A stretch of 26,992 nucleotides of DNA, taken from a virus. Its lineage: Duplodnaviria; Heunggongvirae; Uroviricota; Caudoviricetes. Position numbers and translations under genes: made by a program. Each line of letters opens with the position of its first letter. Positions within the stretch are counted from its first letter, which is position 1. The stretch lies in the IMG/VR virus record IMGVR_UViG_2778261667_000015; one strand, given 5' to 3'. The notes under the pieces are model-generated. The model searched no databases. It was not told the origin of the DNA and saw only the letters and a program-made list of their open reading frames with translations. This document shows, in pieces, positions 1 to 26,992 of the stretch.

Positions 1-948
1 GCCATCATCCGGCATCACCACATTACTGCGGTTATAGGTCCACACCTTATCCGACGGTCGGTCCTGCACGAACGTCAGCGTCTGCCCGTTCCATACCGGC
101 ATACAGCGCATCGCCGAGCAGAAATCACTGAGAACATCCCACGCCTTACGCTGTGTGGTCAGCCAGGCATTACAGGAAATGCGCGGCTCCGTGCCACCAA
201 AACCGTCCGGCACCGACTGGTCGCAATTCTGGCCGATGACATACAGCGCCCATTTGTCCACATCCGCCGCACCAAGACGTTTACCCATGCCGTAGCGCGG
301 GTGGGTCAGCATATCCCACAGACACCAGGCCATGTTGTTGCTGTATGCTGGCTTAAACGTTCCGTCCCAGATACCGCTGTATTGCCGCGTCTGCGGGTTA
401 TAGTTCGACGGCACCTGCAGAATGCGCCCGCGAAGATGATAATTACGGCTCACCTGCTGGCTGCCGAACTGTTCCGAGTCCACCTGCACGCCGACCAGTG
501 CCGTGTTCGGGTAGCACTGTTTCACATCGATGATTTCGGTGTATGACGACCAGAGCGTTTTGTTCTGCAGCTGGTCTGTGGTGCTGTCCGGTGTCATCCT
601 GCGCATCCGGATATTAAACGGGCGCGGCGGCAGGTTATCCACCACCACCGAGGCCAGATACTGCGACGTGGTTTTGCCCTTAATGGTGATGTCTTTTTCC
701 GTCACCCAGCCACCGTTACGCTGTATCTGAACCAGCAGACGGACTTCCGACGGATTCCTGTCACCCTTTGAGGTGGTTTCCACCAGTGCCTGTACACCGA
801 AGGTAAAGCGCAGACGGTCGATGTTTGCCGACGTAATGGTGCGGGTGATCGGCGTGTCATATTTCACTTCCGTACCCAGCACCGTCTCGGAACCGGAGGA
901 TTCAAATCCCTCCGGCGGTGACTGCTCCTGCTCGCCTGCCCAATACAT
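1..948 (-). CDS. Tail tip host-specificity protein J-like, 5'-truncated internal fragment that runs off the window start
   Basis: Minus-strand translation is open from ~957 down to position 1 and reads ...AGEQEQSPPEGFESSGSETVLGTEVKYDTPITRTITSANIDRLRFTFG...YSGIWDGTFKPAYSNNMAWCLWDMLTHPRYGMGKRLG..., which I recognise as the N-terminal third of lambda gpJ starting near J residue ~70. In-frame TAA at 958-960 lies immediately upstream; first in-frame ATG at 946-948. No stop inside the window, hence absent from the ORF track. Confidence 0.7.
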   Translation of the reverse strand, partial: MYWAGEQEQSPPEGFESSGSETVLGTEVKYDTPITRTITSANIDRLRFTFGVQALVETTSKGDRNPSEVRLLVQIQRNGGWVTEKDITIKGKTTSQYLASVVVDNLPPRPFNIRMRRMTPDSTTDQLQNKTLWSSYTEIIDVKQCYPNTALVGVQVDSEQFGSQQVSRNYHLRGRILQVPSNYNPQTRQYSGIWDGTFKPAYSNNMAWCLWDMLTHPRYGMGKRLGAADVDKWALYVIGQNCDQSVPDGFGGTEPRISCNAWLTTQRKAWDVLSDFCSAMRCMPVWNGQTLTFVQDRPSDKVWTYNRSNVVMPDDG

Positions 949-1472
949 GCCATTGCCTTAACGGCTGGCGTCACCTGATCAGCAAATCCATGTGCCAGAC
1001 ATTCGGCACCGGACATCCAGGTCTCATCCGCCAGCATGGCAGCAATTTCATCGGTGGTTTTCCCGGTTTTCTGTGCATAAGCGGGTAACAGAACCGCCTC
1101 AACCTTATCGAGCAGGTCGGCATAGGTGCGCATGTCCTCCGCATCACCGCCCGTAAAGCCAAATGGTTTATGAATCATCATGAAGGTGTTTTCCGGCATA
1201 ATGACCGGGTTTCCCACCATCGCAATGACCGACGCCATTGACGCCGCCACACCGTCGACATAAACGGTAATGGACGCACCATGTGTTTTCAGCGCATTAA
1301 AAATGGCGATGCCTTCAAAGACATCGCCACCCGGTGAATTGATATGGAGATTAATGTGGGTGATATCGCCCAGTGCATTCAGATCACTGATAAACTGCTT
1401 CGCTGTAACACCCCAGAAACCAATCTCGTCATAAATATAAATATCCGCGTCACTCTGGTGACCAGCCTGCAT
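864..1472 (-). CDS. ClpP/S49-like prohead maturation protease (gpC-like), C-terminally truncated; its reading frame runs out-of-frame into J-derived sequence
   Basis: ORF 864..1733; internal ATG at 1472 (MQAGHQSDADIYIYDEIGFWGV...) lies 14 nt past the portal stop. Protease-like motifs INSPGGDV and MAS..IAMVG; the last ~30 residues (MACIGQASRSSHRRRDLNPPVPRRCWVRK) are a +1-frame read of J-like DNA. Confidence 0.65.
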   Translation of the reverse strand: MQAGHQSDADIYIYDEIGFWGVTAKQFISDLNALGDITHINLHINSPGGDVFEGIAIFNALKTHGASITVYVDGVAASMASVIAMVGNPVIMPENTFMMIHKPFGFTGGDAEDMRTYADLLDKVEAVLLPAYAQKTGKTTDEIAAMLADETWMSGAECLAHGFADQVTPAVKAMACIGQASRSSHRRRDLNPPVPRRCWVRK

Positions 1473-1485
1473 CCTGAACCAGGAA

Positions 1486-2994
1486 TTATTCTTCGGACTG
1501 GTCGTCGGTGTGCTGCGGCTCCTGTCGTTTCGTTGCGGCACTGCTGCCTCCTTTATCACTGGCCGGATCGGTATCAAATACCAGATCCAGCTTGCGGTTT
1601 TCATCAATTTCGGCCTTGCGCCGACGTTTGACATCATCCGGATTACGACCACCAGCACGTACCCAGTCTGATTCTGTCGCCGCTCCACCACGAATCTGGA
1701 TTTTCCAGGCCTCAGCCTCCTTAACAGGGTCAATCCACGGCATCACTGGTCCGGAATACACCGCGGTATACAGTGAAGAACGGTCAAGATCACGGGGTAG
1801 CCTGATAACACCGGATGCCACAGCCTGTTTCAGCCAGGCACGATACATCGGGCGGGTGACGGCACCAATAAACCAGTCCTGCAGGATCAGGTAGCCATCA
1901 GTAGACTCAACCAGTTCCTGACGCTGGGCGCTGTAAGTGCCGTTATAGTTGCGTGCCGTACTGGAAAAACTCAGACGACTGCCCGCCGCCACGGCACGCA
2001 ACTGACCATTACGAAAAGTTTCAAGGTTAGGATTGGGACGATCCGACTTCACCATTCCGATTTCTTCGCCGGGTTTCAGATCGTCGTAAATAATGCCTGG
2101 CTGAATGGTAAGCTCGCGTTCCTTATCCTTGCTGCCATTACCATCCGGTTCATAGCTCTGCCCGTCGCCTTTCCGGATGTACATCCCCAGAGCAGCGGCG
2201 ATCCTTGCTGCAGTCAGCTCAGAATCTTCATACTCTTTCAGGGCACTGAGGCGGATCAGCACACCGGACAACAAAGACGTCCCGCGCATCTGGTGCAGAC
2301 GGCGAACAAATTTAAGATGCAGCATTCGCTCTGCATCCACTTCTTTGGTTTCCATCTGCCGTCCGGATACAGGACGACTTTTATACACCAGATATTTTTC
2401 GGGACGCCCCCAGTCATCAACAAACACGCCCTGATTCAGCCTGTTGCTCTCATCACTGGTCATGGGAATAAAGTCTGGCTCGAGCGCCTCCAGCCAGAAA
2501 TGAACACCGGCAGAAGGCGTCAGGCTGTTTATGCGCCCGGAAACCATCTGGGCAAACACCTCACCATCGCGCAGCCAGGTACGCAGCATCAGACGTTCCA
2601 GCATCGGACGGGTAAACTGCCCGGTGACTTCCGGGCTGACAGACCATTCACTCCATCGGGTGCGTATCTCCGCTGCCAGATCACGGGCAATGGCCCCATT
2701 GCGTAATACCGGATGTGGCTCGACAATAATCCCGTTTTTCCCCACCACCCGTTCTTCCAGCTTGTCAAATACACCAATAACCAGATCGTGGTTGTTATCA
2801 AGGTAACGGGCCTGCTCACGTAACGACACGGCCCCGTACTGGCTTAACTGGTCGGCAGTTCGGTTTTCCCGCCGGGCTTTGTGTGTCCGCGTCGTTTTTA
2901 CGGCCTCATAAGCCTGGATCACCGCACGGGAACGCAGCCTTGCCGCTTTCCATCCTGGTGAAAAAACGCCAATCACATCATCAAGAATTGCCAT
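1486..2994 (-). CDS. Phage portal protein (gpB-like)
   Basis: ORF 1486..3066 (526 aa) in the position expected between gpW and the protease. The ATG at 2994 overlaps the gpW stop (TGATG), suggesting a coupled 502-aa product; the upstream start at 3066 is the alternative. Confidence 0.8.
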   Translation of the reverse strand: MAILDDVIGVFSPGWKAARLRSRAVIQAYEAVKTTRTHKARRENRTADQLSQYGAVSLREQARYLDNNHDLVIGVFDKLEERVVGKNGIIVEPHPVLRNGAIARDLAAEIRTRWSEWSVSPEVTGQFTRPMLERLMLRTWLRDGEVFAQMVSGRINSLTPSAGVHFWLEALEPDFIPMTSDESNRLNQGVFVDDWGRPEKYLVYKSRPVSGRQMETKEVDAERMLHLKFVRRLHQMRGTSLLSGVLIRLSALKEYEDSELTAARIAAALGMYIRKGDGQSYEPDGNGSKDKERELTIQPGIIYDDLKPGEEIGMVKSDRPNPNLETFRNGQLRAVAAGSRLSFSSTARNYNGTYSAQRQELVESTDGYLILQDWFIGAVTRPMYRAWLKQAVASGVIRLPRDLDRSSLYTAVYSGPVMPWIDPVKEAEAWKIQIRGGAATESDWVRAGGRNPDDVKRRRKAEIDENRKLDLVFDTDPASDKGGSSAATKRQEPQHTDDQSEE

Positions 2995-3206
2995 CAGAAC
3001 CTCGCCAGCCGGTACCCGGGATGCCCCCGTCGTCGTGTAATCAGAGCCGCAAGGCGGCGCTCCCACTCCTGCCGTCCCTGCCGGATCTCAGATAAGTTTT
3101 CCATGGTCATCTGCTGACCATTAAAGGTGACGGATTTTCCGTCCAGCACCGCCATTTCAGCTTCCGTATAACGCTGAATCATGGCTTCGATATCATTCTG
3201 GTTCAT
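2994..3206 (-). CDS. Head-tail joining / head completion protein gpW-like
   Basis: 70-72 aa ORF between terminase and portal; C-terminal ...RRRGHPGY resembles lambda gpW ...RRRGPAGF. ATG at 3206 overlaps the terminase TGA (ATGA) and has GGAGG 6 nt upstream. Confidence 0.6.
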   Translation of the reverse strand: MNQNDIEAMIQRYTEAEMAVLDGKSVTFNGQQMTMENLSEIRQGRQEWERRLAALITRRRGHPGYRLARF

Positions 3207-5302
3207 AACCATCCTCCGGAAGTCAGCCAGGGGTTAACATCGTCAGTTACTGTTTTCTTCCGTTTTTGTTTTTTAACAGGCGTGGATACCGGTTCCGGTG
3301 AGGGTGACGGTTCGGTACTGTCCGGGACACACTCCAGCCAGGTTTCCCGGCTCGCCCATTCCGGTGCATCCGGCCAGCGGATCTTTTCGTATCCATGCAG
3401 AATGACCAGAGCCTCGGCATACACCATCAGGTCAAAGGCTTCGTTGGCACCGCGACCCGGCTTACTCCATTTCCCGTCACTGCTCCGCTCTTCATACGTC
3501 AGTTCGTCGTAAAACCAGCTCCCCAGCCAGTCAGGGAAATGCACATAGCCGGGACCTGGCGAGTCACGCCATAACGCGTTATTCACCCGGTCTTTCAGTG
3601 CATCCGTCTGAAGAAGCCAGAGCGGCACATCACCTGCGGCCTGCGCCCGTCGGCCCGTTCGTCCGGTGTTATCAGGGAATGTACGGGTGATCAGTTTTGC
3701 GCGCCGGATGCTGTCGCCCTTAAACAGGTAAATACGTTTACCAAGGCCATCACGACGGCAACGACGCCAGAATTTATAGGCATTATCAGTGACCCCGTCT
3801 TCACCGCCGGAGTCCACCGCCATTGCCATCAGTCGCATTTGTTGAGAAGGATCGGAGGCCAGCGGCCAGCTTTTATGAAAAACATCCGTCAGCAGGACAT
3901 CCCAGTCTTCCGGATAGCTGGCCGGATCAATTCGCTGGCTCTCCCCGTCGCAGTCACTGCGCAATGACTGCGTGATATTGTAACGATCAATAATCCAGCG
4001 TTCGCCACGACTGCCATAGCCCGTTACCTGAACCACAAAACGGCGATGACGTCCCGCCTGCACATCCACTGTCGCCACAAGGAAATTAACGCCATCCGGC
4101 ACACTGCGGGAAGGAACTGGCTCTGCCCGCTGCTCAAGCAGTTCACTTTTTCGTTGCTCCATGCTGGCACGAGGAAGATAAGGCAATCCCCAGTCGGTGT
4201 TGATAACCGCCCTGAGTGTTTCTTCGCTTCCTGTCGCTTCATACTCCTGTTCTGCAGTCAGTAATTTGTAAACCAGTTGCGCCCAGGTCTGATACGCAGC
4301 AGCTGGCCCTTCCATCCAGAAACTGGCGATACGGGAGCGGCGCGGTTCACCGGAAACGTTGCCGTTACGATCAATGACCTGACCTTCACGCAACCAGACT
4401 CCTGCACTATTGAGCTCACGCTTTTTCTCCGCAGTGATAATGCCGCTGCAGTGCGGGCAAAGTAGATACGCCGCCTCACTGGCTTTAAAGGGATCCGGTT
4501 CATTACGGTAGCCGGTCATGGCATCCATAGCTGGCTGAAAATATTCACCGCAGTGCGGACATGGCCAGTACCAGCGGCGGCGGTCACCACGATTGTAAAG
4601 GGAAAGAATACCAGTCGTCGGTGGCGCTTCATGAGGCGACTTACGTCGCCATTTGCTGTCGCAGATGTCACGTCCCGGCGAGCTCTCCACCAGAGTCATC
4701 CCGGCGGACATAAATGTGGTGGTACGTTTTGAGGCCAAGGAGAAACCATCACCCTCGCTGTCGATATTCTCCGGAAAACGGTCGTAATCGGTTAAGGCGA
4801 CAAACCGGTAATCCGACGACGACATAATGTTGACCGAGGGCCAACCAATTTTAAGGAACGAGCCATCCCTGAACGTCTTATCATGGACATTATTGTCGTT
4901 ACGACGTGGACTCATTCTTTTCTTTACCGCCGCACTGCTTCTGAACGTTCTGTCGAGGCGCTTTTTAGAATGCTCGCGGGCCTTATCTTCGGTCATCTGC
5001 ACAACGAGCATGTCCGAAGGATCGCAAACGATGGTATAGACAATCCATCCATCGATCAGACCAATGGTCTTCCCTGTTCGCGCAGGACCAACAAAAATCA
5101 CCGCATCGTATTCACGCGATGCCAGGCAGTTCATGGGCTCAATGATGTAGGGTGTCAGTTCAGGATCCCATGGCACCGAGTTACCAGCCCCCTTGGGAAC
5201 ACGCATGAATTTTTTAACAGCCTCCGAAATCGGCATGCGACGTGGTGGGGAAAATCCTGCCGATATGTCCCTTCCCAAATTTCGGGCTGATGAAAAACCC
5301 AT
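3203..5302 (-). CDS. Terminase large subunit (gpA family)
   Basis: 699-aa ORF with a Walker-A-like VGPARTGKT and overall lambda gpA-like layout; strong SD (GGAGG) before the ATG at 5302; follows the small-subunit gene. Confidence 0.9.
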   Translation of the reverse strand: MGFSSARNLGRDISAGFSPPRRMPISEAVKKFMRVPKGAGNSVPWDPELTPYIIEPMNCLASREYDAVIFVGPARTGKTIGLIDGWIVYTIVCDPSDMLVVQMTEDKAREHSKKRLDRTFRSSAAVKKRMSPRRNDNNVHDKTFRDGSFLKIGWPSVNIMSSSDYRFVALTDYDRFPENIDSEGDGFSLASKRTTTFMSAGMTLVESSPGRDICDSKWRRKSPHEAPPTTGILSLYNRGDRRRWYWPCPHCGEYFQPAMDAMTGYRNEPDPFKASEAAYLLCPHCSGIITAEKKRELNSAGVWLREGQVIDRNGNVSGEPRRSRIASFWMEGPAAAYQTWAQLVYKLLTAEQEYEATGSEETLRAVINTDWGLPYLPRASMEQRKSELLEQRAEPVPSRSVPDGVNFLVATVDVQAGRHRRFVVQVTGYGSRGERWIIDRYNITQSLRSDCDGESQRIDPASYPEDWDVLLTDVFHKSWPLASDPSQQMRLMAMAVDSGGEDGVTDNAYKFWRRCRRDGLGKRIYLFKGDSIRRAKLITRTFPDNTGRTGRRAQAAGDVPLWLLQTDALKDRVNNALWRDSPGPGYVHFPDWLGSWFYDELTYEERSSDGKWSKPGRGANEAFDLMVYAEALVILHGYEKIRWPDAPEWASRETWLECVPDSTEPSPSPEPVSTPVKKQKRKKTVTDDVNPWLTSGGWL

Positions 5303-5310
5303 TATTCCTC

Positions 5311-5838
5311 CTAGAGACTCTCTCCTTCCTCATCAGGAATTAATTCAGCAGCACAAGCCTCGTAGGATTTTTCCTGAAGAGTGTATCGCAGGTCATCAAT
5401 GGCCTGCTGTACAACGCCGACGGCCTGAGGAGTCAGGGCGCAATCGCGTTCAAGAACATCCGGAATTGTCTCCAGAACCTGGACGACAGCCTTTCTCATG
5501 GACGAATAGACGATGACTACTTCATCAACTGGGATGAGTTTTCGCTGCTCCTTTTCCAGCTTGATCCTTTCATTTTCAGACTGGTACCAGTCCTTTCTCT
5601 CTTTCGGCTCCATACGGGATGGATCATGAACAGAGTCTGCTGCCTCATGCTTCACACTAAACAGGGCGGGCCCGACATGCTGCAGGGCGTAAACGGGGTT
5701 CCCCCTGACAGTCGCAGCCACAGGAGTGTTGGCCGCGAGGAGCCGTTTTTTTACTGTGTCCCGGTGAAGCCCAAAGGCCTCGGCGATTTTAAAAACACTC
5801 CAGTAATAAGCATCACCGATCCCGCTCACATTTGACAT
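5311..5838 (-). CDS. nohA: Terminase small subunit (Nu1-like)
   Basis: ORF 5311..5850, directly upstream of the large subunit. GGAG sits 6 nt before the second ATG (5838), so that start is preferred. Symbol by synteny with K-12 Qin nohA, not by alignment. Confidence 0.7.
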   Translation of the reverse strand: MSNVSGIGDAYYWSVFKIAEAFGLHRDTVKKRLLAANTPVAATVRGNPVYALQHVGPALFSVKHEAADSVHDPSRMEPKERKDWYQSENERIKLEKEQRKLIPVDEVVIVYSSMRKAVVQVLETIPDVLERDCALTPQAVGVVQQAIDDLRYTLQEKSYEACAAELIPDEEGESL

Positions 5839-5959
5839 AAGCAACTCCATCTGGCAGGTGAAAATCAGGTTTATTTATATATTTCAATTAATTGCAAACT
5901 GGTCTAATGACAGGAAGAAAAAAATATTGTACAGGTGAAAAGAGAAATAACTTTTAATT

Positions 5960-6080
5960 ATCAATAAATTACCAAACATGCTGCCGCCGCCATGGAAATG
6001 CAAAAACTAGCCTTTTTCCGCGACGCTCCCGCCCCGTGGCAGGGGCCCCCACCGGGAGGACCCGACAGCCTGACAGCCGT
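5960..6080. other. Putative cos / terminase recognition region
   Basis: Non-coding stretch immediately upstream of Nu1, unusually GC-rich for the locus (gctgccgccgccatgg ... ccgccccgtggcaggggcccccaccgggagg). Position matches where lambdoid cosN/cosB lie; exact nick site not determinable by eye. Confidence 0.25.
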
Positions 6081-6395
6081 GACGAGCATCTGATACAGCG
6101 CTTTACATAATGGCATAGGAATAATTCAGAAGGACATCACAGCATGCCCACACAAATTAGTGTGAGTGTCCTGTTTCTTCCTACGCACAGGACTGACGAG
6201 CATGAGGGGAAAATACGCGAACCATAAATGCCTCATCTTCAGCAATGCAGCCGAACAGGACGATATTGTAAATTCACCTAATTACGAGGACATTGCAGTA
6301 GTTGAATTGCAGCTCTGTATTAGCCTGACAGTGACAGAATGCGATATTGACTCTGTCACAGGTGAAATAGTTTGAATGATTAGCAGTTATGGTGC

Positions 6396-6602
6396 TCAGT
6401 CAACCACCAGGGAATAATCCTTCGAATTCTTATCGTGCTTCACCAACGCTGCCTCAATTGCCCTGAATGCTTCCAGAGACACCTGATGTTCTATACATGC
6501 AATTACAACATCCGGGTAACTCATAGAAATGGTGCTATTAAGCATATTTTTTACACGAATCAGATCCAACGAGAGTTCATCAGCAGATTGTTCTTTATTC
6601 AT
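6396..6602 (-). CDS. Hypothetical small protein (68 aa)
   Basis: ORF with ATG at 6602 and GGAG 8 nt upstream; no family recognised. Confidence 0.4.
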
Positions 6603-6902
6603 TTTGTCGCTCCATGCGTTTGCTCGTCATCTAGCGGTTAAAATATTACTTCAAATCTTTCTGCATAAAAGAGGAAAAGTATGAAAGTTTGAGTACATCG
6701 ACCTTACATACATCTGTCGGTTGCATATCCCTCCTGGATGCCAGCAAGGCTCAACTTTGTTACGCAACCAACACTATTTATTGAAAACAGGCTTAATATT
6801 TGACATAAATCATCAACAAAACACAAAGAGGTCAGACCAGATTGAAACAATAAACACGATAATGCAAACTACGCGTCATCGTATCACATGGAAGGTTTAC
6901 CA

Positions 6903-7313
6903 ATGGCTCAGGCTGCCATTTTTAAAGAAATATTCGCTCAAGTGCGTAAAGATTTAAACTGTGAATTATTTTATTCTGAGCTAAAACGTCACAATGTCTC
7001 ACTTTATATTTACTATTTAGCCACAGATAATATTCACATTGTGTTAGAAAACGACAACATAGTGTTAGTAAAAGGACTCAAAAAGGTTGTAAATGTTAAA
7101 TTCTCCAGAAACAAACATCTTATAGAGACCTCCTATAATAAGTTGAAATCAAAAGAAATCACATTTCAACAATACAGGGAAAATCTTGCTAAAGCAGGAG
7201 TTTTCCGATGGGTTACAAATATCCATGAACACCAAAGATATTACTATACCTTTGATAACTCATTACTATTTACTGAAAGCATCCAGAAAACTACACAAAT
7301 CTTACCACGCTAA
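6903..7313 (+). CDS. ydfO: DUF1398-family protein YdfO-like
   Basis: ORF 6888..7313; ATG at 6903 preceded by GGAAGG at 7 nt; sequence [19 protein letters not shown]...[14 protein letters not shown]... matches my recollection of K-12 YdfO. Confidence 0.65.
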
Positions 7314-7464
7314 ACCATAACGTCCGGCTTCTCTCACTCCTGAGCCGGACTGCATTGGTTTAATAAAAACCATCAACAATTGTGATTTAGATATTCGGAA
7401 CCATTCAAATATAACAAAACCCCGTAAAAACGAGGTTTATGGATAAATTTTATTATTGAATACA

Positions 7465-7638
7465 TCAGATTAAATTAATCTTGACATCATAGCTTTCAAG
7501 ACCCGTCATTTTTTCCCGTGCGGTAAACTGAATACTGGTAACTTCTTTCCCGGTCTTTTTCTTAAGTTCAATAATTTTTTTTGTTATATATTCAGAAATA
7601 TCTGCTTCTGCTTTTGTTTTTAAGTCTTCAATATTCAT
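7465..7638 (-). CDS. gnsB: GnsB-like small protein (57 aa)
   Basis: Below the ORF-track size cut-off; manual translation gives MNIEDLKTKAEADISEYITKKIIELKKKTGKEVTSIQFTAREKMTGLESYDVKINLI, closely resembling GnsA/GnsB; GAGGA 5 nt upstream of the ATG. Confidence 0.75.
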   Translation of the reverse strand: MNIEDLKTKAEADISEYITKKIIELKKKTGKEVTSIQFTAREKMTGLESYDVKINLI

Positions 7639-7810
7639 CATTTCCTCTTTTAGTCTGTTATGACTTTCCAGTTACACTGGTAAGTCGATTATATGGTGCA
7701 AACGTGTAAAAGATAAGATGAAACATCGCAATAATCAACATACGATAGTCTAAATTTTACACAAACAGACAAAGAGAATTTTTCTGAATTATCAATGCAA
7801 TAGCATCAAA

Positions 7811-7966
7811 TCAACTCAAGAGCCTTATTGCTGCTTCCAGAATTTCTTCTGAAGTAACATGCCGATCCGCGGCTACATAAATGACTTTATGATCTCCGGT
7901 CAGAGATGGAAACCCTGCGGCCATTACAGTAAGGTGTGTTTTTTCGCCATTTGGATATTCACGCAT
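7811..7966 (-). CDS. ynfN: YnfN-like small protein (51 aa)
   Basis: ORF 7811..8002; internal ATG at 7966 yields 51 aa (MREYPNGEKTHLTV...), the length and position of Qin ynfN between gnsB and cspI. Confidence 0.5.
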   Translation of the reverse strand: MREYPNGEKTHLTVMAAGFPSLTGDHKVIYVAADRHVTSEEILEAAIRLLS

Positions 7967-8313
7967 GATGGTGTTAACTCCAGTCATCGCTGGCACTACC
8001 ACTGCTGGTTCAGAGTTAAAAAAAACTATGATTTTTTTTCATGATGTTACCGTAGTATGTGAGTATCCATCGAATAGACACCAAGCAAAAAAGCTCCCGA
8101 AGGAGCCTTCATTTTCACTTTTTTAAATCCAACGACAGACGGCTGGCATTTAAGTATTGTGAAATATTATCAAATGTAATCATCATTGATTTACAAAAGA
8201 TACATTTTGCCCCGAAAGGATTCATGTCAGAAACATCAAAAGATGATGTTCTATACTGGGAACCATGACAACACGGGCATCTAAAGTGAATATGGTTTGT
8301 AATATTGTCTACC

Positions 8314-8526
8314 TCAAAGCGCCACTACATGAACAGCGGCAGGACCTTTAGGTCCGTTCTCAATACCAAATTCAACTTCCTGATTCTCAGTTAATGTTTT
8401 GAAATCGTTGCTCTGAATTGCTGAGAAATGGACAAACACATCTTTGCTGCCATCTTTCGGCGTGATGAAACCAAAACCTTTTTCAGGGTTAAACCATTTC
8501 ACTAAACCAGTCATTTTGTTAGACAT
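8314..8526 (-). CDS. cspI: Cold-shock protein, CspA family
   Basis: 70 aa [70 protein letters not shown] with RNP1/RNP2 motifs; position next to Rz as in Qin. Confidence 0.85.
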
Positions 8527-8888
8527 AATTATTACCTTTTGAAGAAATTAGCCCTTGGGCAGAATGGTCCGAAAAAAAATATCAGAGAGAAAAACCAACA
8601 AGGAAATCTCAAGAGGTACAAATAATAAAATTATAACAATGACTGCTTCAGATAAATTTGTAACAAACCAGAACACCATTAACGCATGATTAACCACCCA
8701 TAGCAAGGATTACTTTTGTAAAGAAAAACACAGCAATGAAAGAATAGCTTTATTTATTAATAAAACGTGTCATTCTGATTAAGACCTTTTATCTTACCCT
8801 TAAGATTTCAGGAATTTTGACTCATGGAAGAGTCCTTTTTATTTAAATTTTACATTCAGCGATGTAAATGTTCCGATTTAATATTACC

Positions 8889-9912
<1,024 letters not shown>

Positions 9913-9916
<4 letters not shown>

Positions 9917-10224
9917 ATATATTTATGATGAGGACGCTCGTGCTTATTGGCAGGATTTTCAATCTTAAAGGAGTACTGATGCTGCAGATAAGACTCAACT
10001 TTTTCTGACAATTTTTCTGCTACTTCCAGGAAGACTTGCCGGACGCTCCTTCTGGCTGCTGCCTCATAAAACTCCAGCGCAGCTCCTTCAACACGGTCCA
10101 TGGCGACATCCAGGTCAAAAATTTCACCGTCAAAGCGTTCTTTGTCCTGTAAGGCTACAGTTACCGTAACTTTATTCTCAAAATTACGGACTCCTTTCAC
10201 AACCAGTTCATAGTCTTGAGTCAT
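9913..10224 (-). CDS. ydfR: YdfR-like (DUF1327) protein
   Basis: 103-aa ORF between holin and endolysin, same size and position as Qin ydfR; stop overlaps the lysozyme start (ATGA). Confidence 0.6.
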
Positions 10225-10228
10225 TGGA

Positions 10229-10444
10229 TTACTCTCCTCTCGCAGCCTTACGCCTGTCTTCTTTAATCTTGAAATAAAGATTTGTCAGATACGTCAGCAG
10301 GCCAAAAACCAGGCTACCCAGCACACCGATTGCAGCCCACTGTGACGGAGTTACTTTATCGAGTAACTGCAATGCCCAGAAACCAGCATTACCCGCCGAT
10401 GTGCCATAGGCAACACCTGTTGTTAACTTATCCATTGATTTCAT
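10229..10444 (-). CDS. essQ: Class II holin, S21-like pinholin
   Basis: ORF 10229..10519; internal ATG at 10444 gives 71 aa [71 protein letters not shown] with a dual-start motif (M1/M4) and two TM segments, closely matching phage 21 S. Confidence 0.8.
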
Positions 10445-10663
10445 ATCCTCACCCCGATGTACACGGATGGTGCAATATGTTTGAAAAGATCGGAGTCTAC
10501 GGGGTAGTTTTGACAGCACACGTTGTTCTCAACGGCGCTAAAAAAACATACACATTAAAAATGTGGGTAATTATTTTGAAAGAAAGTCATATATAAAATA
10601 ATAATACGAGAAATGTTTTCATATTTAGTGTACTGTATACGGCCATTTATACAGGAAAAGCCT

Positions 10664-10834
10664 ATGTCAGAACGTAAAGACTCAAAATCACGCCGTAATT
10701 ATCTCGTTAAATGTTCCTGCCCAAACTGCACCCAAGAGTCAGAACACAGTTTTTCAAGAGTACAAAAAGGTGCCCTTTTGATCTGCCCTCATTGCAACAA
10801 AGTATTCCAGACAAATCTTAAAGCTGTAGCCTGA
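10664..10834 (+). CDS. ynfU: Small zinc-ribbon protein (CPNC...CPHC)
   Basis: ORF 10613..10834; ATG at 10664 with AGGA upstream gives 56 aa with two CxxC pairs. Symbol is a tentative recollection of a Qin small Zn-binding protein. Confidence 0.45.
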   Translation: MSERKDSKSRRNYLVKCSCPNCTQESEHSFSRVQKGALLICPHCNKVFQTNLKAVA

Positions 10835-10891
10835 TTGATTTTATTAGTAACAAGTATTTTTTATATTTTAATAATATATTTAAAGCAGATA

Positions 10892-10917
10892 ATAAAAAAC
10901 CCGCCTGAGCGGGTTTG
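10892..10917 (-). terminator. Rho-independent terminator hairpin, probably bidirectional
   Basis: aaacccgc-ctga-gcgggttt stem-loop flanked by an A-run on the plus strand, i.e. a T-run on the minus strand; lies downstream of cspB. Confidence 0.5.
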
Positions 10918-11197
10918 AGATTGTGGTGCTTTTTGTGGGAGTCATCCACTTACGCACTTTGTTTTGCGATGCCAGCAGTTAGCTTCTGCTGTGAAACTAT
11001 TCATGCAGCAAACCTGCACTTCACCACAATGGTTAGCATACTTTTCCTGATTAAGATTTTGCCAAATATGCTGGCCATTGTTTCATGTATTGGACCTCCT
11101 TACTTTTTATTAAAGAGATCCAATATTCACTACTCTGTCCGTATCTCTACTCAGGCATCAGCCTTCTTCGTTATCGTATACAGACGAGCGATGAATT

Positions 11198-11413
11198 TTA
11201 ATCAGTAATGATGACATTTACTGCTGCAGGACCTTTAGCACCACTCTCTATAGAGAAGGTAACCTTTTGACCTTCAAATAAGGTTCGATAATTATCATTC
11301 TGAATCGCAGAAAAATGCACAAACACATCTTTACTACCATCAACAGGAGAAATAAAGCCGAAACCTTTATCAGCGTTAAACCATTTTACTAAACCAGTCA
11401 TTTTATTTGACAT
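11198..11413 (-). CDS. cspB: Cold-shock protein, CspA family
   Basis: 71 aa [71 protein letters not shown]. Confidence 0.85.
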
Positions 11414-11713
11414 TCTACATTCCTTAACTTGAGCCTTTCGGCATAAATGGTTTGTATAACAGAAACGACTTCGTACTTAATTGGAGAGACTCAAAGAAGG
11501 AATAAGTGAATAACACCTGAAATGAGAACTGCTTTAGTAAACTACTTCGTATATCGTCTGTTCTTCAAACCGACGCAATCATTAACGCATAGTTGAACAT
11601 ATGAAGCAATGTTTATTTTAGACATCCAGCCATCTTCAACCCCATCAAAAAACTATAGCTTTCTTCAGGAACGTGTGTATAGTGCGCCAAGTTATCAGTA
11701 TTAAGGAATTTTT

Positions 11714-11926
11714 TTGTCCCGTAAAATGACAGGAATTGTCAAAACCTTTGACGGCAAAAGCGGCAAGGGTCTTATCACCCCATCCGATGGTCGTATCGAT
11801 GTCCAGCTTCATGTTTCAGCGCTCAATCTCCGCGATGCAGAAGAAATTACCACCGGATTACGCGTGGAATTTTGCCGGATAAATGGTCTGCGTGGCCCTT
11901 CAGCTGCCAATGTTTACCTTTCATGA
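11714..11926 (+). CDS. cspF: Divergent CspA-family protein
   Basis: 70 aa [39 protein letters not shown]...; starts at TTG 11714 with AAGGA 6 nt upstream (ATG alternative at 11726); divergent from cspB as in Qin. Confidence 0.75.
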
Positions 11927-11980
11927 GCTATATTAAAGCTTTAATTTCAGGCCCCATCGGATCACACATGGAGAGTTTTT

Positions 11981-12070
11981 ATGAATAACCCCGTCTGTCT
12001 TGATGACTGGTTGATTGGCTTTAAAAGCTTATGCTGTACTTTGGCCGTAATAGCTCTGCTAATAATATAA
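11981..12070 (+). CDS. Candidate 29-aa small hydrophobic protein
   Basis: Manual [32 protein letters not shown] with GGAG 7-8 nt upstream; short polar N-terminus and hydrophobic C-terminus like small membrane peptides. Unverified. Confidence 0.25.
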
Positions 12071-12218
12071 TAAGCAGACTCATTGTGTTTAGGGACATTG
12101 TACTGGAAGAAAACATTTTAAACATCAGGCAAATAACCAAGTCACCAGCTAAATAATAAGTTAACAGACATGAGTCCCGGGATGAGATTCAACATTACCA
12201 TTGCCCCATTTAAAGCAC

Positions 12219-12250
12219 AAAACCCGCTCATCAGCGGGTTTTCTACTTTT
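12219..12250 (+). terminator. Rho-independent terminator
   Basis: cccgc-tcatca-gcggg stem followed by a TTTT run; downstream of cspF. Confidence 0.5.
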
Positions 12251-12347
12251 TCTTAACGTCGGGTATACAAAGCCCATCGTTGAAAAAATTTTATCCATAT
12301 TTTTTGAAAAATGCAAGCATCACGTTACCATCTTCATTGAAAAACCT

Positions 12348-12410
12348 TTATCGTGTTACTTTTATCAATTGCACTTCAGCATAGAGTTATCCCAGACAGC
12401 ACTTTAAAGA
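12348..12410 (-). pseudogene. Diverged relic of an antiterminator Q gene 3' end
   Basis: Minus-strand translation of 12348-12386 gives ...YAEVQLIKVTR-stop, against the intact Q C-terminus ...AYAEVQLRKVTR-stop at 14042; the flanking DNA aligns at roughly 75% identity with 14042-14110. Confidence 0.5.
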
Positions 12411-12695
12411 CTTCTACATTACACACACCTTGTCTCCCCTTCTCGTCATATCTGCAAGACCGATATGCATGACGCAGTACATACGCTGAACTGCTTTATC
12501 CATCTGCATATTCTAGTGCTAAAGCGACTTCAGTAGCAGAAGCAAAATTCTGCTACTGTGCCAAACAGGAGTAAACGTCATTTTATGTAATGTTGATTGA
12601 GTGGTCATAGTATCACCTCAATAACAACTCTCCGCCCTATCATTGAAAGCATATCTGCTATAATTAAAAAGCCACTTAACATCAGGACTTCAAAC

Positions 12696-12881
12696 ATGAC
12701 TTCAAATCAATCTGAAAACGAAATAGTTAATACTGTCAAAAAATATGCATCATGTGCTGACGATGCTTTGCAGGGAGGCAAAGAAAACGTTAAAGATAAA
12801 TTTAGAAATTATCCACTGACTAGCGTGGTGGTTGCTCTAAGCATAGGGTTAACGCTTGGTTTTATTATTGGCAGAAAATAA
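12696..12881 (+). CDS. DUF883 (ElaB/YqjD/YgaM)-like C-tail-anchored small protein
   Basis: ORF 12597..12881; from ATG 12696 it gives 61 aa ending ...FRNYPLTSVVVALSIGLTLGFIIGRK, the characteristic DUF883 C-terminal anchor. Confidence 0.5.
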   Translation: MTSNQSENEIVNTVKKYASCADDALQGGKENVKDKFRNYPLTSVVVALSIGLTLGFIIGRK

Positions 12882-12939
12882 TCTTAAGCCTCCCATAAGT
12901 CGTACACAATCACATCTGCCAATTAATGTTCCATTAGTA

Positions 12940-12965
12940 AAAAACCACCTCCTGTGGAGGTGGTT
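12940..12965 (-). terminator. Rho-independent terminator, probably bidirectional
   Basis: ccacctcc-tgt-ggaggtgg stem with AAAAAA on the plus-strand 5' side (T-run on the minus strand); 53 nt downstream of the 39-aa minus ORF and 60 nt downstream of the plus-strand DUF883 gene. Confidence 0.5.
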
Positions 12966-13017
12966 TAAGGATAGCAACAAAACACAACCTACTTTAAACG
13001 GCTATATTCTGCTATAT

Positions 13018-13137
13018 CTAAATAATAGGATCTCTTTTATCATCCGGTGAAAAAGGGTTCAATGGTTGCCCCTCATCAGGACGCTCAACGGGCTCATCAT
13101 CAGGCTTACGGTCATCAAAATCTGGATGTTCTGACAT
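13018..13137 (-). CDS. Candidate 39-aa acidic, proline-rich small protein
   Basis: Codon-by-codon manual translation: MSEHPDFDDRKPDDEPVERPDEGQPLNPFSPDDKRDPII; GGGTGGA SD-like sequence upstream; terminator follows. Confidence 0.3.
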   Translation of the reverse strand: MSEHPDFDDRKPDDEPVERPDEGQPLNPFSPDDKRDPII

Positions 13138-13172
13138 ATTCCACCCTAGTATTTTTATGCAGGAAAGATTAT

Positions 13173-13280
13173 TTACTCTTTCCGGTTGTCTTTTTTATTA
13201 TCCTTACCCTTACTATCCTCATTGTTTTTATTCCTGTCATGAGATTTTTCATTTGAATCACTTACATATAATGTATTCAT
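13173..13280 (-). CDS. Candidate 35-aa highly charged, lysine-rich small protein
   Basis: Manual translation MNTLYVSDSNEKSHDRNKNNEDSKGKDNKKDNRKE; GGAG 7 nt upstream of the ATG; a perfect TATAAT sits ~45 nt further upstream on the same strand. Confidence 0.3.
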   Translation of the reverse strand: MNTLYVSDSNEKSHDRNKNNEDSKGKDNKKDNRKE

Positions 13281-13314
13281 GGGGACTCCAGTTTTTTAAC
13301 AGCACAATGCTGTA

Positions 13315-13360
13315 TCTGTAATTATAGATGCAATTAATCATTATGATATGTATGTTTCAT
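13315..13360 (-). promoter_or_regulatory. Putative sigma70 promoter for the small-ORF pair
   Basis: Minus strand reads ...attaattgcatcTATAATtacag...; the -35 is weak or undefined. Confidence 0.25.
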
Positions 13361-14041
13361 GCACAAATCAGAAACGCATCTAGTGCTTTAATTAATATGG
13401 ATTTTATTGCTGTAGATTTACAAAAATTTTCATAATTAACCAGCAATATAAGACAAATATCTCATAACATGAGGAAAATCAAGCTCATTTAAAGCAATTT
13501 ATAATTTTCATCCTACTGTTTTCCCTGCACTGCCAACACAAGTTTCATCGCAACACTCTGACAAGACACCTATAAAATCAGTTTCGTTATCACCTTAATT
13601 TTCTTCATGGGTAACAAACCGGTAATACATCGATAGCCAGATTTCCGGCGTAAGCCATTTATTTGCAGCCTGATTGATGCGCGTTACTGTTACCTCTTCC
13701 CTGCATCAGGATGGCTTCTCCAGATGATATGGTTAATCACACTGGAACATTCACGCATAACCGTTTCCTTCATATCCTGCCGTTTTAGCATGTCTTTTCC
13801 CCTTCTTGTTAATATCAATAACTAACACAAATCTAAAAAAGCCAGCAATGTAAAAAAACTGCATTCACGGCAACCATAATGGTTACCGTTCTGCACAAAG
13901 TTTATGTCCACAAAAAAACCACTCTGCGCGGCTTATTGATATTTTCCACAGGTATGCATATAAGGCTCATCATTGGAAAACTCTTTGCACGTTTCCTTAG
14001 AAAATACAATCGTTATGTCGCCATCGTTCGGTGAAAATCAT

Positions 14042-14794
14042 TTATCTCGTCACTTTTCTTAATTGCACCTCAGCATATGCTTCTTCCTGCCAGCACTTTG
14101 TAACCAGTTTATCAATGACATCTGCATATCCTTTGTACCACTGATAATCCGTCAGGTCTGGTACCAGCTTCTGGACATGACACCGCGCCAGTGTCGTTGG
14201 TAAACGACTAAACCGGTTTCCATTGCAACGCCCACAAACCTTATAAACAGGCGTGCTATGAAGCCGGGTTCTTTTTTCATCCAGGACAATACCTTTCCCC
14301 TTACACCCTCTGCACGCTGTGCTGACTTCTCCCTTACCATGGCAATGCTGACATAGTTCCTTCACCCACTCTTCCTTGATAACAGATTCCCCACTTCTGG
14401 AGTGTTTCACCACTTCGCGCAATACATTATGAAATCCAGTACCAGCACAATACTCACAGCGAGCCTTACTTGCCGCAGACCTGGAATAATCAGCAAAGGC
14501 AAAATTCACAAGGTAAGGGATGATCTGTAACCGGATTTCTTCACTCAATTTGTTCAATGTCGGATTATCCATTGCCATCGCGTAATTGAGCAGACCTTCA
14601 ATCGCAAACTGAGGATCCTGAACACCAACTTTTGCCAGGAATAAGGCAAAACCAAGCGGAGCTTTCGACTGCACCATCCCCTGCGCAGCCATCACATCTG
14701 TTATTGTTAAACCACCCGAGCCTGTCGCCGGTGCGTCATCACTCAATTTTGGAGATTTTGGGGAGTAATATTTTGGTAAAGCTTCAAGGTTCAT
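14042..14794 (-). CDS. quuQ: Late-gene antitermination protein Q
   Basis: 250 aa with multiple CxxC zinc-binding motifs (CEYCAGTG, CQHCHGKG, CRGCKGKG, CGRCNG) typical of Q antiterminators; ATG at 14794. Confidence 0.85.
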   Translation of the reverse strand: MNLEALPKYYSPKSPKLSDDAPATGSGGLTITDVMAAQGMVQSKAPLGFALFLAKVGVQDPQFAIEGLLNYAMAMDNPTLNKLSEEIRLQIIPYLVNFAFADYSRSAASKARCEYCAGTGFHNVLREVVKHSRSGESVIKEEWVKELCQHCHGKGEVSTACRGCKGKGIVLDEKRTRLHSTPVYKVCGRCNGNRFSRLPTTLARCHVQKLVPDLTDYQWYKGYADVIDKLVTKCWQEEAYAEVQLRKVTR

Positions 14795-14807
14795 GCTCGT
14801 TCTCCAC

Positions 14808-15857
14808 TTACGCCAGTACGCCTATTGCCAGCGCACGATCGATAAAACGAAATATCAGCTCCAGCTGGGAGCCATACTTCTCTTCAAATGCCACGGTATT
14901 CGCATGCAGCTCGTCGTGATGCTTTCTGCACAAAGGCAACACAAAGAGATCATGTGCTTTGGTTCCCATTCCGCCCTGCCCGTGACCAATCAGATGATGC
15001 GGATCGTCGGCTGGCATACCGCAGCAAGCACACGGCTGTGTCTTAACCCAGCGTGTGTACTTTTCATTAACCCAACGGTGACGTTTAGGCAGCTTCATGA
15101 AAGATTCCGGAGACTCTGGATCAACGGTGATGCTTACCACCGTCTTTTCCTGTGATGGGTTTTGTTGCTGGTGGGCGTGAGGCAACGGTGCAAGATTTTT
15201 TGTGCGCTGTTTCAATATGCTGGTGGCGGTCTGCTCTCCCGGTACGATGTCGCTTTCGCGGTACACCGAGCAGTTTTTTTCCGCTGGTAATCCCAGCGAG
15301 CGACGTAATACCGCTTCCGGTAGCGCGTCCGCCACCTGATTGCGGACCGCCCACCAGGATAATTCAGCCAGAGATAATTCACGCTCCTGCGTACCGCTTA
15401 TTGCGTGACCGATGACGTCAATCATCCATGCTGACAGGTTTTGATGAGCAAGTTGCTCGAGTGATTCGGATGTCTGGTCACGCAGCTGGTTGTCGCAGTG
15501 CCAGCACAACACCATTGCGCCGGTACCATAACGGTGAATAACGGTTTCGCTGTGATGATAATCGCCGTGTGGCCACTGGCAGGATTTAATATGGCGCAAC
15601 AGCCAGTCAGACAATGCACCAGCACCACCAGCAGCACGAATTACCCGTGCGTTACTGAAAAACGGCAGCAATGTTTTGTCTTCCACCAGCGGCTGGCGAA
15701 CGGCAGGAACGACCCCGGACGGCAGATTACGCATGCTTTTCGGTTCCGGCTCCACCAGTACCCGGGTATTGTGGAATACCGGCATGGATTCACGGCCCGG
15801 CTTAACGACCACCAGCCCGAGTTCCGGTACCAGAACAGGTCGAAGTAATACCCGCAC
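14808..15857 (-). CDS. ydfU: YdfU-like (DUF968) protein
   Basis: 349-aa ORF; GTG start at 15857 preceded by GGAGG at 4 nt and coupled to the upstream ORF stop; Cys/His-rich C-terminus (CACCGMPADDPHH...CRKHHDELH). Confidence 0.7.
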   Translation of the reverse strand: MRVLLRPVLVPELGLVVVKPGRESMPVFHNTRVLVEPEPKSMRNLPSGVVPAVRQPLVEDKTLLPFFSNARVIRAAGGAGALSDWLLRHIKSCQWPHGDYHHSETVIHRYGTGAMVLCWHCDNQLRDQTSESLEQLAHQNLSAWMIDVIGHAISGTQERELSLAELSWWAVRNQVADALPEAVLRRSLGLPAEKNCSVYRESDIVPGEQTATSILKQRTKNLAPLPHAHQQQNPSQEKTVVSITVDPESPESFMKLPKRHRWVNEKYTRWVKTQPCACCGMPADDPHHLIGHGQGGMGTKAHDLFVLPLCRKHHDELHANTVAFEEKYGSQLELIFRFIDRALAIGVLA

Positions 15858-15858
15858 G

Positions 15859-16137
15859 TTACCTCCAGATGCGTTGCTGGAATGTACGGGACGGACGCGG
15901 TGGGCGTTCGGAGTAAGGCAATCTGACTGAGATTATCCAGTGACGGTAGTCGAGACTAAGGGCTTTCTTAACCTCGTATCCGCGCCTGCGGTAACACTGA
16001 ATTATCCATTCAGCCTGCTCTTCAGTGCATGGAGGGTGCTGGAACCATTCAGACTTGAATGCGTGAGAATACCGCTCGTGCGTGCAGGCAAGAACGGGCG
16101 AATTATCAGAATTGTAATATTTTACGTTGCGTGCCAT
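15859..16137 (-). CDS. Hypothetical 92-aa protein coupled to ydfU
   Basis: ATG at 16137 with GGAG 7 nt upstream; its stop lies inside the ydfU SD; no family recognised. Confidence 0.45.
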   Translation of the reverse strand: MARNVKYYNSDNSPVLACTHERYSHAFKSEWFQHPPCTEEQAEWIIQCYRRRGYEVKKALSLDYRHWIISVRLPYSERPPRPSRTFQQRIWR

Positions 16138-16203
16138 CGGTTTTCTCCGGTGGCACGGTGTTACTCAGCGGGAGTTCAGCCCCGCGCAAGATTGTAGATG
16201 AGT

Positions 16204-16455
16204 TTATTCTTCTGCAAAAGCTGAAAAGCCTGCTTTTATTCCGATCTCTTTCAGTGCCTGTAATGAAGTGACAAACTCACCTTCGCGCAAGATAAATCCG
16301 TCTGTCACTCGACCATCCACAAAATTAATTAACGCAGCCCCATTCTTTCGCAAACACATAATGCGGTAATGACTAACAAGATTTCCATTTTCAACGCACA
16401 CAGCATAGAGGCCATCTTCACAAAAAATTTTACGCAGTTCTTCGATGTTCATCAT
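16204..16455 (-). CDS. rem: Rem-like small protein (83 aa)
   Basis: 83-aa ORF (MMNIEELRKIFCEDG...) with GGAAGG upstream; size and position next to hok as for Qin rem. Confidence 0.5.
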   Translation of the reverse strand: MMNIEELRKIFCEDGLYAVCVENGNLVSHYRIMCLRKNGAALINFVDGRVTDGFILREGEFVTSLQALKEIGIKAGFSAFAEE

Positions 16456-16570
16456 CAGAATCCTTCCGGATAATTAGCTCTCCCCTTTAAGGGACCATCC
16501 CTCTTATCCCTGCGCGCTACTTAAGTATTTTTGATTCTATTCCGGCACCGTCCAGAACTTCAAACGCGTT

Positions 16571-16604
16571 GAAAATAAAAACAAAAACCCGCCGAAGCGG
16601 GTTA
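16571..16604 (-). terminator. Rho-independent terminator of the hok transcript
   Basis: Minus strand reads cccgc-ttcg-gcggg followed by TTTTTGTTTTTATTTT. Confidence 0.6.
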
Positions 16605-16671
16605 AGTGCGGGTGCGTTGAGGATGCCTGCCACATCAGAGGTGGCGAGGGATTTCTCCCTCGCCGGGTCTC

Positions 16672-16827
16672 TTACTCCTCAGGTTCGTAAGCTGTGAAGA
16701 CAGCGACCTCCGTCTGGCCGGTTCGGATTCGTACCTCGCAGAGGTCTTTCCTCGTTACCAGTGCCGTCACTATGACGGTTAAACAAATGACGATCAGGGC
16801 GATTAACATCGCCTTTTGCTGCTTCAT
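16672..16827 (-). CDS. hokD: Hok-family type I toxin (51 aa); the overlapping mok frame extends to 16884
   Basis: MKQQKAMLIALIVICLTVIVTALVTRKDLCEVRIRTGQTEVAVFTAYEPEE is a canonical Hok; the 70-aa ORF 16672..16884 is the mok-like upstream frame. Confidence 0.85.
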   Translation of the reverse strand: MKQQKAMLIALIVICLTVIVTALVTRKDLCEVRIRTGQTEVAVFTAYEPEE

Positions 16828-16859
16828 AGCCTGCTTCTCCTTGCCTTTCGGCACGTAAG

Positions 16860-16935
16860 AGGCTAACCTACATGTGTCTAGCATGAAATTGGCCTCAGAT
16901 TAATGTTAAGCGTCTTGCAGGACGCGTAATGTTAA
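16860..16935 (+). ncRNA. sok: Putative Sok antisense RNA region
   Basis: Placed antisense to the mok start/leader by analogy with plasmid R1 hok/sok; boundaries not resolved by eye. Confidence 0.25.
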
Positions 16936-17324
16936 CTGGGGCTTTTCTCTATCTGCCGTTGGTGTTCATGCCCGAGGCAGATAGCCTCAAGCACCCGCAG
17001 CCATTCTACTTAACTACCGTTACCTCGCCAATATGAAATCAATCAGTAAGGTGATCCATAAGAACAATAACAAGACAATAAATTGCCATTACAGCCACAA
17101 TAGCCAGCGTGCATTTGAGAACCAGCACATAAATCTCCTGCTCTTGACGTATACAGGCACTGATAAATATGTGTCTTCGTGCTCGTTACTTCAATACGTA
17201 AGCGTCAGTTGCGCGTAATCAAATCAGACAACCGACTTTAAACCAGGGACAAACAGCAGGTAAAATAATCAAACGTTATTTTAAGCCATATCATGGCTTC
17301 AAGATTTCCTCTAATTTCAACAAG

Positions 17325-17361
17325 ATGAGCAGGTCATTGCTTGCACTGATGACCTGCTCAT
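17325..17361. repeat. Perfect 13-bp inverted repeat with 11-nt spacer
   Basis: atgagcaggtcat-tgcttgcactg-atgacctgctcat; a second short palindrome aagccat-atc-atggctt lies at 17285-17301. Confidence 0.6.
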
Positions 17362-17442
17362 TAATCATGATTATTTGAAAATTAAGGTAGGCGTACTATA
17401 TATAGAAACACTGCTACGCTCCGTTGTTGGCATAATATAAAA

Positions 17443-18108
17443 TCATTCCTGCCCTTCTTTACCGTAGTGGAGTTGACCAATTTTGATTAGAGGGCGTCCC
17501 TGAGATTTGCGGTGTAGATTGGTATCGCGCAGTGAATACACGCAGCCACAATATTCCTGCTGATAGAATTGTTCGCGCTTGCTGATTTCAATCATGCGGG
17601 AAGAGCCGCCCTGCTTTCGCCAGTTATAATCCCAGTACACCATGCCCGGATAATACGCGACGGCTCGCCGTCCACAGTCGTTAACCTGCTGCATATTTTT
17701 CCAGCGTGAAATGCCCAGTGAGCTACTGATCACACTGAAACCATTTTCAGCGGCATACAGCGCAGTCCGCTCAAAACGCATGTCAAAACACATGGTACAA
17801 CGGATCCCTCGTTCAGGCTCCCATTCCATTCCTTTGGCTCGCTCAAACCAGTTGTCTGTGTCGTAATCAGCATCAATAAATGGCACGCCGTGTTGTTTAG
17901 CAAAGCGAATATTCTCATCCTTACGAATTAAATACTCTTTCTGAGGATGAATGTTCGGGTTGTAGAAAAAGATGGTGTAGTCGATTCCCGAGGCCTGAAG
18001 CGCCTCCATCACTTCACCGGAACATGGAGCACAGCAAGAGTGCAGTAATAGTTTTTTTGCCCCGTTTGGGAGCTCCAATTTGGGGCGTTTGAAATCAGCA
18101 ACAGTCAT
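17443..18108 (-). CDS. queH: QueH-like (DUF208) epoxyqueuosine reductase
   Basis: ORF 17443..18222 (GTG start); from ATG 18108: [30 protein letters not shown]...NPNIHP...[38 protein letters not shown]...QEYCGCVYS, matching the conserved blocks I recall for QueH. Confidence 0.6.
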
Positions 18109-18161
18109 AAATGTGTTTATGAGGTTCATGAAAATAGCAAAAAGTGTAGCATCAGAACGGG

Positions 18162-18464
18162 CTATCGGAAACAGATGTCTAAATCTGGTAATGTCTGCTT
18201 TTGATGCAAAGCAGACAACCACGGCAGCGCACGAAAATCAGCGATAATGTCGGGATTAATAATCGGGTGACGTCCATCACATAGCGAATGTTCCTCTTTC
18301 CTGATATCGCTAAATATCGACCATTCGTCATTCTTATCGAACCAGAGCATGCGACTGCCACAGCACATGTCGAGAATGGTAGCCGATGTACTCACAGCAT
18401 CACCTCCCGATAATTCCCCTGATAAAACGTCAGAACACGCTGCATAACTTCGCTCTTCCGGCAC
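18162..18464 (-). pseudogene. Possible N-terminal fragment of a SAM-dependent methyltransferase
   Basis: 100-aa ORF (GTG start) with a motif-I-like ILDMCCGSRMLWF, ending far short of a full methyltransferase; overlaps the neighbouring ORFs at both ends. Confidence 0.3.
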
Positions 18465-18814
18465 TCGCGACAGATTATGTTTAGACGACTGTCGTAGCGG
18501 CGTATTTCTCCATCAGGTAATGACCAGATAAGGTCCGGATCAACCACAGCAGGTTTCTTCACCTTTGCCCTCGAGAGTTTTTTGCGGGCGTTTTGCCAGT
18601 CCTTACGCGCCTGTTCAGACGGGAATAACCCGTAGCCGGAGTTGTATACATCGCCACTGGCTACCAGCTCTCTGACAAGAACGCTCATCAGATATCTAGT
18701 CGCACCTGTTTTAGCTTCCAGTTGCCGTAACGTCTCACGACCGCTCTGGCGCACGAGTTCCACCACCTGCCCTTTAATTTTTTCCCGCTCTTCTTGTGTA
18801 AAAACTTTTGCCAC
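18392..18814 (-). CDS. Hypothetical 140-aa protein downstream of the replication gene
   Basis: ORF MAKVFTQEEREKIKGQVVELVRQSGRETLRQLEAKTGATRYLM...; its 3' end overlaps the methyltransferase-fragment ORF, so the pair may be one frameshifted gene. Confidence 0.4.
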   Translation of the reverse strand: MAKVFTQEEREKIKGQVVELVRQSGRETLRQLEAKTGATRYLMSVLVRELVASGDVYNSGYGLFPSEQARKDWQNARKKLSRAKVKKPAVVDPDLIWSLPDGEIRRYDSRLNIICRECRKSEVMQRVLTFYQGNYREVML

Positions 18815-18854
18815 AAGTCCTCCTTAAAATTACCTCATGACCTGAAATCAACAT

Positions 18855-19820
18855 TTATCCTCTGAAACCAGGCGGAATTTCTGTATCCGGTTCAGAAATA
18901 TGATTAACACAACGCTGTACAGGTGAACGTCCCAGGCGGATGACCAGTTCGTCCCATTTTTCGCGGAGCTTTGACGGGCTCATGATGTTTTTTACCCAGA
19001 ATGGATCTCGCTGAACCCGACCAAACATTTCGCAAATTTGTCTGTGGCTTCTGCCATCCAGCATCCGCATTGTGCGCACGTCATTGGCCCAGGCAGTCCA
19101 GTTAGGCTCTTTTGGTCGCATGATCTCGCCATCATCACTGGCTGCCTGTTCGTAGAGACCCACGATCCGCCCCCAGATCCACTGCGCACACGCCAAATCC
19201 TCCCTGCTACCCCACTGGCGTTTTTTCGCACTAAACACAACCGCGTCGGAGTTCCGGGTTAAAAAATCCTGTTCAGTCGTCTGCGGGTCCGGTTGCGAAG
19301 CTTCCGGACGAAAAGTGTTTTTATTCTCTGTAGTAATCTCTGTTGTATTCTCTGTAAGATCATCAGGCCATTTTGACCCGATGACATTGGATCGTTTTGA
19401 ACCAATGGAGCGTTTCATTTTGACCTCTTCCATCGTGTCATTTTGACCTGATGGAGCGGCGCATTTTGAACTGATGGATTCGCTCAATTTGCCACCATCT
19501 AAAAGATCGCTCCCGTAGTTGATCGTGTAGAAATTGGTCATGTCGCGCTTTGATTTATTGAGCTTTTCGCAACGCAAAAGCCCCAGCGTTTTCAGACTTG
19601 CAAACGCGCGCTTTAACGTTGACTCTGACCAGAACGGGAACTGCGCCAGCCATTGTTCCGTTGTGTTGTAAATCCAGCGAACACCATCACATTCCATGCC
19701 GGAATTGGTATCTCTCAACCAGTAATGCAGTTGCTGCAACACAATGGCTTCGTTTAAGCCAATCTTCATCGCAAGCTGTGTGTTTATAACCAGTGGGCGT
19801 TCAGCAAAAAGAAGGCTCAT
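18855..19820 (-). CDS. Replication initiation protein (lambda O-like / replisome organiser) with ori inside the gene
   Basis: ORF 18855..19874 (TTG start; ATG at 19820). N-terminal winged-helix-like region (LVINTQLAMKIGLNEAIVLQQLHYWLRD...) and iterons within the coding sequence as for lambda O. Confidence 0.6.
   Translation of the reverse strand: MSLLFAERPLVINTQLAMKIGLNEAIVLQQLHYWLRDTNSGMECDGVRWIYNTTEQWLAQFPFWSESTLKRAFASLKTLGLLRCEKLNKSKRDMTNFYTINYGSDLLDGGKLSESISSKCAAPSGQNDTMEEVKMKRSIGSKRSNVIGSKWPDDLTENTTEITTENKNTFRPEASQPDPQTTEQDFLTRNSDAVVFSAKKRQWGSREDLACAQWIWGRIVGLYEQAASDDGEIMRPKEPNWTAWANDVRTMRMLDGRSHRQICEMFGRVQRDPFWVKNIMSPSKLREKWDELVIRLGRSPVQRCVNHISEPDTEIPPGFRG
19323..19500. repeat. Replication origin: six ~12-bp iterons at ~23-bp spacing plus three TCTCTGT repeats
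   Basis: cattttgacc(c) and close variants at 19369, 19392, 19415, 19439, 19461 and 19485; attctctgta-like repeats at 19323-19360. Confidence 0.6.
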
Positions 19821-20322
19821 AATTCCATCCAGCTTTTTGTTGGTATTGCTGTCGATACGCAAGCTTGAAAGCAATTGCTTTTTCTATAAGTTCGTCAGTT
19901 TCACGATCTACAACGGCAGGATCTGCAAAAAGCAGTCCGGACTCCACCACATCGCCATATTCTTTATTTAACCCAGCGATCATGTACGTAATGCTCTTTC
20001 CGTCACTAATTTCACGATACAACCTGAAATCACTAATCCGGATAGCCTCCATAATTGCAGGCGCTAGCGCTGTGAACTTTTCACGCTTATCCCTGGTGTC
20101 GATAGCCTTCCAGCGTTCAAATATCTTCACTCGATTAACGCTAAGCGCTCGCTGATCAACCGCGCCACCTTCATATGTGACACGCTGAACATCGATGTTC
20201 GGGCGCTCTTTCAAAGCCCAGAATGCTTCAGTGATTAATATCGTCGCCTGCTCCTGTGTCATTCCTGGTCGACATATCCAGGCATCCAGAGCCTCACGAG
20301 CCTGTTCAGGAGTGATTTTCAT
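19801..20322 (-). CDS. Hypothetical 173-aa protein between the cro-like gene and the replication gene
   Basis: ATG at 20322 overlaps the dicC 3' end; no family recognised; occupies the cII / YdaT-equivalent position. Confidence 0.45.
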   Translation of the reverse strand: MKITPEQAREALDAWICRPGMTQEQATILITEAFWALKERPNIDVQRVTYEGGAVDQRALSVNRVKIFERWKAIDTRDKREKFTALAPAIMEAIRISDFRLYREISDGKSITYMIAGLNKEYGDVVESGLLFADPAVVDRETDELIEKAIAFKLAYRQQYQQKAGWNYEPSFC

Positions 20323-20536
20323 TGTTCAACCGCCCCGCCCGCTTCGTCTTACGATATTCGTCATAAACTTTGGGATCATACTGAAGCTCCCCGCCAGATG
20401 CCTCCTGTAGACGCATCGCGCGACCTTCGGGAACTAAATCCCCTTTCCAGCTATAAAGCGAAGCCAAACGAATACCTGCTGCTTGTGCAAGTTTTGTTTT
20501 TGAACCGAAATACAAAAGAGCGTCAGTTTTAAGCAT
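20306..20536 (-). CDS. dicC: Cro-like regulator DicC
   Basis: 76 aa MLKTDALLYFGSKTKLAQAAGIRLASLYSWKG... with an HTH; divergent from dicA. Confidence 0.8.
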   Translation of the reverse strand: MLKTDALLYFGSKTKLAQAAGIRLASLYSWKGDLVPEGRAMRLQEASGGELQYDPKVYDEYRKTKRAGRLNNENHS

Positions 20537-20546
20537 TTAAAACACC

Positions 20547-20618
20547 TAGCTGTTAGTCATGGCTAACAAAATAGATGTTAACAAAAACATAGTCAATACG
20601 ATTTAGCATTAGCTAACT
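20547..20618. promoter_or_regulatory. dicA/dicC divergent promoter-operator region
   Basis: 16-bp palindrome GTTAGTCATGGCTAAC at 20552-20567 plus a half-site ttagctaac at 20609-20617 abutting the dicA ATG, which has no obvious SD. Confidence 0.5.
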
Positions 20619-21026
20619 ATGGATACAAAAAATTTAACCATCGGCGAACGCATTAGGTATCGTCGGAAAAACCTCAAACACACCCAAAGGTCTCTTGCTA
20701 AAGCCCTGAAAATCTCCCATGTGTCTGTATCACAATGGGAACGGGATGATAGTGAACCTACAGGGAAGAACCTTTTTGCCCTCAGCAAAGTATTGCAATG
20801 CTCACCAACATGGATTCTATTTGGCGATGAAGACAAGCAACCAACACCACCTGTTGAGAAGCCGGTTGCCTTAGCCCCCAAAGAACTAGAGCTCCTTGAG
20901 CTGTTTAATGCACTGCCAGAATCAGAACAGGATACCCAGCTCGCCGAAATGCGAGCTCGAGTAAAAAATTTCAATAAACTCTTTGAAGAATTACTAAAAG
21001 CCCGTCAGCGGACAAATAAAAGATAA
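20619..21026 (+). CDS. dicA: Repressor DicA (HTH, c2-like)
   Basis: 135 aa MDTKNLTIGERIRYRRKNLKHTQRSLAKALKISHVSVSQWERDDSEPTGKNLFALSKVLQCSPTWILFGDE... Confidence 0.85.
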   Translation: MDTKNLTIGERIRYRRKNLKHTQRSLAKALKISHVSVSQWERDDSEPTGKNLFALSKVLQCSPTWILFGDEDKQPTPPVEKPVALAPKELELLELFNALPESEQDTQLAEMRARVKNFNKLFEELLKARQRTNKR

Positions 21027-21059
21027 CATCATCAATGAGTTATCTTTTATTATATCAAT

Positions 21060-21115
21060 TATGTTAGCCATAACATACAAAATCACTTGACCAATATGTT
21101 AGTCATGGCTAATCT
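21060..21115. promoter_or_regulatory. Operator-like repeats upstream of the ydfA-dicF-dicB operon
   Basis: gttagtcatggctaat at 21098-21113 (one mismatch to the 20552 palindrome) and a related gttagccataacat at 21063-21076. Confidence 0.45.
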
Positions 21116-21192
21116 TGTTTACATCAACACACCGCACGGTGTTCTCAGCAAACAGTTCCGCCACCCCGGCGTTAAGGGGAAATGAGGTCAGC

Positions 21193-21348
21193 ATGGATAC
21201 TATCGATCTTGGCAACAGCGAATCTCTGGTATGTGGCGTGTTCCCCAACCAGGACGGCACGTTCACCGCGATGACGTATACCAAAAGCAAAACGTTTAAA
21301 ACCGAAAATGATGCCCGTCGCTGGCTGGAAAGAAACTCAGGTGAGTGA
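21193..21348 (+). CDS. ydfA: YdfA-like small protein (51 aa)
   Basis: ATG at 21193 with GAGG upstream; MDTIDLGNSESLVCGVFPNQDGTFTAMTYTKSKTFKTENDARRWLERNSGE. Confidence 0.7.
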   Translation: MDTIDLGNSESLVCGVFPNQDGTFTAMTYTKSKTFKTENDARRWLERNSGE

Positions 21349-21349
21349 T

Positions 21350-21925
21350 ATGGATTTCGACACAATCATGGAAAAGGCTTACGAAGAATACTTCGAAGGC
21401 CTTGCCGAAGGCGAAGAAGCTCTCAGCTTCAGTGAGTTTAAACAGGCACTCAGAATAAGAATGTGCTCTCACAATGACGCGGAGCACAAATATGAGAAGC
21501 AAAATCAGACCGCAGAAAATTTTGTTCTGGAACCCGGAGAAACGCTTTTCAAAATTCCCGTTACGTGCCCCATTTGCGGTTTTACATCAGAAGAACTTGA
21601 CGACTCCTGTAACAATCAGGAAACAACCAAGTATGTCGAAGATGATACCGAGTGCGCACGAAGAACGATTATATCCACGAGTCCAAACTCCAGGACCAAT
21701 AAATCTCACCTTGAGAGGGTGATTAATCCACTCCCCCAAACCAATAAAAAAGATGCCGGAGGACAAAAAACCCAATGGAACAACGGGATATCTGTCAAAA
21801 AAAGACGTTCCATTAAAGACAAACAACGCAGCGCCAACAACTGTAAGCGCTTTATACCAGTAATCAATTTTCATGTTCTTAAGCGGATTTATTGGTGGTT
21901 GCGACATTGCTTAATGAATCCTTAA
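21350..21925 (+). CDS. YdfB/YdfC-like protein encoded as one continuous 191-aa ORF
   Basis: ATG at 21350, 2 nt after the ydfA stop; begins MDFDTIMEKAYEEYFEGLAEGEE... and continues without a stop to 21925; contains a CPICGF motif. Confidence 0.5.
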   Translation: MDFDTIMEKAYEEYFEGLAEGEEALSFSEFKQALRIRMCSHNDAEHKYEKQNQTAENFVLEPGETLFKIPVTCPICGFTSEELDDSCNNQETTKYVEDDTECARRTIISTSPNSRTNKSHLERVINPLPQTNKKDAGGQKTQWNNGISVKKRRSIKDKQRSANNCKRFIPVINFHVLKRIYWWLRHCLMNP

Positions 21926-22184
21926 AACTGTGGTGATTTTAAGGATACCACCTCGCCTGACGTGGTTAAAAGCAGGCACACAACACGAAAGCGCACGGCG
22001 AAGTTCGTCTCACTGTACGGTGTCGTTAAATTTAATTCGACCGTGCGCTTCCGGTTGTGGCAACCCGCAAAATGGCGCGGCGGTAAGTATGGCGGGGTTA
22101 TTCCTTCCCCGTTGAGGACACCGAGTTGTCAGGTTGACCATACGCTTAAGTGACAACCCCGCTGCAACGCCCTCTGTTATCAAT

Positions 22185-22242
22185 TTTCTGGTGACGTTTG
22201 GCGGTATCAGTTTTACTCCGTGACTGCTCTGCCGCCGTTTTT
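22185..22242 (+). ncRNA. dicF: DicF small RNA
   Basis: tttctggtgacgtttggcggtatcagttttactccgtgactgctctgccgccgttttt matches the DicF sequence as I recall it, including the 3' terminator hairpin and U-tail. Confidence 0.85.
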
Positions 22243-22411
22243 AAAGTGAATTTTGTGATGCGGTGAATGCGGCTAAGCGCACGCGGAACAGTTAAAACCA
22301 AAAACAGTGTTATGGGTGGATTCTCTGTATCCGACGTTAATTGTTAACTGGTTAACGTCACCTGGAGGCACCAGGCACTGCATCACAAAATTCATTGTTG
22401 AGGACGCGATA

Positions 22412-22600
22412 ATGAAAACGTTATTACCAAACGTTAATACGTCTGAAGGTTGTTTTGAAATTGGTGTCACTATCAGTAACCCTGTATTTACTGAAGATGG
22501 CATTAACAAGAGAAAACAAGAACGGGAGCTATTAAATAAAATATGCATTGTTTCAATGCTGGCTCGTTTACGTCTGATGCCAAAAGGATGTGCACAATGA
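22412..22600 (+). CDS. dicB: Cell-division inhibitor DicB
   Basis: 62 aa MKTLLPNVNTSEGCFEIGVTISNPVFTEDGINKRKQERELLNKICIVSMLARLRLMPKGCAQ; GAGGA upstream. Confidence 0.85.
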   Translation: MKTLLPNVNTSEGCFEIGVTISNPVFTEDGINKRKQERELLNKICIVSMLARLRLMPKGCAQ

Positions 22601-22788
22601 ATTCAGCATTTGCGCTTGTTCTGACAGTTTTTCTTGTTTCCGGAGTGCCAGTTGATATTGCAGTCAGTGTTCACAGGACAATGCAGGAGTGTATGACTGC
22701 AGCAACCGAACAGAAAATTCCCGGTAACTGTTACCCGGTCGATAAAGTTATTCACCAGGATAATATCGAAATCCCGGTAGGTCTTTAA
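22597..22788 (+). CDS. ydfD: YdfD-like small membrane (lysis-associated) protein
   Basis: 63 aa MNSAFALVLTVFLVSGVPVDIAVSVHRTMQECMTAATEQKIPGNCYPVDKVIHQDNIEIPVGL; start overlaps the dicB stop (ATGA). Confidence 0.75.
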   Translation: MNSAFALVLTVFLVSGVPVDIAVSVHRTMQECMTAATEQKIPGNCYPVDKVIHQDNIEIPVGL

Positions 22789-22881
22789 AACAGTTCCGTA
22801 ATAAATATCCGGTTTCATTCTTATATGCCAGCAATGGCAGGGATTTGTTCATCCTTAAATCTGTCATGAGGTTAAAACAAA

Positions 22882-25353
22882 ATGAGTAAAGTCTTTATTT
22901 GCGCCGCTATTCCTGACGAACTGGCAACAAGGGAAGAAGGCGCTGTGGCTGTAGCCACAGCCATTGAAGCTGGCGACGAACGCCGTGCTCGAGCAAAATT
23001 TCACTGGCAATTCCTGGAACATTATCCGGCTGCTCAGGACTGCGCTTATAAATTTATTGTCTGCGAGGATAAACCTGGCATACCCCGCCCTGCCCTCGAT
23101 TCATGGGATGCTGAATATATGCAGGAAAACCGCTGGGATGAGGAGTCTGCTTCTTTTGTCCCGGTTGAGACTGAATCCGATCCGATGAACGTCACTTTTG
23201 ACAAGCTGGCCCCTGAAGTACAGAACGCTGTCATGGTTAAGTTCGACACATGTGAAAACATCACCGTTGATATGGTTATTAGCGCACAGGAATTGTTGCA
23301 GGAAGACATGGCAACATTCGACGGACATATCGTTGAAGCGTTGATGAAAATGCCAGAAGTTAACGCCATGTATCCGGAGCTTAAGTTGCACGCCATTGGG
23401 TGGGTTAAGCATAAATGTATTCCTGGTGCTAAATGGCCCGAAATTCAGGCAGAGATGCGCATCTGGAAAAAACGTCGCGAAGGTGAACGCAAGGAAACCG
23501 GAAAATACACGTCTGTTGTTGATCTCGCCCGCGCCAGAGCCAATCAACAGTACACTGAAAATTCAACAGGAAAAATCAGCCCGGTCATTGCTGCCATTCA
23601 TCGCGAATACAAGCAGACATGGAAAACACTGGATGACGAACTGGCCTACGCTCTCTGGCCTGGTGATGTGGATGCCGGAAACATTGACGGCAGCATCCAT
23701 CGCTGGGCAAAAAAAGAAGTTATCGACAACGACCGCGAAGACTGGAAGCGTATCTCGGCATCAATGCGCAAACAGCCTGATGCCCTTCGCTACGACCGCC
23801 AGACTATTTTTGGCCTTGTCCGTGAGCGTCCGATCGACATTCACAAAGATCCCGTAGCACTGAACAAATATATCTGCGAATACCTGACGACAAAGGGCGT
23901 GTTTGAGAATGAAGAAACAGACCTGAGCACTGTTGATGTTCTCCAGTCATCAGAAACACAAACTGATGCAGTGGAAACTGAGGTATCTGATATCCCAAAA
24001 AATGAAACCGCGCCGGAAGCTGAACCATCTGTAGAGCGTGAGGGGCCGTTCTATTTCCTCTTCGCAGATAAGGACGGAGAAAAATACGGTCGCGCAAACA
24101 AACTTTCTGGTCTGGATAAGGCACTGGCTGCTGGCGCCACTGAAATCACAAAAGAAGAATATTTTGCCCGAAAAAATGGCACATACACGGGCTTACCGCA
24201 AAATGTAGATACCGCTGAAGATTCAGAACAACCAGAGCCGATAAAAGTTACCGCTGACGAAGTAAACAAAATTATGCAGGCAGCCAATATCAGCCAGCCT
24301 GACGCCGATAAGTTGCTTGCTGCATCACGTGGTGAATTTGTTGAAGGGATTAGTGACCCGAATGATCCGAAATGGGTTAAGGGGATCCAGACCCGCGATT
24401 CTGTGAACCAGAACCAGCATGAATCGGAACGGAACTACCAAAAAGCGGAACAAAACAGTCCAAATGCGTTACAAAACGAGCCAGAAACGAAACAGCCTGA
24501 ACCAGTGGCGCAACAGGAAGTGGAAAAAGTCTGCACCGCCTGCGGTCAGACCGGCGGCGGCAACTGCCCTGATTGTGGCGCGGTGATGGGCGACGCAACA
24601 TACCAAGAAACATTCGATGAAGAGTATCAGGTTGAAGTTCAGGAAGATGATCCGGAGGAAATGGAAGGCGCTGAACATCCACACAAGGAGAACACTGGCG
24701 GCAATCAGCATCACAATAGCGATAATGAAACTGGCGAGACGGCAGATCACCCAATTAAGGTGAACGGTCATCACGAAATCACATCCACCAGCAGGACGTG
24801 TGACCATCTAATGATCGACCTTGAAACCATGGGAAAAAATCCTGATGCCCCGATCATCTCAATAGGTGCAATATTTTTCGATCCGCAAACCGGAGATATG
24901 GGACCGGAATTTAGTAAGACTATCGATCTGGAAACTGCTGGCGGAGTCATTGATCGGGACACCATTAAATGGTGGCTTAAGCAATCACGCGAAGCGCAAT
25001 CTGCCATTATGACCGATGAAATCCCGTTAGATGATGCACTGTTACAATTGCGGGAATTTATCGACGAAAACTCCGGTGAATTTTTTGTTCAGGTCTGGGG
25101 AAATGGAGCCAACTTCGACAACACGATTTTGCGCCGTTCATACGAACGGCAGGGGATCCCCTGCCCGTGGCGTTACTACAACGATCGCGATGTACGCACA
25201 ATCGTTGAGCTGGGGAAAGCCATAGACTTCGATGCCAGAACGGCTATTCCATTCGAAGGTGAGCGCCATAATGCACTTGATGACGCCCGTTACCAGGCAA
25301 AATACGTTTCAGTTATCTGGCAAAAACTGATCCCGAGTCAGGCTGATTCTTAA
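22882..25353 (+). CDS. ydfE: YdfE-like large protein: N-terminal domain of unknown function, acidic linkers, central zinc ribbon, C-terminal DnaQ-like DEDDh 3'-5' exonuclease domain
   Basis: 823-aa ORF; C-terminus carries Exo I (MIDLETMG), Exo II (VWGNGANFDNTIL) and Exo III (HNALDDARY) motifs; CTACGQTGGGNCPDCG zinc ribbon near residue 550. Confidence 0.7.
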   Translation: MSKVFICAAIPDELATREEGAVAVATAIEAGDERRARAKFHWQFLEHYPAAQDCAYKFIVCEDKPGIPRPALDSWDAEYMQENRWDEESASFVPVETESDPMNVTFDKLAPEVQNAVMVKFDTCENITVDMVISAQELLQEDMATFDGHIVEALMKMPEVNAMYPELKLHAIGWVKHKCIPGAKWPEIQAEMRIWKKRREGERKETGKYTSVVDLARARANQQYTENSTGKISPVIAAIHREYKQTWKTLDDELAYALWPGDVDAGNIDGSIHRWAKKEVIDNDREDWKRISASMRKQPDALRYDRQTIFGLVRERPIDIHKDPVALNKYICEYLTTKGVFENEETDLSTVDVLQSSETQTDAVETEVSDIPKNETAPEAEPSVEREGPFYFLFADKDGEKYGRANKLSGLDKALAAGATEITKEEYFARKNGTYTGLPQNVDTAEDSEQPEPIKVTADEVNKIMQAANISQPDADKLLAASRGEFVEGISDPNDPKWVKGIQTRDSVNQNQHESERNYQKAEQNSPNALQNEPETKQPEPVAQQEVEKVCTACGQTGGGNCPDCGAVMGDATYQETFDEEYQVEVQEDDPEEMEGAEHPHKENTGGNQHHNSDNETGETADHPIKVNGHHEITSTSRTCDHLMIDLETMGKNPDAPIISIGAIFFDPQTGDMGPEFSKTIDLETAGGVIDRDTIKWWLKQSREAQSAIMTDEIPLDDALLQLREFIDENSGEFFVQVWGNGANFDNTILRRSYERQGIPCPWRYYNDRDVRTIVELGKAIDFDARTAIPFEGERHNALDDARYQAKYVSVIWQKLIPSQADS

Positions 25354-25425
25354 TGTTCAACTGTCGCCGGTTGTGACTGGTATTCTGCAACCGGCGCTCG
25401 TCTGATGTAAGAGATAAAGAAATCG

Positions 25426-25677
25426 ATGAGCGAAGTAATCATGATTGTCTCTCCCGGCAAATGGGTATCCGAAGAGCAGTTAATTGCGCTGAAAGGAATA
25501 AAAAAAGGTACGTTAAAAAAGGCTCGGGAAAAATCGTTTATGGAAGGAAGGGAATATAAGCATGTCGCTCATGACGGTATGCCATGGGATAACAGTCCAT
25601 GCTTTTACAACCTGGAAGAAATTGATCGCTGGATTGAGCGCCAGGCATCAGCGAGACCAAGACGTCATCTTACTTGA
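25426..25677 (+). CDS. xis: Excisionase-like protein
   Basis: 83-aa ORF immediately upstream of the integrase; ...WVSEEQLIALKGIKKGTLKKAREKSFMEGREYKHV... resembles Rac/Qin-type excisionases. Confidence 0.6.
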   Translation: MSEVIMIVSPGKWVSEEQLIALKGIKKGTLKKAREKSFMEGREYKHVAHDGMPWDNSPCFYNLEEIDRWIERQASARPRRHLT

Positions 25678-25711
25678 CTAAAAGCCACACTAACTAATGA
25701 GAGAAGTTGAA

Positions 25712-26992
25712 ATGAAATATCCGACAGGCGTGGAAAACCATGGAGGGAAATTACGTATCTGGTTTGTTTATAAAGGCGTAAGAGTCAGGGAAAATCTGGG
25801 GGTTCCTGACACAGCAAAAAACAGGCGCGTTGCAGGTGAACTACGCGCCTCTGTTTGTTACGCAATAAAAACTGGTGTTTTCGACTATGCAAAACAGTTT
25901 CCCTCCTCACGCAATCTGGAAAAATTTGGTGAGGCCCGACAAGATTTAACCATAAAAGAACTGGCTGAAAAATTTCTGGCACTGAAAGAAACTGAAGTCG
26001 CCAAAACATCACTCAACACATACCGTGCCGTCATCAAAAATATCCTGAGCATAATCGGTGAAAAAAATCTTGCCTCATCGATTAATAAAGAAAAATTACT
26101 GGAGGTTCGTAAAGAGCTACTGACTGGATACCAGATCCCCAAAAGTAACTATATTGTTACACAACCAGGGAGATCGGCTGTAACTGTAAATAATTACATG
26201 ACAAATCTTAACGCCGTGTTCCAGTTTGGTGTTGATAACGGTTACCTGGCAGATAATCCGTTTAAGGGGATCTCGCCATTAAAGGAATCAAGAACCATTC
26301 CGGATCCTCTTTCGCGGGAGGAATTTATCCGTCTTATCGATGCGTGCAGAAATCAGCAAGCAAAAAATTTATGGTGTGTTTCTGTTTATACTGGCGTTCG
26401 CCCTGGTGAGCTGTGTGCACTTGGATGGGAGGACATAGATCTGAAAAATGGAACAATGATGATCAGGAGAAATTTAGCAAAAGACCGTTTCACGGTACCA
26501 AAAACACAGGCGGGAACCAATCGGGTCATTCATCTTATTAAGCCAGCAATCGACGCTCTCCGGAGTCAGATGACATTAACGAGACTGAGCAAAGAGCATA
26601 TCATTGATGTTCACCTCAGAGAGTATGGCAGAACAGAAAAACAAAAATGCACCTTTGTTTTTCAACCTGAAGTGTCAGCGAGAGTAAAAAATTATGGTGA
26701 CCATTTTACCGTTGACTCAATAAGGCAGATGTGGGACGCAGCGATAAAACGTGCCGGACTCCGCCATCGAAAATCATATCAGTCGAGACATACTTATGCC
26801 TGCTGGTCGCTGACAGCTGGTGCTAACCCGGCATTTATAGCAAACCAGATGGGCCATGCAGATGCGCAAATGGTATTTCAGGTATACGGAAAATGGATGT
26901 CTGAAAACAATAATGCACAGGTAGCTTTGTTAAATACACAGTTAAGTGAGTTTGCCCCAACCATGCCCCATAACGAAGCAATGAAAAATTAA
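25712..26992 (+). CDS. int: Tyrosine integrase (lambda Int family)
   Basis: ORF 25697..26992; ATG at 25712 has GAGAAG upstream. C-terminal catalytic signature R...HxxR...Y (YTGVRPGEL; HTYACWSL; HADAQMVFQVY). Stop is the last codon of the window, so attL should lie just beyond. Confidence 0.9.
   Translation: MKYPTGVENHGGKLRIWFVYKGVRVRENLGVPDTAKNRRVAGELRASVCYAIKTGVFDYAKQFPSSRNLEKFGEARQDLTIKELAEKFLALKETEVAKTSLNTYRAVIKNILSIIGEKNLASSINKEKLLEVRKELLTGYQIPKSNYIVTQPGRSAVTVNNYMTNLNAVFQFGVDNGYLADNPFKGISPLKESRTIPDPLSREEFIRLIDACRNQQAKNLWCVSVYTGVRPGELCALGWEDIDLKNGTMMIRRNLAKDRFTVPKTQAGTNRVIHLIKPAIDALRSQMTLTRLSKEHIIDVHLREYGRTEKQKCTFVFQPEVSARVKNYGDHFTVDSIRQMWDAAIKRAGLRHRKSYQSRHTYACWSLTAGANPAFIANQMGHADAQMVFQVYGKWMSENNNAQVALLNTQLSEFAPTMPHNEAMKN

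Follow-up and report, generated by a model that had tools for sequence, protein, structure and literature searches.

The locus described here raises the question of whether a prophage that runs straight from a head protease gene into the tail tip gene J has lost the intervening DNA in a real, inherited event, and if so, by what route and with what effect on the element. The window, that is, the whole stretch of 26,992 nucleotides of IMG/VR record IMGVR_UViG_2778261667_000015, was initially read from its letters alone. The original prediction placed a deletion junction at 864-1000, fusing the head protease gene out of frame to the middle of J, in a lambdoid prophage that kept its terminase, portal, gpW, lysis, Q and int/xis genes.

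A gap of 10,268 bp between positions 941 and 942

The window was compared with two intact prophages, its closest relative in STEC299 (NZ_CP022279.1; L002) and, as a second intact reference, that of UTI89 (L001). At this end of the window, all genes are on the minus strand. BLAST alignments assign positions 1-941 to gene J (6001-6941 of the STEC299 prophage, 98.5% identity; 8792-9732 of the UTI89 prophage, 96.6% identity) and positions 942-3200 to the portal and head-protease region (20001-22259 of the UTI89 prophage, 99.2% identity). On this second side the alignment with STEC299 covers 942-16210 (17210-32478, 99.6% identity) and continues over 16205-26992 (34432-45220, 99.3% identity), with the break near 16205-16210 caused by an IS100 that STEC299 carries and the window does not. 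Positions 6942-17209 of the STEC299 prophage have no counterpart in the window.

The missing DNA amounts to exactly 10,268 bp against both intact prophages, and the breakpoints are identical whichever of the two is used for mapping. Base by base, the J-side match is perfect through 941 and the protease-side match is perfect from 942. The bases next to the join mismatch on both sides, with an overlap of 0 nt and 0 inserted or filler bases. Genes are cut at both edges of the gap and no inserted element lies at the junction. The deletion junction originally predicted is confirmed by these alignments, which place it exactly between 941 and 942. It is a discrete structural feature and involves no statistical signal, so chance is not at issue. 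The features at the junction are as follows.

941..942, no strand: deletion junction, with J sequence ending at 941 and the side of the protease/capsid fusion gene starting at 942
864..1541, minus strand: chimeric ORF of 225 aa, with a GTG start at 1541 and a stop at 866-864
1..941, minus strand: gene J (tail tip attachment protein) lacking its 5' end, with codon 69 (from its second base) through codon 382 present
946..948, minus strand: the J-frame ORF's first ATG, taken straight from the sequence
864..867, minus strand: GTGA, where a J-frame GTG (867-865) and the TGA that ends the chimeric ORF overlap

The chimeric protease ORF

Since 10,268 bp is not divisible by three, the reading frame shifts across the junction. 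The ORF-finder listing gives the protease frame as 1733..864 on the minus strand, with a translation that resembles ClpP-like proteases. Its probable start is the GTG at 1541, which has a strong ribosome-binding site (AAGGAGG) 6 nt upstream. Bases 1541-942 correspond to codons 1-200 of a 675-codon gene that encodes a fusion of a ClpP-like prohead protease and the major capsid protein. Bases 941-867 then add 25 out-of-frame codons from J DNA, GQASRSSHRRRDLNPPVPRRCWVRK, before the stop at 866-864, just as an out-of-frame fusion had been foreseen. The C-terminal 475 codons of the fusion gene are lost. The upstream gene had been taken for a head protease equivalent to lambda gene C; the protease assignment holds, but the gene belongs to the ClpP-like protease/major-capsid fusion type and is itself truncated.

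Pfam detects a complete CLP_protease domain (PF00574) at residues 30-191 of the chimeric ORF (2.9e-37), and the GVAASMA and MIHKP motifs, described as catalytic, are kept. The intact STEC299 fusion protein carries the same domain at 31-191, followed by an HK97-type Phage_capsid_4 domain (PF25209) at 377-672. This capsid domain was not found by Pfam in the 225-aa chimeric ORF, which covers positions 3-192 of the 668 of phrog_133. Judged by these matches, the ORF is a fragment of the phrog_133 protease/capsid fusion family and not a full member.

The truncated gene J

J codons 1-68 are deleted, and J is kept from the second base of codon 69, in agreement with the estimate that J-like sequence began near residue ~70. 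The description of this point as the middle of J was not borne out. J comprises 1131 codons in intact relatives, which makes the breakpoint N-terminal, and the window ends inside the gene at codon 382. On the minus strand, the J-like frame from about 948 to base 1 reads MYWAGEQEQSPPEGFESSGSETVLGTEVKYDTPITRT..., and Pfam recognizes in it an FNIII-A_GpJ domain (from J residue 86) and the first part of Phage-tail_3. As far as the sequence reaches, the domains after FNIII-A are kept as well. A sister contig, L003, extends further, with a J frame that runs uninterrupted over 805 codons to the contig end at about J residue 871.

Two start codons are available to the truncated J (J'). The in-frame ATG pointed out at 946-948 is present in the sequence. 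It sits in protease-side DNA read in the other frame, two codons upstream of the junction. The ORF to which it belongs begins behind a TAA at 960-958, and 7 nt ahead of the ATG there is a weak Shine-Dalgarno-like AAGG. If used, this ATG would give M-Y-W followed by J residues 70-1131. The second start is the GTG at 867-865, which is the one chosen by the gene caller on L003 (genes 9293-9970 and 9967-12300). No terminator-like site was found on the minus strand from 1541 to 1, which makes the suggested co-transcription of J' plausible. Both stumps lie within what would be the Q-dependent late transcript and may be made, presumably with no role in virion assembly.

Genes lost and genes retained

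According to the annotation of intact relatives, the lost block comprises the rest of the fusion gene, a DUF2190 protein (Pfam Phage_cement_2), the head-completion genes, the tail tube, the G/T chaperones and the tape measure. Between the tape measure and J, it also includes four genes annotated as phage tail protein, minor tail protein L, C40 peptidase and tail assembly protein. The absence of the genes between protease and J, already noticed in the window, is in this way documented gene by gene. The major capsid, tail tube, tape measure and tip genes are essential for virion formation. From what is established about lambda morphogenesis, an element that lacks their products would not form virions by itself.

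By comparison with STEC299, the rest of the element is preserved. All 36 of the other STEC299 prophage proteins align full length to the window, at 92-100% identity, and apart from the deletion no lesion was seen in the genes compared. The packaging and portal genes next to the chimeric ORF are the following.

1489..2994, minus strand: portal gene, 502 aa, intact and 100% identical to STEC299
2997..3206, minus strand: gpW-like head-tail adaptor, phrog_118, 70 aa, intact
3206..5302, minus strand: terminase large subunit, 699 aa, intact
5314..5838, minus strand: terminase small subunit, DUF1441, phrog_141, 175 aa, intact

Also full length against STEC299 are the holin, ydfR, lysozyme and Rz genes, Q (ydfT), ydfU and hokD, as well as queH, the O-like gene, ydaT, dicC/dicA/dicB, exonuclease, xis and int. 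The statement that terminase, portal, gpW, lysis genes, Q and int/xis are intact is well supported by this comparison. Rfam identifies DicF and sok (at gathering scores) and two cspA-type 5' leaders in the window, in which no tRNA genes were found.

A Qin-family prophage

The lambdoid nature of the element had been recognized correctly and can now be specified. On the basis of gene content, it is a Qin-family lambdoid prophage of E. coli, collinear with K-12 Qin in five blocks at 93-99.5% identity (BLAST against NC_000913.3). Positions 6825-26992 of the window align in order with the Qin prophage of K-12 MG1655 (NC_000913.3 1632277-1652745). The shared blocks include ydfO-gnsB-cspI-rzpQ-rrrQ-ydfR-essQ-cspB-cspF, ydfT(Q)-ydfU-hokD, dicC-dicA-ydfA, and DicF-dicB-ydfD up to the integrase, with the last base of the window corresponding to the end of the intQ pseudogene of K-12. 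On the int side, the window ends at the int stop codon, and its other edge lies inside J, so that it includes no chromosomal flank. In the nearest relatives (STEC299, SCU-115 and K-12), rspB adjoins int.

The head-tail morphogenesis block is absent from both K-12 Qin and the window. In the K-12 gene map, no annotated gene lies between nohA (small terminase) and stfQ, whereas both terminase subunits, gpW, portal, the protease domain and most of J are still present in the window. The window also has an intact exonuclease, xis and int, while the int of K-12 Qin is disrupted by IS2. In the central region, the window carries queH, DUF977, an O-like gene and ydaT where K-12 Qin has relBE and flxA.

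Intact and viable relatives show the arrangement from which the window departs. Outside the deletion, the STEC299 prophage is 99.3-99.6% identical to the window (J side 98.5%), but it has the full head-completion and tail set, in addition to its IS100. The viable phages mEp460, cdtI phage, phi458 and Tritos are 99.4-99.7% identical to window 942-1300. In these phages, as in STEC299, the full 675-aa fusion gene is present, with J elsewhere in the record. On this evidence, the window carries the head module of mEp460/cdtI/phi458/Tritos-type phages. A candidate identification as a PICI or satellite-like element was rejected, as the element matches an ordinary Qin-type lambdoid prophage in gene order and identity, apart from the one block it lacks.

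Furthermore, an independent deletion of the morphogenesis block is found in SCU-115 (NZ_CP054368.1), in a Qin-type prophage at the ydfJ/rspB site. When its junction was mapped, portal homology stopped at the position matching window 1673. At that point the portal gene joins, in frame, the C-terminal end of a StfQ-like tail fibre, and the 632-aa hybrid product bears the annotation 'portal protein'. Judged by these alignments, the window represents a third, smaller deletion of the block that is missing in K-12 Qin and SCU-115, and the endpoints differ.

Origin of the join

The search for microhomology at the junction, proposed with the original prediction, gave a negative result (0 nt). Within 30 nt, the two ends have a single 6-mer in common; it is out of register, and chance alone would supply 0.7. 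Neither nearby repeats nor Chi sites at the breakpoints rose above chance. A single Chi-like octamer lies ~700 bp from the protease-side breakpoint, in DNA kept by the window.

Several routes of recombination were considered. Deletion mediated by an IS or by a site-specific recombinase was rejected, as the join consists of J and protease DNA only, with no extra bases. Homologous recombination between prophage paralogues was also rejected, given that the protease and J segments have no similarity. The short direct repeat expected at the breakpoints of a microhomology-mediated deletion (A-EJ or slipped mispairing) is not seen. Ku/LigD NHEJ is absent in E. coli, and A-EJ (RecBCD, LigA) is described as strongly dependent on microhomology (PMC11297215). 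Only 43% of the small deletions in bacterial pseudogenes occur between microhomologies (PMC6054270), and a junction without microhomology is therefore not unusual. The deletion probably arose through illegitimate end joining of a double-strand break, or through a replication or topoisomerase error. Homologous, site-specific and IS-mediated recombination would not have been the route.

A different origin would be a larger rearrangement, an inversion or a deletion between two lambdoid prophages, in which the J fragment came from another element and the loss was not simply that of an internal 10.3 kb. This is very unlikely. It could accommodate the lower identity of the J side to STEC299 (98.5%, against 99.6% for the rest of the window), the ending of the window in J, which places the far side outside it, and the contig break at 862, by which the carriers appear to hold another J copy. 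However, over 593-941 (the 349 bases adjoining the junction) the J of the window and that of the Qin-type STEC299 prophage are 100% identical, and the J of the unrelated UTI89 prophage has 15 mismatches there. The mismatches with STEC299 are confined to 163-592, as is typical of mosaic J genes, and the identity of the J allele at 593-941 supports the internal deletion of one element. In addition, order and orientation are exactly those of a simple internal deletion. Rearrangements between prophages normally proceed through long homologies, whereas no homology lies at this join. From the allele identity we infer that J' continues into the tail-fibre genes of its own prophage and the ydfJ flank, as expected for an internal deletion. 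In K-12 and SCU-115, this side of the prophage carries the tail-fibre genes stf and tfa, then pinQ, ydfK and ydfJ.

Rarity of the junction allele

The junction was searched for in several collections. By megablast with window 600-1300, it was found in none of 5,426 complete E. coli genomes, where no place covered at least 80% of the query. The two halves of this query occur in thousands of complete E. coli genomes, but never contiguously. The adjacency is also absent from 50,697 phage records, and the junction gave no match in GTDB species representatives (two scans) or in JGI metagenomes. An intact phage sharing this gene adjacency, which the original prediction had named as evidence against itself, was not encountered, and no complete E. 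coli genome shares it either. In terms of frequency, the exact 225-aa chimeric protein, present in a public protein collection, is encoded on 6 contigs, against 2,239 collection blocks with an identical large terminase. One of the contigs reported for the protein is 301 kb long. When loci with the identical large terminase were sampled, six of six had the intact 675-aa fusion gene and tail genes, within the limits of the locus ends. The absence from complete genomes and phage records indicates that the junction allele is, as far as its distribution tells, rare, derived and recent. The identity of its flanks to the STEC299 prophage (99.3-99.6%) likewise points to a recent event.

It could be proposed that the arrangement is functional and selected, either as a helper-dependent packaged element or as a domesticated protease domain or truncated J directed against superinfecting phages. 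The complete CLP_protease domain with its catalytic motifs and strong ribosome-binding site would fit this proposal, as would the usable start codons of J' and the intact terminase, portal, int, xis, replication and lysis genes. There is also a precedent in the defective prophages Sp1-Sp18 of O157 Sakai, which are lambdoid and carry many functional-looking genes, like the element in the window. Defective lambdoid prophages of O157 can be induced, packaged in trans and transferred (PMC2669165). For Sp1-Sp18, induction, packaging and transfer were tested experimentally (Asadulghani et al. 2009). Nevertheless, a selected arrangement is extremely unlikely. At 99.3-99.6% identity, a young deletion without selection would leave the other genes equally intact, so that their preservation is accounted for by the age of the event and near-identity to an intact relative, and selection is not needed. 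The allele is rare, the fusion breaks the frame and adds 25 random residues, and there is no sign of convergence on endpoints, as those of K-12 and SCU-115 differ.

More specifically, the freed ClpP-like protease, J' or both might act as dominant-negative poisons of assembly in mEp460-type lambdoid phages, whether superinfecting or co-resident, or the element might be packaged by a helper; the chance of this is very small. If true, the protease domain would have been freed from the scaffold/capsid part that normally confines it in the procapsid, with J' placed after it in the late operon. Helper packaging, if true, would involve a helper prophage with the same head module and an element of ~36 kb (a rough estimate). 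The reading of the allele as a recent internal deletion is preferred.

Recurrence in independent assemblies

The exact junction sequence recurs in five other records, namely one NCBI assembly, three SRA-run assemblies and one IMG/VR provirus. Among the 6 contigs encoding the exact chimeric protein, 4 were compared at length with the window, and the 36-nt junction sequence was exact in all four. They differ from the window by 11 SNPs in GCA_002965265.1 (PTSO01000097.1) and by 3, 0 and 1 SNPs in the Logan assemblies of SRR11484454, SRR3988014 and SRR3988104, respectively. The junction is also present in the IMG/VR provirus UViG_2802429245_000004, which matches window 465-3265 without a difference. 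The junction-bearing records all appear to be drafts, with 0 closed genomes among them. All three Logan contigs break off a short way into J, at window 862, a sign that those genomes may contain a second J paralogue.

A chimeric contig or library artefact, in which the head region of one prophage was joined to the J repeat of another, has next to no chance of being the explanation. In its favour, J is multi-copy in E. coli (with this query, up to 12 places in a genome, median 2), three Logan contigs end at 862 as if a second J copy existed, and no closed genome has the junction. However, the two sides share no sequence at the join, which leaves a graph assembler without a repeat for mis-joining and means that the junction k-mers must exist in the reads. 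Four data sets assembled independently of each other and an IMG/VR provirus contain the 36-mer, in haplotypes 0-11 SNPs apart; random chimeras would not turn up repeatedly. This leaves practically no room for mis-assembly. The possibility that reads would expose the junction as an assembly artefact, raised at the outset, was countered by this recurrence in independent read sets.

Prophage decay in the Qin family

The junction is real and inherited, and it is a case of ordinary prophage decay. The arrangement very probably goes back to one deletion event in a Qin-family lambdoid prophage of E. coli, which removed 10,268 bp fairly recently and without the help of homology. The event would have produced a frameshifted stump with the whole protease domain, followed by a 5'-truncated J. 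Probably unable to build its own capsids or tails, the prophage would be locked in the chromosome. Its persistence is probably due to a neutral or host-favourable loss of lytic morphogenesis genes. It has been described that incomplete prophages preferentially lose lytic and structural genes (PMC7744054).

The finding poses no challenge to current understanding, and its value is mainly one of annotation and bookkeeping. In annotations, the 225-aa ORF should be marked as a protease/capsid fusion gene fragment with a frameshift, and the ORF downstream of it as a J that lacks its 5' end. The element, listed in IMG/VR as a viral contig, should be recorded as a defective Qin-type prophage and no intact phage. 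For the Qin prophage family, the window provides a clean, datable intermediate of decay. K-12 Qin, SCU-115 and the window are three members of the family, presumably at the same locus, that lack the morphogenesis block, each with different endpoints, which fits published trends.

Possibly mosaic J sequence and a probable further J copy

The J gene of the window differs unevenly from that of the intact Qin-type prophage of E. coli STEC299, with all 14 mismatches lying within 163-592 and none within 593-941. On the J side, the sister contig carrying the same junction (GCA_002965265.1) departs from the window at positions 592, 635, 638, 667 and 721. J has the look of a mosaic or recombination-prone gene, or of one partly collapsed in draft assemblies. 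Furthermore, three independent Logan contigs with the junction (L004, L005 and L006) share a common end at window position 862, 80 nt beyond the junction. Such a common end implies that the assembly graph branches there, and hence that the carrier genomes hold at least one additional J paralogue, belonging to another lambdoid prophage.

An independent portal hybrid in E. coli SCU-115

The Qin-type prophage, and probably its chromosomal site too, is common to the window and E. coli SCU-115, and the SCU-115 deletion is independent. Its portal homology stops at the position corresponding to window 1673, where the C-terminus of a StfQ-like tail fibre is joined in frame to the portal part. RefSeq labels the product simply as 'phage portal protein'.

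Hybrid gene in SCU-115
L014 (NZ_CP054368.1) 5424-7322, minus strand: portal::StfQ-like hybrid gene, 632 aa

Cargo and differences from related Qin prophages

Four RNA elements scored above the Rfam gathering score. The two cspA-type leaders, sok and DicF are cargo typical of Qin.

RNA elements in the window
8287-8672, minus strand: cspA-type thermoregulator leader, upstream of cspI
11151-11574, minus strand: cspA-type thermoregulator leader, upstream of cspB
16822-16996, minus strand: sok antitoxin RNA, adjoining hokD
22186-22237, plus strand: DicF sRNA

Two segments set the window apart from K-12 Qin. The first (12406-14000, around 1.6 kb, from cspF/ynfS to the Q gene ydfT) has no K-12 Qin counterpart and contains short ORFs only, with no tRNA; the annotation of its STEC299 equivalent is largely blank, with a 61-aa hypothetical gene as the sole entry. 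The second (16842-20042) gave no megablast match to K-12 Qin, and carries queH (epoxyqueuosine reductase), a DUF977 gene, an O-like replication gene and ydaT, whereas K-12 Qin has relE, relB, ydfV, flxA, ydfW and ydfX in that place.

STEC299 harbours an IS100 (istA/istB) at the site equivalent to window 16205-16210 (L002, the STEC299 prophage, 32473-32478 and 34432-34437), which is uninterrupted in the window. The two window/STEC299 alignments overlap by 6 bp around the IS100, suggesting a target duplication.

Element ends and catalogue records

The integrase stop codon forms the exact last bases of the window (26992), corresponding to the end of K-12 intQ. The fetched stretch of a 24,415-nt IMG/VR provirus contig is 100% identical to window 465-3265, and, judging from this alignment, the contig appears to begin at window 465. 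With both the window and this provirus on record in IMG/VR, this defective element has therefore been entered as a virus in viral-contig catalogues.

Follow-up and report, generated by a model that had tools for sequence, protein, structure and literature searches.

The window, the whole stretch of 26,992 nt that was analysed, is a Qin-like lambdoid prophage of Escherichia coli in which the end of the antiterminator gene Q and the late-control elements behind it are present twice. One set of these elements (copy B) directly follows the intact Q gene and the other (copy A) follows the remnant of a second, diverged Q, the DNA between 12323 and 14013 being referred to below as the islet. The features of the two copies, in the direction of Q transcription, are the following.

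14042–14794, minus strand: intact antiterminator Q gene, 250 aa, ydfT/quuQ type, Q-lambda family (Pfam, PDB, protein identity)
14015–14025, minus strand: conserved post-Q box GATGGCGACAT of copy B (alignment, per-column mismatch map)
13966–14009, minus strand: degraded late promoter of copy B (alignment with six canonical promoters of the Q family)
13916–13934, minus strand: weak terminator-like hairpin and U-tract (U7) of copy B, homologous to tR' (scan, folding)
12348–12405, minus strand: 3' remnant of a second, diverged Q, last 18 codons and stop, with one internal stop (alignment, translation)
12322–12332, minus strand: conserved post-Q box of copy A in a diverged version, GATGGTAACGT (per-column mismatch map)
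12273–12316, minus strand: canonical late promoter pR' and pause element of copy A (alignment with canonical promoters)
12212–12249, minus strand: strong intrinsic terminator tR' of copy A (−23.9 kcal/mol, z −8.2; terminator scan)

The protein encoded by the intact gene matches Pfam PF03589 (E 4e-50, 168 bits against a cut-off of 26.7), carries in addition a DnaJ-type zinc-finger stretch and matches Q-lambda in the PDB (7UBM) with an E value of 2.5e-35. It is 97–98% identical to the Q proteins of SfV, Ayreon, O157 146N4 and Ec4114, and 93% identical to K-12 QuuQ. Assignment to the phage 82 type of Q was rejected, as the protein belongs to PF03589 and the pause element of phage 82 (+9 to +17, GCC) is missing.

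The first-pass annotation had proposed that the 3' end of Q is duplicated in a diverged form, and pairwise alignment confirmed it: positions 12333–12405 and 14027–14099 pair without gaps over 73 nt at a spacing of 1694, with 56 of 73 positions identical (77%), whereas the best matches to the 73-mer on either strand in 300 first-order Markov simulations of the window average 35.6 (sd 1.3) and never exceed 40. Gapped homology continues for about 135 nt beyond the stop codon (12212–12347 against 13916–14041), and the duplicated part is the entire unit of Q end, late promoter and terminator, beyond the Q end alone, conserved box, promoter, pause element and terminator being homologous in both copies. 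The remnant translates as ...KCCLG, stop, LYAEVQLIKVTR, stop, the counterpart in the intact Q being ...KCWQEEAYAEVQLRKVTR, stop. The terminal residues formerly quoted as still encoded here are right; with an in-frame stop 12 codons ahead of its end and no start codon, however, the remnant is dead.

Behind this remnant, the late promoter of copy A comprises TTGCAT (12311–12316), the 17-nt spacer TTTTCAAAAAATATGGA, TAAAAT (12288–12293) and the pause element AACGAT GGG (12273–12281). As a whole this promoter unit is identical to that of K-12, and its −35 hexamer and spacer are identical in SfV, Ayreon, O157 146N4 and Ec4114, while lambda pR' aligns with its −10, 6-nt gap and AACGATGGG. Among contigs that carry the islet but have diverged, copy A keeps its −35, spacer, −10, pause element and the core of its hairpin, and neighbouring bases vary.

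At the corresponding places copy B has TTGTAT (14004–14009), AAAGAG at the −10 position (13981–13986) and AATGAT GAG at the pause-element position (13966–13974). Compared with the six canonical promoters it shows 31 private mismatches in 97 columns, and nine of its 17 spacer positions are changed relative to the invariant sequence given above. The promoter-like features that it keeps are TTG at the −35 and TG two bases 5' of the −10 position; there is also an alternative AAGAGT at 18-nt spacing, and a pause-like AATGAT is found in canonical copy-A alleles as well. Its hairpin folds with −8.5 kcal/mol (z −1.5), a value reached by 17 of 200 shuffles, as compared with −19.6 for the tR' of SfV. 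As judged from these motifs, copy B could retain promoter function. A simple promoter scan returned no more sites than in shuffles, the method being blind to late promoters because TTGCAT scores just 3/6.

A switch point shared by the two copies

The two copies are reciprocal chimeras which switch at one point, about 30 nt past the Q stop codon: copy A joins a diverged Q end to a canonical promoter, pause element and strong terminator, and copy B joins a canonical Q end to a degraded promoter and a weak hairpin. The private mismatches of copy A are confined to columns up to 99 (12323), and from column 100 (12322) to the last column there are none with respect to the canonical set, the change from diverged to canonical falling at 12323/12322. 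In copy B the private mismatches begin at column 103 (14012), apart from two isolated earlier exceptions in columns 83 and 89, and the change from canonical to diverged falls at 14013/14012, just 3' of the box. This box, GATGG(C/T)(G/A)AC(A/G)T, precedes the switch and is present in lambda too, as GATGGCAACAT; identity near the proposed crossover is short, consisting of GAAGATGG and the box.

Comparison with the Qin prophage of K-12, which lacks the islet, places this switch within its surroundings. Identity to K-12 is close to 100% up to 12316 and resumes at 16357, the block between being diverged. A blastn match to K-12 runs across the remnant to 12405, but the three-way view indicates that true identity between K-12 and copy A stops at 12316, K-12 having its own Q end. 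The nearly identical flanks, the diverged block and the switch at the same alignment columns thus bear out the earlier suggestion of a recombination scar at a conserved sequence behind Q.

Gene fragments, cassette and distribution

Between the two copies the islet contains gene fragments and a cassette of three small genes, listed here in the same direction.

13759–13791, minus strand: orf47-like (SfV) 5' fragment, 11 codons, MLKRQDMKETV (DNA homology to SfV)
13492–13690, minus strand: ren-like 3' fragment, residues 29–100 of 101, with in-frame stops and a frameshift (blastn, tblastn)
13173–13280, minus strand: orf35, 35 aa, highly charged, GGAG ribosome-binding site, first cassette gene
13018–13137, minus strand: orf39, 39 aa, acidic, Pro-rich, second cassette gene
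12942–12966, bidirectional: hairpin terminator between the convergent small ORFs and p61, U6 tract on the minus strand (folding)
12696–12881, plus strand: p61, gene of a 61-aa tail-anchored small membrane protein (WP_000203370; phrog_11629, E 5e-47)
12426–12608, minus strand: Rha-like antirepressor 5' fragment, codons 1–61 of about 203, two in-frame stops (blastn, tblastn)

Contiguous DNA homology to SfV extends from 14030 to 13761 at 74%. The ren-like fragment is 73–75% identical to ren of lambdoid prophages by blastn and is matched by the Ren of PhiR26_1 in tblastn (E 2e-8), and the Rha-like fragment is 79% identical to Rha/P22AR genes (tblastn E 3e-8). The divergence from the E. coli counterparts is in fact similar for every diverged piece, identity amounting to 77–80% for the Q end and 68–74% for the stretch from promoter to orf47. 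All fragments lie on the Q strand and in the order found in PhiR26_1 (ren, antisense cargo, rha, nin genes, Q), and they alternate between 5' and 3' parts (orf47 5', ren 3', Rha 5', Q 3'), a pattern expected from two deletions. Since the interval consists mostly of gene fragments in their natural phage order, it is a collapsed segment of a second lambdoid phage, and the cassette, to judge from its place in this order, would formerly have occupied the slot between ren and rha of that phage. The islet is AT-rich, as previously described (GC 0.29–0.42), but this does not set it apart, because the 2 kb to its left have a GC content of 0.34–0.45.

Concerning the cassette, syntenic homologues of orf35 (48% over 27 aa, with weak E values of 0.07–0.14) are found in an Enterobacter contig and in the phage-like scaffold L038, and those of orf39 reach 52–55% identity (E 5e-7 to 5e-8). 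The three genes keep their order in Enterobacter wuhouensis and in L038, where they are located between Rz and gnsB/Nu1; this recurrence upholds the view that genuine phage cargo makes up the core of the interval. The third gene, p61, is antisense to Q and to late transcription, has an AGGA ribosome-binding site and is preceded by a putative promoter with an extended −10, TGCTATAAT (TGnTATAAT), read directly from the sequence at 12656–12664. Its family is rare, with 8 matches among 1.8 billion representatives. The former label of DUF883-like gene does not hold: p61 scores 12.3 bits against DUF883_C, where the cut-off is 27 (E 0.14; best family member E 0.0048), no match to the N-terminal DUF883 domain was found with the Pfam models, and the likeness to DUF883 proteins (ElaB/YqjD/YgaM) is restricted to the C-terminal glycine-zipper anchor. 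As to the two terminators reported in the islet, that at 12942–12966 is strong in both directions (−17.3 kcal/mol on the minus strand and −17.8 on the plus strand), and the one at 13916–13934 is the weak hairpin of copy B. None of the three cassette proteins matches a PADLOC defence model, and NCBIfam gave no match for the small proteins. Consensus matches alone provide the cassette with a predicted promoter and terminator of its own; it is present in some and absent from other similar phages and recurs in other phage contexts, as morons do. As phage cargo, this set of three small-protein genes is rare, mobile and uncharacterised.

Exactly 40 of 5426 complete E. coli genomes carry the islet, and the same count holds for the window's Q allele and for the Q-end remnant; all three also occur in two isolated phages, PhiR63_1 and HannyBb, and in 16 IMG/VR contigs. 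The arrangement is present in STEC lineages such as O121:H19, whereas the islet is absent from more than 2400 genomes that have the window's Q family. Its presence in the two isolated phages makes it compatible with lytic growth. Across the cassette the islet copies are 99–100% identical, and the diverged block is almost invariant among carriers (0–2 differences per 50 nt), with the exception of a 32-nt deletion within the ren-like fragment of contigs L018 and L022; in these two and in L026, both the Q allele and the copy-A promoter allele are unlike those of the window. Within the islet the Rfam scan found no RNA family, its sole match being the cspA thermoregulator at cspB; the tRNA gene search found none, and the search of a plasmid collection returned nothing beyond one 47-nt hairpin match.

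Two other origins are difficult to reconcile with these data. A transposable or integrative element that duplicates its target on insertion would leave direct repeats bounding a discrete block that only some relatives possess, as is the case here. Yet neither a gene for a transposase or integrase nor terminal inverted repeats were found, repeats of 73–190 nt with only 77% identity are unlike a target-site duplication, and the 1.69-kb block is seen at this one genomic position, none being found at unrelated chromosomal sites; such an element is therefore the most far-fetched of the origins considered. A local tandem duplication of the Q end and late promoter, followed by decay of the redundant halves in place, would account for the fact that the decayed parts are precisely the redundant ones (the Q remnant of copy A, and the promoter and terminator of copy B) and for changes in the copy-B hairpin that go without compensation. 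We consider it very improbable, given a divergence of 23–32% in a context, non-coding DNA included, that is about 100% identical to K-12, the presence in the interval of ren and Rha fragments foreign to the local sequence, and the lack of less-diverged intermediates in any of the islet carriers (40 genomes, 2 phages and 16 IMG/VR contigs).

Origin of the double Q end

The explanation that we favour, and that we regard as reasonably probable, is that the two Q ends are both junctions of one old recombination between two phages, with late-promoter function residing at copy A. One parent, C, would be a canonical phage of the Qin/SfV type, and the other, D, a lambdoid phage about 20–30% diverged from C. 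We infer the following order of events. A crossover between C and D at the short conserved box, some 17–27 nt past the Q stop codon, would have generated a product in which Q of C, the box and pR' of D are followed by the D genome and then by Q of D, the box, pR' of C and the late genes. Two later deletions, one from the interior of orf47 to the interior of ren and the other from the interior of rha to a point 58 nt before the end of the D-type Q, would have stripped nearly all of D, and what would be left is a residue of 1.69 kb (about 12323–14013): four dead gene fragments, the late promoter and terminator in their diverged form, and a single cargo unit, still intact, which in D would have lain between ren and rha. 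The arrangement is ordinary phage mosaicism and the mechanism is of a known kind: relaxed homologous recombination across short, diverged stretches is a documented route to lambdoid mosaics, Qin included (PMC3945230).

A parent of lineage D, that is a full Q with the end seen in copy A and a promoter of the copy-B type behind it, was not found, and for this reason it is the geometry alone from which the cointegrate step is deduced. The predicted parental junction gave 0 matches both as an exact pattern in IMG/VR and as a gapped pattern in metagenomes. Copy-A-specific 19- and 26-mers occurred in IMG/VR in islet-bearing contigs only, the blastn matches of copy A in phages and E. coli genomes were all in islet carriers, and a copy-A pattern that excluded the islet context yielded one chance match in metagenomes; among the phages, E. 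coli genomes and IMG/VR records searched, the Q remnant occurs solely together with the islet. A copy-B-specific 26-mer and a degenerate orf47 pattern were likewise confined to islet contexts.

The same fragments could also have arisen by an illegitimate, out-of-register crossover of two phage genomes, within orf47 of one and within ren of the other, that duplicated the stretch from ren to orf47, with a later deletion from rha to Q; separate allele replacements on each flank would then have produced the pattern of canonical and diverged sequence. This predicts an identical fragment order and the same alternation of 5' and 3' parts, and flank alleles do swap close to the ends of the block. It requires, on the other hand, two independent replacements ending within a few columns of each other in a homologous stretch of about 190 nt, a coincidence of about 1 in 15 if the box is not a hot spot of recombination, and we hold this course of events to be quite unlikely.

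Late promoter, cassette expression and known systems

If the recombination between C and D left function at copy A, the Q protein made from 14042–14794 would load on RNA polymerase paused at the canonical pR' (12273–12316), 1.7 kb 3' of its own gene, and the Q-modified polymerase would read through tR' (12212–12249) into cspB, the lysis genes and the structural genes, promoter copy B being vestigial or weak. The cassette would then be a self-contained moron, with p61 expressed on the opposite strand from its own extended −10 promoter, orf35 and orf39 on the Q strand, and the bidirectional terminator separating them from p61; its expression would be independent of Q, or would depend at most on read-through from the early operon.

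It had been proposed, to the contrary, that the islet is a simple insertion into the slot that carries stx, with expression coupled to Q. In this model copy B responds to Q as an active promoter, induction leads through Q antitermination to expression of those islet genes that lie on the Q strand, and copy A is a second late promoter in tandem. Indeed, the islet does separate Q from the lysis genes, late transcription runs in the direction of orf35 and orf39, and copy B is homologous to a late promoter and terminator unit, of which it keeps the TTG, the TG 5' of the −10 position, the AATGAT pause-like element and the U7 tract. However, copy B has AAAGAG instead of a conserved −10, GAG in the place of GGG and a weak hairpin, and its nine changed spacer positions are located where proteins of the Q-lambda type bind, although the Q protein is 97–98% identical to Qs that use the canonical spacer. 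Moreover, p61 is antisense, and an islet made up mostly of dead fragments of early-operon genes is a poor fit to the insertion of cargo. We thus consider the model unlikely: since the working late promoter is probably downstream of the cargo and p61 is antisense with what appears to be its own promoter, stx-like expression coupled to Q is unsupported.

Rather doubtful, too, is the idea that the 1.69-kb block has been kept as a functional unit and not as debris. If it were so, the cassette, with its tail-anchored membrane protein and two peptides of high charge, would move among cargo slots of lambdoid phages in different genera and could confer on the lysogen a benefit related to stress or to phage exclusion. 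Copy B could then be a partial Q-loading or decoy site, acting in a Q-dependent antisense shut-off of p61 at induction or in tuning the timing of late transcription.

Whichever its function, the locus is a worked example of how lambdoid genomes are rebuilt, in which both junctions of an exchange would survive around a partner genome whittled down to 1.7 kb. It also carries a warning for annotation, as DNA directly 3' of a Q gene is not necessarily controlled by Q, given that the late promoter in use can be kilobases distant and follow a dead Q end. It further offers a natural test case for the distance tolerated between a Q gene and its loading site, and what seems to be a natural pair of intact and degraded loading sites for a single Q protein.

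In Stx phages, stx is located downstream of pR'-tR' and on the late strand. The islet shares with this cargo its position, as non-essential DNA between Q and the lysis genes, but it lies upstream of the canonical pR'-tR' (12212–12316), the degraded copy being the only one that precedes it; its largest gene runs antisense, and Q dependence is unlikely. Morons and cargo of the ren-rha slot in the early right operon, exemplified by emrE (after ren, DLP12) and PD-lambda-1 (before rha, PhiR26_1), share with the islet the succession of ren, cargo with an antisense gene and rha, as well as a unit with its own promoter (here putative) and terminator; the cargo here differs in consisting of three tiny proteins without a PADLOC match. 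In Ayreon and in an O157:H7 prophage a tR' hairpin duplication flanks a 141-aa ORF and is likewise a direct repeat of a late-control piece after Q, but there the repeat is 24 nt long and 96–100% identical, with the additional DNA situated downstream of the promoter.

A Q cassette comprises the Q gene, pR', a sigma-dependent pause element and a terminator (Yin et al. 2022, PMC9388147). In the Q-lambda family the promoter directly follows Q, its −10-like pause element occupies +1 to +6 and GGG occupies +7 to +9, and Q, bound between −35 and −10, lets polymerase pass terminators. With this Q-lambda-type cassette the locus shares a PF03589 Q and, in copy A, the −10, the 6-nt gap and AACGATGGG, followed by an intrinsic terminator. 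It differs in that the canonical promoter is separated from Q by 1.7 kb of foreign DNA and stands behind a dead Q end, a degraded second copy filling the usual place, and in that the spacer, the presumed Q-binding element, is not that of lambda. Finally, in common with the mosaic joints of lambdoid phages, with their traces of homologous recombination, described by De Paepe et al. 2014 (PMC3945230), also in Qin-type prophages, stretches of intermediate identity (77–80%) flank segments of very high identity, and exchange involves small gene fragments more frequently than entire modules; whereas the usual outcome there is a clean replacement, here both reciprocal junctions would have been retained with the collapsed partner genome between them.

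The duplicated Q end and its prophage setting

An E. coli prophage, lambdoid and Qin-like, makes up the window, which is 100% identical to strain CH4811 over 11900-14200. Along the minus strand its gene order is rem, a 92-aa ORF, ydfU (DUF968), Q and the islet, and past the islet cspF (antisense), cspB, ynfU (antisense), holin, ydfR, lysozyme and Rz. The Q gene (14042-14794, minus strand) encodes a PF03589 protein (168 bits) which matches the solved Q-lambda structure 7UBM (E 2.5e-35), carries an extra DnaJ-type zinc-finger stretch and can be assigned by sequence to the Q-lambda family, as the Q families have been defined (PMC9388147); Q82-family identity (PF06323) was rejected, the protein being PF03589. 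Elsewhere in the prophage, the cspB leader and gene match the cspA thermoregulator RNA family over its full length (11151-11574, minus strand; 159.7 bits, E 7e-43), and the Rz-like gene rzpQ (~8888-9386, minus strand) is frameshifted according to the CH4811 record annotation, the remaining lysis cassette being intact. Homology to K-12 Qin ends after hokD, from ~16842 onward, and at the place of K-12 relE/relB the matching record annotates a gene for epoxyqueuosine reductase QueH and a truncated methyltransferase.

A first-pass annotation had claimed a duplicate of the Q 3' end at 12348, and this is borne out by a direct repeat between 12333-12405 and 14027-14099 (73 nt, 77% identical, no gaps). 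Indeed, the 56 matching positions exceed the best 73-mer matches found on both strands of 300 Markov-simulated windows (mean 35.6, sd 1.3, max 40), and the translation is that of a Q 3' end: the lower copy reads ...KCCLG-stop-LYAEVQLIKVTR-stop and the intact Q end ...KCWQEEAYAEVQLRKVTR-stop. With its internal stop, the lower copy is what remains of a Q gene's 3' end and is dead. When gaps are allowed, homology runs ~135 nt beyond the stop codon, reaching 12212 and 13916, and the repeated unit comprises the Q end and the entire late-control region. We refer to the copy behind the dead Q end as copy A and to that behind the intact Q as copy B.

The islet, that is the DNA between both copies, is absent from K-12 Qin, in which cspF and Q are ~420 bp apart. 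Identity to K-12 is ~100% over 8900-12316, 75-98% over 13958 to ~16350 and ~100% again over 16357-16841, a profile which places the islet at the edge of a ~4-kb diverged block within a nearly identical phage. Separate searches for the islet, for this Q allele at ≥99% identity, for the remnant and for the whole interval each retrieved exactly 40 of 5426 complete genomes. The arrangement is also present in the isolated phages PhiR63_1 and HannyBb and in 16 of 16 IMG/VR contigs, over whatever part of it each of them covers. Relatives with the same content and no second Q end, which the first-pass annotation itself had named as speaking against its reading, were looked for, and none was found among the 40 genomes, the two phages and the 16 contigs, so that this objection falls.

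Late-control units as reciprocal chimeras

The Q end and the DNA that follows it were taken from K-12, SfV, Ayreon, an O157:H7 prophage and strain 4114 and aligned to both window copies. The late unit is strongly conserved in this Q family, and consists of the stop codon, a box GATGGCGACAT, TTGCAT, a 17-nt spacer TTTTCAAAAAATATGGA shared without change by the five comparison sequences, TAAGAT or TAAAAT, 6 nt, AACGATGGG, and a strong hairpin with its U-tract. Lambda pR' aligns base for base with the family's -10, 6-nt gap and AACGATGGG; the sigma-dependent pause element of lambda is AACGAT, with GGG at +7 to +9 (PMC5001585), and Q binds between -35 and -10 (PMC9388147). The post-Q box itself, in the general form GATGG(C/T)(G/A)AC(A/G)T and located ~17-27 nt past the Q stop (window 14015-14025 and 12322-12332; lambda, L036, ~725-735), is common to lambda and the Qin/SfV family despite their only distantly related Q genes. 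It may act as a linker at module boundaries or serve some other function.

Late-control unit in the two copies
Whole unit: copy A, 12212-12316, intact, identical to K-12; copy B, 13916-14009, degraded
-35 hexamer: copy A, TTGCAT; copy B, TTGTAT
17-nt spacer: copy A, canonical; copy B, 9 of 17 positions changed
-10 position: copy A, TAAAAT; copy B, AAAGAG
Pause-element position: copy A, AACGAT GGG; copy B, AATGAT GAG
Hairpin: copy A, -23.9 kcal/mol; copy B, -8.5 kcal/mol (17 of 200 shuffles as good)

For comparison, the SfV tR' folds at -19.6 kcal/mol. Since the window Q shares 97-98% identity with Qs from phages using the canonical spacer, copy A is most likely the loading site cognate to it. 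Among islet-bearing contigs, the more diverged ones (L018, L022 and L026) differ at ~10 nearby bases and yet have the copy A -35, spacer, -10, pause element and hairpin core unchanged, the pattern that would be expected if a working promoter were under selection. We consider it unlikely that copy B functions as a Q-responsive promoter.

Each alignment column was then scored against the canonical sequence set for private mismatches. Those of copy A occur only through column 99 (12323), with zero beyond, whereas copy B has essentially none through column 102 (14013) and then 31 over the 97 columns that follow; both switch points are directly past the conserved box. Canonical sequence makes up the copy B Q end and the copy A promoter, diverged sequence the copy A Q end and the copy B promoter, and copy B is collinear with SfV pR'-tR'-orf47 from 14030 to 13761 (74% identity).

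The most likely history that we infer is a crossover followed by deletions: a diverged phage would have been joined to a canonical Qin-like prophage by one crossover at the post-Q box, which would automatically yield both reciprocal junctions, and later deletions would have stripped the incoming genome almost completely. It is known that phage recombinases can act on short sequences diverged by 12% or more and exchange DNA with Qin (PMC3945230). The parent lineage of the diverged phage was searched for in IMG/VR, metagenomes, phages and E. coli genomes and not found, and for this reason an out-of-register illegitimate crossover with subsequent flank replacements retains a place, as a less probable alternative. 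Local duplication followed by decay is unlikely, as the flanks are ~100% identical to K-12 and yet there is 23-32% divergence between the copies. The content of the interval excludes a transposon.

Contents of the interval and the small-protein cassette

Features of the interval
13791-13759, Q strand: first 11 codons of an orf47-like gene
13690-13492, Q strand: ren-like gene, final 72 of its 101 codons, interrupted by stops and a frameshift
Between the ren-like fragment and the small ORFs: AT-rich stretch
13280-13173 and 13137-13018, Q strand: two small ORFs
12942-12966: bidirectional terminator
12696-12881, antisense to Q: 61-aa gene (p61)
12608-12426, Q strand: first 61 codons of a Rha-like gene, with two stops
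12404-12351, Q strand: last 18 codons of Q

The fragment order matches the natural one of PhiR26_1 (P - ren - antisense cargo - rha - nin genes - Q - late promoter), so that the islet is to be read as an early-right segment that has collapsed and that belonged to a second lambdoid phage. The 5' and 3' fragments alternate twice over, which would be the expected outcome of two deletions, and the 20-30% divergence of all pieces from their E. coli counterparts fits one foreign source. A 32-nt deletion within the ren-like fragment (window 13635-13666) in L018 and L022 is consistent with this fragment being non-functional.

The region had been read at first pass as a modular-exchange scar holding cargo, in a slot like that of stx and with Q-coupled expression. 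The scar at a conserved linker and the cargo nature of the interval core stand; the likeness to the stx slot and the coupling to Q are unsupported, since the cargo probably arrived within the second phage's ren-rha region, is found on the upstream side of the canonical late promoter and has its main gene antisense. These two keep some room because copy B retains some promoter-like features.

The three small genes (p61, orf39 and orf35, of 61, 39 and 35 aa) form a real, mobile unit. Homologues in the same order and orientation occur in an Enterobacter wuhouensis contig (L033) and a phage-like metagenome scaffold (L038), with 34% identity for p61 (E 1e-12), 52-55% for orf39 (E ~1e-7) and 48%, a weak match, for orf35; in L038 they lie between Rz and gnsB/terminase, a different cargo slot. 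This scaffold (3000-5059 and 7066-8201) carries a Q21-family Q, then an antisense Ser/Thr protein kinase gene, and an extra 65-aa ORF accompanies the cassette between Rz and the GnsAB-type toxin gene and terminase Nu1. The terminator region (window 12936-12982) has a 47-nt match of 91.5% identity at one spot in a Salmonella conjugative plasmid and in the ECOR29 chromosome, and is the only cassette part found outside islet carriers in the plasmid and E. coli genome collections.

The p61 product is a predicted tail-anchored membrane peptide, whose match to DUF883 is sub-threshold, the resemblance being confined to the glycine-zipper anchor. Its gene has a predicted extended -10 promoter, TGCTATAAT, on the strand opposite late transcription, and an AGGA ribosome-binding site. 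The family is rare (8 matches in 1.8 billion representatives), with lone homologues in Leclercia, Atlantibacter and Silvania chromosomes. The Silvania hatchlandensis homologue (L032, 4431-7064; 57% identical) adjoins other small genes and, as identified by sequence inspection, a YmgE/YeaQ-type small membrane protein gene, a hint that the family may have a stress-protein neighbourhood. The two charged peptides, orf35 and orf39, did not fit defence, NCBIfam or Pfam models.

Relation to known systems

The mechanism is already well known, comprising mosaicism by relaxed homologous recombination, morons and pseudogene debris. What is noteworthy is that both reciprocal junctions are preserved, that 1.7 kb separate the Q gene from its probable loading site in phages still growing, and that a natural pair of loading sites, one intact and one degraded, is available for one Q protein. 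A second case of extra DNA between copies of part of the late-control unit is found in Ayreon and O157:H7 146N4, in which the 24-nt tR' hairpin that closely follows Q occurs as a direct repeat (2652-2675 and 3329-3352 in Ayreon, L013; 2784-2807 and 3461-3484 in 146N4, L014), the repeats being 677 nt apart, 96-100% identical, and enclosing a 141-aa ORF and a small ORF.

Follow-up and report, generated by a model that had tools for sequence, protein, structure and literature searches.

Phage morons are accessory genes that are independently expressed and inserted in a phage operon (PMC2629481). Here we analyzed a 26,992-nt stretch of viral DNA (the window), an E. coli prophage of the Qin-like lambdoid type with its early-right and late genes on the minus strand. 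Two tiny minus-strand ORFs (ORF1 and ORF2, together with their signals referred to as the unit) lie in a block of AT-rich cargo. Like a moron, this cargo is found in few related prophages and is absent at the same site in others, and it has a distinct base composition, its own intrinsic terminator, and small genes unrelated to phage growth. Three of the four features of the moron definition were found (presence or absence at the site, an own terminator, and base composition); for the fourth, the promoter, the best -35 matches in 3/6 positions. The unit differs from morons in that its putative autonomous promoter is a chance-level TATAAT only, and in that the cargo appears to be a transplanted early-region slot (a decayed ren gene, psi-ren, plus cargo) rather than a simple one-gene insertion.

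A second precedent comes from the Qin prophage itself, whose small proteins YnfU and YnfS have been detected experimentally (10.1101/511675). Like them, ORF1 and ORF2 are tiny ORFs in accessory parts of the same type of prophage, overlooked by standard annotation and recognizable mainly by a Shine-Dalgarno sequence (SD) and a start codon. Whereas YnfU and YnfS are backed by ribosome-profiling or tagging evidence and by thousands of genomes, ORF1 and ORF2 are known from sequence alone, lack relatives and were found in 40 of 5,426 complete E. coli genomes. Annotation of the same prophage also includes YnfR/YnfQ.

A further comparison is with the variable slot downstream of ren in lambdoid phages and with the tR2/nin region of phage lambda. 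The order is alike, with a ren homologue followed on the same strand by accessory DNA and then by a terminator, but here ren is a pseudogene, the block lies downstream of Q and not between P/ren and ninB, and the cargo has no sequence similarity to that of PhiR26_1 or BP-4795. SgrS/SgrT is the example of a dual-function small RNA that also encodes a small protein. Like it, the unit would combine a short RNA, structured at its 3' end and finishing in a U tail, with an ORF of about 40 codons, but it has no homology to RNA families in Rfam. Ocr and ArdA are small acidic phage inhibitors that mimic DNA. ORF2 is likewise phage-borne and very acidic (pI 4.1, net charge about -8), but it is much shorter, proline-rich and predicted to be unstructured, unlike a folded DNA-shaped protein, and it shares no sequence similarity with them. 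The unit belongs to no described protein or RNA family; it is an orphan case of small genes in prophage cargo, with an unsurprising mechanism.

Origin and architecture of the cargo

An earlier note, made from the letters of the window, had described two ORFs with two SDs, a TATAAT, and a stem-loop with a T-run. We found all of these where it had placed them, and they are listed with the surrounding features in Table 1.

Table 1. Positions in the window of the unit, its signals and the neighboring features
Feature	Position	Strand	Remarks
YnfS-family gene	11981..12070		about 1 kb from the unit
Copy A of PR'-like module	12276..12316	-	TTGCAT-17-TAAAAT then AACGAT; identical to K-12 Qin
AT-rich orphan cargo	12406..13760	.	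about 1.35 kb, 37% GC; absent from K-12-type Qin
DUF883-like gene	12696..12881	+	convergent; 61-aa tail-anchored protein; phrog_11629, E 1.8e-46
Intrinsic terminator	12939..12966	-	CCACCUCC-ACA-GGAGGUGG then U6; core stem 12945-12963, U6 12939-12944
19-bp hairpin	12970..13018	-	six G.U pairs; begins at ORF2 stop codon
ORF2	13018..13137	-	39 aa, MSEHPDFDDRKPDDEPVERPDEGQPLNPFSPDDKRDPII; pI 4.1, 8 Pro, 13 Asp+Glu; probable microprotein gene
Antisense ORF	13047..13256	+	69 aa (64 aa from ATG 13062); taken as an artefact that mirrors the T-rich composition of the plus strand
SD-like sequence of ORF2	13140..13148	-	UAGGGUGGA; -7.3 kcal/mol, top 3.7%
Inverted repeat	13162..13183	.	perfect 7 bp, around ORF1 stop codon
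ORF1	13173..13280	-	35 aa, MNTLYVSDSNEKSHDRNKNNEDSKGKDNKKDNRKE; 51% A, 29% GC, pI 8.1; coding status doubtful
SD of ORF1	13286..13289	-	GGAG, 5 nt ahead of ATG; -5.9 kcal/mol, top 9%
5' hairpin	13299..13313	-	ACAGCA-UUG-UGCUGU; predicted transcript 5' end
Candidate -10	13321..13326	-	TATAAT; without usable -35, without TG extension
Decayed ren gene (psi-ren)	13522..13690	-	Ren residues ~29-93; in-frame stops and frameshift; heads the cargo
Copy B of PR'-like module	13969..14009	-	TTGTAT-17-AAAGAG; adjoins intact Q
Q/ydfT antiterminator gene	14042..14794	-	intact Q
DUF968 gene	14808..15857	-	

Past Q, about 2 kb of AT-rich DNA is followed by cspF, cspB, the holin gene essD, ydfR, and the genes for lysozyme and Rz. 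Comparison with K-12 DH1 showed that window positions 11000-12405 and 13958-15000 are Qin-like and that 12406-13957 is an insert; in K-12-type Qin, position 12405 is joined directly to the Q module. The insert is bordered by a diverged direct repeat of a module comprising the Q 3' end plus downstream sequence (12333-12405 and 14027-14099, 77% identical). Homology to another Q-type phage (L024) extends into its 64-aa gene as far as codon 10 and ends at about 13760. The GC content of the cargo falls to 27-33% around 13100-13500, compared with 44-59% in Q and the upstream genes.

Two copies of a PR'-like module flank the unit. Copy A, which is downstream of the unit in the minus-strand sense, has a good hairpin (12219-12242) and a decayed Q C-terminus (...AEVQLIKVTR, then stop), and its AACGAT matches the sigma-dependent pause element of lambda PR'. 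Copy B has a weak hairpin (13912-13934), and its -10 position reads AAAGAG. From the state of the two copies, we infer a working late promoter on the far side of the cargo, in which case the two small ORFs would not simply be Q-dependent late cargo. The location between Q and the lysis genes given in the earlier note was correct as to position, but the unit sits upstream of the second, better-preserved PR'-like copy and does not qualify as simple late-operon cargo.

The DNA of the decayed ren gene shares about 75% identity with the ren genes of 136 lambdoid phages. Where the phage is intact, variable cargo separates ren from ninB; this slot contains PD-lambda-1 in PhiR26_1, whereas BP-4795 has two hypothetical ORFs there. 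The ren-proximal accessory slot of a related phage thus holds a defence gene. Our cargo starts with psi-ren, from which 240 nt of highly AT-rich sequence lead to ORF1 and ORF2; the hairpin and the terminator come last. With psi-ren upstream on the same strand and the elements in this order, the unit looks like a transplanted accessory slot of the downstream-of-ren type. From the other side, the convergent DUF883-like gene has an extended -10 (TGcTATAAT) at 12656-12664. The neighborhood is also rich in gene remnants, namely psi-ren, the truncated 64-aa gene, a decayed Q (psi-Q) and a chimeric 33-aa ORF, and given these decayed genes around them ORF1 and ORF2 could be relics themselves.

Predicted ends of the minus-strand transcript

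The terminator has an 8-bp GC stem and is common to the unit and the convergent plus-strand gene, with a tail of U6 on the minus strand compared with U3 on the plus strand. A clean stem-loop and T-run just downstream of the ORFs, as had been claimed, is therefore confirmed. The consensus scanner missed this terminator because its stem can extend into the U-run. Scanning from 13912 to 12966 revealed no other strong minus-strand terminator. The same terminator hairpin recurs elsewhere as an unrelated terminator.

Immediately upstream is a 19-bp hairpin that was absent from the earlier note. It is highly stable in minus-strand RNA (-19.4 kcal/mol, z -5.7, 0/200 shuffles) compared with the plus strand (-4.3 kcal/mol, z -0.6), and because of its six G.U pairs it forms in minus-strand RNA only. 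The hairpin region is invariant in 27 or more copies of the locus. This G.U-containing hairpin is the best direct sequence evidence for a minus-strand transcript that ends here, and in combination with the U6 run, which is specific to the minus strand, it makes a minus-strand transcription unit ending at the terminator well supported. In the transcript, the hairpin would probably protect the 3' end. The whole 379-nt RNA also folds more stably than its shuffles (z -3.7).

The 5' end is less sharply marked. The earlier note had proposed a promoter with a perfect TATAAT, and this motif is present, but its best -35 (ATATCA) matches in 3/6 positions, the promoter scanner did not call it, and TATAAT occurs at chance frequency, with 11 occurrences in the window against 13.8 expected and 4 in the cargo against 2.7 expected. 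The short hairpin at the predicted 5' end (-6 kcal/mol, z -1.1) is not significant by itself. An RNA beginning near 13313-13315 would be about 375-385 nt long; alternatively, it may originate by read-through from upstream. Promoter activity, translation and any function of the unit are inferred.

Coding signals, variation and distribution of ORF1 and ORF2

Neither ORF is remarkable for its length. Dinucleotide shuffling of the 1.55-kb insert gives an expectation of 5.4 ATG ORFs with 35 aa or more per shuffle, and the insert itself contains 7; the ORFs by themselves prove nothing, as such lengths are expected by chance in AT-rich DNA. We ranked SD strength, measured as duplex energy with the 16S 3' end, among the 135 small ATG ORFs of the window, and the claim that each ORF has a plausible SD holds on this scale (Table 1). 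The GGUGG core of the ORF2 site is just 3 nt from the ATG, which is a short spacing, and we found no significant occlusion of this ribosome-binding site by local RNA structure. Two ORFs of this size with SDs this strong are found in insert shuffles with P~0.03. A same-strand pair less than 100 nt apart with strong SDs is rarer (P~0.001-0.004 for the 1.55-kb insert, rising to roughly 0.02-0.07 once the whole 27-kb window is allowed for), and because such tandem pairs are rare in shuffles the arrangement is unlikely to be accidental. The possibility that ORF1 and ORF2 are a single frameshifted gene was rejected, as numerous stops interrupt such a frameshifted reading.

The two ORFs are not equivalent in coding signal. 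We computed a codon log-odds score trained on the 5,051 codons of the long genes in the window and normalized to the base composition of each ORF. ORF2 scores +0.147 per codon, the top of its six frames, which is higher than the score of any of the 130 spurious small ORFs that begin with ATG in the window (maximum 0.116) and higher than every annotated small gene in the window (cspI, cspF, essD, rem and others; gnsB and ynfN were left out of this comparison). Its score was matched or beaten by 0/3000 mononucleotide and 1/400 dinucleotide shuffles of its own sequence, and the bona fide gene cspF likewise exceeds its shuffles in the same test. ORF2 also shows clear periodicity, with G or C at codon position 1 in 27 of its 39 codons and T at position 3 in 20, and frame +2 contains 11 stops while its own frame contains none. 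The ORF is an island of 44% GC in flanking DNA of 29-36% GC, and the SD and ATG are placed exactly at the start of this sole GC-enriched, 3-periodic segment.

ORF1, in contrast, has a codon score of -0.37, in the bottom 3%, and does not differ significantly from its own shuffles (P~0.08-0.14), in a test with little power for AT-rich foreign genes. This weakness follows from the DUF883-like gene, which is not significant in the shuffle test either. A second minus-strand frame is open across ORF1 (13169..13261). The inverted repeat around the ORF1 stop codon folds in minus-strand RNA (-9.1 kcal/mol, z -4.8), and the plus strand also folds.

Natural variation was assessed in about 27 aligned copies with approximately 32 SNP sites in the cargo. 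All four SNPs within the two ORFs are non-synonymous, three in ORF1 (S23G, S9L and D8Y) and a single one in ORF2 (D36E), which is compatible with neutrality, the numbers being far too small to decide. The DUF883-like gene carries one second-position and three third-position changes. Frameshift alleles of ORF1 and ORF2 are rare, and each lies at a repeat or homopolymer and occurs in single assemblies: ORF1 has a 2-bp deletion in L004 and a 1-nt loss in an A-run (P0043/L037), and ORF2 has a C-terminal frameshift in P0002. The L004 deletion was discounted as an argument against ORF1 because the same assembly carries several other single-base indels. Of the two charged micro-proteins proposed in the earlier note, ORF2 therefore stands as coding-like, whereas ORF1 is weakened by its poor coding statistics, three of three non-synonymous SNPs and two rare frameshift variants.

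The locus is present in 0.7% of the complete E. coli genomes, always with at least 99% identity, and in 2 phages, 15 IMG/VR contigs and 5 metagenome contigs; none of the GTDB species representatives carries it. Strains with the element include ECOR13, from which PhiR63_1 derives, and one of serotype O121:H19. Searches for both near and distant matches in E. coli genomes and in phages yielded no diverged copies, and neither did the GTDB representatives or the metagenome and IMG/VR contigs. Within the cargo, no true copy falls below 99% identity, and contigs listed at 95% differ outside the cargo only. Standard PGAP annotation calls no gene across the ORF1/ORF2 region. The phage records HannyBb and PhiR63_1 annotate both ORFs as hypothetical proteins, in annotations that call nearly all small ORFs; a literature search on the PhiR and HannyBb phages returned nothing relevant. 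Independent gene callers chose both ORF1 and ORF2, on over 1000 contigs, but in no case the antisense ORF.

Both peptides are strict orphans. The homology search that the earlier note had suggested was carried out exhaustively, with the peptide queries lengthened by their natural in-frame upstream residues to meet a 40-aa minimum, and returned self-variants only. ORF2 retrieved only its own variants from 5.8 billion clusters (word-indexed search), 1.84 billion representatives (exhaustive phmmer) and six-frame phage translations, and ORF1 only its own variants in searches of protein collections and in tblastn against phages. Neither peptide matched Pfam, PHROGs, NCBIfam, PADLOC or PDB, and Rfam returned only noise even at E<=10, with nothing near the gathering score. 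The idea of stress, regulatory or antitoxin-like peptides is thus without support in any of these collections or among billions of proteins. The DUF883-like neighbor was of no use as an anchor toward distant loci, being itself an orphan.

Competing readings of the locus

We favor a reading in which the unit would be a compact minus-strand, moron-type transcription unit in orphan cargo that was transplanted, together with the now-decayed ren, to its present place, with Q on one side and a duplicated PR'-like module on the other. The transcript would end at the shared terminator after the strand-specific hairpin. ORF2 would most likely be translated into a strongly acidic, proline-rich, intrinsically disordered peptide, and AlphaFold2 indeed predicted coil (pTM 0.13), consistent with the composition. 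ORF1 may encode a low-complexity leader peptide under weak constraint, or may be no more than a 5' leader, rich in A, that is open by accident. Taken as a whole, with ORF2 as a real microprotein gene and ORF1 as a weak leader ORF or mere leader, we give this reading about an even chance of being correct. For its parts, it is probable that ORF2 is a real acidic, disordered microprotein and a very young gene, while it is doubtful that ORF1 is a functional protein.

According to the best-surviving alternative, the two ORFs are not genes but lie in non-coding, decaying recombination debris, where a T-poor strand readily yields open frames and any resemblance to SDs is fortuitous. The hairpin-terminator would still be real, serving either as an early terminator of the tR2 type that arrived with ren or as terminator and insulator of the DUF883-like gene. 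Much of the above can be accommodated in this way: the chance-expected ORF lengths and the second open frame across ORF1, the A-richness and poor codon statistics of ORF1, the non-synonymous nature of every natural SNP together with the existence of frameshift alleles, the pseudogene-rich surroundings, the missing PGAP call, and the orphan status of both peptides. However, this alternative does not account for the codon score of ORF2, which tops all spurious ORFs of the window as well as its own shuffles, for the rarity of the tandem strong-SD pair, or for the exact placement of the SD and ATG at the start of the 3-periodic segment, and we consider it unlikely.

The RNA itself might instead be the functional product, as a prophage small RNA, a dual-function RNA or a 3'-end-derived small RNA made of the G.U hairpin and terminator. 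It would work by base-pairing or by sequestering protein, and the ORFs would be incidental or of secondary importance. A Rho-independent terminator, a long U tail and a structured 3' region, features of Hfq-type and 3'-end-derived small RNAs, are present here, and the highly stable, strand-specific 3' structure with its U6 tail is like that of many Hfq-binding small RNAs. The better-than-shuffled folding of the 379-nt RNA fits as well, as does the A-rich, ARN/GGA-rich tract that ORF1 represents. Nevertheless, Rfam gave no match, the copies are near-identical and hence uninformative about covariation, no candidate seed or target was identified, and an RNA-only role leaves the codon periodicity of ORF2 unexplained. 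This makes the RNA reading improbable.

Returning to the moron-type unit with a translated ORF2, the peptide, if acting at all, would bind a larger, probably basic, partner protein. Quite improbable is that it is a lineage-restricted, possibly de novo microprotein of ren-proximal slot origin that blocks a nucleic-acid-binding or defence protein of the host or of a rival phage by charge mimicry, or alternatively that the unit is a dual-function RNA combining a hairpin-terminator small RNA with translated ORF2. PADLOC and PDB each returned 0 matches, that is, no known defence or anti-defence model and no solved inhibitor.

The antisense plus-strand ORF is the sole longer ORF of the region. The reading in which it (from 13047 or 13062 to 13256) encodes a membrane peptide of 64-69 aa akin to type I toxins of the hok/sok kind, with the minus-strand RNA as its antisense regulator, draws on its length, which no other ORF in the stretch reaches, on the hydrophobicity of its C-terminal half (a C-terminal helix), on one synonymous and one stop-to-stop change among the three natural variants inside it, and on hokD elsewhere in the prophage, but is highly improbable: its codon score of -0.19 is only third of six frames, below the ORF1 and ORF2 frames, its SD is weak at the ATG (-4.5) and absent at the GTG, our scan found no promoter-like site upstream on the plus strand and the start would directly follow the terminator, gene finders never called it in a 15-billion-protein collection, and no family in Pfam, PHROGs, NCBIfam or PADLOC matches. 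Its hydrophobicity is that expected from the strand opposite an A-rich one, and we read it as such a mirror. On frame score, signals and gene-caller behavior we rejected this ORF as a true gene.

The practical value of the moron-type unit is limited by the rarity of the element among complete E. coli genomes. If ORF2 is expressed, it adds a very young orphan microprotein to the accessory repertoire of lambdoid prophages, and the cargo, which also carries a truncated ElaB/YqjD-like tail-anchored protein, would be a handy test case for slots that generate or move tiny genes.

Duplicated module around the cargo

Two copies of a module comprising the 3' end of Q, a PR'-like promoter and a terminator lie around the cargo (see table). 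The distal copy carries TTGCAT-17-TAAAAT with AACGAT, the same as in K-12, and is followed by a good hairpin at 12219-12242; in the copy adjoining intact Q, the -10 position reads AAAGAG and the hairpin is weak. These features suggest that the late promoter in use lies about 1.7 kb from Q.

Features in and around the cargo and in the early region (window coordinates)
Feature	Position	Strand	Characteristics
cspA thermoregulator	11151-11574	minus	full-length Rfam match, 159.7 bits, E 7.6e-43
29-aa 'hypothetical protein' (PGAP), WP_120795389.1	11981-12070	plus	Pfam PF23697 (YnfS)
Duplicated module	12265-12405 and 13958-14099	minus	promoter-like cores 12276-12316 and 13969-14009
61-aa orphan protein gene with promoter	12656-12881	plus	ElaB/YqjD-like C-terminal membrane anchor
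Decayed ren gene	13522-13690, possibly to ~13760	minus	in-frame stops, 7-aa gap, frameshift
33-aa ORF	13690-13791	minus	strong SD GAAGGGG
QueH (epoxyqueuosine reductase)	17443-18108	minus	PGAP annotation, prophage early region
Ren-like C-terminal segment of DUF977 protein	18422-18481, within DUF977 gene 18392..18814	minus	Ren C-terminus likeness

A ren remnant, its junction and the ren position

The decayed ren gene is placed downstream of Q, far from the usual O-P-ren position, and is polymorphic: three IMG/VR contigs (L010, L016 and L022) share a 32-bp deletion at 13635-13666. In the neighbouring 33-aa ORF, codons 1-10 show homology to a 64-aa gene that PGAP annotates after Q in another Q-type prophage, L024 (WP_001355891.1), and the remainder is unrelated; the ORF is therefore a chimeric remnant that marks a recombination junction.

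The C-terminus of the DUF977 protein resembles that of Ren (NIICRECRKSEVMQRVLTFY versus NLIFKECRQSAAMKRVLAVY, 55% over 20 aa), which hints that DUF977 holds the ren position in the window's phage. In the related phage PhiR26_1 (locus L038, 26-1528), ren is followed directly by the defence gene PD-lambda-1, encoded on the other strand; this arrangement shows that the ren-proximal slot bears defence cargo in that phage.

A tail-anchored neighbour of ORF2

The 61-aa protein gene is convergent with ORF2 and shares its terminator. It is preceded by an extended -10 promoter (TGcTATAAT) and the SD CAGGA. Its product matched phrog_11629, was labelled DUF883-like by one source and had no match in Pfam; as for ORF1 and ORF2, no relatives were found beyond its own cluster of at least 90%.

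Other genes and RNA elements

The YnfS-family gene adjoins cspF, an arrangement kept in K-12 Qin, and the match to the cspA thermoregulator spans cspB together with its 5' leader. The QueH gene, which adjoins a truncated methyltransferase, is an unusual metabolic cargo gene.

Follow-up and report, generated by a model that had tools for sequence, protein, structure and literature searches.

A QueH-family gene in the early operon of a Qin-type lambdoid phage: prophage cargo and a probable second, cobalamin-independent route to queuosine in Escherichia coli

The stretch of DNA analyzed here (called the window below; 26,992 nucleotides, IMG/VR record IMGVR_UViG_2778261667_000015) represents an intact Qin-family lambdoid phage, and an ORF in its early-right operon encodes a member of the QueH family of epoxyqueuosine reductases. 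On the grounds of sequence comparison and a predicted structure, we consider it quite probable that this gene, queH, specifies a working cobalamin-independent enzyme, that it was captured from an enterobacterium and is kept as stable prophage cargo, and that it provides a second route to queuosine (Q). The product would then be an iron–sulfur epoxyqueuosine reductase with no need of cobalamin, which takes the epoxide oxygen off epoxyqueuosine (oQ) and so leaves Q at the wobble position (34) of tRNA-Asp, -Asn, -His, and -Tyr. The gene would have been taken from an enterobacterial chromosome and is now stable cargo with one constant place in Qin/Rac-type lambdoid phages, namely after the replication and DUF977 genes and before hok/sok, DUF968, and the antiterminator gene Q. 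The B12-dependent reductase QueG is present in all E. coli, so that the prophage would add a cofactor-independent second route, by which Q might be completed under a shortage of cobalamin or QueG activity. The enzymatic activity in E. coli, the time of expression, and the beneficiary (the lysogen or the phage) are points that we infer, and they are discussed below together with the alternatives.

Results

The ORF encodes a QueH-family protein

The coding sequence of queH was placed in the window as follows.

17443..18108, minus strand: queH CDS, 221 amino acids plus stop (from the ATG at 18108 to the last base of the stop codon at 17443)

This frame is nested in a longer mechanical ORF with a GTG start at 18222, and an alternative in-frame ATG at 18129, seven codons upstream, is used in the record of the isolated phage HannyBb; alignment with 29 homologs favors the start at 18108. 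The original prediction, which was made from the sequence without database searches, had assigned the ORF to DUF208/QueH by four motifs, and the ORF and all four motifs are indeed in place (residues 20–30, NPNIHP at 50–55, residues 97–111, and QEYCGC at 184–189).

The product is a member of the QueH family, with a match far beyond chance. In Pfam, the protein gave a strong, full-length match to the QueH profile (PF02677; 220.2 bits with a gathering cut-off of 23.5 bits, E = 2.7e-65, profile positions 1–174 of 175, protein residues 20–194), and the sole match in a sequence search of the PDB was QueH of Thermotoga maritima (7lc5, E = 8e-22, residues 20–196), the structure of which was reported by Li et al. 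(2021, Biochemistry 60:3152, as cited in PMC13443448). An AlphaFold2 model of the protein (30 sequences; mean pLDDT 80, pTM 0.80) was furthermore compared with the PDB by using Foldseek, and the first five ranks (7lc7, 7lc5, 9d86, 9dco, and 9deu) were all T. maritima QueH, with a probability of 1.00, target-normalized TM-scores of 0.81–0.83, and rmsd values of 2.7–3.9 Å. The ranks below were far weaker matches to distant PP-loop enzymes/ATPases, such as TtuA, TilS, and LarE. The profile search and the structural comparison, both of which had been proposed as checks on the assignment, therefore bear it out, the predicted fold matching the solved QueH structures first. When the protein was scanned against NCBIfam, nonetheless, no family was hit at E ≤ 0.01, even though its RefSeq name is QueH. 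We judge this miss to be a gap in the library, because the Pfam, PDB, and fold evidence agree; the RefSeq name must then rest on other evidence.

Conservation of the predicted metal site

Of the 4,745 members that an exhaustive HMMER search assigned to the family (E ≤ 0.001), 45 diverse, domain-spanning representatives (37–74% identity) were aligned with the window QueH and T. maritima QueH. The six Cys residues of the predicted metal site (Cys25, 26, 104, 107, 187, and 189, arranged as CC...CxxC...CxC) are invariant in all 47 aligned sequences, and their equivalents in T. maritima are Cys9, 10, 87, 90, 169, and 171 in the numbering taken from the printed alignment. The original prediction had expected conserved Cys/Asp ligands, and the conserved cysteine positions are kept, but the residue equivalent to Asp13 of the T. 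maritima enzyme, which directly follows CCAP, is Cys29 in the window QueH. Cys was found at this position in 46 of the 47 sequences, a sample biased toward relatives of the query, and also in all 120 close homologs, whereas Asp was found only in T. maritima among the 47 (the D13N mutant of that enzyme is PDB 9DCO). As far as these alignments suggest, the window QueH would represent the norm in the sample at the Asp13 position, and T. maritima QueH would be the outlier. Replacement of Asp13 by Cys in almost all of the sampled members matters when the mechanism proposed for the T. maritima enzyme is generalized.

queH occupies a fixed slot in the early-right operon

Besides queH, the window contains a ClpP-type head protease, portal, large terminase, lysis genes, the antiterminator gene Q, DUF968, and hok/sok, and further DUF977, an O-like replication gene, a YdaT-like gene, cro/cI-type regulators, DicF, a large exonuclease, and an integrase; no tRNA genes were found within it. 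The early-right operon runs in the order of replication gene, DUF977, methyltransferase remnant, queH, hok/sok, DUF968, and Q, all on the minus strand, and the features around queH are listed here.

18855..19874, minus strand: O-like replication initiator gene (annotated as "replication initiation O-like protein" in HannyBb and "DNA replication protein O" in PhiR42_1)
18392..18814, minus strand: DUF977 gene, 140 amino acids (PF06163, E = 1.8e-29), the usual upstream neighbor of queH
18162..18395, minus strand: SAM-dependent methyltransferase remnant, N-terminal part only ("incomplete; missing C-terminus" in the RefSeq annotation of REL606)
18109..18223, minus strand: leader of ~115 nt that moves with queH (blastn block boundaries)
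17062..17436, minus strand: AT-rich spacer from queH to hok/sok, 375 bp, 39% GC (homology breakpoints and GC content)
16672..16996, minus strand: hokD/mok toxin ORF and sok antisense RNA (PF01848 Hok/gef, E = 3e-23; Rfam sok RF01794, 115 bits), commonly next to queH on its downstream side
14042..14794, minus strand: antiterminator Q gene, end marker of the nin-equivalent region (PF03589, E = 4e-50)

By gene content and order, the original prediction was thus correct in describing a Qin-like prophage with queH between the replication gene and Q, and also in placing next to queH a truncated methyltransferase and a 140-residue protein gene of the same orientation, the latter of which can now be named DUF977. 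The methyltransferase remnant has an 83% nucleotide match to the methyltransferase gene of phage PhiR42_1, and neither the remnant nor the O-like replication gene gave any match in Pfam. In other records, the DUF977 gene goes by the names of "LygF" or "Ren-like exclusion protein".

When the locus was compared with the prophage allele of ST131/O157 by blastn, a common block of ~93% identity was found at 17437–18223, which comprises the ORF, the ~115-nt leader, and 6 nt downstream, and its flanks differ; the methyltransferase remnant and the 375-bp spacer are absent in the ST131/O157 type of the locus. Judging from these block boundaries, the mobile unit appears to be window positions 17437–18223. 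Of 80 loci from IMG/VR, 75 have DUF977 or the methyltransferase remnant as the nearest recognized match upstream of queH, and 67 have hokD at most 700 nt downstream; for 14 of these loci, every listed flank is co-oriented with queH. Replication modules vary, with the O-like gene here versus an HTH protein and an ATP-binding protein in ST131/O157, and queH is therefore tied to the DUF977–hok slot and not to a particular replication module.

The neighborhood also bears on the possibility that the substrate is another one, that is, that QueH participates in a 7-deazaguanine modification of phage DNA, or in an anti-defense change of the wobble base that evades an anticodon nuclease, of which colicin E5 is an example. 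Phages do use 7-deazaguanine chemistry on their DNA (PMC6884629); furthermore, the slot holds restriction-modification modules in other prophages, in some of which such a module is inserted after queH, and a toxin–antitoxin locus adjoins it. Among the window ORFs scanned against Pfam, however, there was no DpdA/TGT-like transglycosylase, FolE, QueC, QueD, or QueE, and a role in DNA modification is unlikely because neither a transglycosylase nor preQ0 genes are present. Also, oQ or Q in DNA is not reported in the literature searched (PMC6884629), and the protein is 80–90% identical to tRNA enzymes of the housekeeping type and has not visibly diverged in the direction of another substrate. We hence regard either of these roles as scarcely credible.

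Carriers of queH and its origin

In the complete genomes of E. coli, queH is frequent (985/5,426 at ≥80% of its length and 1,047/5,426 with any match; ~19%). Most of the carriers, which include O157:H7, O104:H4 C227-11, and ST131, have an allele that is 90–95% identical in DNA to the window queH, and every sampled E. coli record bears the RefSeq name "epoxyqueuosine reductase QueH". Given this name in ~1,000 complete E. coli genomes, queH is less novel than had been implied by the original prediction. The exact arrangement of the window is found in ~72 genomes, including those of REL606 and E. coli C. Among viral sequences, at least 191 contigs in IMG/VR have queH, and HannyBb is the only convincing isolated phage with queH in 50,697 phage records of GenBank; its genome aligns with 94% of the window's first 25 kb (98.4% identity), and its queH is annotated as "hypothetical protein". 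Other "phage" records with QueH were set aside as short metagenomic fragments or as records of 280–380 kb resembling bacterial DNA, and plasmid copies of queH were dropped as relevant carriers, since they are divergent, frameshifted fragments only.

Laboratory strains differ in this locus. E. coli B REL606 has it in a degraded, IS-ridden Qin-like prophage adjoining rspB, while Qin of K-12 is without queH and has relBE, flxA, and ydfV at the equivalent place. In BL21(DE3), a clean deletion of 1,361 bp relative to REL606, equivalent to window positions 17154–18517 and with flanks of 100% identity, takes out queH together with the methyltransferase remnant and truncates the DUF977 gene at its 3' end; REL606 and BL21(DE3) are a natural pair with and without queH. 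The loss of queH in BL21(DE3) has no known consequence, which we count against the explanation preferred here.

Outside E. coli, the nearest relatives are the chromosomal QueH proteins of Erwinia, Gibbsiella, Providencia, Proteus, and Photorhabdus, with about 80–90% amino acid identity. In Providencia, queH is located between tmcA/DUF441 and the region of an ECF transporter and purC, and in an Erwinia-like genome, it is between purL and glrK-glnB-hmp-glyA. These are housekeeping contexts, and the prophage queH is therefore regarded as a captured enterobacterial housekeeping gene.

A gene captured in this way might be a neutral passenger that hitch-hikes in a recombination-prone region and is useless to phage and host. 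Indeed, queH duplicates a function present in every E. coli, is carried by merely ~19% of the genomes, and was removed from BL21(DE3) by a simple deletion, and its divergent plasmid copies are frameshifted. Such a passenger would not be expected to show what is seen in the protein, however. Between the window allele and the ST131/O157:H7 prophage allele (WP_000150294.1), there are 31 synonymous and 8 non-synonymous differences (dS 0.27 and dN 0.015), and the resulting dN/dS of 0.057 means strong purifying selection on QueH since the alleles split. The catalytic-site residues are furthermore all intact, the ORF covers the full length of the query in every sampled prophage or chromosomal copy, and queH keeps the same position across prophages with differing replication modules. 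A neutral passenger is thus very improbable.

Transcription of queH and the phage as a possible beneficiary

A consensus scan of the minus strand from 19000 to 18108 found no sigma-70-like promoter, the promoter-like sites in the region being three versus 3.4 expected from shuffles. By eye, merely a weak extended −10-like TGCTACACT with a poor −35 was noticed, and a promoter of queH's own is not claimed; reading the sequence by eye also gave no obvious Shine–Dalgarno sequence upstream of queH. The leader is conserved in the alignment of prophage alleles and has no similarity there to the upstream regions of chromosomal queH in Erwinia and Providencia, and the native promoter was therefore not co-captured from those lineages. 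Folding of the complete leader does not surpass that of shuffled sequences (z −1.36). A hairpin at ~18210–18235, on the upstream edge of the module, was rejected as a functional element: its stem is a perfect 10 bp here and degraded in the ST131/O157 allele. Within the spacer, a perfect hairpin with a 13-bp stem is located at 17325–17361, for which the fold z-score is −2.79 and 0 of 200 shuffles fold as well. This hairpin, which has an 11-nt loop and a weak U-tail, is outside the criteria of the terminator scan and is absent in the ST131/O157 type; it is a possible terminator.

Cargo genes of lambdoid phages may be "morons", which are autonomous transcription units with their own promoter and terminator. 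In the case of queH, a promoter is absent in the scan and the downstream hairpin is present in this allele only, and queH is better described as an operon-embedded accessory gene of the nin region. As the promoter scan was empty and no clear ribosome-binding site was seen, expression of queH in the repressed lysogen appears doubtful. Transcription would probably come mainly from the phage early promoter, because no promoter was detected and queH runs in the direction of the early-right operon, and would be at most low in the repressed lysogen.

The phage itself might accordingly be the one that benefits from queH: the gene would be on only after induction or infection, oQ-tRNA would be converted to Q-tRNA for better speed or accuracy of phage translation, and the lysogen would gain nothing. 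This possibility overlaps with the preferred explanation and differs from it in timing and beneficiary only. Consistent with it are the embedding and co-orientation of queH in the early-right operon, from the replication genes to Q, in nearly all of the loci examined, no detection of an own promoter, a leader that was not co-captured from the chromosomal promoter region, and carriage of queH by a viable isolated phage (HannyBb). For the Q-decoded NAU/NAC codons, nonetheless, the fraction of NAU is 0.57 in late and 0.55 in early phage genes versus 0.52 in host genes, which is not significant (p = 0.11 and 0.28, respectively), and a difference between oQ and Q in decoding was not found documented in the literature searched. 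Furthermore, REL606 has kept queH intact in a degraded, IS-ridden prophage, for which a lytic cycle is unlikely. In our estimation, a benefit confined to the phage is rather unlikely.

Discussion

The preferred explanation, a second route to Q, is best considered along with the pathway of the host. Chromosomal queG was found in all of the complete E. coli genomes (5,426/5,426) and is intact in REL606 beside queH; the prophage queH is therefore always an addition and never a replacement. The premise of the original prediction that E. coli relies on B12-dependent QueG agrees with this distribution, in which the queH-carrying REL606 is included. In E. coli, Q synthesis was shown to need a cobamide for its last reaction, which was subsequently assigned to QueG (PMC4646009, citing Frey 1988 and Miles 2011). 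A knockout of queG in K-12 builds up oQ (PMC4646009), which is consistent with K-12 having no second reductase. The tRNA of E. coli contains oQ aerobically and Q anaerobically (PMC7466049). QueH, on the other hand, is iron-dependent and cobalamin-independent (PMC9508795 and PMC13443448), but it is an Fe–S enzyme itself and may be as sensitive to oxygen as QueG. A phenotype of oQ versus Q in E. coli was not found in the searchable literature.

If the expression of queH in the lysogen is sufficient, about one in five E. coli strains would be independent of B12 in completing queuosine, a proposal that we make only tentatively. Similar strains would then differ in the state of the wobble base (oQ or Q) according to their prophage content, and laboratory strains would be affected, given that REL606 and E. 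coli C have queH and K-12 and BL21(DE3) do not. REL606 is the ancestor of the long-term evolution experiment, in which it is grown in B12-free minimal medium. This would amount to a prophage-encoded change of the host tRNA epitranscriptome, and the strain-dependent presence of queH could confound studies on tRNA modification.

QueH in prophages is already known in the sense that the enzyme family is characterized and the protein is named in RefSeq, and its mechanism would be an ordinary one. In the searchable literature, nonetheless, we found no paper that discusses prophage-borne QueH; the matches examined for epoxyqueuosine reductase in E. coli were to chromosomal queG or to an untyped "epoxyqueuosine reductase" entry in a table. 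A survey of viral 7-deazaguanine genes in 2019 also found no homologs of QueA, QueG, or QueH in the viruses analyzed (PMC6884629). Taken together, the aspect of prophage cargo is therefore under-reported rather than unknown.

Comparison with known systems

Among characterized enzymes, T. maritima QueH (7LC5/7LC7/9DEU) is the closest counterpart: it shares the Pfam family and the fold, with 31% identity and a TM-score of 0.82–0.83 over the whole T. maritima chain, and the CC, CxxC, and CxC cysteine motifs are identical. The two proteins differ in that Asp13 there corresponds to Cys29 in the window QueH, and also in that the latter has a basic C-terminal tail of ~25 residues (197–221) beyond the aligned region. 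Chromosomal QueH of Enterobacterales (Erwinia sp., Providencia, Proteus, Gibbsiella, and Photorhabdus) is far closer in sequence, with 80–87% amino acid identity, the same length, and all of the invariant residues, but the chromosomal genes have housekeeping neighbors (purL-glrK or tmcA...purC) and unrelated upstream regions, whereas the window queH is located in the early operon of a lambdoid prophage and is added to a genome that contains QueG. QueG performs the same reaction, from oQ34-tRNA to Q34-tRNA (PMC4646009 and PMC9508795), and is nonetheless a non-homologous protein with a B12 cofactor; it is core in E. coli (5,426/5,426), while queH is accessory (~19%).

The presence of both reductases in a single genome has a precedent in Staphylococcus aureus, where QueG and QueH are both kept, redundant in function but unlike in cofactor and expression, and this has been read as a response to, or a hedge on, cofactor availability (PMC13443448). 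Both enzymes of S. aureus belong, however, to its own set of tRNA-modifying enzymes, whereas the second enzyme in E. coli is supplied by a prophage and varies among strains. The 7-deazaguanine clusters of phages (FolE/QueD/QueE/QueC/DpdA; Hutinet et al. 2019, PMC6884629) are similar in being phage-borne genes of the queuosine/archaeosine pathway, but they put preQ0-type bases into phage DNA (PMC6884629), while the window phage carries a lone, late-pathway, tRNA-specific gene without a transglycosylase. The published survey had no viral QueH, whereas E. coli prophages often carry it, in every case in genomes that also have QueG.

Loss of queH in BL21(DE3) and the flanks of the gene

When the prophage loci of the two B strains were compared, we noticed that 1,361 bp present in REL606 were cleanly deleted in BL21(DE3), with the flanks being 100% identical. 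The deletion and the features around queH are as follows, in window coordinates:

17062-17436, AT-rich insert (375 bp, 39% GC) between queH and hok/sok
17154-18517, equivalent of the BL21(DE3) deletion (17855-19215 of the REL606 locus; around 9549-9550 of the BL21(DE3) locus, NC_012971.2)
17325-17361, minus strand, hairpin with a perfect 13-bp stem (fold z -2.8)
18392-18814, minus strand, DUF977 gene adjoining queH

Besides queH and the methyltransferase remnant, the deletion took away the 3' end of the DUF977 gene, the coding sequence of which is 360 nt in BL21(DE3) versus 423 nt. As queH is deleted in BL21(DE3) but kept in REL606, the B strains differ in a second, predicted epoxyqueuosine reductase. 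The DUF977 gene is among the most constant genes of the queH region, and its labels conflict between records: namely, "LygF", "Ren-like exclusion protein" and "DUF977 family protein". On the other side of queH, the 375-bp insert is missing in the ST131/O157 version of the locus, and the hairpin could be a transcription terminator 3' of queH. Also, small plus-strand ORFs are annotated within this insert in the record of HannyBb, an isolated phage closely related to the window.

Residue 29 of QueH and homologs on other replicons

Residue 29 directly follows the CCAP motif:

about 18022-18024, minus strand, QueH residue 29

Cys was found at this position in 46 of the 47 diverse representatives and also in all of the close homologs (120/120); among the diverse representatives, only T. 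maritima has Asp at the equivalent position. T. maritima is, furthermore, the single species with a crystal structure of QueH, in which this Asp13 has been mutated (D13N, PDB 9DCO). A mechanism based on Asp13 may hence not carry over directly to most members of the QueH family.

In some E. coli plasmids, a divergent (69-75% nucleotide identity) and frameshifted queH fragment was noticed, with a RepB replicon as well as IS elements nearby:

7911-8285 of the plasmid NZ_CP148358.1 locus, queH fragment (61 further plasmid places)

This fragment is a relic of a separate acquisition. QueH homologs were also hit in records named "Acinetobacter phage MD-2021a" (CAKLQH020000001.1 and CAKLQF020000001.1, 328-378 kb) and "Staphylococcus phage SA 1306 Kay" (OR844989.1, 283 kb). 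Judged by size and annotation, these look like bacterial or prophage-containing contigs rather than phage genomes, and they are therefore to be left out of the counts of phage-borne QueH.

Other cargo genes and RNAs of the prophage

The REL606 prophage possesses a second nucleobase-related cargo gene, which is absent from the window; it is disrupted by IS3, annotated as "YbgA family" or "2-thiouracil desulfurase family", and located between Q and the lysis genes (12420-14640 of the REL606 locus). The window itself contains:

8287-8672, minus strand, full-length match to the cspA thermoregulator RNA (Rfam RF01766), 113 bits
11151-11574, minus strand, full-length match to the same RNA, 160 bits
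16822-16996, minus strand, sok antitoxin RNA, 115 bits
22186-22237, plus strand, DicF antisense sRNA, 72.5 bits
22882-25353, plus strand, 823-aa "exonuclease" of the early-left operon with a C-terminal Rv2179c-like 3'-5' exoribonuclease domain (PF16473, E 2.4e-67)

The 823-aa protein is described as exodeoxyribonuclease VIII-like in record annotations. The two RF01766 matches indicate that the prophage carries cold-shock genes of the cspB/cspI type, like Qin of K-12. Because DicF and sok are both present, the kinship of the window with Qin is confirmed.

What the first reader, a model, noticed from the sequence alone, without database searches (positions are those of the whole stretch)
22882..25353. 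Intact 823-aa YdfE-like protein with DEDDh exonuclease domain and zinc ribbon, without an adjacent annealase
In the position where lambdoid phages carry recombination genes (between xis and the kil-like dicB) there is one large ORF. Its C-terminus has unmistakable DnaQ-like Exo I/II/III motifs (a 3'-5' exonuclease, unlike the 5'-3' exonucleases of Red-exo/RecE). The N-terminal ~550 residues are unassigned, with long acidic low-complexity linkers and a CxxC...CxxC ribbon. No RecT/Bet-like gene is visible. As far as I recall, K-12 Qin ydfE is disrupted, so an intact copy allows functional study. It could be a recombination, anti-defence or nucleic-acid-processing factor.
Basis: partly seen in the sequence, partly recalled or inferred. 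Interest (0 to 1): 0.5.

Follow-up and report, generated by a model that had tools for sequence, protein, structure and literature searches.

The report
Common prophage RecE-scaffold 3'-5' exonuclease
The gene is real and intact, but it is a very common, already catalogued prophage protein: a RecE-like scaffold whose usual nuclease is replaced by a DnaQ-type 3'-5' exonuclease, and its biochemical role is still untested.

Summary
The 823-aa ORF at 22882-25353 (+) is confirmed. It has an intact DEDDh (Rv2179c-like/DnaQ-like) exonuclease domain, a CxxC...CxxC ribbon and acidic disordered linkers, and no annealase nearby. It is not rare. A match occurs in 4800 of 5426 complete E. coli genomes, and the protein is 99-100% identical to proteins of the phages Tritos and HannyBb (mEp460 carries the same 823-aa gene in the same gene order). 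Tritos is the prototype of a published "nuclease-only, Chi-rich" lambdoid recombination-module class.

The N-terminal part is not unassigned. Residues 1-256 equal K-12 YdfE (Pfam YdfE_N/YdfE_C). Residues 262-627 are homologous to the non-catalytic part of RecE, and the similarity ends exactly where RecE's own nuclease begins.

Across relatives, this scaffold carries one of three C-terminal modules: a RecE-type PD-(D/E)XK nuclease, a DEDDh nuclease, or a Rad52-fold annealing domain. Free-standing copies of the DEDDh module sit inside Erf-SSB-Abc2 recombination modules of P22-like phages.

Best reading: a DNA-end-processing nuclease of a minimal phage recombination module that relies on host RecBCD/RecA. 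This is inferred, not shown. Already known as an entity; moderate-to-low interest.

The parts
22882..25353 (+). Complete gene for the 823-aa YdfE-like / RecE-scaffold DEDDh exonuclease (stop codon included)
   Evidence: ORF listing. 100% DNA identity to the 'exonuclease' WP_054486278.1 in NZ_CP148382.1. PHROG 2082 matches over the full length.
22882..23496 (+). aa 1-205: two folded N-terminal domains, an alpha/beta unit (aa 1-100) and a helical unit (aa 105-205). This is the YdfE_N + YdfE_C region that survives in the K-12 ydfE pseudogene.
   Evidence: AF2 pLDDT about 90. Precomputed Pfam PF27430/PF27432 on the 94%-identical cluster representative, with names. 256/256 identity to K-12 YdfE. 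dN/dS 0.05-0.15. No informative fold match.
23614..23901 (+). aa 245-340: helical domain where the homology to RecE begins (RecE aa 278 onward)
   Evidence: AF2 pLDDT about 85. BLASTP against RecE. NCBIfam PRK09709 model positions 271-600. dN/dS about 0.10.
24043..24177 (+). aa 388-432: small, highly conserved beta/alpha unit (GPFY...GRANK...EI) shared with the annealase-bearing relatives
   Evidence: Invariant columns G388 P389 F390 Y391 G403 R404 A405 N406 K407 in a 41-sequence alignment. pLDDT about 85. dN/dS 0.02-0.03.
24295..24762 (+). aa 472-627: segment nearly identical to RecE 455-592, mostly low-complexity and acidic. It holds the CxxC...CxxC ribbon (aa 551-565, nt 24532-24576).
   Evidence: BLASTP alignment. 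Cysteine positions. The ribbon is present in only a subset of family members. dN/dS 0.6-1.0, so this segment is weakly constrained.
24785..24792 (-). Chi octamer (GCTGGTGG on the - strand) exactly at the scaffold/DEDDh junction (codons for S-T-S, aa 634-636)
   Evidence: Present at the same place in 84 of 85 DEDDh-type loci and absent from K-12 recE. dS drops to about 0 downstream of it, even against a copy with an unrelated N-terminus.
24805..25320 (+). aa 642-813: DEDDh (DnaQ-like, Pfam Rv2179c-like) 3'-5' exonuclease domain. Catalytic residues D646, E648, D746, H796, D801.
   Evidence: Pfam E 2.4e-67. The only solved relative found by sequence is T4 DexA, 8KEL, E 6e-8. Catalytic residues invariant.
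22186..22788 (+). Upstream genes of the same leftward early (dicBF-type) operon: DicF sRNA (22186-22237), dicB (22412-22600), ydfD (22597-22788)
   Evidence: Rfam DicF 72.5 bits. Pfam DicB and DUF1482. PGAP annotation of the identical prophage.
25426..26992 (+). Downstream excisionase (25426-25677) and tyrosine integrase (25712-26992). Nothing is encoded between the exonuclease gene and xis.
   Evidence: Pfam DUF1233 excisionase and Phage_integrase. PGAP annotation. The 72-nt gap was read directly.

Best explanation
The gene encodes the only dedicated component of a minimal, nuclease-only recombination (Rec) module in a Chi-rich, Qin/Tritos-type lambdoid phage.

The protein is built on the same non-catalytic scaffold as RecE (exonuclease VIII). 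Where RecE carries a PD-(D/E)XK 5'-3' nuclease, this protein carries a DnaQ-like DEDDh domain. That domain should remove nucleotides from 3' ends in a Mg2+-dependent reaction.

The gene is expressed from the repressor-controlled leftward early operon (dicA-type repressor, DicF, dicB, ydfD, this gene, xis, int) after induction or infection. I propose that it processes DNA ends or 3' tails during recombination-dependent phage replication and genome exchange. Because the phage has no annealase and no RecBCD inhibitor, it would work with host RecBCD-Chi/RecA, or with annealases supplied by co-resident prophages.

Shown here: the domain architecture, the intact catalytic residues, the module exchange on a shared scaffold, purifying selection on the folded scaffold domains, the genomic slot, the lack of a partner, and Chi enrichment.

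Inferred: DNA rather than RNA as substrate, a role in recombination, and dependence on host functions.
For: 1. An intact DEDDh domain with all five catalytic residues, invariant down to 56% identity.

2. The nearest solved relative by sequence is the DNA exonuclease T4 DexA.

3. aa 262-627 are homologous to RecE 278-592, and the similarity stops where RecE's nuclease (DUF3799, aa 615-850) starts.

4. Among the 50%-identity representatives, the scaffold occurs with a YdfE-type or a RecE-type N-terminus. It is combined with a DEDDh module, a PD-(D/E)XK module or a third module.

6. Free-standing DEDDh proteins 56-59% identical to this domain lie inside Erf-SSB-DEDDh-Abc2 modules of epsilon34 and Bas106.

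7. The gene occupies the Rec-module slot just before xis-int. Rac has recE-recT at the corresponding place.

8. The folded scaffold domains have dN/dS 0.02-0.15.

9. The window holds 8 Chi sites against 0.73 expected, 6 of them on the late-gene strand. No anti-RecBCD gene was found. This matches the published Tritos class (nuclease only, no SAP, SSB or anti-RecBCD, Chi-rich). The Tritos protein itself is 816/823 identical (PMC12315714).
Against: - No enzymatic or genetic data exist for this protein.
- As PMC12315714 notes, 3'-5' exonucleases usually destroy the 3' tails that RecA or annealases use, and so tend to inhibit recombination.
- None of the 87 DEDDh-type loci has an annealase in its flanks, so a classical exonuclease-annealase mechanism is excluded in cis.
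- The Pfam family is named after an RNA exonuclease, and sequence alone cannot settle substrate.
- The scaffold's own function is unknown even for RecE (PMC11611040), and it gave no informative fold match.
- The DEDDh segment has too few substitutions to measure selection.
- The 87 loci are closely related, so they are not independent observations.
Confidence: 0.5

Rival explanations
1. It is a defence or superinfection-exclusion nuclease of the 'HREX' kind. Like the small E. coli DexA homologue EcD, the DEDDh domain would spare unmodified host DNA and degrade hydroxymethylcytosine-modified DNA of invading T-even phages, protecting the lysogen.
For: T4 DexA is the only solved relative detectable by sequence. 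PMC12153337 reports that a small E. coli DexA homologue protects against T4. DicB, from the same operon, has been linked to phage resistance (title of 10.1101/708461). PADLOC gives a generic DEDDh hit, E 1.7e-5.
Against: The two DexA residues tied to 5hmC recognition are not conserved here: W152 aligns with Y766 and D169 with A788. The free-standing P22-like copies keep W and D. Identity in that region is only 27%, so the alignment there is uncertain. The gene lies in a repressor-controlled early lytic operon, not in a lysogen-expressed position. No specific defence-system model matches. This idea does not explain fusion to a RecE scaffold, or exchange with a PD-(D/E)XK nuclease and an annealase.
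Confidence: 0.1
2. It is a host-takeover or scavenging nuclease. Like DexA in T4, it would degrade host or broken DNA to nucleotides during lytic growth, with no specific role in recombination.
For: Homology to DexA, one of whose described roles is host-DNA scavenging. Expression from the early operon alongside the host-toxic genes dicB and ydfD.
Against: Temperate lambdoid phages are not known to degrade the host chromosome (general knowledge). The scaffold's other cargoes are recombination proteins. In P22-like phages the free-standing domain sits tightly packed between SSB and Abc2.
Confidence: 0.1
3. It is an RNA exonuclease, as the Pfam family name (Rv2179c-like 3'-5' exoribonuclease) suggests. 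It would trim or degrade RNAs, for example operon transcripts such as the DicF precursor, host RNAs, or nucleotide-based immune signals.
For: Best Pfam family is PF16473, and many database copies are named '3'-5' exoribonuclease'. DicF is processed from the same transcript (that it is processed is established knowledge).
Against: Rv2179c itself is not found by sequence search of solved structures even at E up to 10, whereas the DNA enzyme DexA is. The recombination-module context and the exchange with DNA nucleases and an annealase point to DNA.
Confidence: 0.08
4. It is a decaying or selfish remnant: a Rec module that lost its annealase and persists only through hitch-hiking with xis-int in highly mobile prophages.
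For: No partner gene. PMC12315714 calls one- or two-gene modules 'somewhat suspect'. K-12 and two other E. coli genomes carry truncated copies. The DEDDh-xis-int block is nearly identical at synonymous sites between otherwise different copies, so it spreads by recent recombination.
Against: A length of about 823 aa is maintained in thousands of genomes and in viable phages. Folded scaffold domains show dN/dS 0.02-0.15. Catalytic residues are invariant.
Confidence: 0.07

Closest known systems
RecE (exodeoxyribonuclease VIII) of the Rac prophage, partner of RecT
   Same: Same genomic slot: the early-left operon upstream of xis-int. Homologous non-catalytic region: window aa 262-627 align with RecE 278-592, nearly identical from about aa 472, including the CxxC...CxxC ribbon and the acidic tail. 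Similar size, 823 against 866 aa.
   Different: The C-terminal nuclease is DEDDh (3'-5') instead of PD-(D/E)XK/DUF3799 (5'-3'). The N-terminal 260 aa are YdfE_N/YdfE_C, not Pfam Exonuc_VIII PF06630. No recT follows the gene. The NCBIfam RecE equivalog scores 283 bits against a cut-off of 1269.
'Tritos-type' nuclease-only Rec module of Chi-rich lambdoid phages (PMC12315714, Table 1)
   Same: The Tritos protein is 816/823 identical, and the gene order DicF-dicB-ydfD-gene-xis-int is the same. No SAP, SSB or anti-RecBCD gene. Chi-rich.
   Different: Nothing substantive: the window is an instance of this class. The paper's main text does not say that the nuclease is a RecE scaffold carrying a DnaQ-like domain, and its supplement was not available.
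Free-standing DnaQ-like nucleases in P22-like Rec modules (epsilon34 gp34, Bas106_0031)
   Same: 56-59% identity over the whole DEDDh domain, with all catalytic residues shared. Located in the early-left recombination region.
   Different: They are about 182 aa with no scaffold. They are flanked by Erf, SSB and Abc2, whereas the window protein has no such neighbours. They keep the W/D pair that aligns with DexA W152/D169; the window has Y/A.
T4 DexA (PDB 8KEL) and its E. coli homologue EcD ('HREX', PMC12153337)
   Same: DEDDh fold and catalytic residues. DexA is the only solved structure found by sequence, E 6e-8, about 27% identity.
   Different: DexA and EcD are small single-domain proteins. 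The 5hmC-recognition residues are not conserved in the window protein. DexA's extra loops are absent.
'RecE-2' / ZF40 gp07-type proteins (annotated exodeoxyribonuclease VIII in Klebsiella, Salmonella, Enterobacter and Pantoea prophages)
   Same: They share the YdfE_N/YdfE_C domains, the middle domain and the conserved aa 388-432 unit, at 31-49% identity. Same slot before xis-int.
   Different: Their C-terminal about 290 aa is a Rad52-fold annealing domain, not a nuclease. A Sipho_Gp157 / Mu-Gam-like gene always follows, in 9 of 9 loci.

Membership tests
DEDDh / DnaQ-like 3'-5' exonucleases (Pfam PF16473, Rv2179c-like) | Profile match above the curated cut-off across the whole domain | tested here: met
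   226.5 bits against a cut-off of 27; model positions 2-177 of 177.
DEDDh / DnaQ-like 3'-5' exonucleases (Pfam PF16473, Rv2179c-like) | Exo I (DxE), Exo II (D) and Exo III (H-x4-D) catalytic residues | tested here: met
   D646, E648, D746, H796, D801. Invariant in 9 sequences at 56-98% identity.
DEDDh / DnaQ-like 3'-5' exonucleases (Pfam PF16473, Rv2179c-like) | Metal-dependent 3'-5' exonuclease activity, and its substrate (DNA or RNA) | not testable with these tools
   Needs enzyme assays. Sequence proximity to DexA rather than Rv2179c is only a hint.
RecE / exodeoxyribonuclease VIII (NCBIfam NF007259 equivalog) | Whole-protein score above the equivalog cut-off | tested here: not met
   283 bits against a cut-off of 1269. 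Only model positions 271-600 of 877 match.
RecE / exodeoxyribonuclease VIII (NCBIfam NF007259 equivalog) | C-terminal PD-(D/E)XK 5'-3' nuclease domain (Pfam DUF3799) | tested here: not met
   Present in K-12 RecE at aa 615-850. Absent from the window protein.
RecE / exodeoxyribonuclease VIII (NCBIfam NF007259 equivalog) | N-terminal Exonuc_VIII domain (PF06630) | tested here: not met
   No Pfam hit and no local phmmer hit of RecE 1-270. Relatives such as P0128 and phage 813R8 do combine this domain with DEDDh.
RecE / exodeoxyribonuclease VIII (NCBIfam NF007259 equivalog) | Adjacent cognate annealase (recT) | tested here: not met
   None in the window or in any of 87 DEDDh-type loci.
RecE / exodeoxyribonuclease VIII (NCBIfam NF007259 equivalog) | Shared non-catalytic middle region with the zinc ribbon | tested here: met
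   BLASTP E 9e-62; aa 262-627 against RecE 278-592.
YdfE family (Pfam PF27430 YdfE_N, PF27432 YdfE_C) | Both domains at the N-terminus | tested here: met
   Precomputed hits on the 94%-identical representative P0001 and all listed homologues; names. 256/256 identity to K-12 YdfE. Neither model is in the local Pfam copy, so the match was not re-scored here.
Tritos-type nuclease-only Rec module (PMC12315714) | A nuclease gene in the early-left operon with no SAP, SSB or anti-RecBCD gene | tested here: met
   The references used were RecT, Bet, Erf, the Rad52-like module, lambda Exo, Gam, SSB, Abc2 and Gp157. Families outside this set (for example Sak4) were covered only through the PGAP/Pfam annotation.
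Tritos-type nuclease-only Rec module (PMC12315714) | Abundant Chi sites, mostly in one orientation | tested here: met
   8 against 0.73 expected, and 0 of 100 shuffles reach 8. Six are on the late-gene strand. Only 27 kb of the phage lies in the window.
Tritos-type nuclease-only Rec module (PMC12315714) | Sequence identity to the prototype | tested here: met
   816/823 identical, same gene order.
HREX (DexA/EcD-type 5hmC-selective exonuclease, PMC12153337) | Residues equivalent to DexA W152 and D169 (5hmC recognition) | tested here: not met
   Y766 and A788 in the window. Based on alignment at 27% identity, so of moderate reliability.
HREX (DexA/EcD-type 5hmC-selective exonuclease, PMC12153337) | Protection against T4 and selective cleavage of 5hmC DNA | not testable with these tools
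   Needs infection and nuclease assays.

The most novel reading that the evidence does not exclude
The RecE/YdfE N-terminal scaffold is a general docking platform of enterobacterial lambdoid phages. Interchangeable recombination effectors are plugged onto it: a 5'-3' PD-(D/E)XK nuclease, a 3'-5' DEDDh nuclease, or a Rad52-type annealase. On this reading the window protein is a 'reverse-polarity RecE'. It would make recombinogenic single-stranded DNA, or trim 3' flaps, without a cognate annealase. That would mean resection polarity does not matter for this pathway and that the scaffold, not the nuclease, sets the pathway's specificity, for example by tethering to a host replication or repair factor. 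A corollary is that the published 'RecE-2' proteins, said to lack a nuclease domain and to have unknown roles, are in fact scaffold-annealase fusions.
Probability: 0.25. Interest if true: 0.6.

Novelty: already known. Interest (0 to 1): 0.3.

Why it matters
As an entity it is ordinary. The same protein is annotated in thousands of E. coli genomes, has PHROG and Pfam families, and belongs to a Rec-module class described in 2025.

What is still open is the function, and it is testable. Why does a very widespread group of lambdoid prophages, including many in Shiga-toxin-producing strains, keep a large RecE-like protein whose nuclease has the 'wrong' polarity and no annealase? An answer would bear on three questions:
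- how Chi-rich phages exploit host RecBCD/RecA
- what the long-unexplained N-terminal two-thirds of RecE does (it enhances linear-linear recombineering)
- how prophage mosaics form. A conserved Chi sits exactly at the module junction inside the gene.

The side observation that some proteins annotated 'exodeoxyribonuclease VIII' in Klebsiella, Salmonella and Enterobacter prophages carry a Rad52-fold annealase instead of a nuclease would correct a common misannotation.

Tried and rejected
- The full-length homology search was saturated by near-identical E. coli sequences (7999 of 8000 candidates) and gave no diversity. I replaced it with a search of 50%-identity representatives using aa 1-640.
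- The viral-contig scan returned 80 loci, all 94-100% identical. It was useful only to show that the gene order is constant.
- The species-representative genome scan found only 11 loci, because the peptide patterns were restrictive. It is therefore a lower bound on the taxonomic range.
- PADLOC gave only a generic CRISPR-associated DEDDh profile, so I rejected it as evidence for a defence system.
- The zinc ribbon is not a conserved functional core: it is absent from most family members.
- I considered the 205-aa ORF at 21308-21925 as a hidden annealase and rejected it. It has no Pfam hit, matches a PHROG of unknown function, and gave no tblastn hit to annealase references.
- The supplement of PMC12315714, which would show how the Tritos nuclease was typed, is not held.
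- The EcD sequence (HAK9828821.1) could not be retrieved for a direct comparison.
Full report
**1. Observation.**

The ORF is exactly as reported: 22882..25353 on the + strand, ATG start, 823 aa. A GAGG lies 10 nt upstream of the start codon.

The local gene order is:
- a dicA-like repressor (20619-21026) and ydfA
- a 205-aa ORF of unknown function
- DicF sRNA (22186-22237, Rfam 72.5 bits)
- dicB and ydfD
- this gene
- xis (25426-25677) and int (25712-26992)

K-12 ydfE is a pseudogene. It is identical over 256 aa and then interrupted by IS2E.

**2. The exonuclease domain.**

Pfam PF16473 (Rv2179c-like, DEDDh) matches aa 642-813 with E 2.4e-67. The catalytic residues D646/E648, D746 and H796/D801 are present. 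They are invariant in nine sequences down to 56% identity.

The only solved structure detectable by sequence is T4 DexA (8KEL), a 3'-5' DNA exonuclease, with E 6e-8 for the domain alone. The RNA enzyme that gives the Pfam family its name is not found even at E up to 10.

**3. The 'unassigned' N-terminal part can be assigned.**

BLASTP against K-12 RecE aligns aa 262-627 with RecE 278-592 (E 9e-62). From about aa 472 the two are nearly identical, including the CxxC...CxxC ribbon and the acidic tail. The similarity ends at the start of RecE's PD-(D/E)XK nuclease, which is Pfam DUF3799 at aa 615-850.

Residues 1 to about 256 are covered by two recent Pfam families, PF27430 YdfE_N and PF27432 YdfE_C.

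An AlphaFold2 model of aa 1-470, built from a 41-sequence alignment (mean pLDDT 74), shows four folded units:
- aa 1-100
- aa 105-205
- aa 245-340
- aa 388-432

They are separated by disordered acidic linkers. The protein's net charge is -65.

**4. How common it is.**

DNA matches occur in 4800 of 5426 complete E. coli genomes, with a median of 2 places and up to 10 per genome. In 3537 genomes a match covers at least 80% of the gene. The homology search was saturated by proteins of about 823 aa at 88-94% identity.

The same gene, in the same dicB-ydfD-gene-xis-int order, is found in isolated phages:
- HannyBb, 99.9% identical
- mEp460
- Tritos, 816/823 identical

An intact copy is the norm. 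The K-12 truncation is the exception.

**5. A modular family.**

A search of 1.84 billion 50%-identity representatives with aa 1-640 found only 247 clusters. A species-level genome scan found only Enterobacterales.

Local profile searches with reference modules show a combinatorial mosaic:
- the N-terminus is either YdfE-type or RecE-type (PF06630)
- the middle is shared
- the C-terminus is DEDDh, RecE-type PD-(D/E)XK (confirmed by Pfam for P0131 and P0198), or a third module of about 290 aa with no Pfam family

All combinations occur. P0128 and phage 813R8 combine a RecE N-terminus with DEDDh. P0131 combines a YdfE N-terminus with PD-(D/E)XK.

The evidence on the third module is:
- It is one conserved family.
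- It weakly hits Pfam Rad52_Rad22 in 6 of 7 members.
- It has a free-standing homologue annotated 'RAD52-like annealing protein' in a Pseudomonas phage.

So the scaffold carries a 5'-3' nuclease, a 3'-5' nuclease or an annealase. All three are recombination effectors.

**6. Context statistics.**

Six-frame searches used RecT, Bet, Erf, the Rad52-like module, lambda Exo, Gam, SSB, Abc2 and Gp157 as queries. They found none of these in the flanks of 86 YdfE-type DEDDh loci, nor of the one RecE_N-type locus. All 9 annealase-type loci have a Gp157/Mu-Gam-like gene immediately downstream. The DEDDh loci are closely related, so this shows constancy and not independent recurrence.

By contrast, free-standing DEDDh proteins 56-59% identical to this domain lie inside Erf-SSB-DEDDh-Abc2 modules of epsilon34 and Bas106.

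**7. Selection and mosaicism.**

Pairwise Nei-Gojobori estimates against copies about 6-11% divergent give the following:

| Region | dN/dS |
|---|---|
| aa 1-205 | 0.05-0.15 |
| aa 245-340 | about 0.10 |
| aa 388-435 | 0.02-0.03 |
| acidic linkers and ribbon region | 0.6-1.0 |

The DEDDh segment has almost no substitutions. Its dS is about 0 even against the 813R8 copy, whose N-terminus is unrelated. This indicates recent exchange of a DEDDh-xis-int block.

A Chi octamer lies exactly at the junction (24785-24792, - strand). It is conserved in 84 of 85 such loci and absent from K-12 recE.

**8. Literature.**

PMC12315714 (Genome Research 2025) surveyed 325 lambdoid phages and reports:
- DnaQ-like 3'-5' nucleases are legitimate Rec-module members, citing epsilon34.
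- Such nucleases 'curiously, usually inhibit homologous recombination'.
- Table 1 lists a class 'Tritos': nuclease only, with no SAP, SSB or anti-RecBCD, in 4 phages, all Chi-rich.

The window fits that class. It has 8 Chi sites against 0.73 expected, and 6 of them lie on the late-gene strand. That this is the active orientation is my inference from the paper's definition.

PMC12153337 (NAR 2025) describes DexA and a small E. coli homologue, EcD, as 5hmC-selective nucleases ('HREX'). In the window protein, the residues aligned with DexA W152 and D169 are Y766 and A788. The P22-like free-standing copies keep W and D.

**9. Interpretation.**

The best-supported reading is a DNA-end-processing 3'-5' exonuclease on a RecE-type scaffold. 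It would be the sole dedicated component of a minimal Rec module in a phage that otherwise relies on host RecBCD-Chi/RecA, or on annealases supplied in trans. I put my confidence at about 0.5.

What is shown here is the architecture, the intact catalytic residues, the module exchange, purifying selection on the folded scaffold domains, the genomic slot, the lack of a partner gene and the Chi enrichment. The DNA substrate, the role in recombination and the dependence on host functions are inferences.

The rivals are an HREX-like defence nuclease, a scavenging nuclease, an RNA exonuclease and a decaying remnant. Each has specific evidence against it, but none is excluded.

**10. Verdict.**

The entity is already known and very common, and its class is published. 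Interest is moderate to low (0.3).

The most novel reading that my evidence does not exclude is that the scaffold is a general docking platform for interchangeable recombination effectors. On that reading this protein is a reverse-polarity RecE, and the 'RecE-2' proteins are scaffold-annealase fusions.

Noticed in passing
window 24785-24792 (- strand): A Chi octamer sits exactly at the boundary between the RecE-like scaffold and the DEDDh domain. It is conserved in 84 of 85 DEDDh-type loci and absent from K-12 recE. Synonymous divergence falls to about 0 downstream of it, even between copies with unrelated N-termini, which suggests a recombination breakpoint inside the gene.
   Followed up: partly
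window 15167-15816: Five of the window's eight Chi octamers cluster within 650 bp (two on the + strand, three on the -), inside the ydfU/DUF968 gene (14808-15857, - strand). The GC content there is locally high, 0.547.
   Followed up: no
L009 6001-8837; L012 2214-4891; L098-L103: Proteins annotated 'exodeoxyribonuclease VIII' in Klebsiella, Enterobacter, Pantoea, Erwinia and Pectobacterium (ZF40 gp07) prophages share the YdfE scaffold but end in a Rad52-fold annealing domain instead of a nuclease. A Sipho_Gp157 / Mu-Gam-like gene always follows. They probably correspond to the 'RecE-2' proteins of unknown role in PMC12315714.
   Followed up: yes
window 21308-21925 (+): A 205-aa ORF with a CxxC motif lies where K-12 has ydfB and ydfC. 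Its first 48 aa match the ydfB-like PHROG 2061. The whole ORF matches PHROG 35040 (unknown function) and it has no Pfam hit. PGAP annotates only a ydfB pseudogene there, whereas phage HannyBb annotates the full ORF.
   Followed up: partly
protein P0201 (703 aa): A representative protein joins a RecE N-terminus and part of the zinc-ribbon region in frame to a RecT annealase sequence (PHROG 148, E 8e-72). This looks like a deletion that removed the RecE nuclease and fused recE to recT.
   Followed up: no
window 17443-18222 (- strand): The prophage carries a gene that PGAP calls epoxyqueuosine reductase QueH, beside a truncated methyltransferase gene and upstream of the replication genes. That is an unusual cargo and might relate to nucleic-acid modification.
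   Followed up: no
L006 4001-4549 and L007 4001-4549 versus window 24787-25350: The free-standing DEDDh nucleases of the P22-like phages epsilon34 and Bas106 (and P0244) keep the Trp/Asp pair that aligns with DexA W152/D169, reported to recognise 5hmC. The window protein and its closest relatives have Tyr or Cys at the first position and Ala, Val or Thr at the second.
   Followed up: partly
window 8287-8672, 11151-11574, 16822-16996 (all - strand): Rfam finds two cspA-type thermoregulator leaders (belonging to the prophage cold-shock genes) and a sok antitoxin RNA next to hokD (genes).
   Followed up: no
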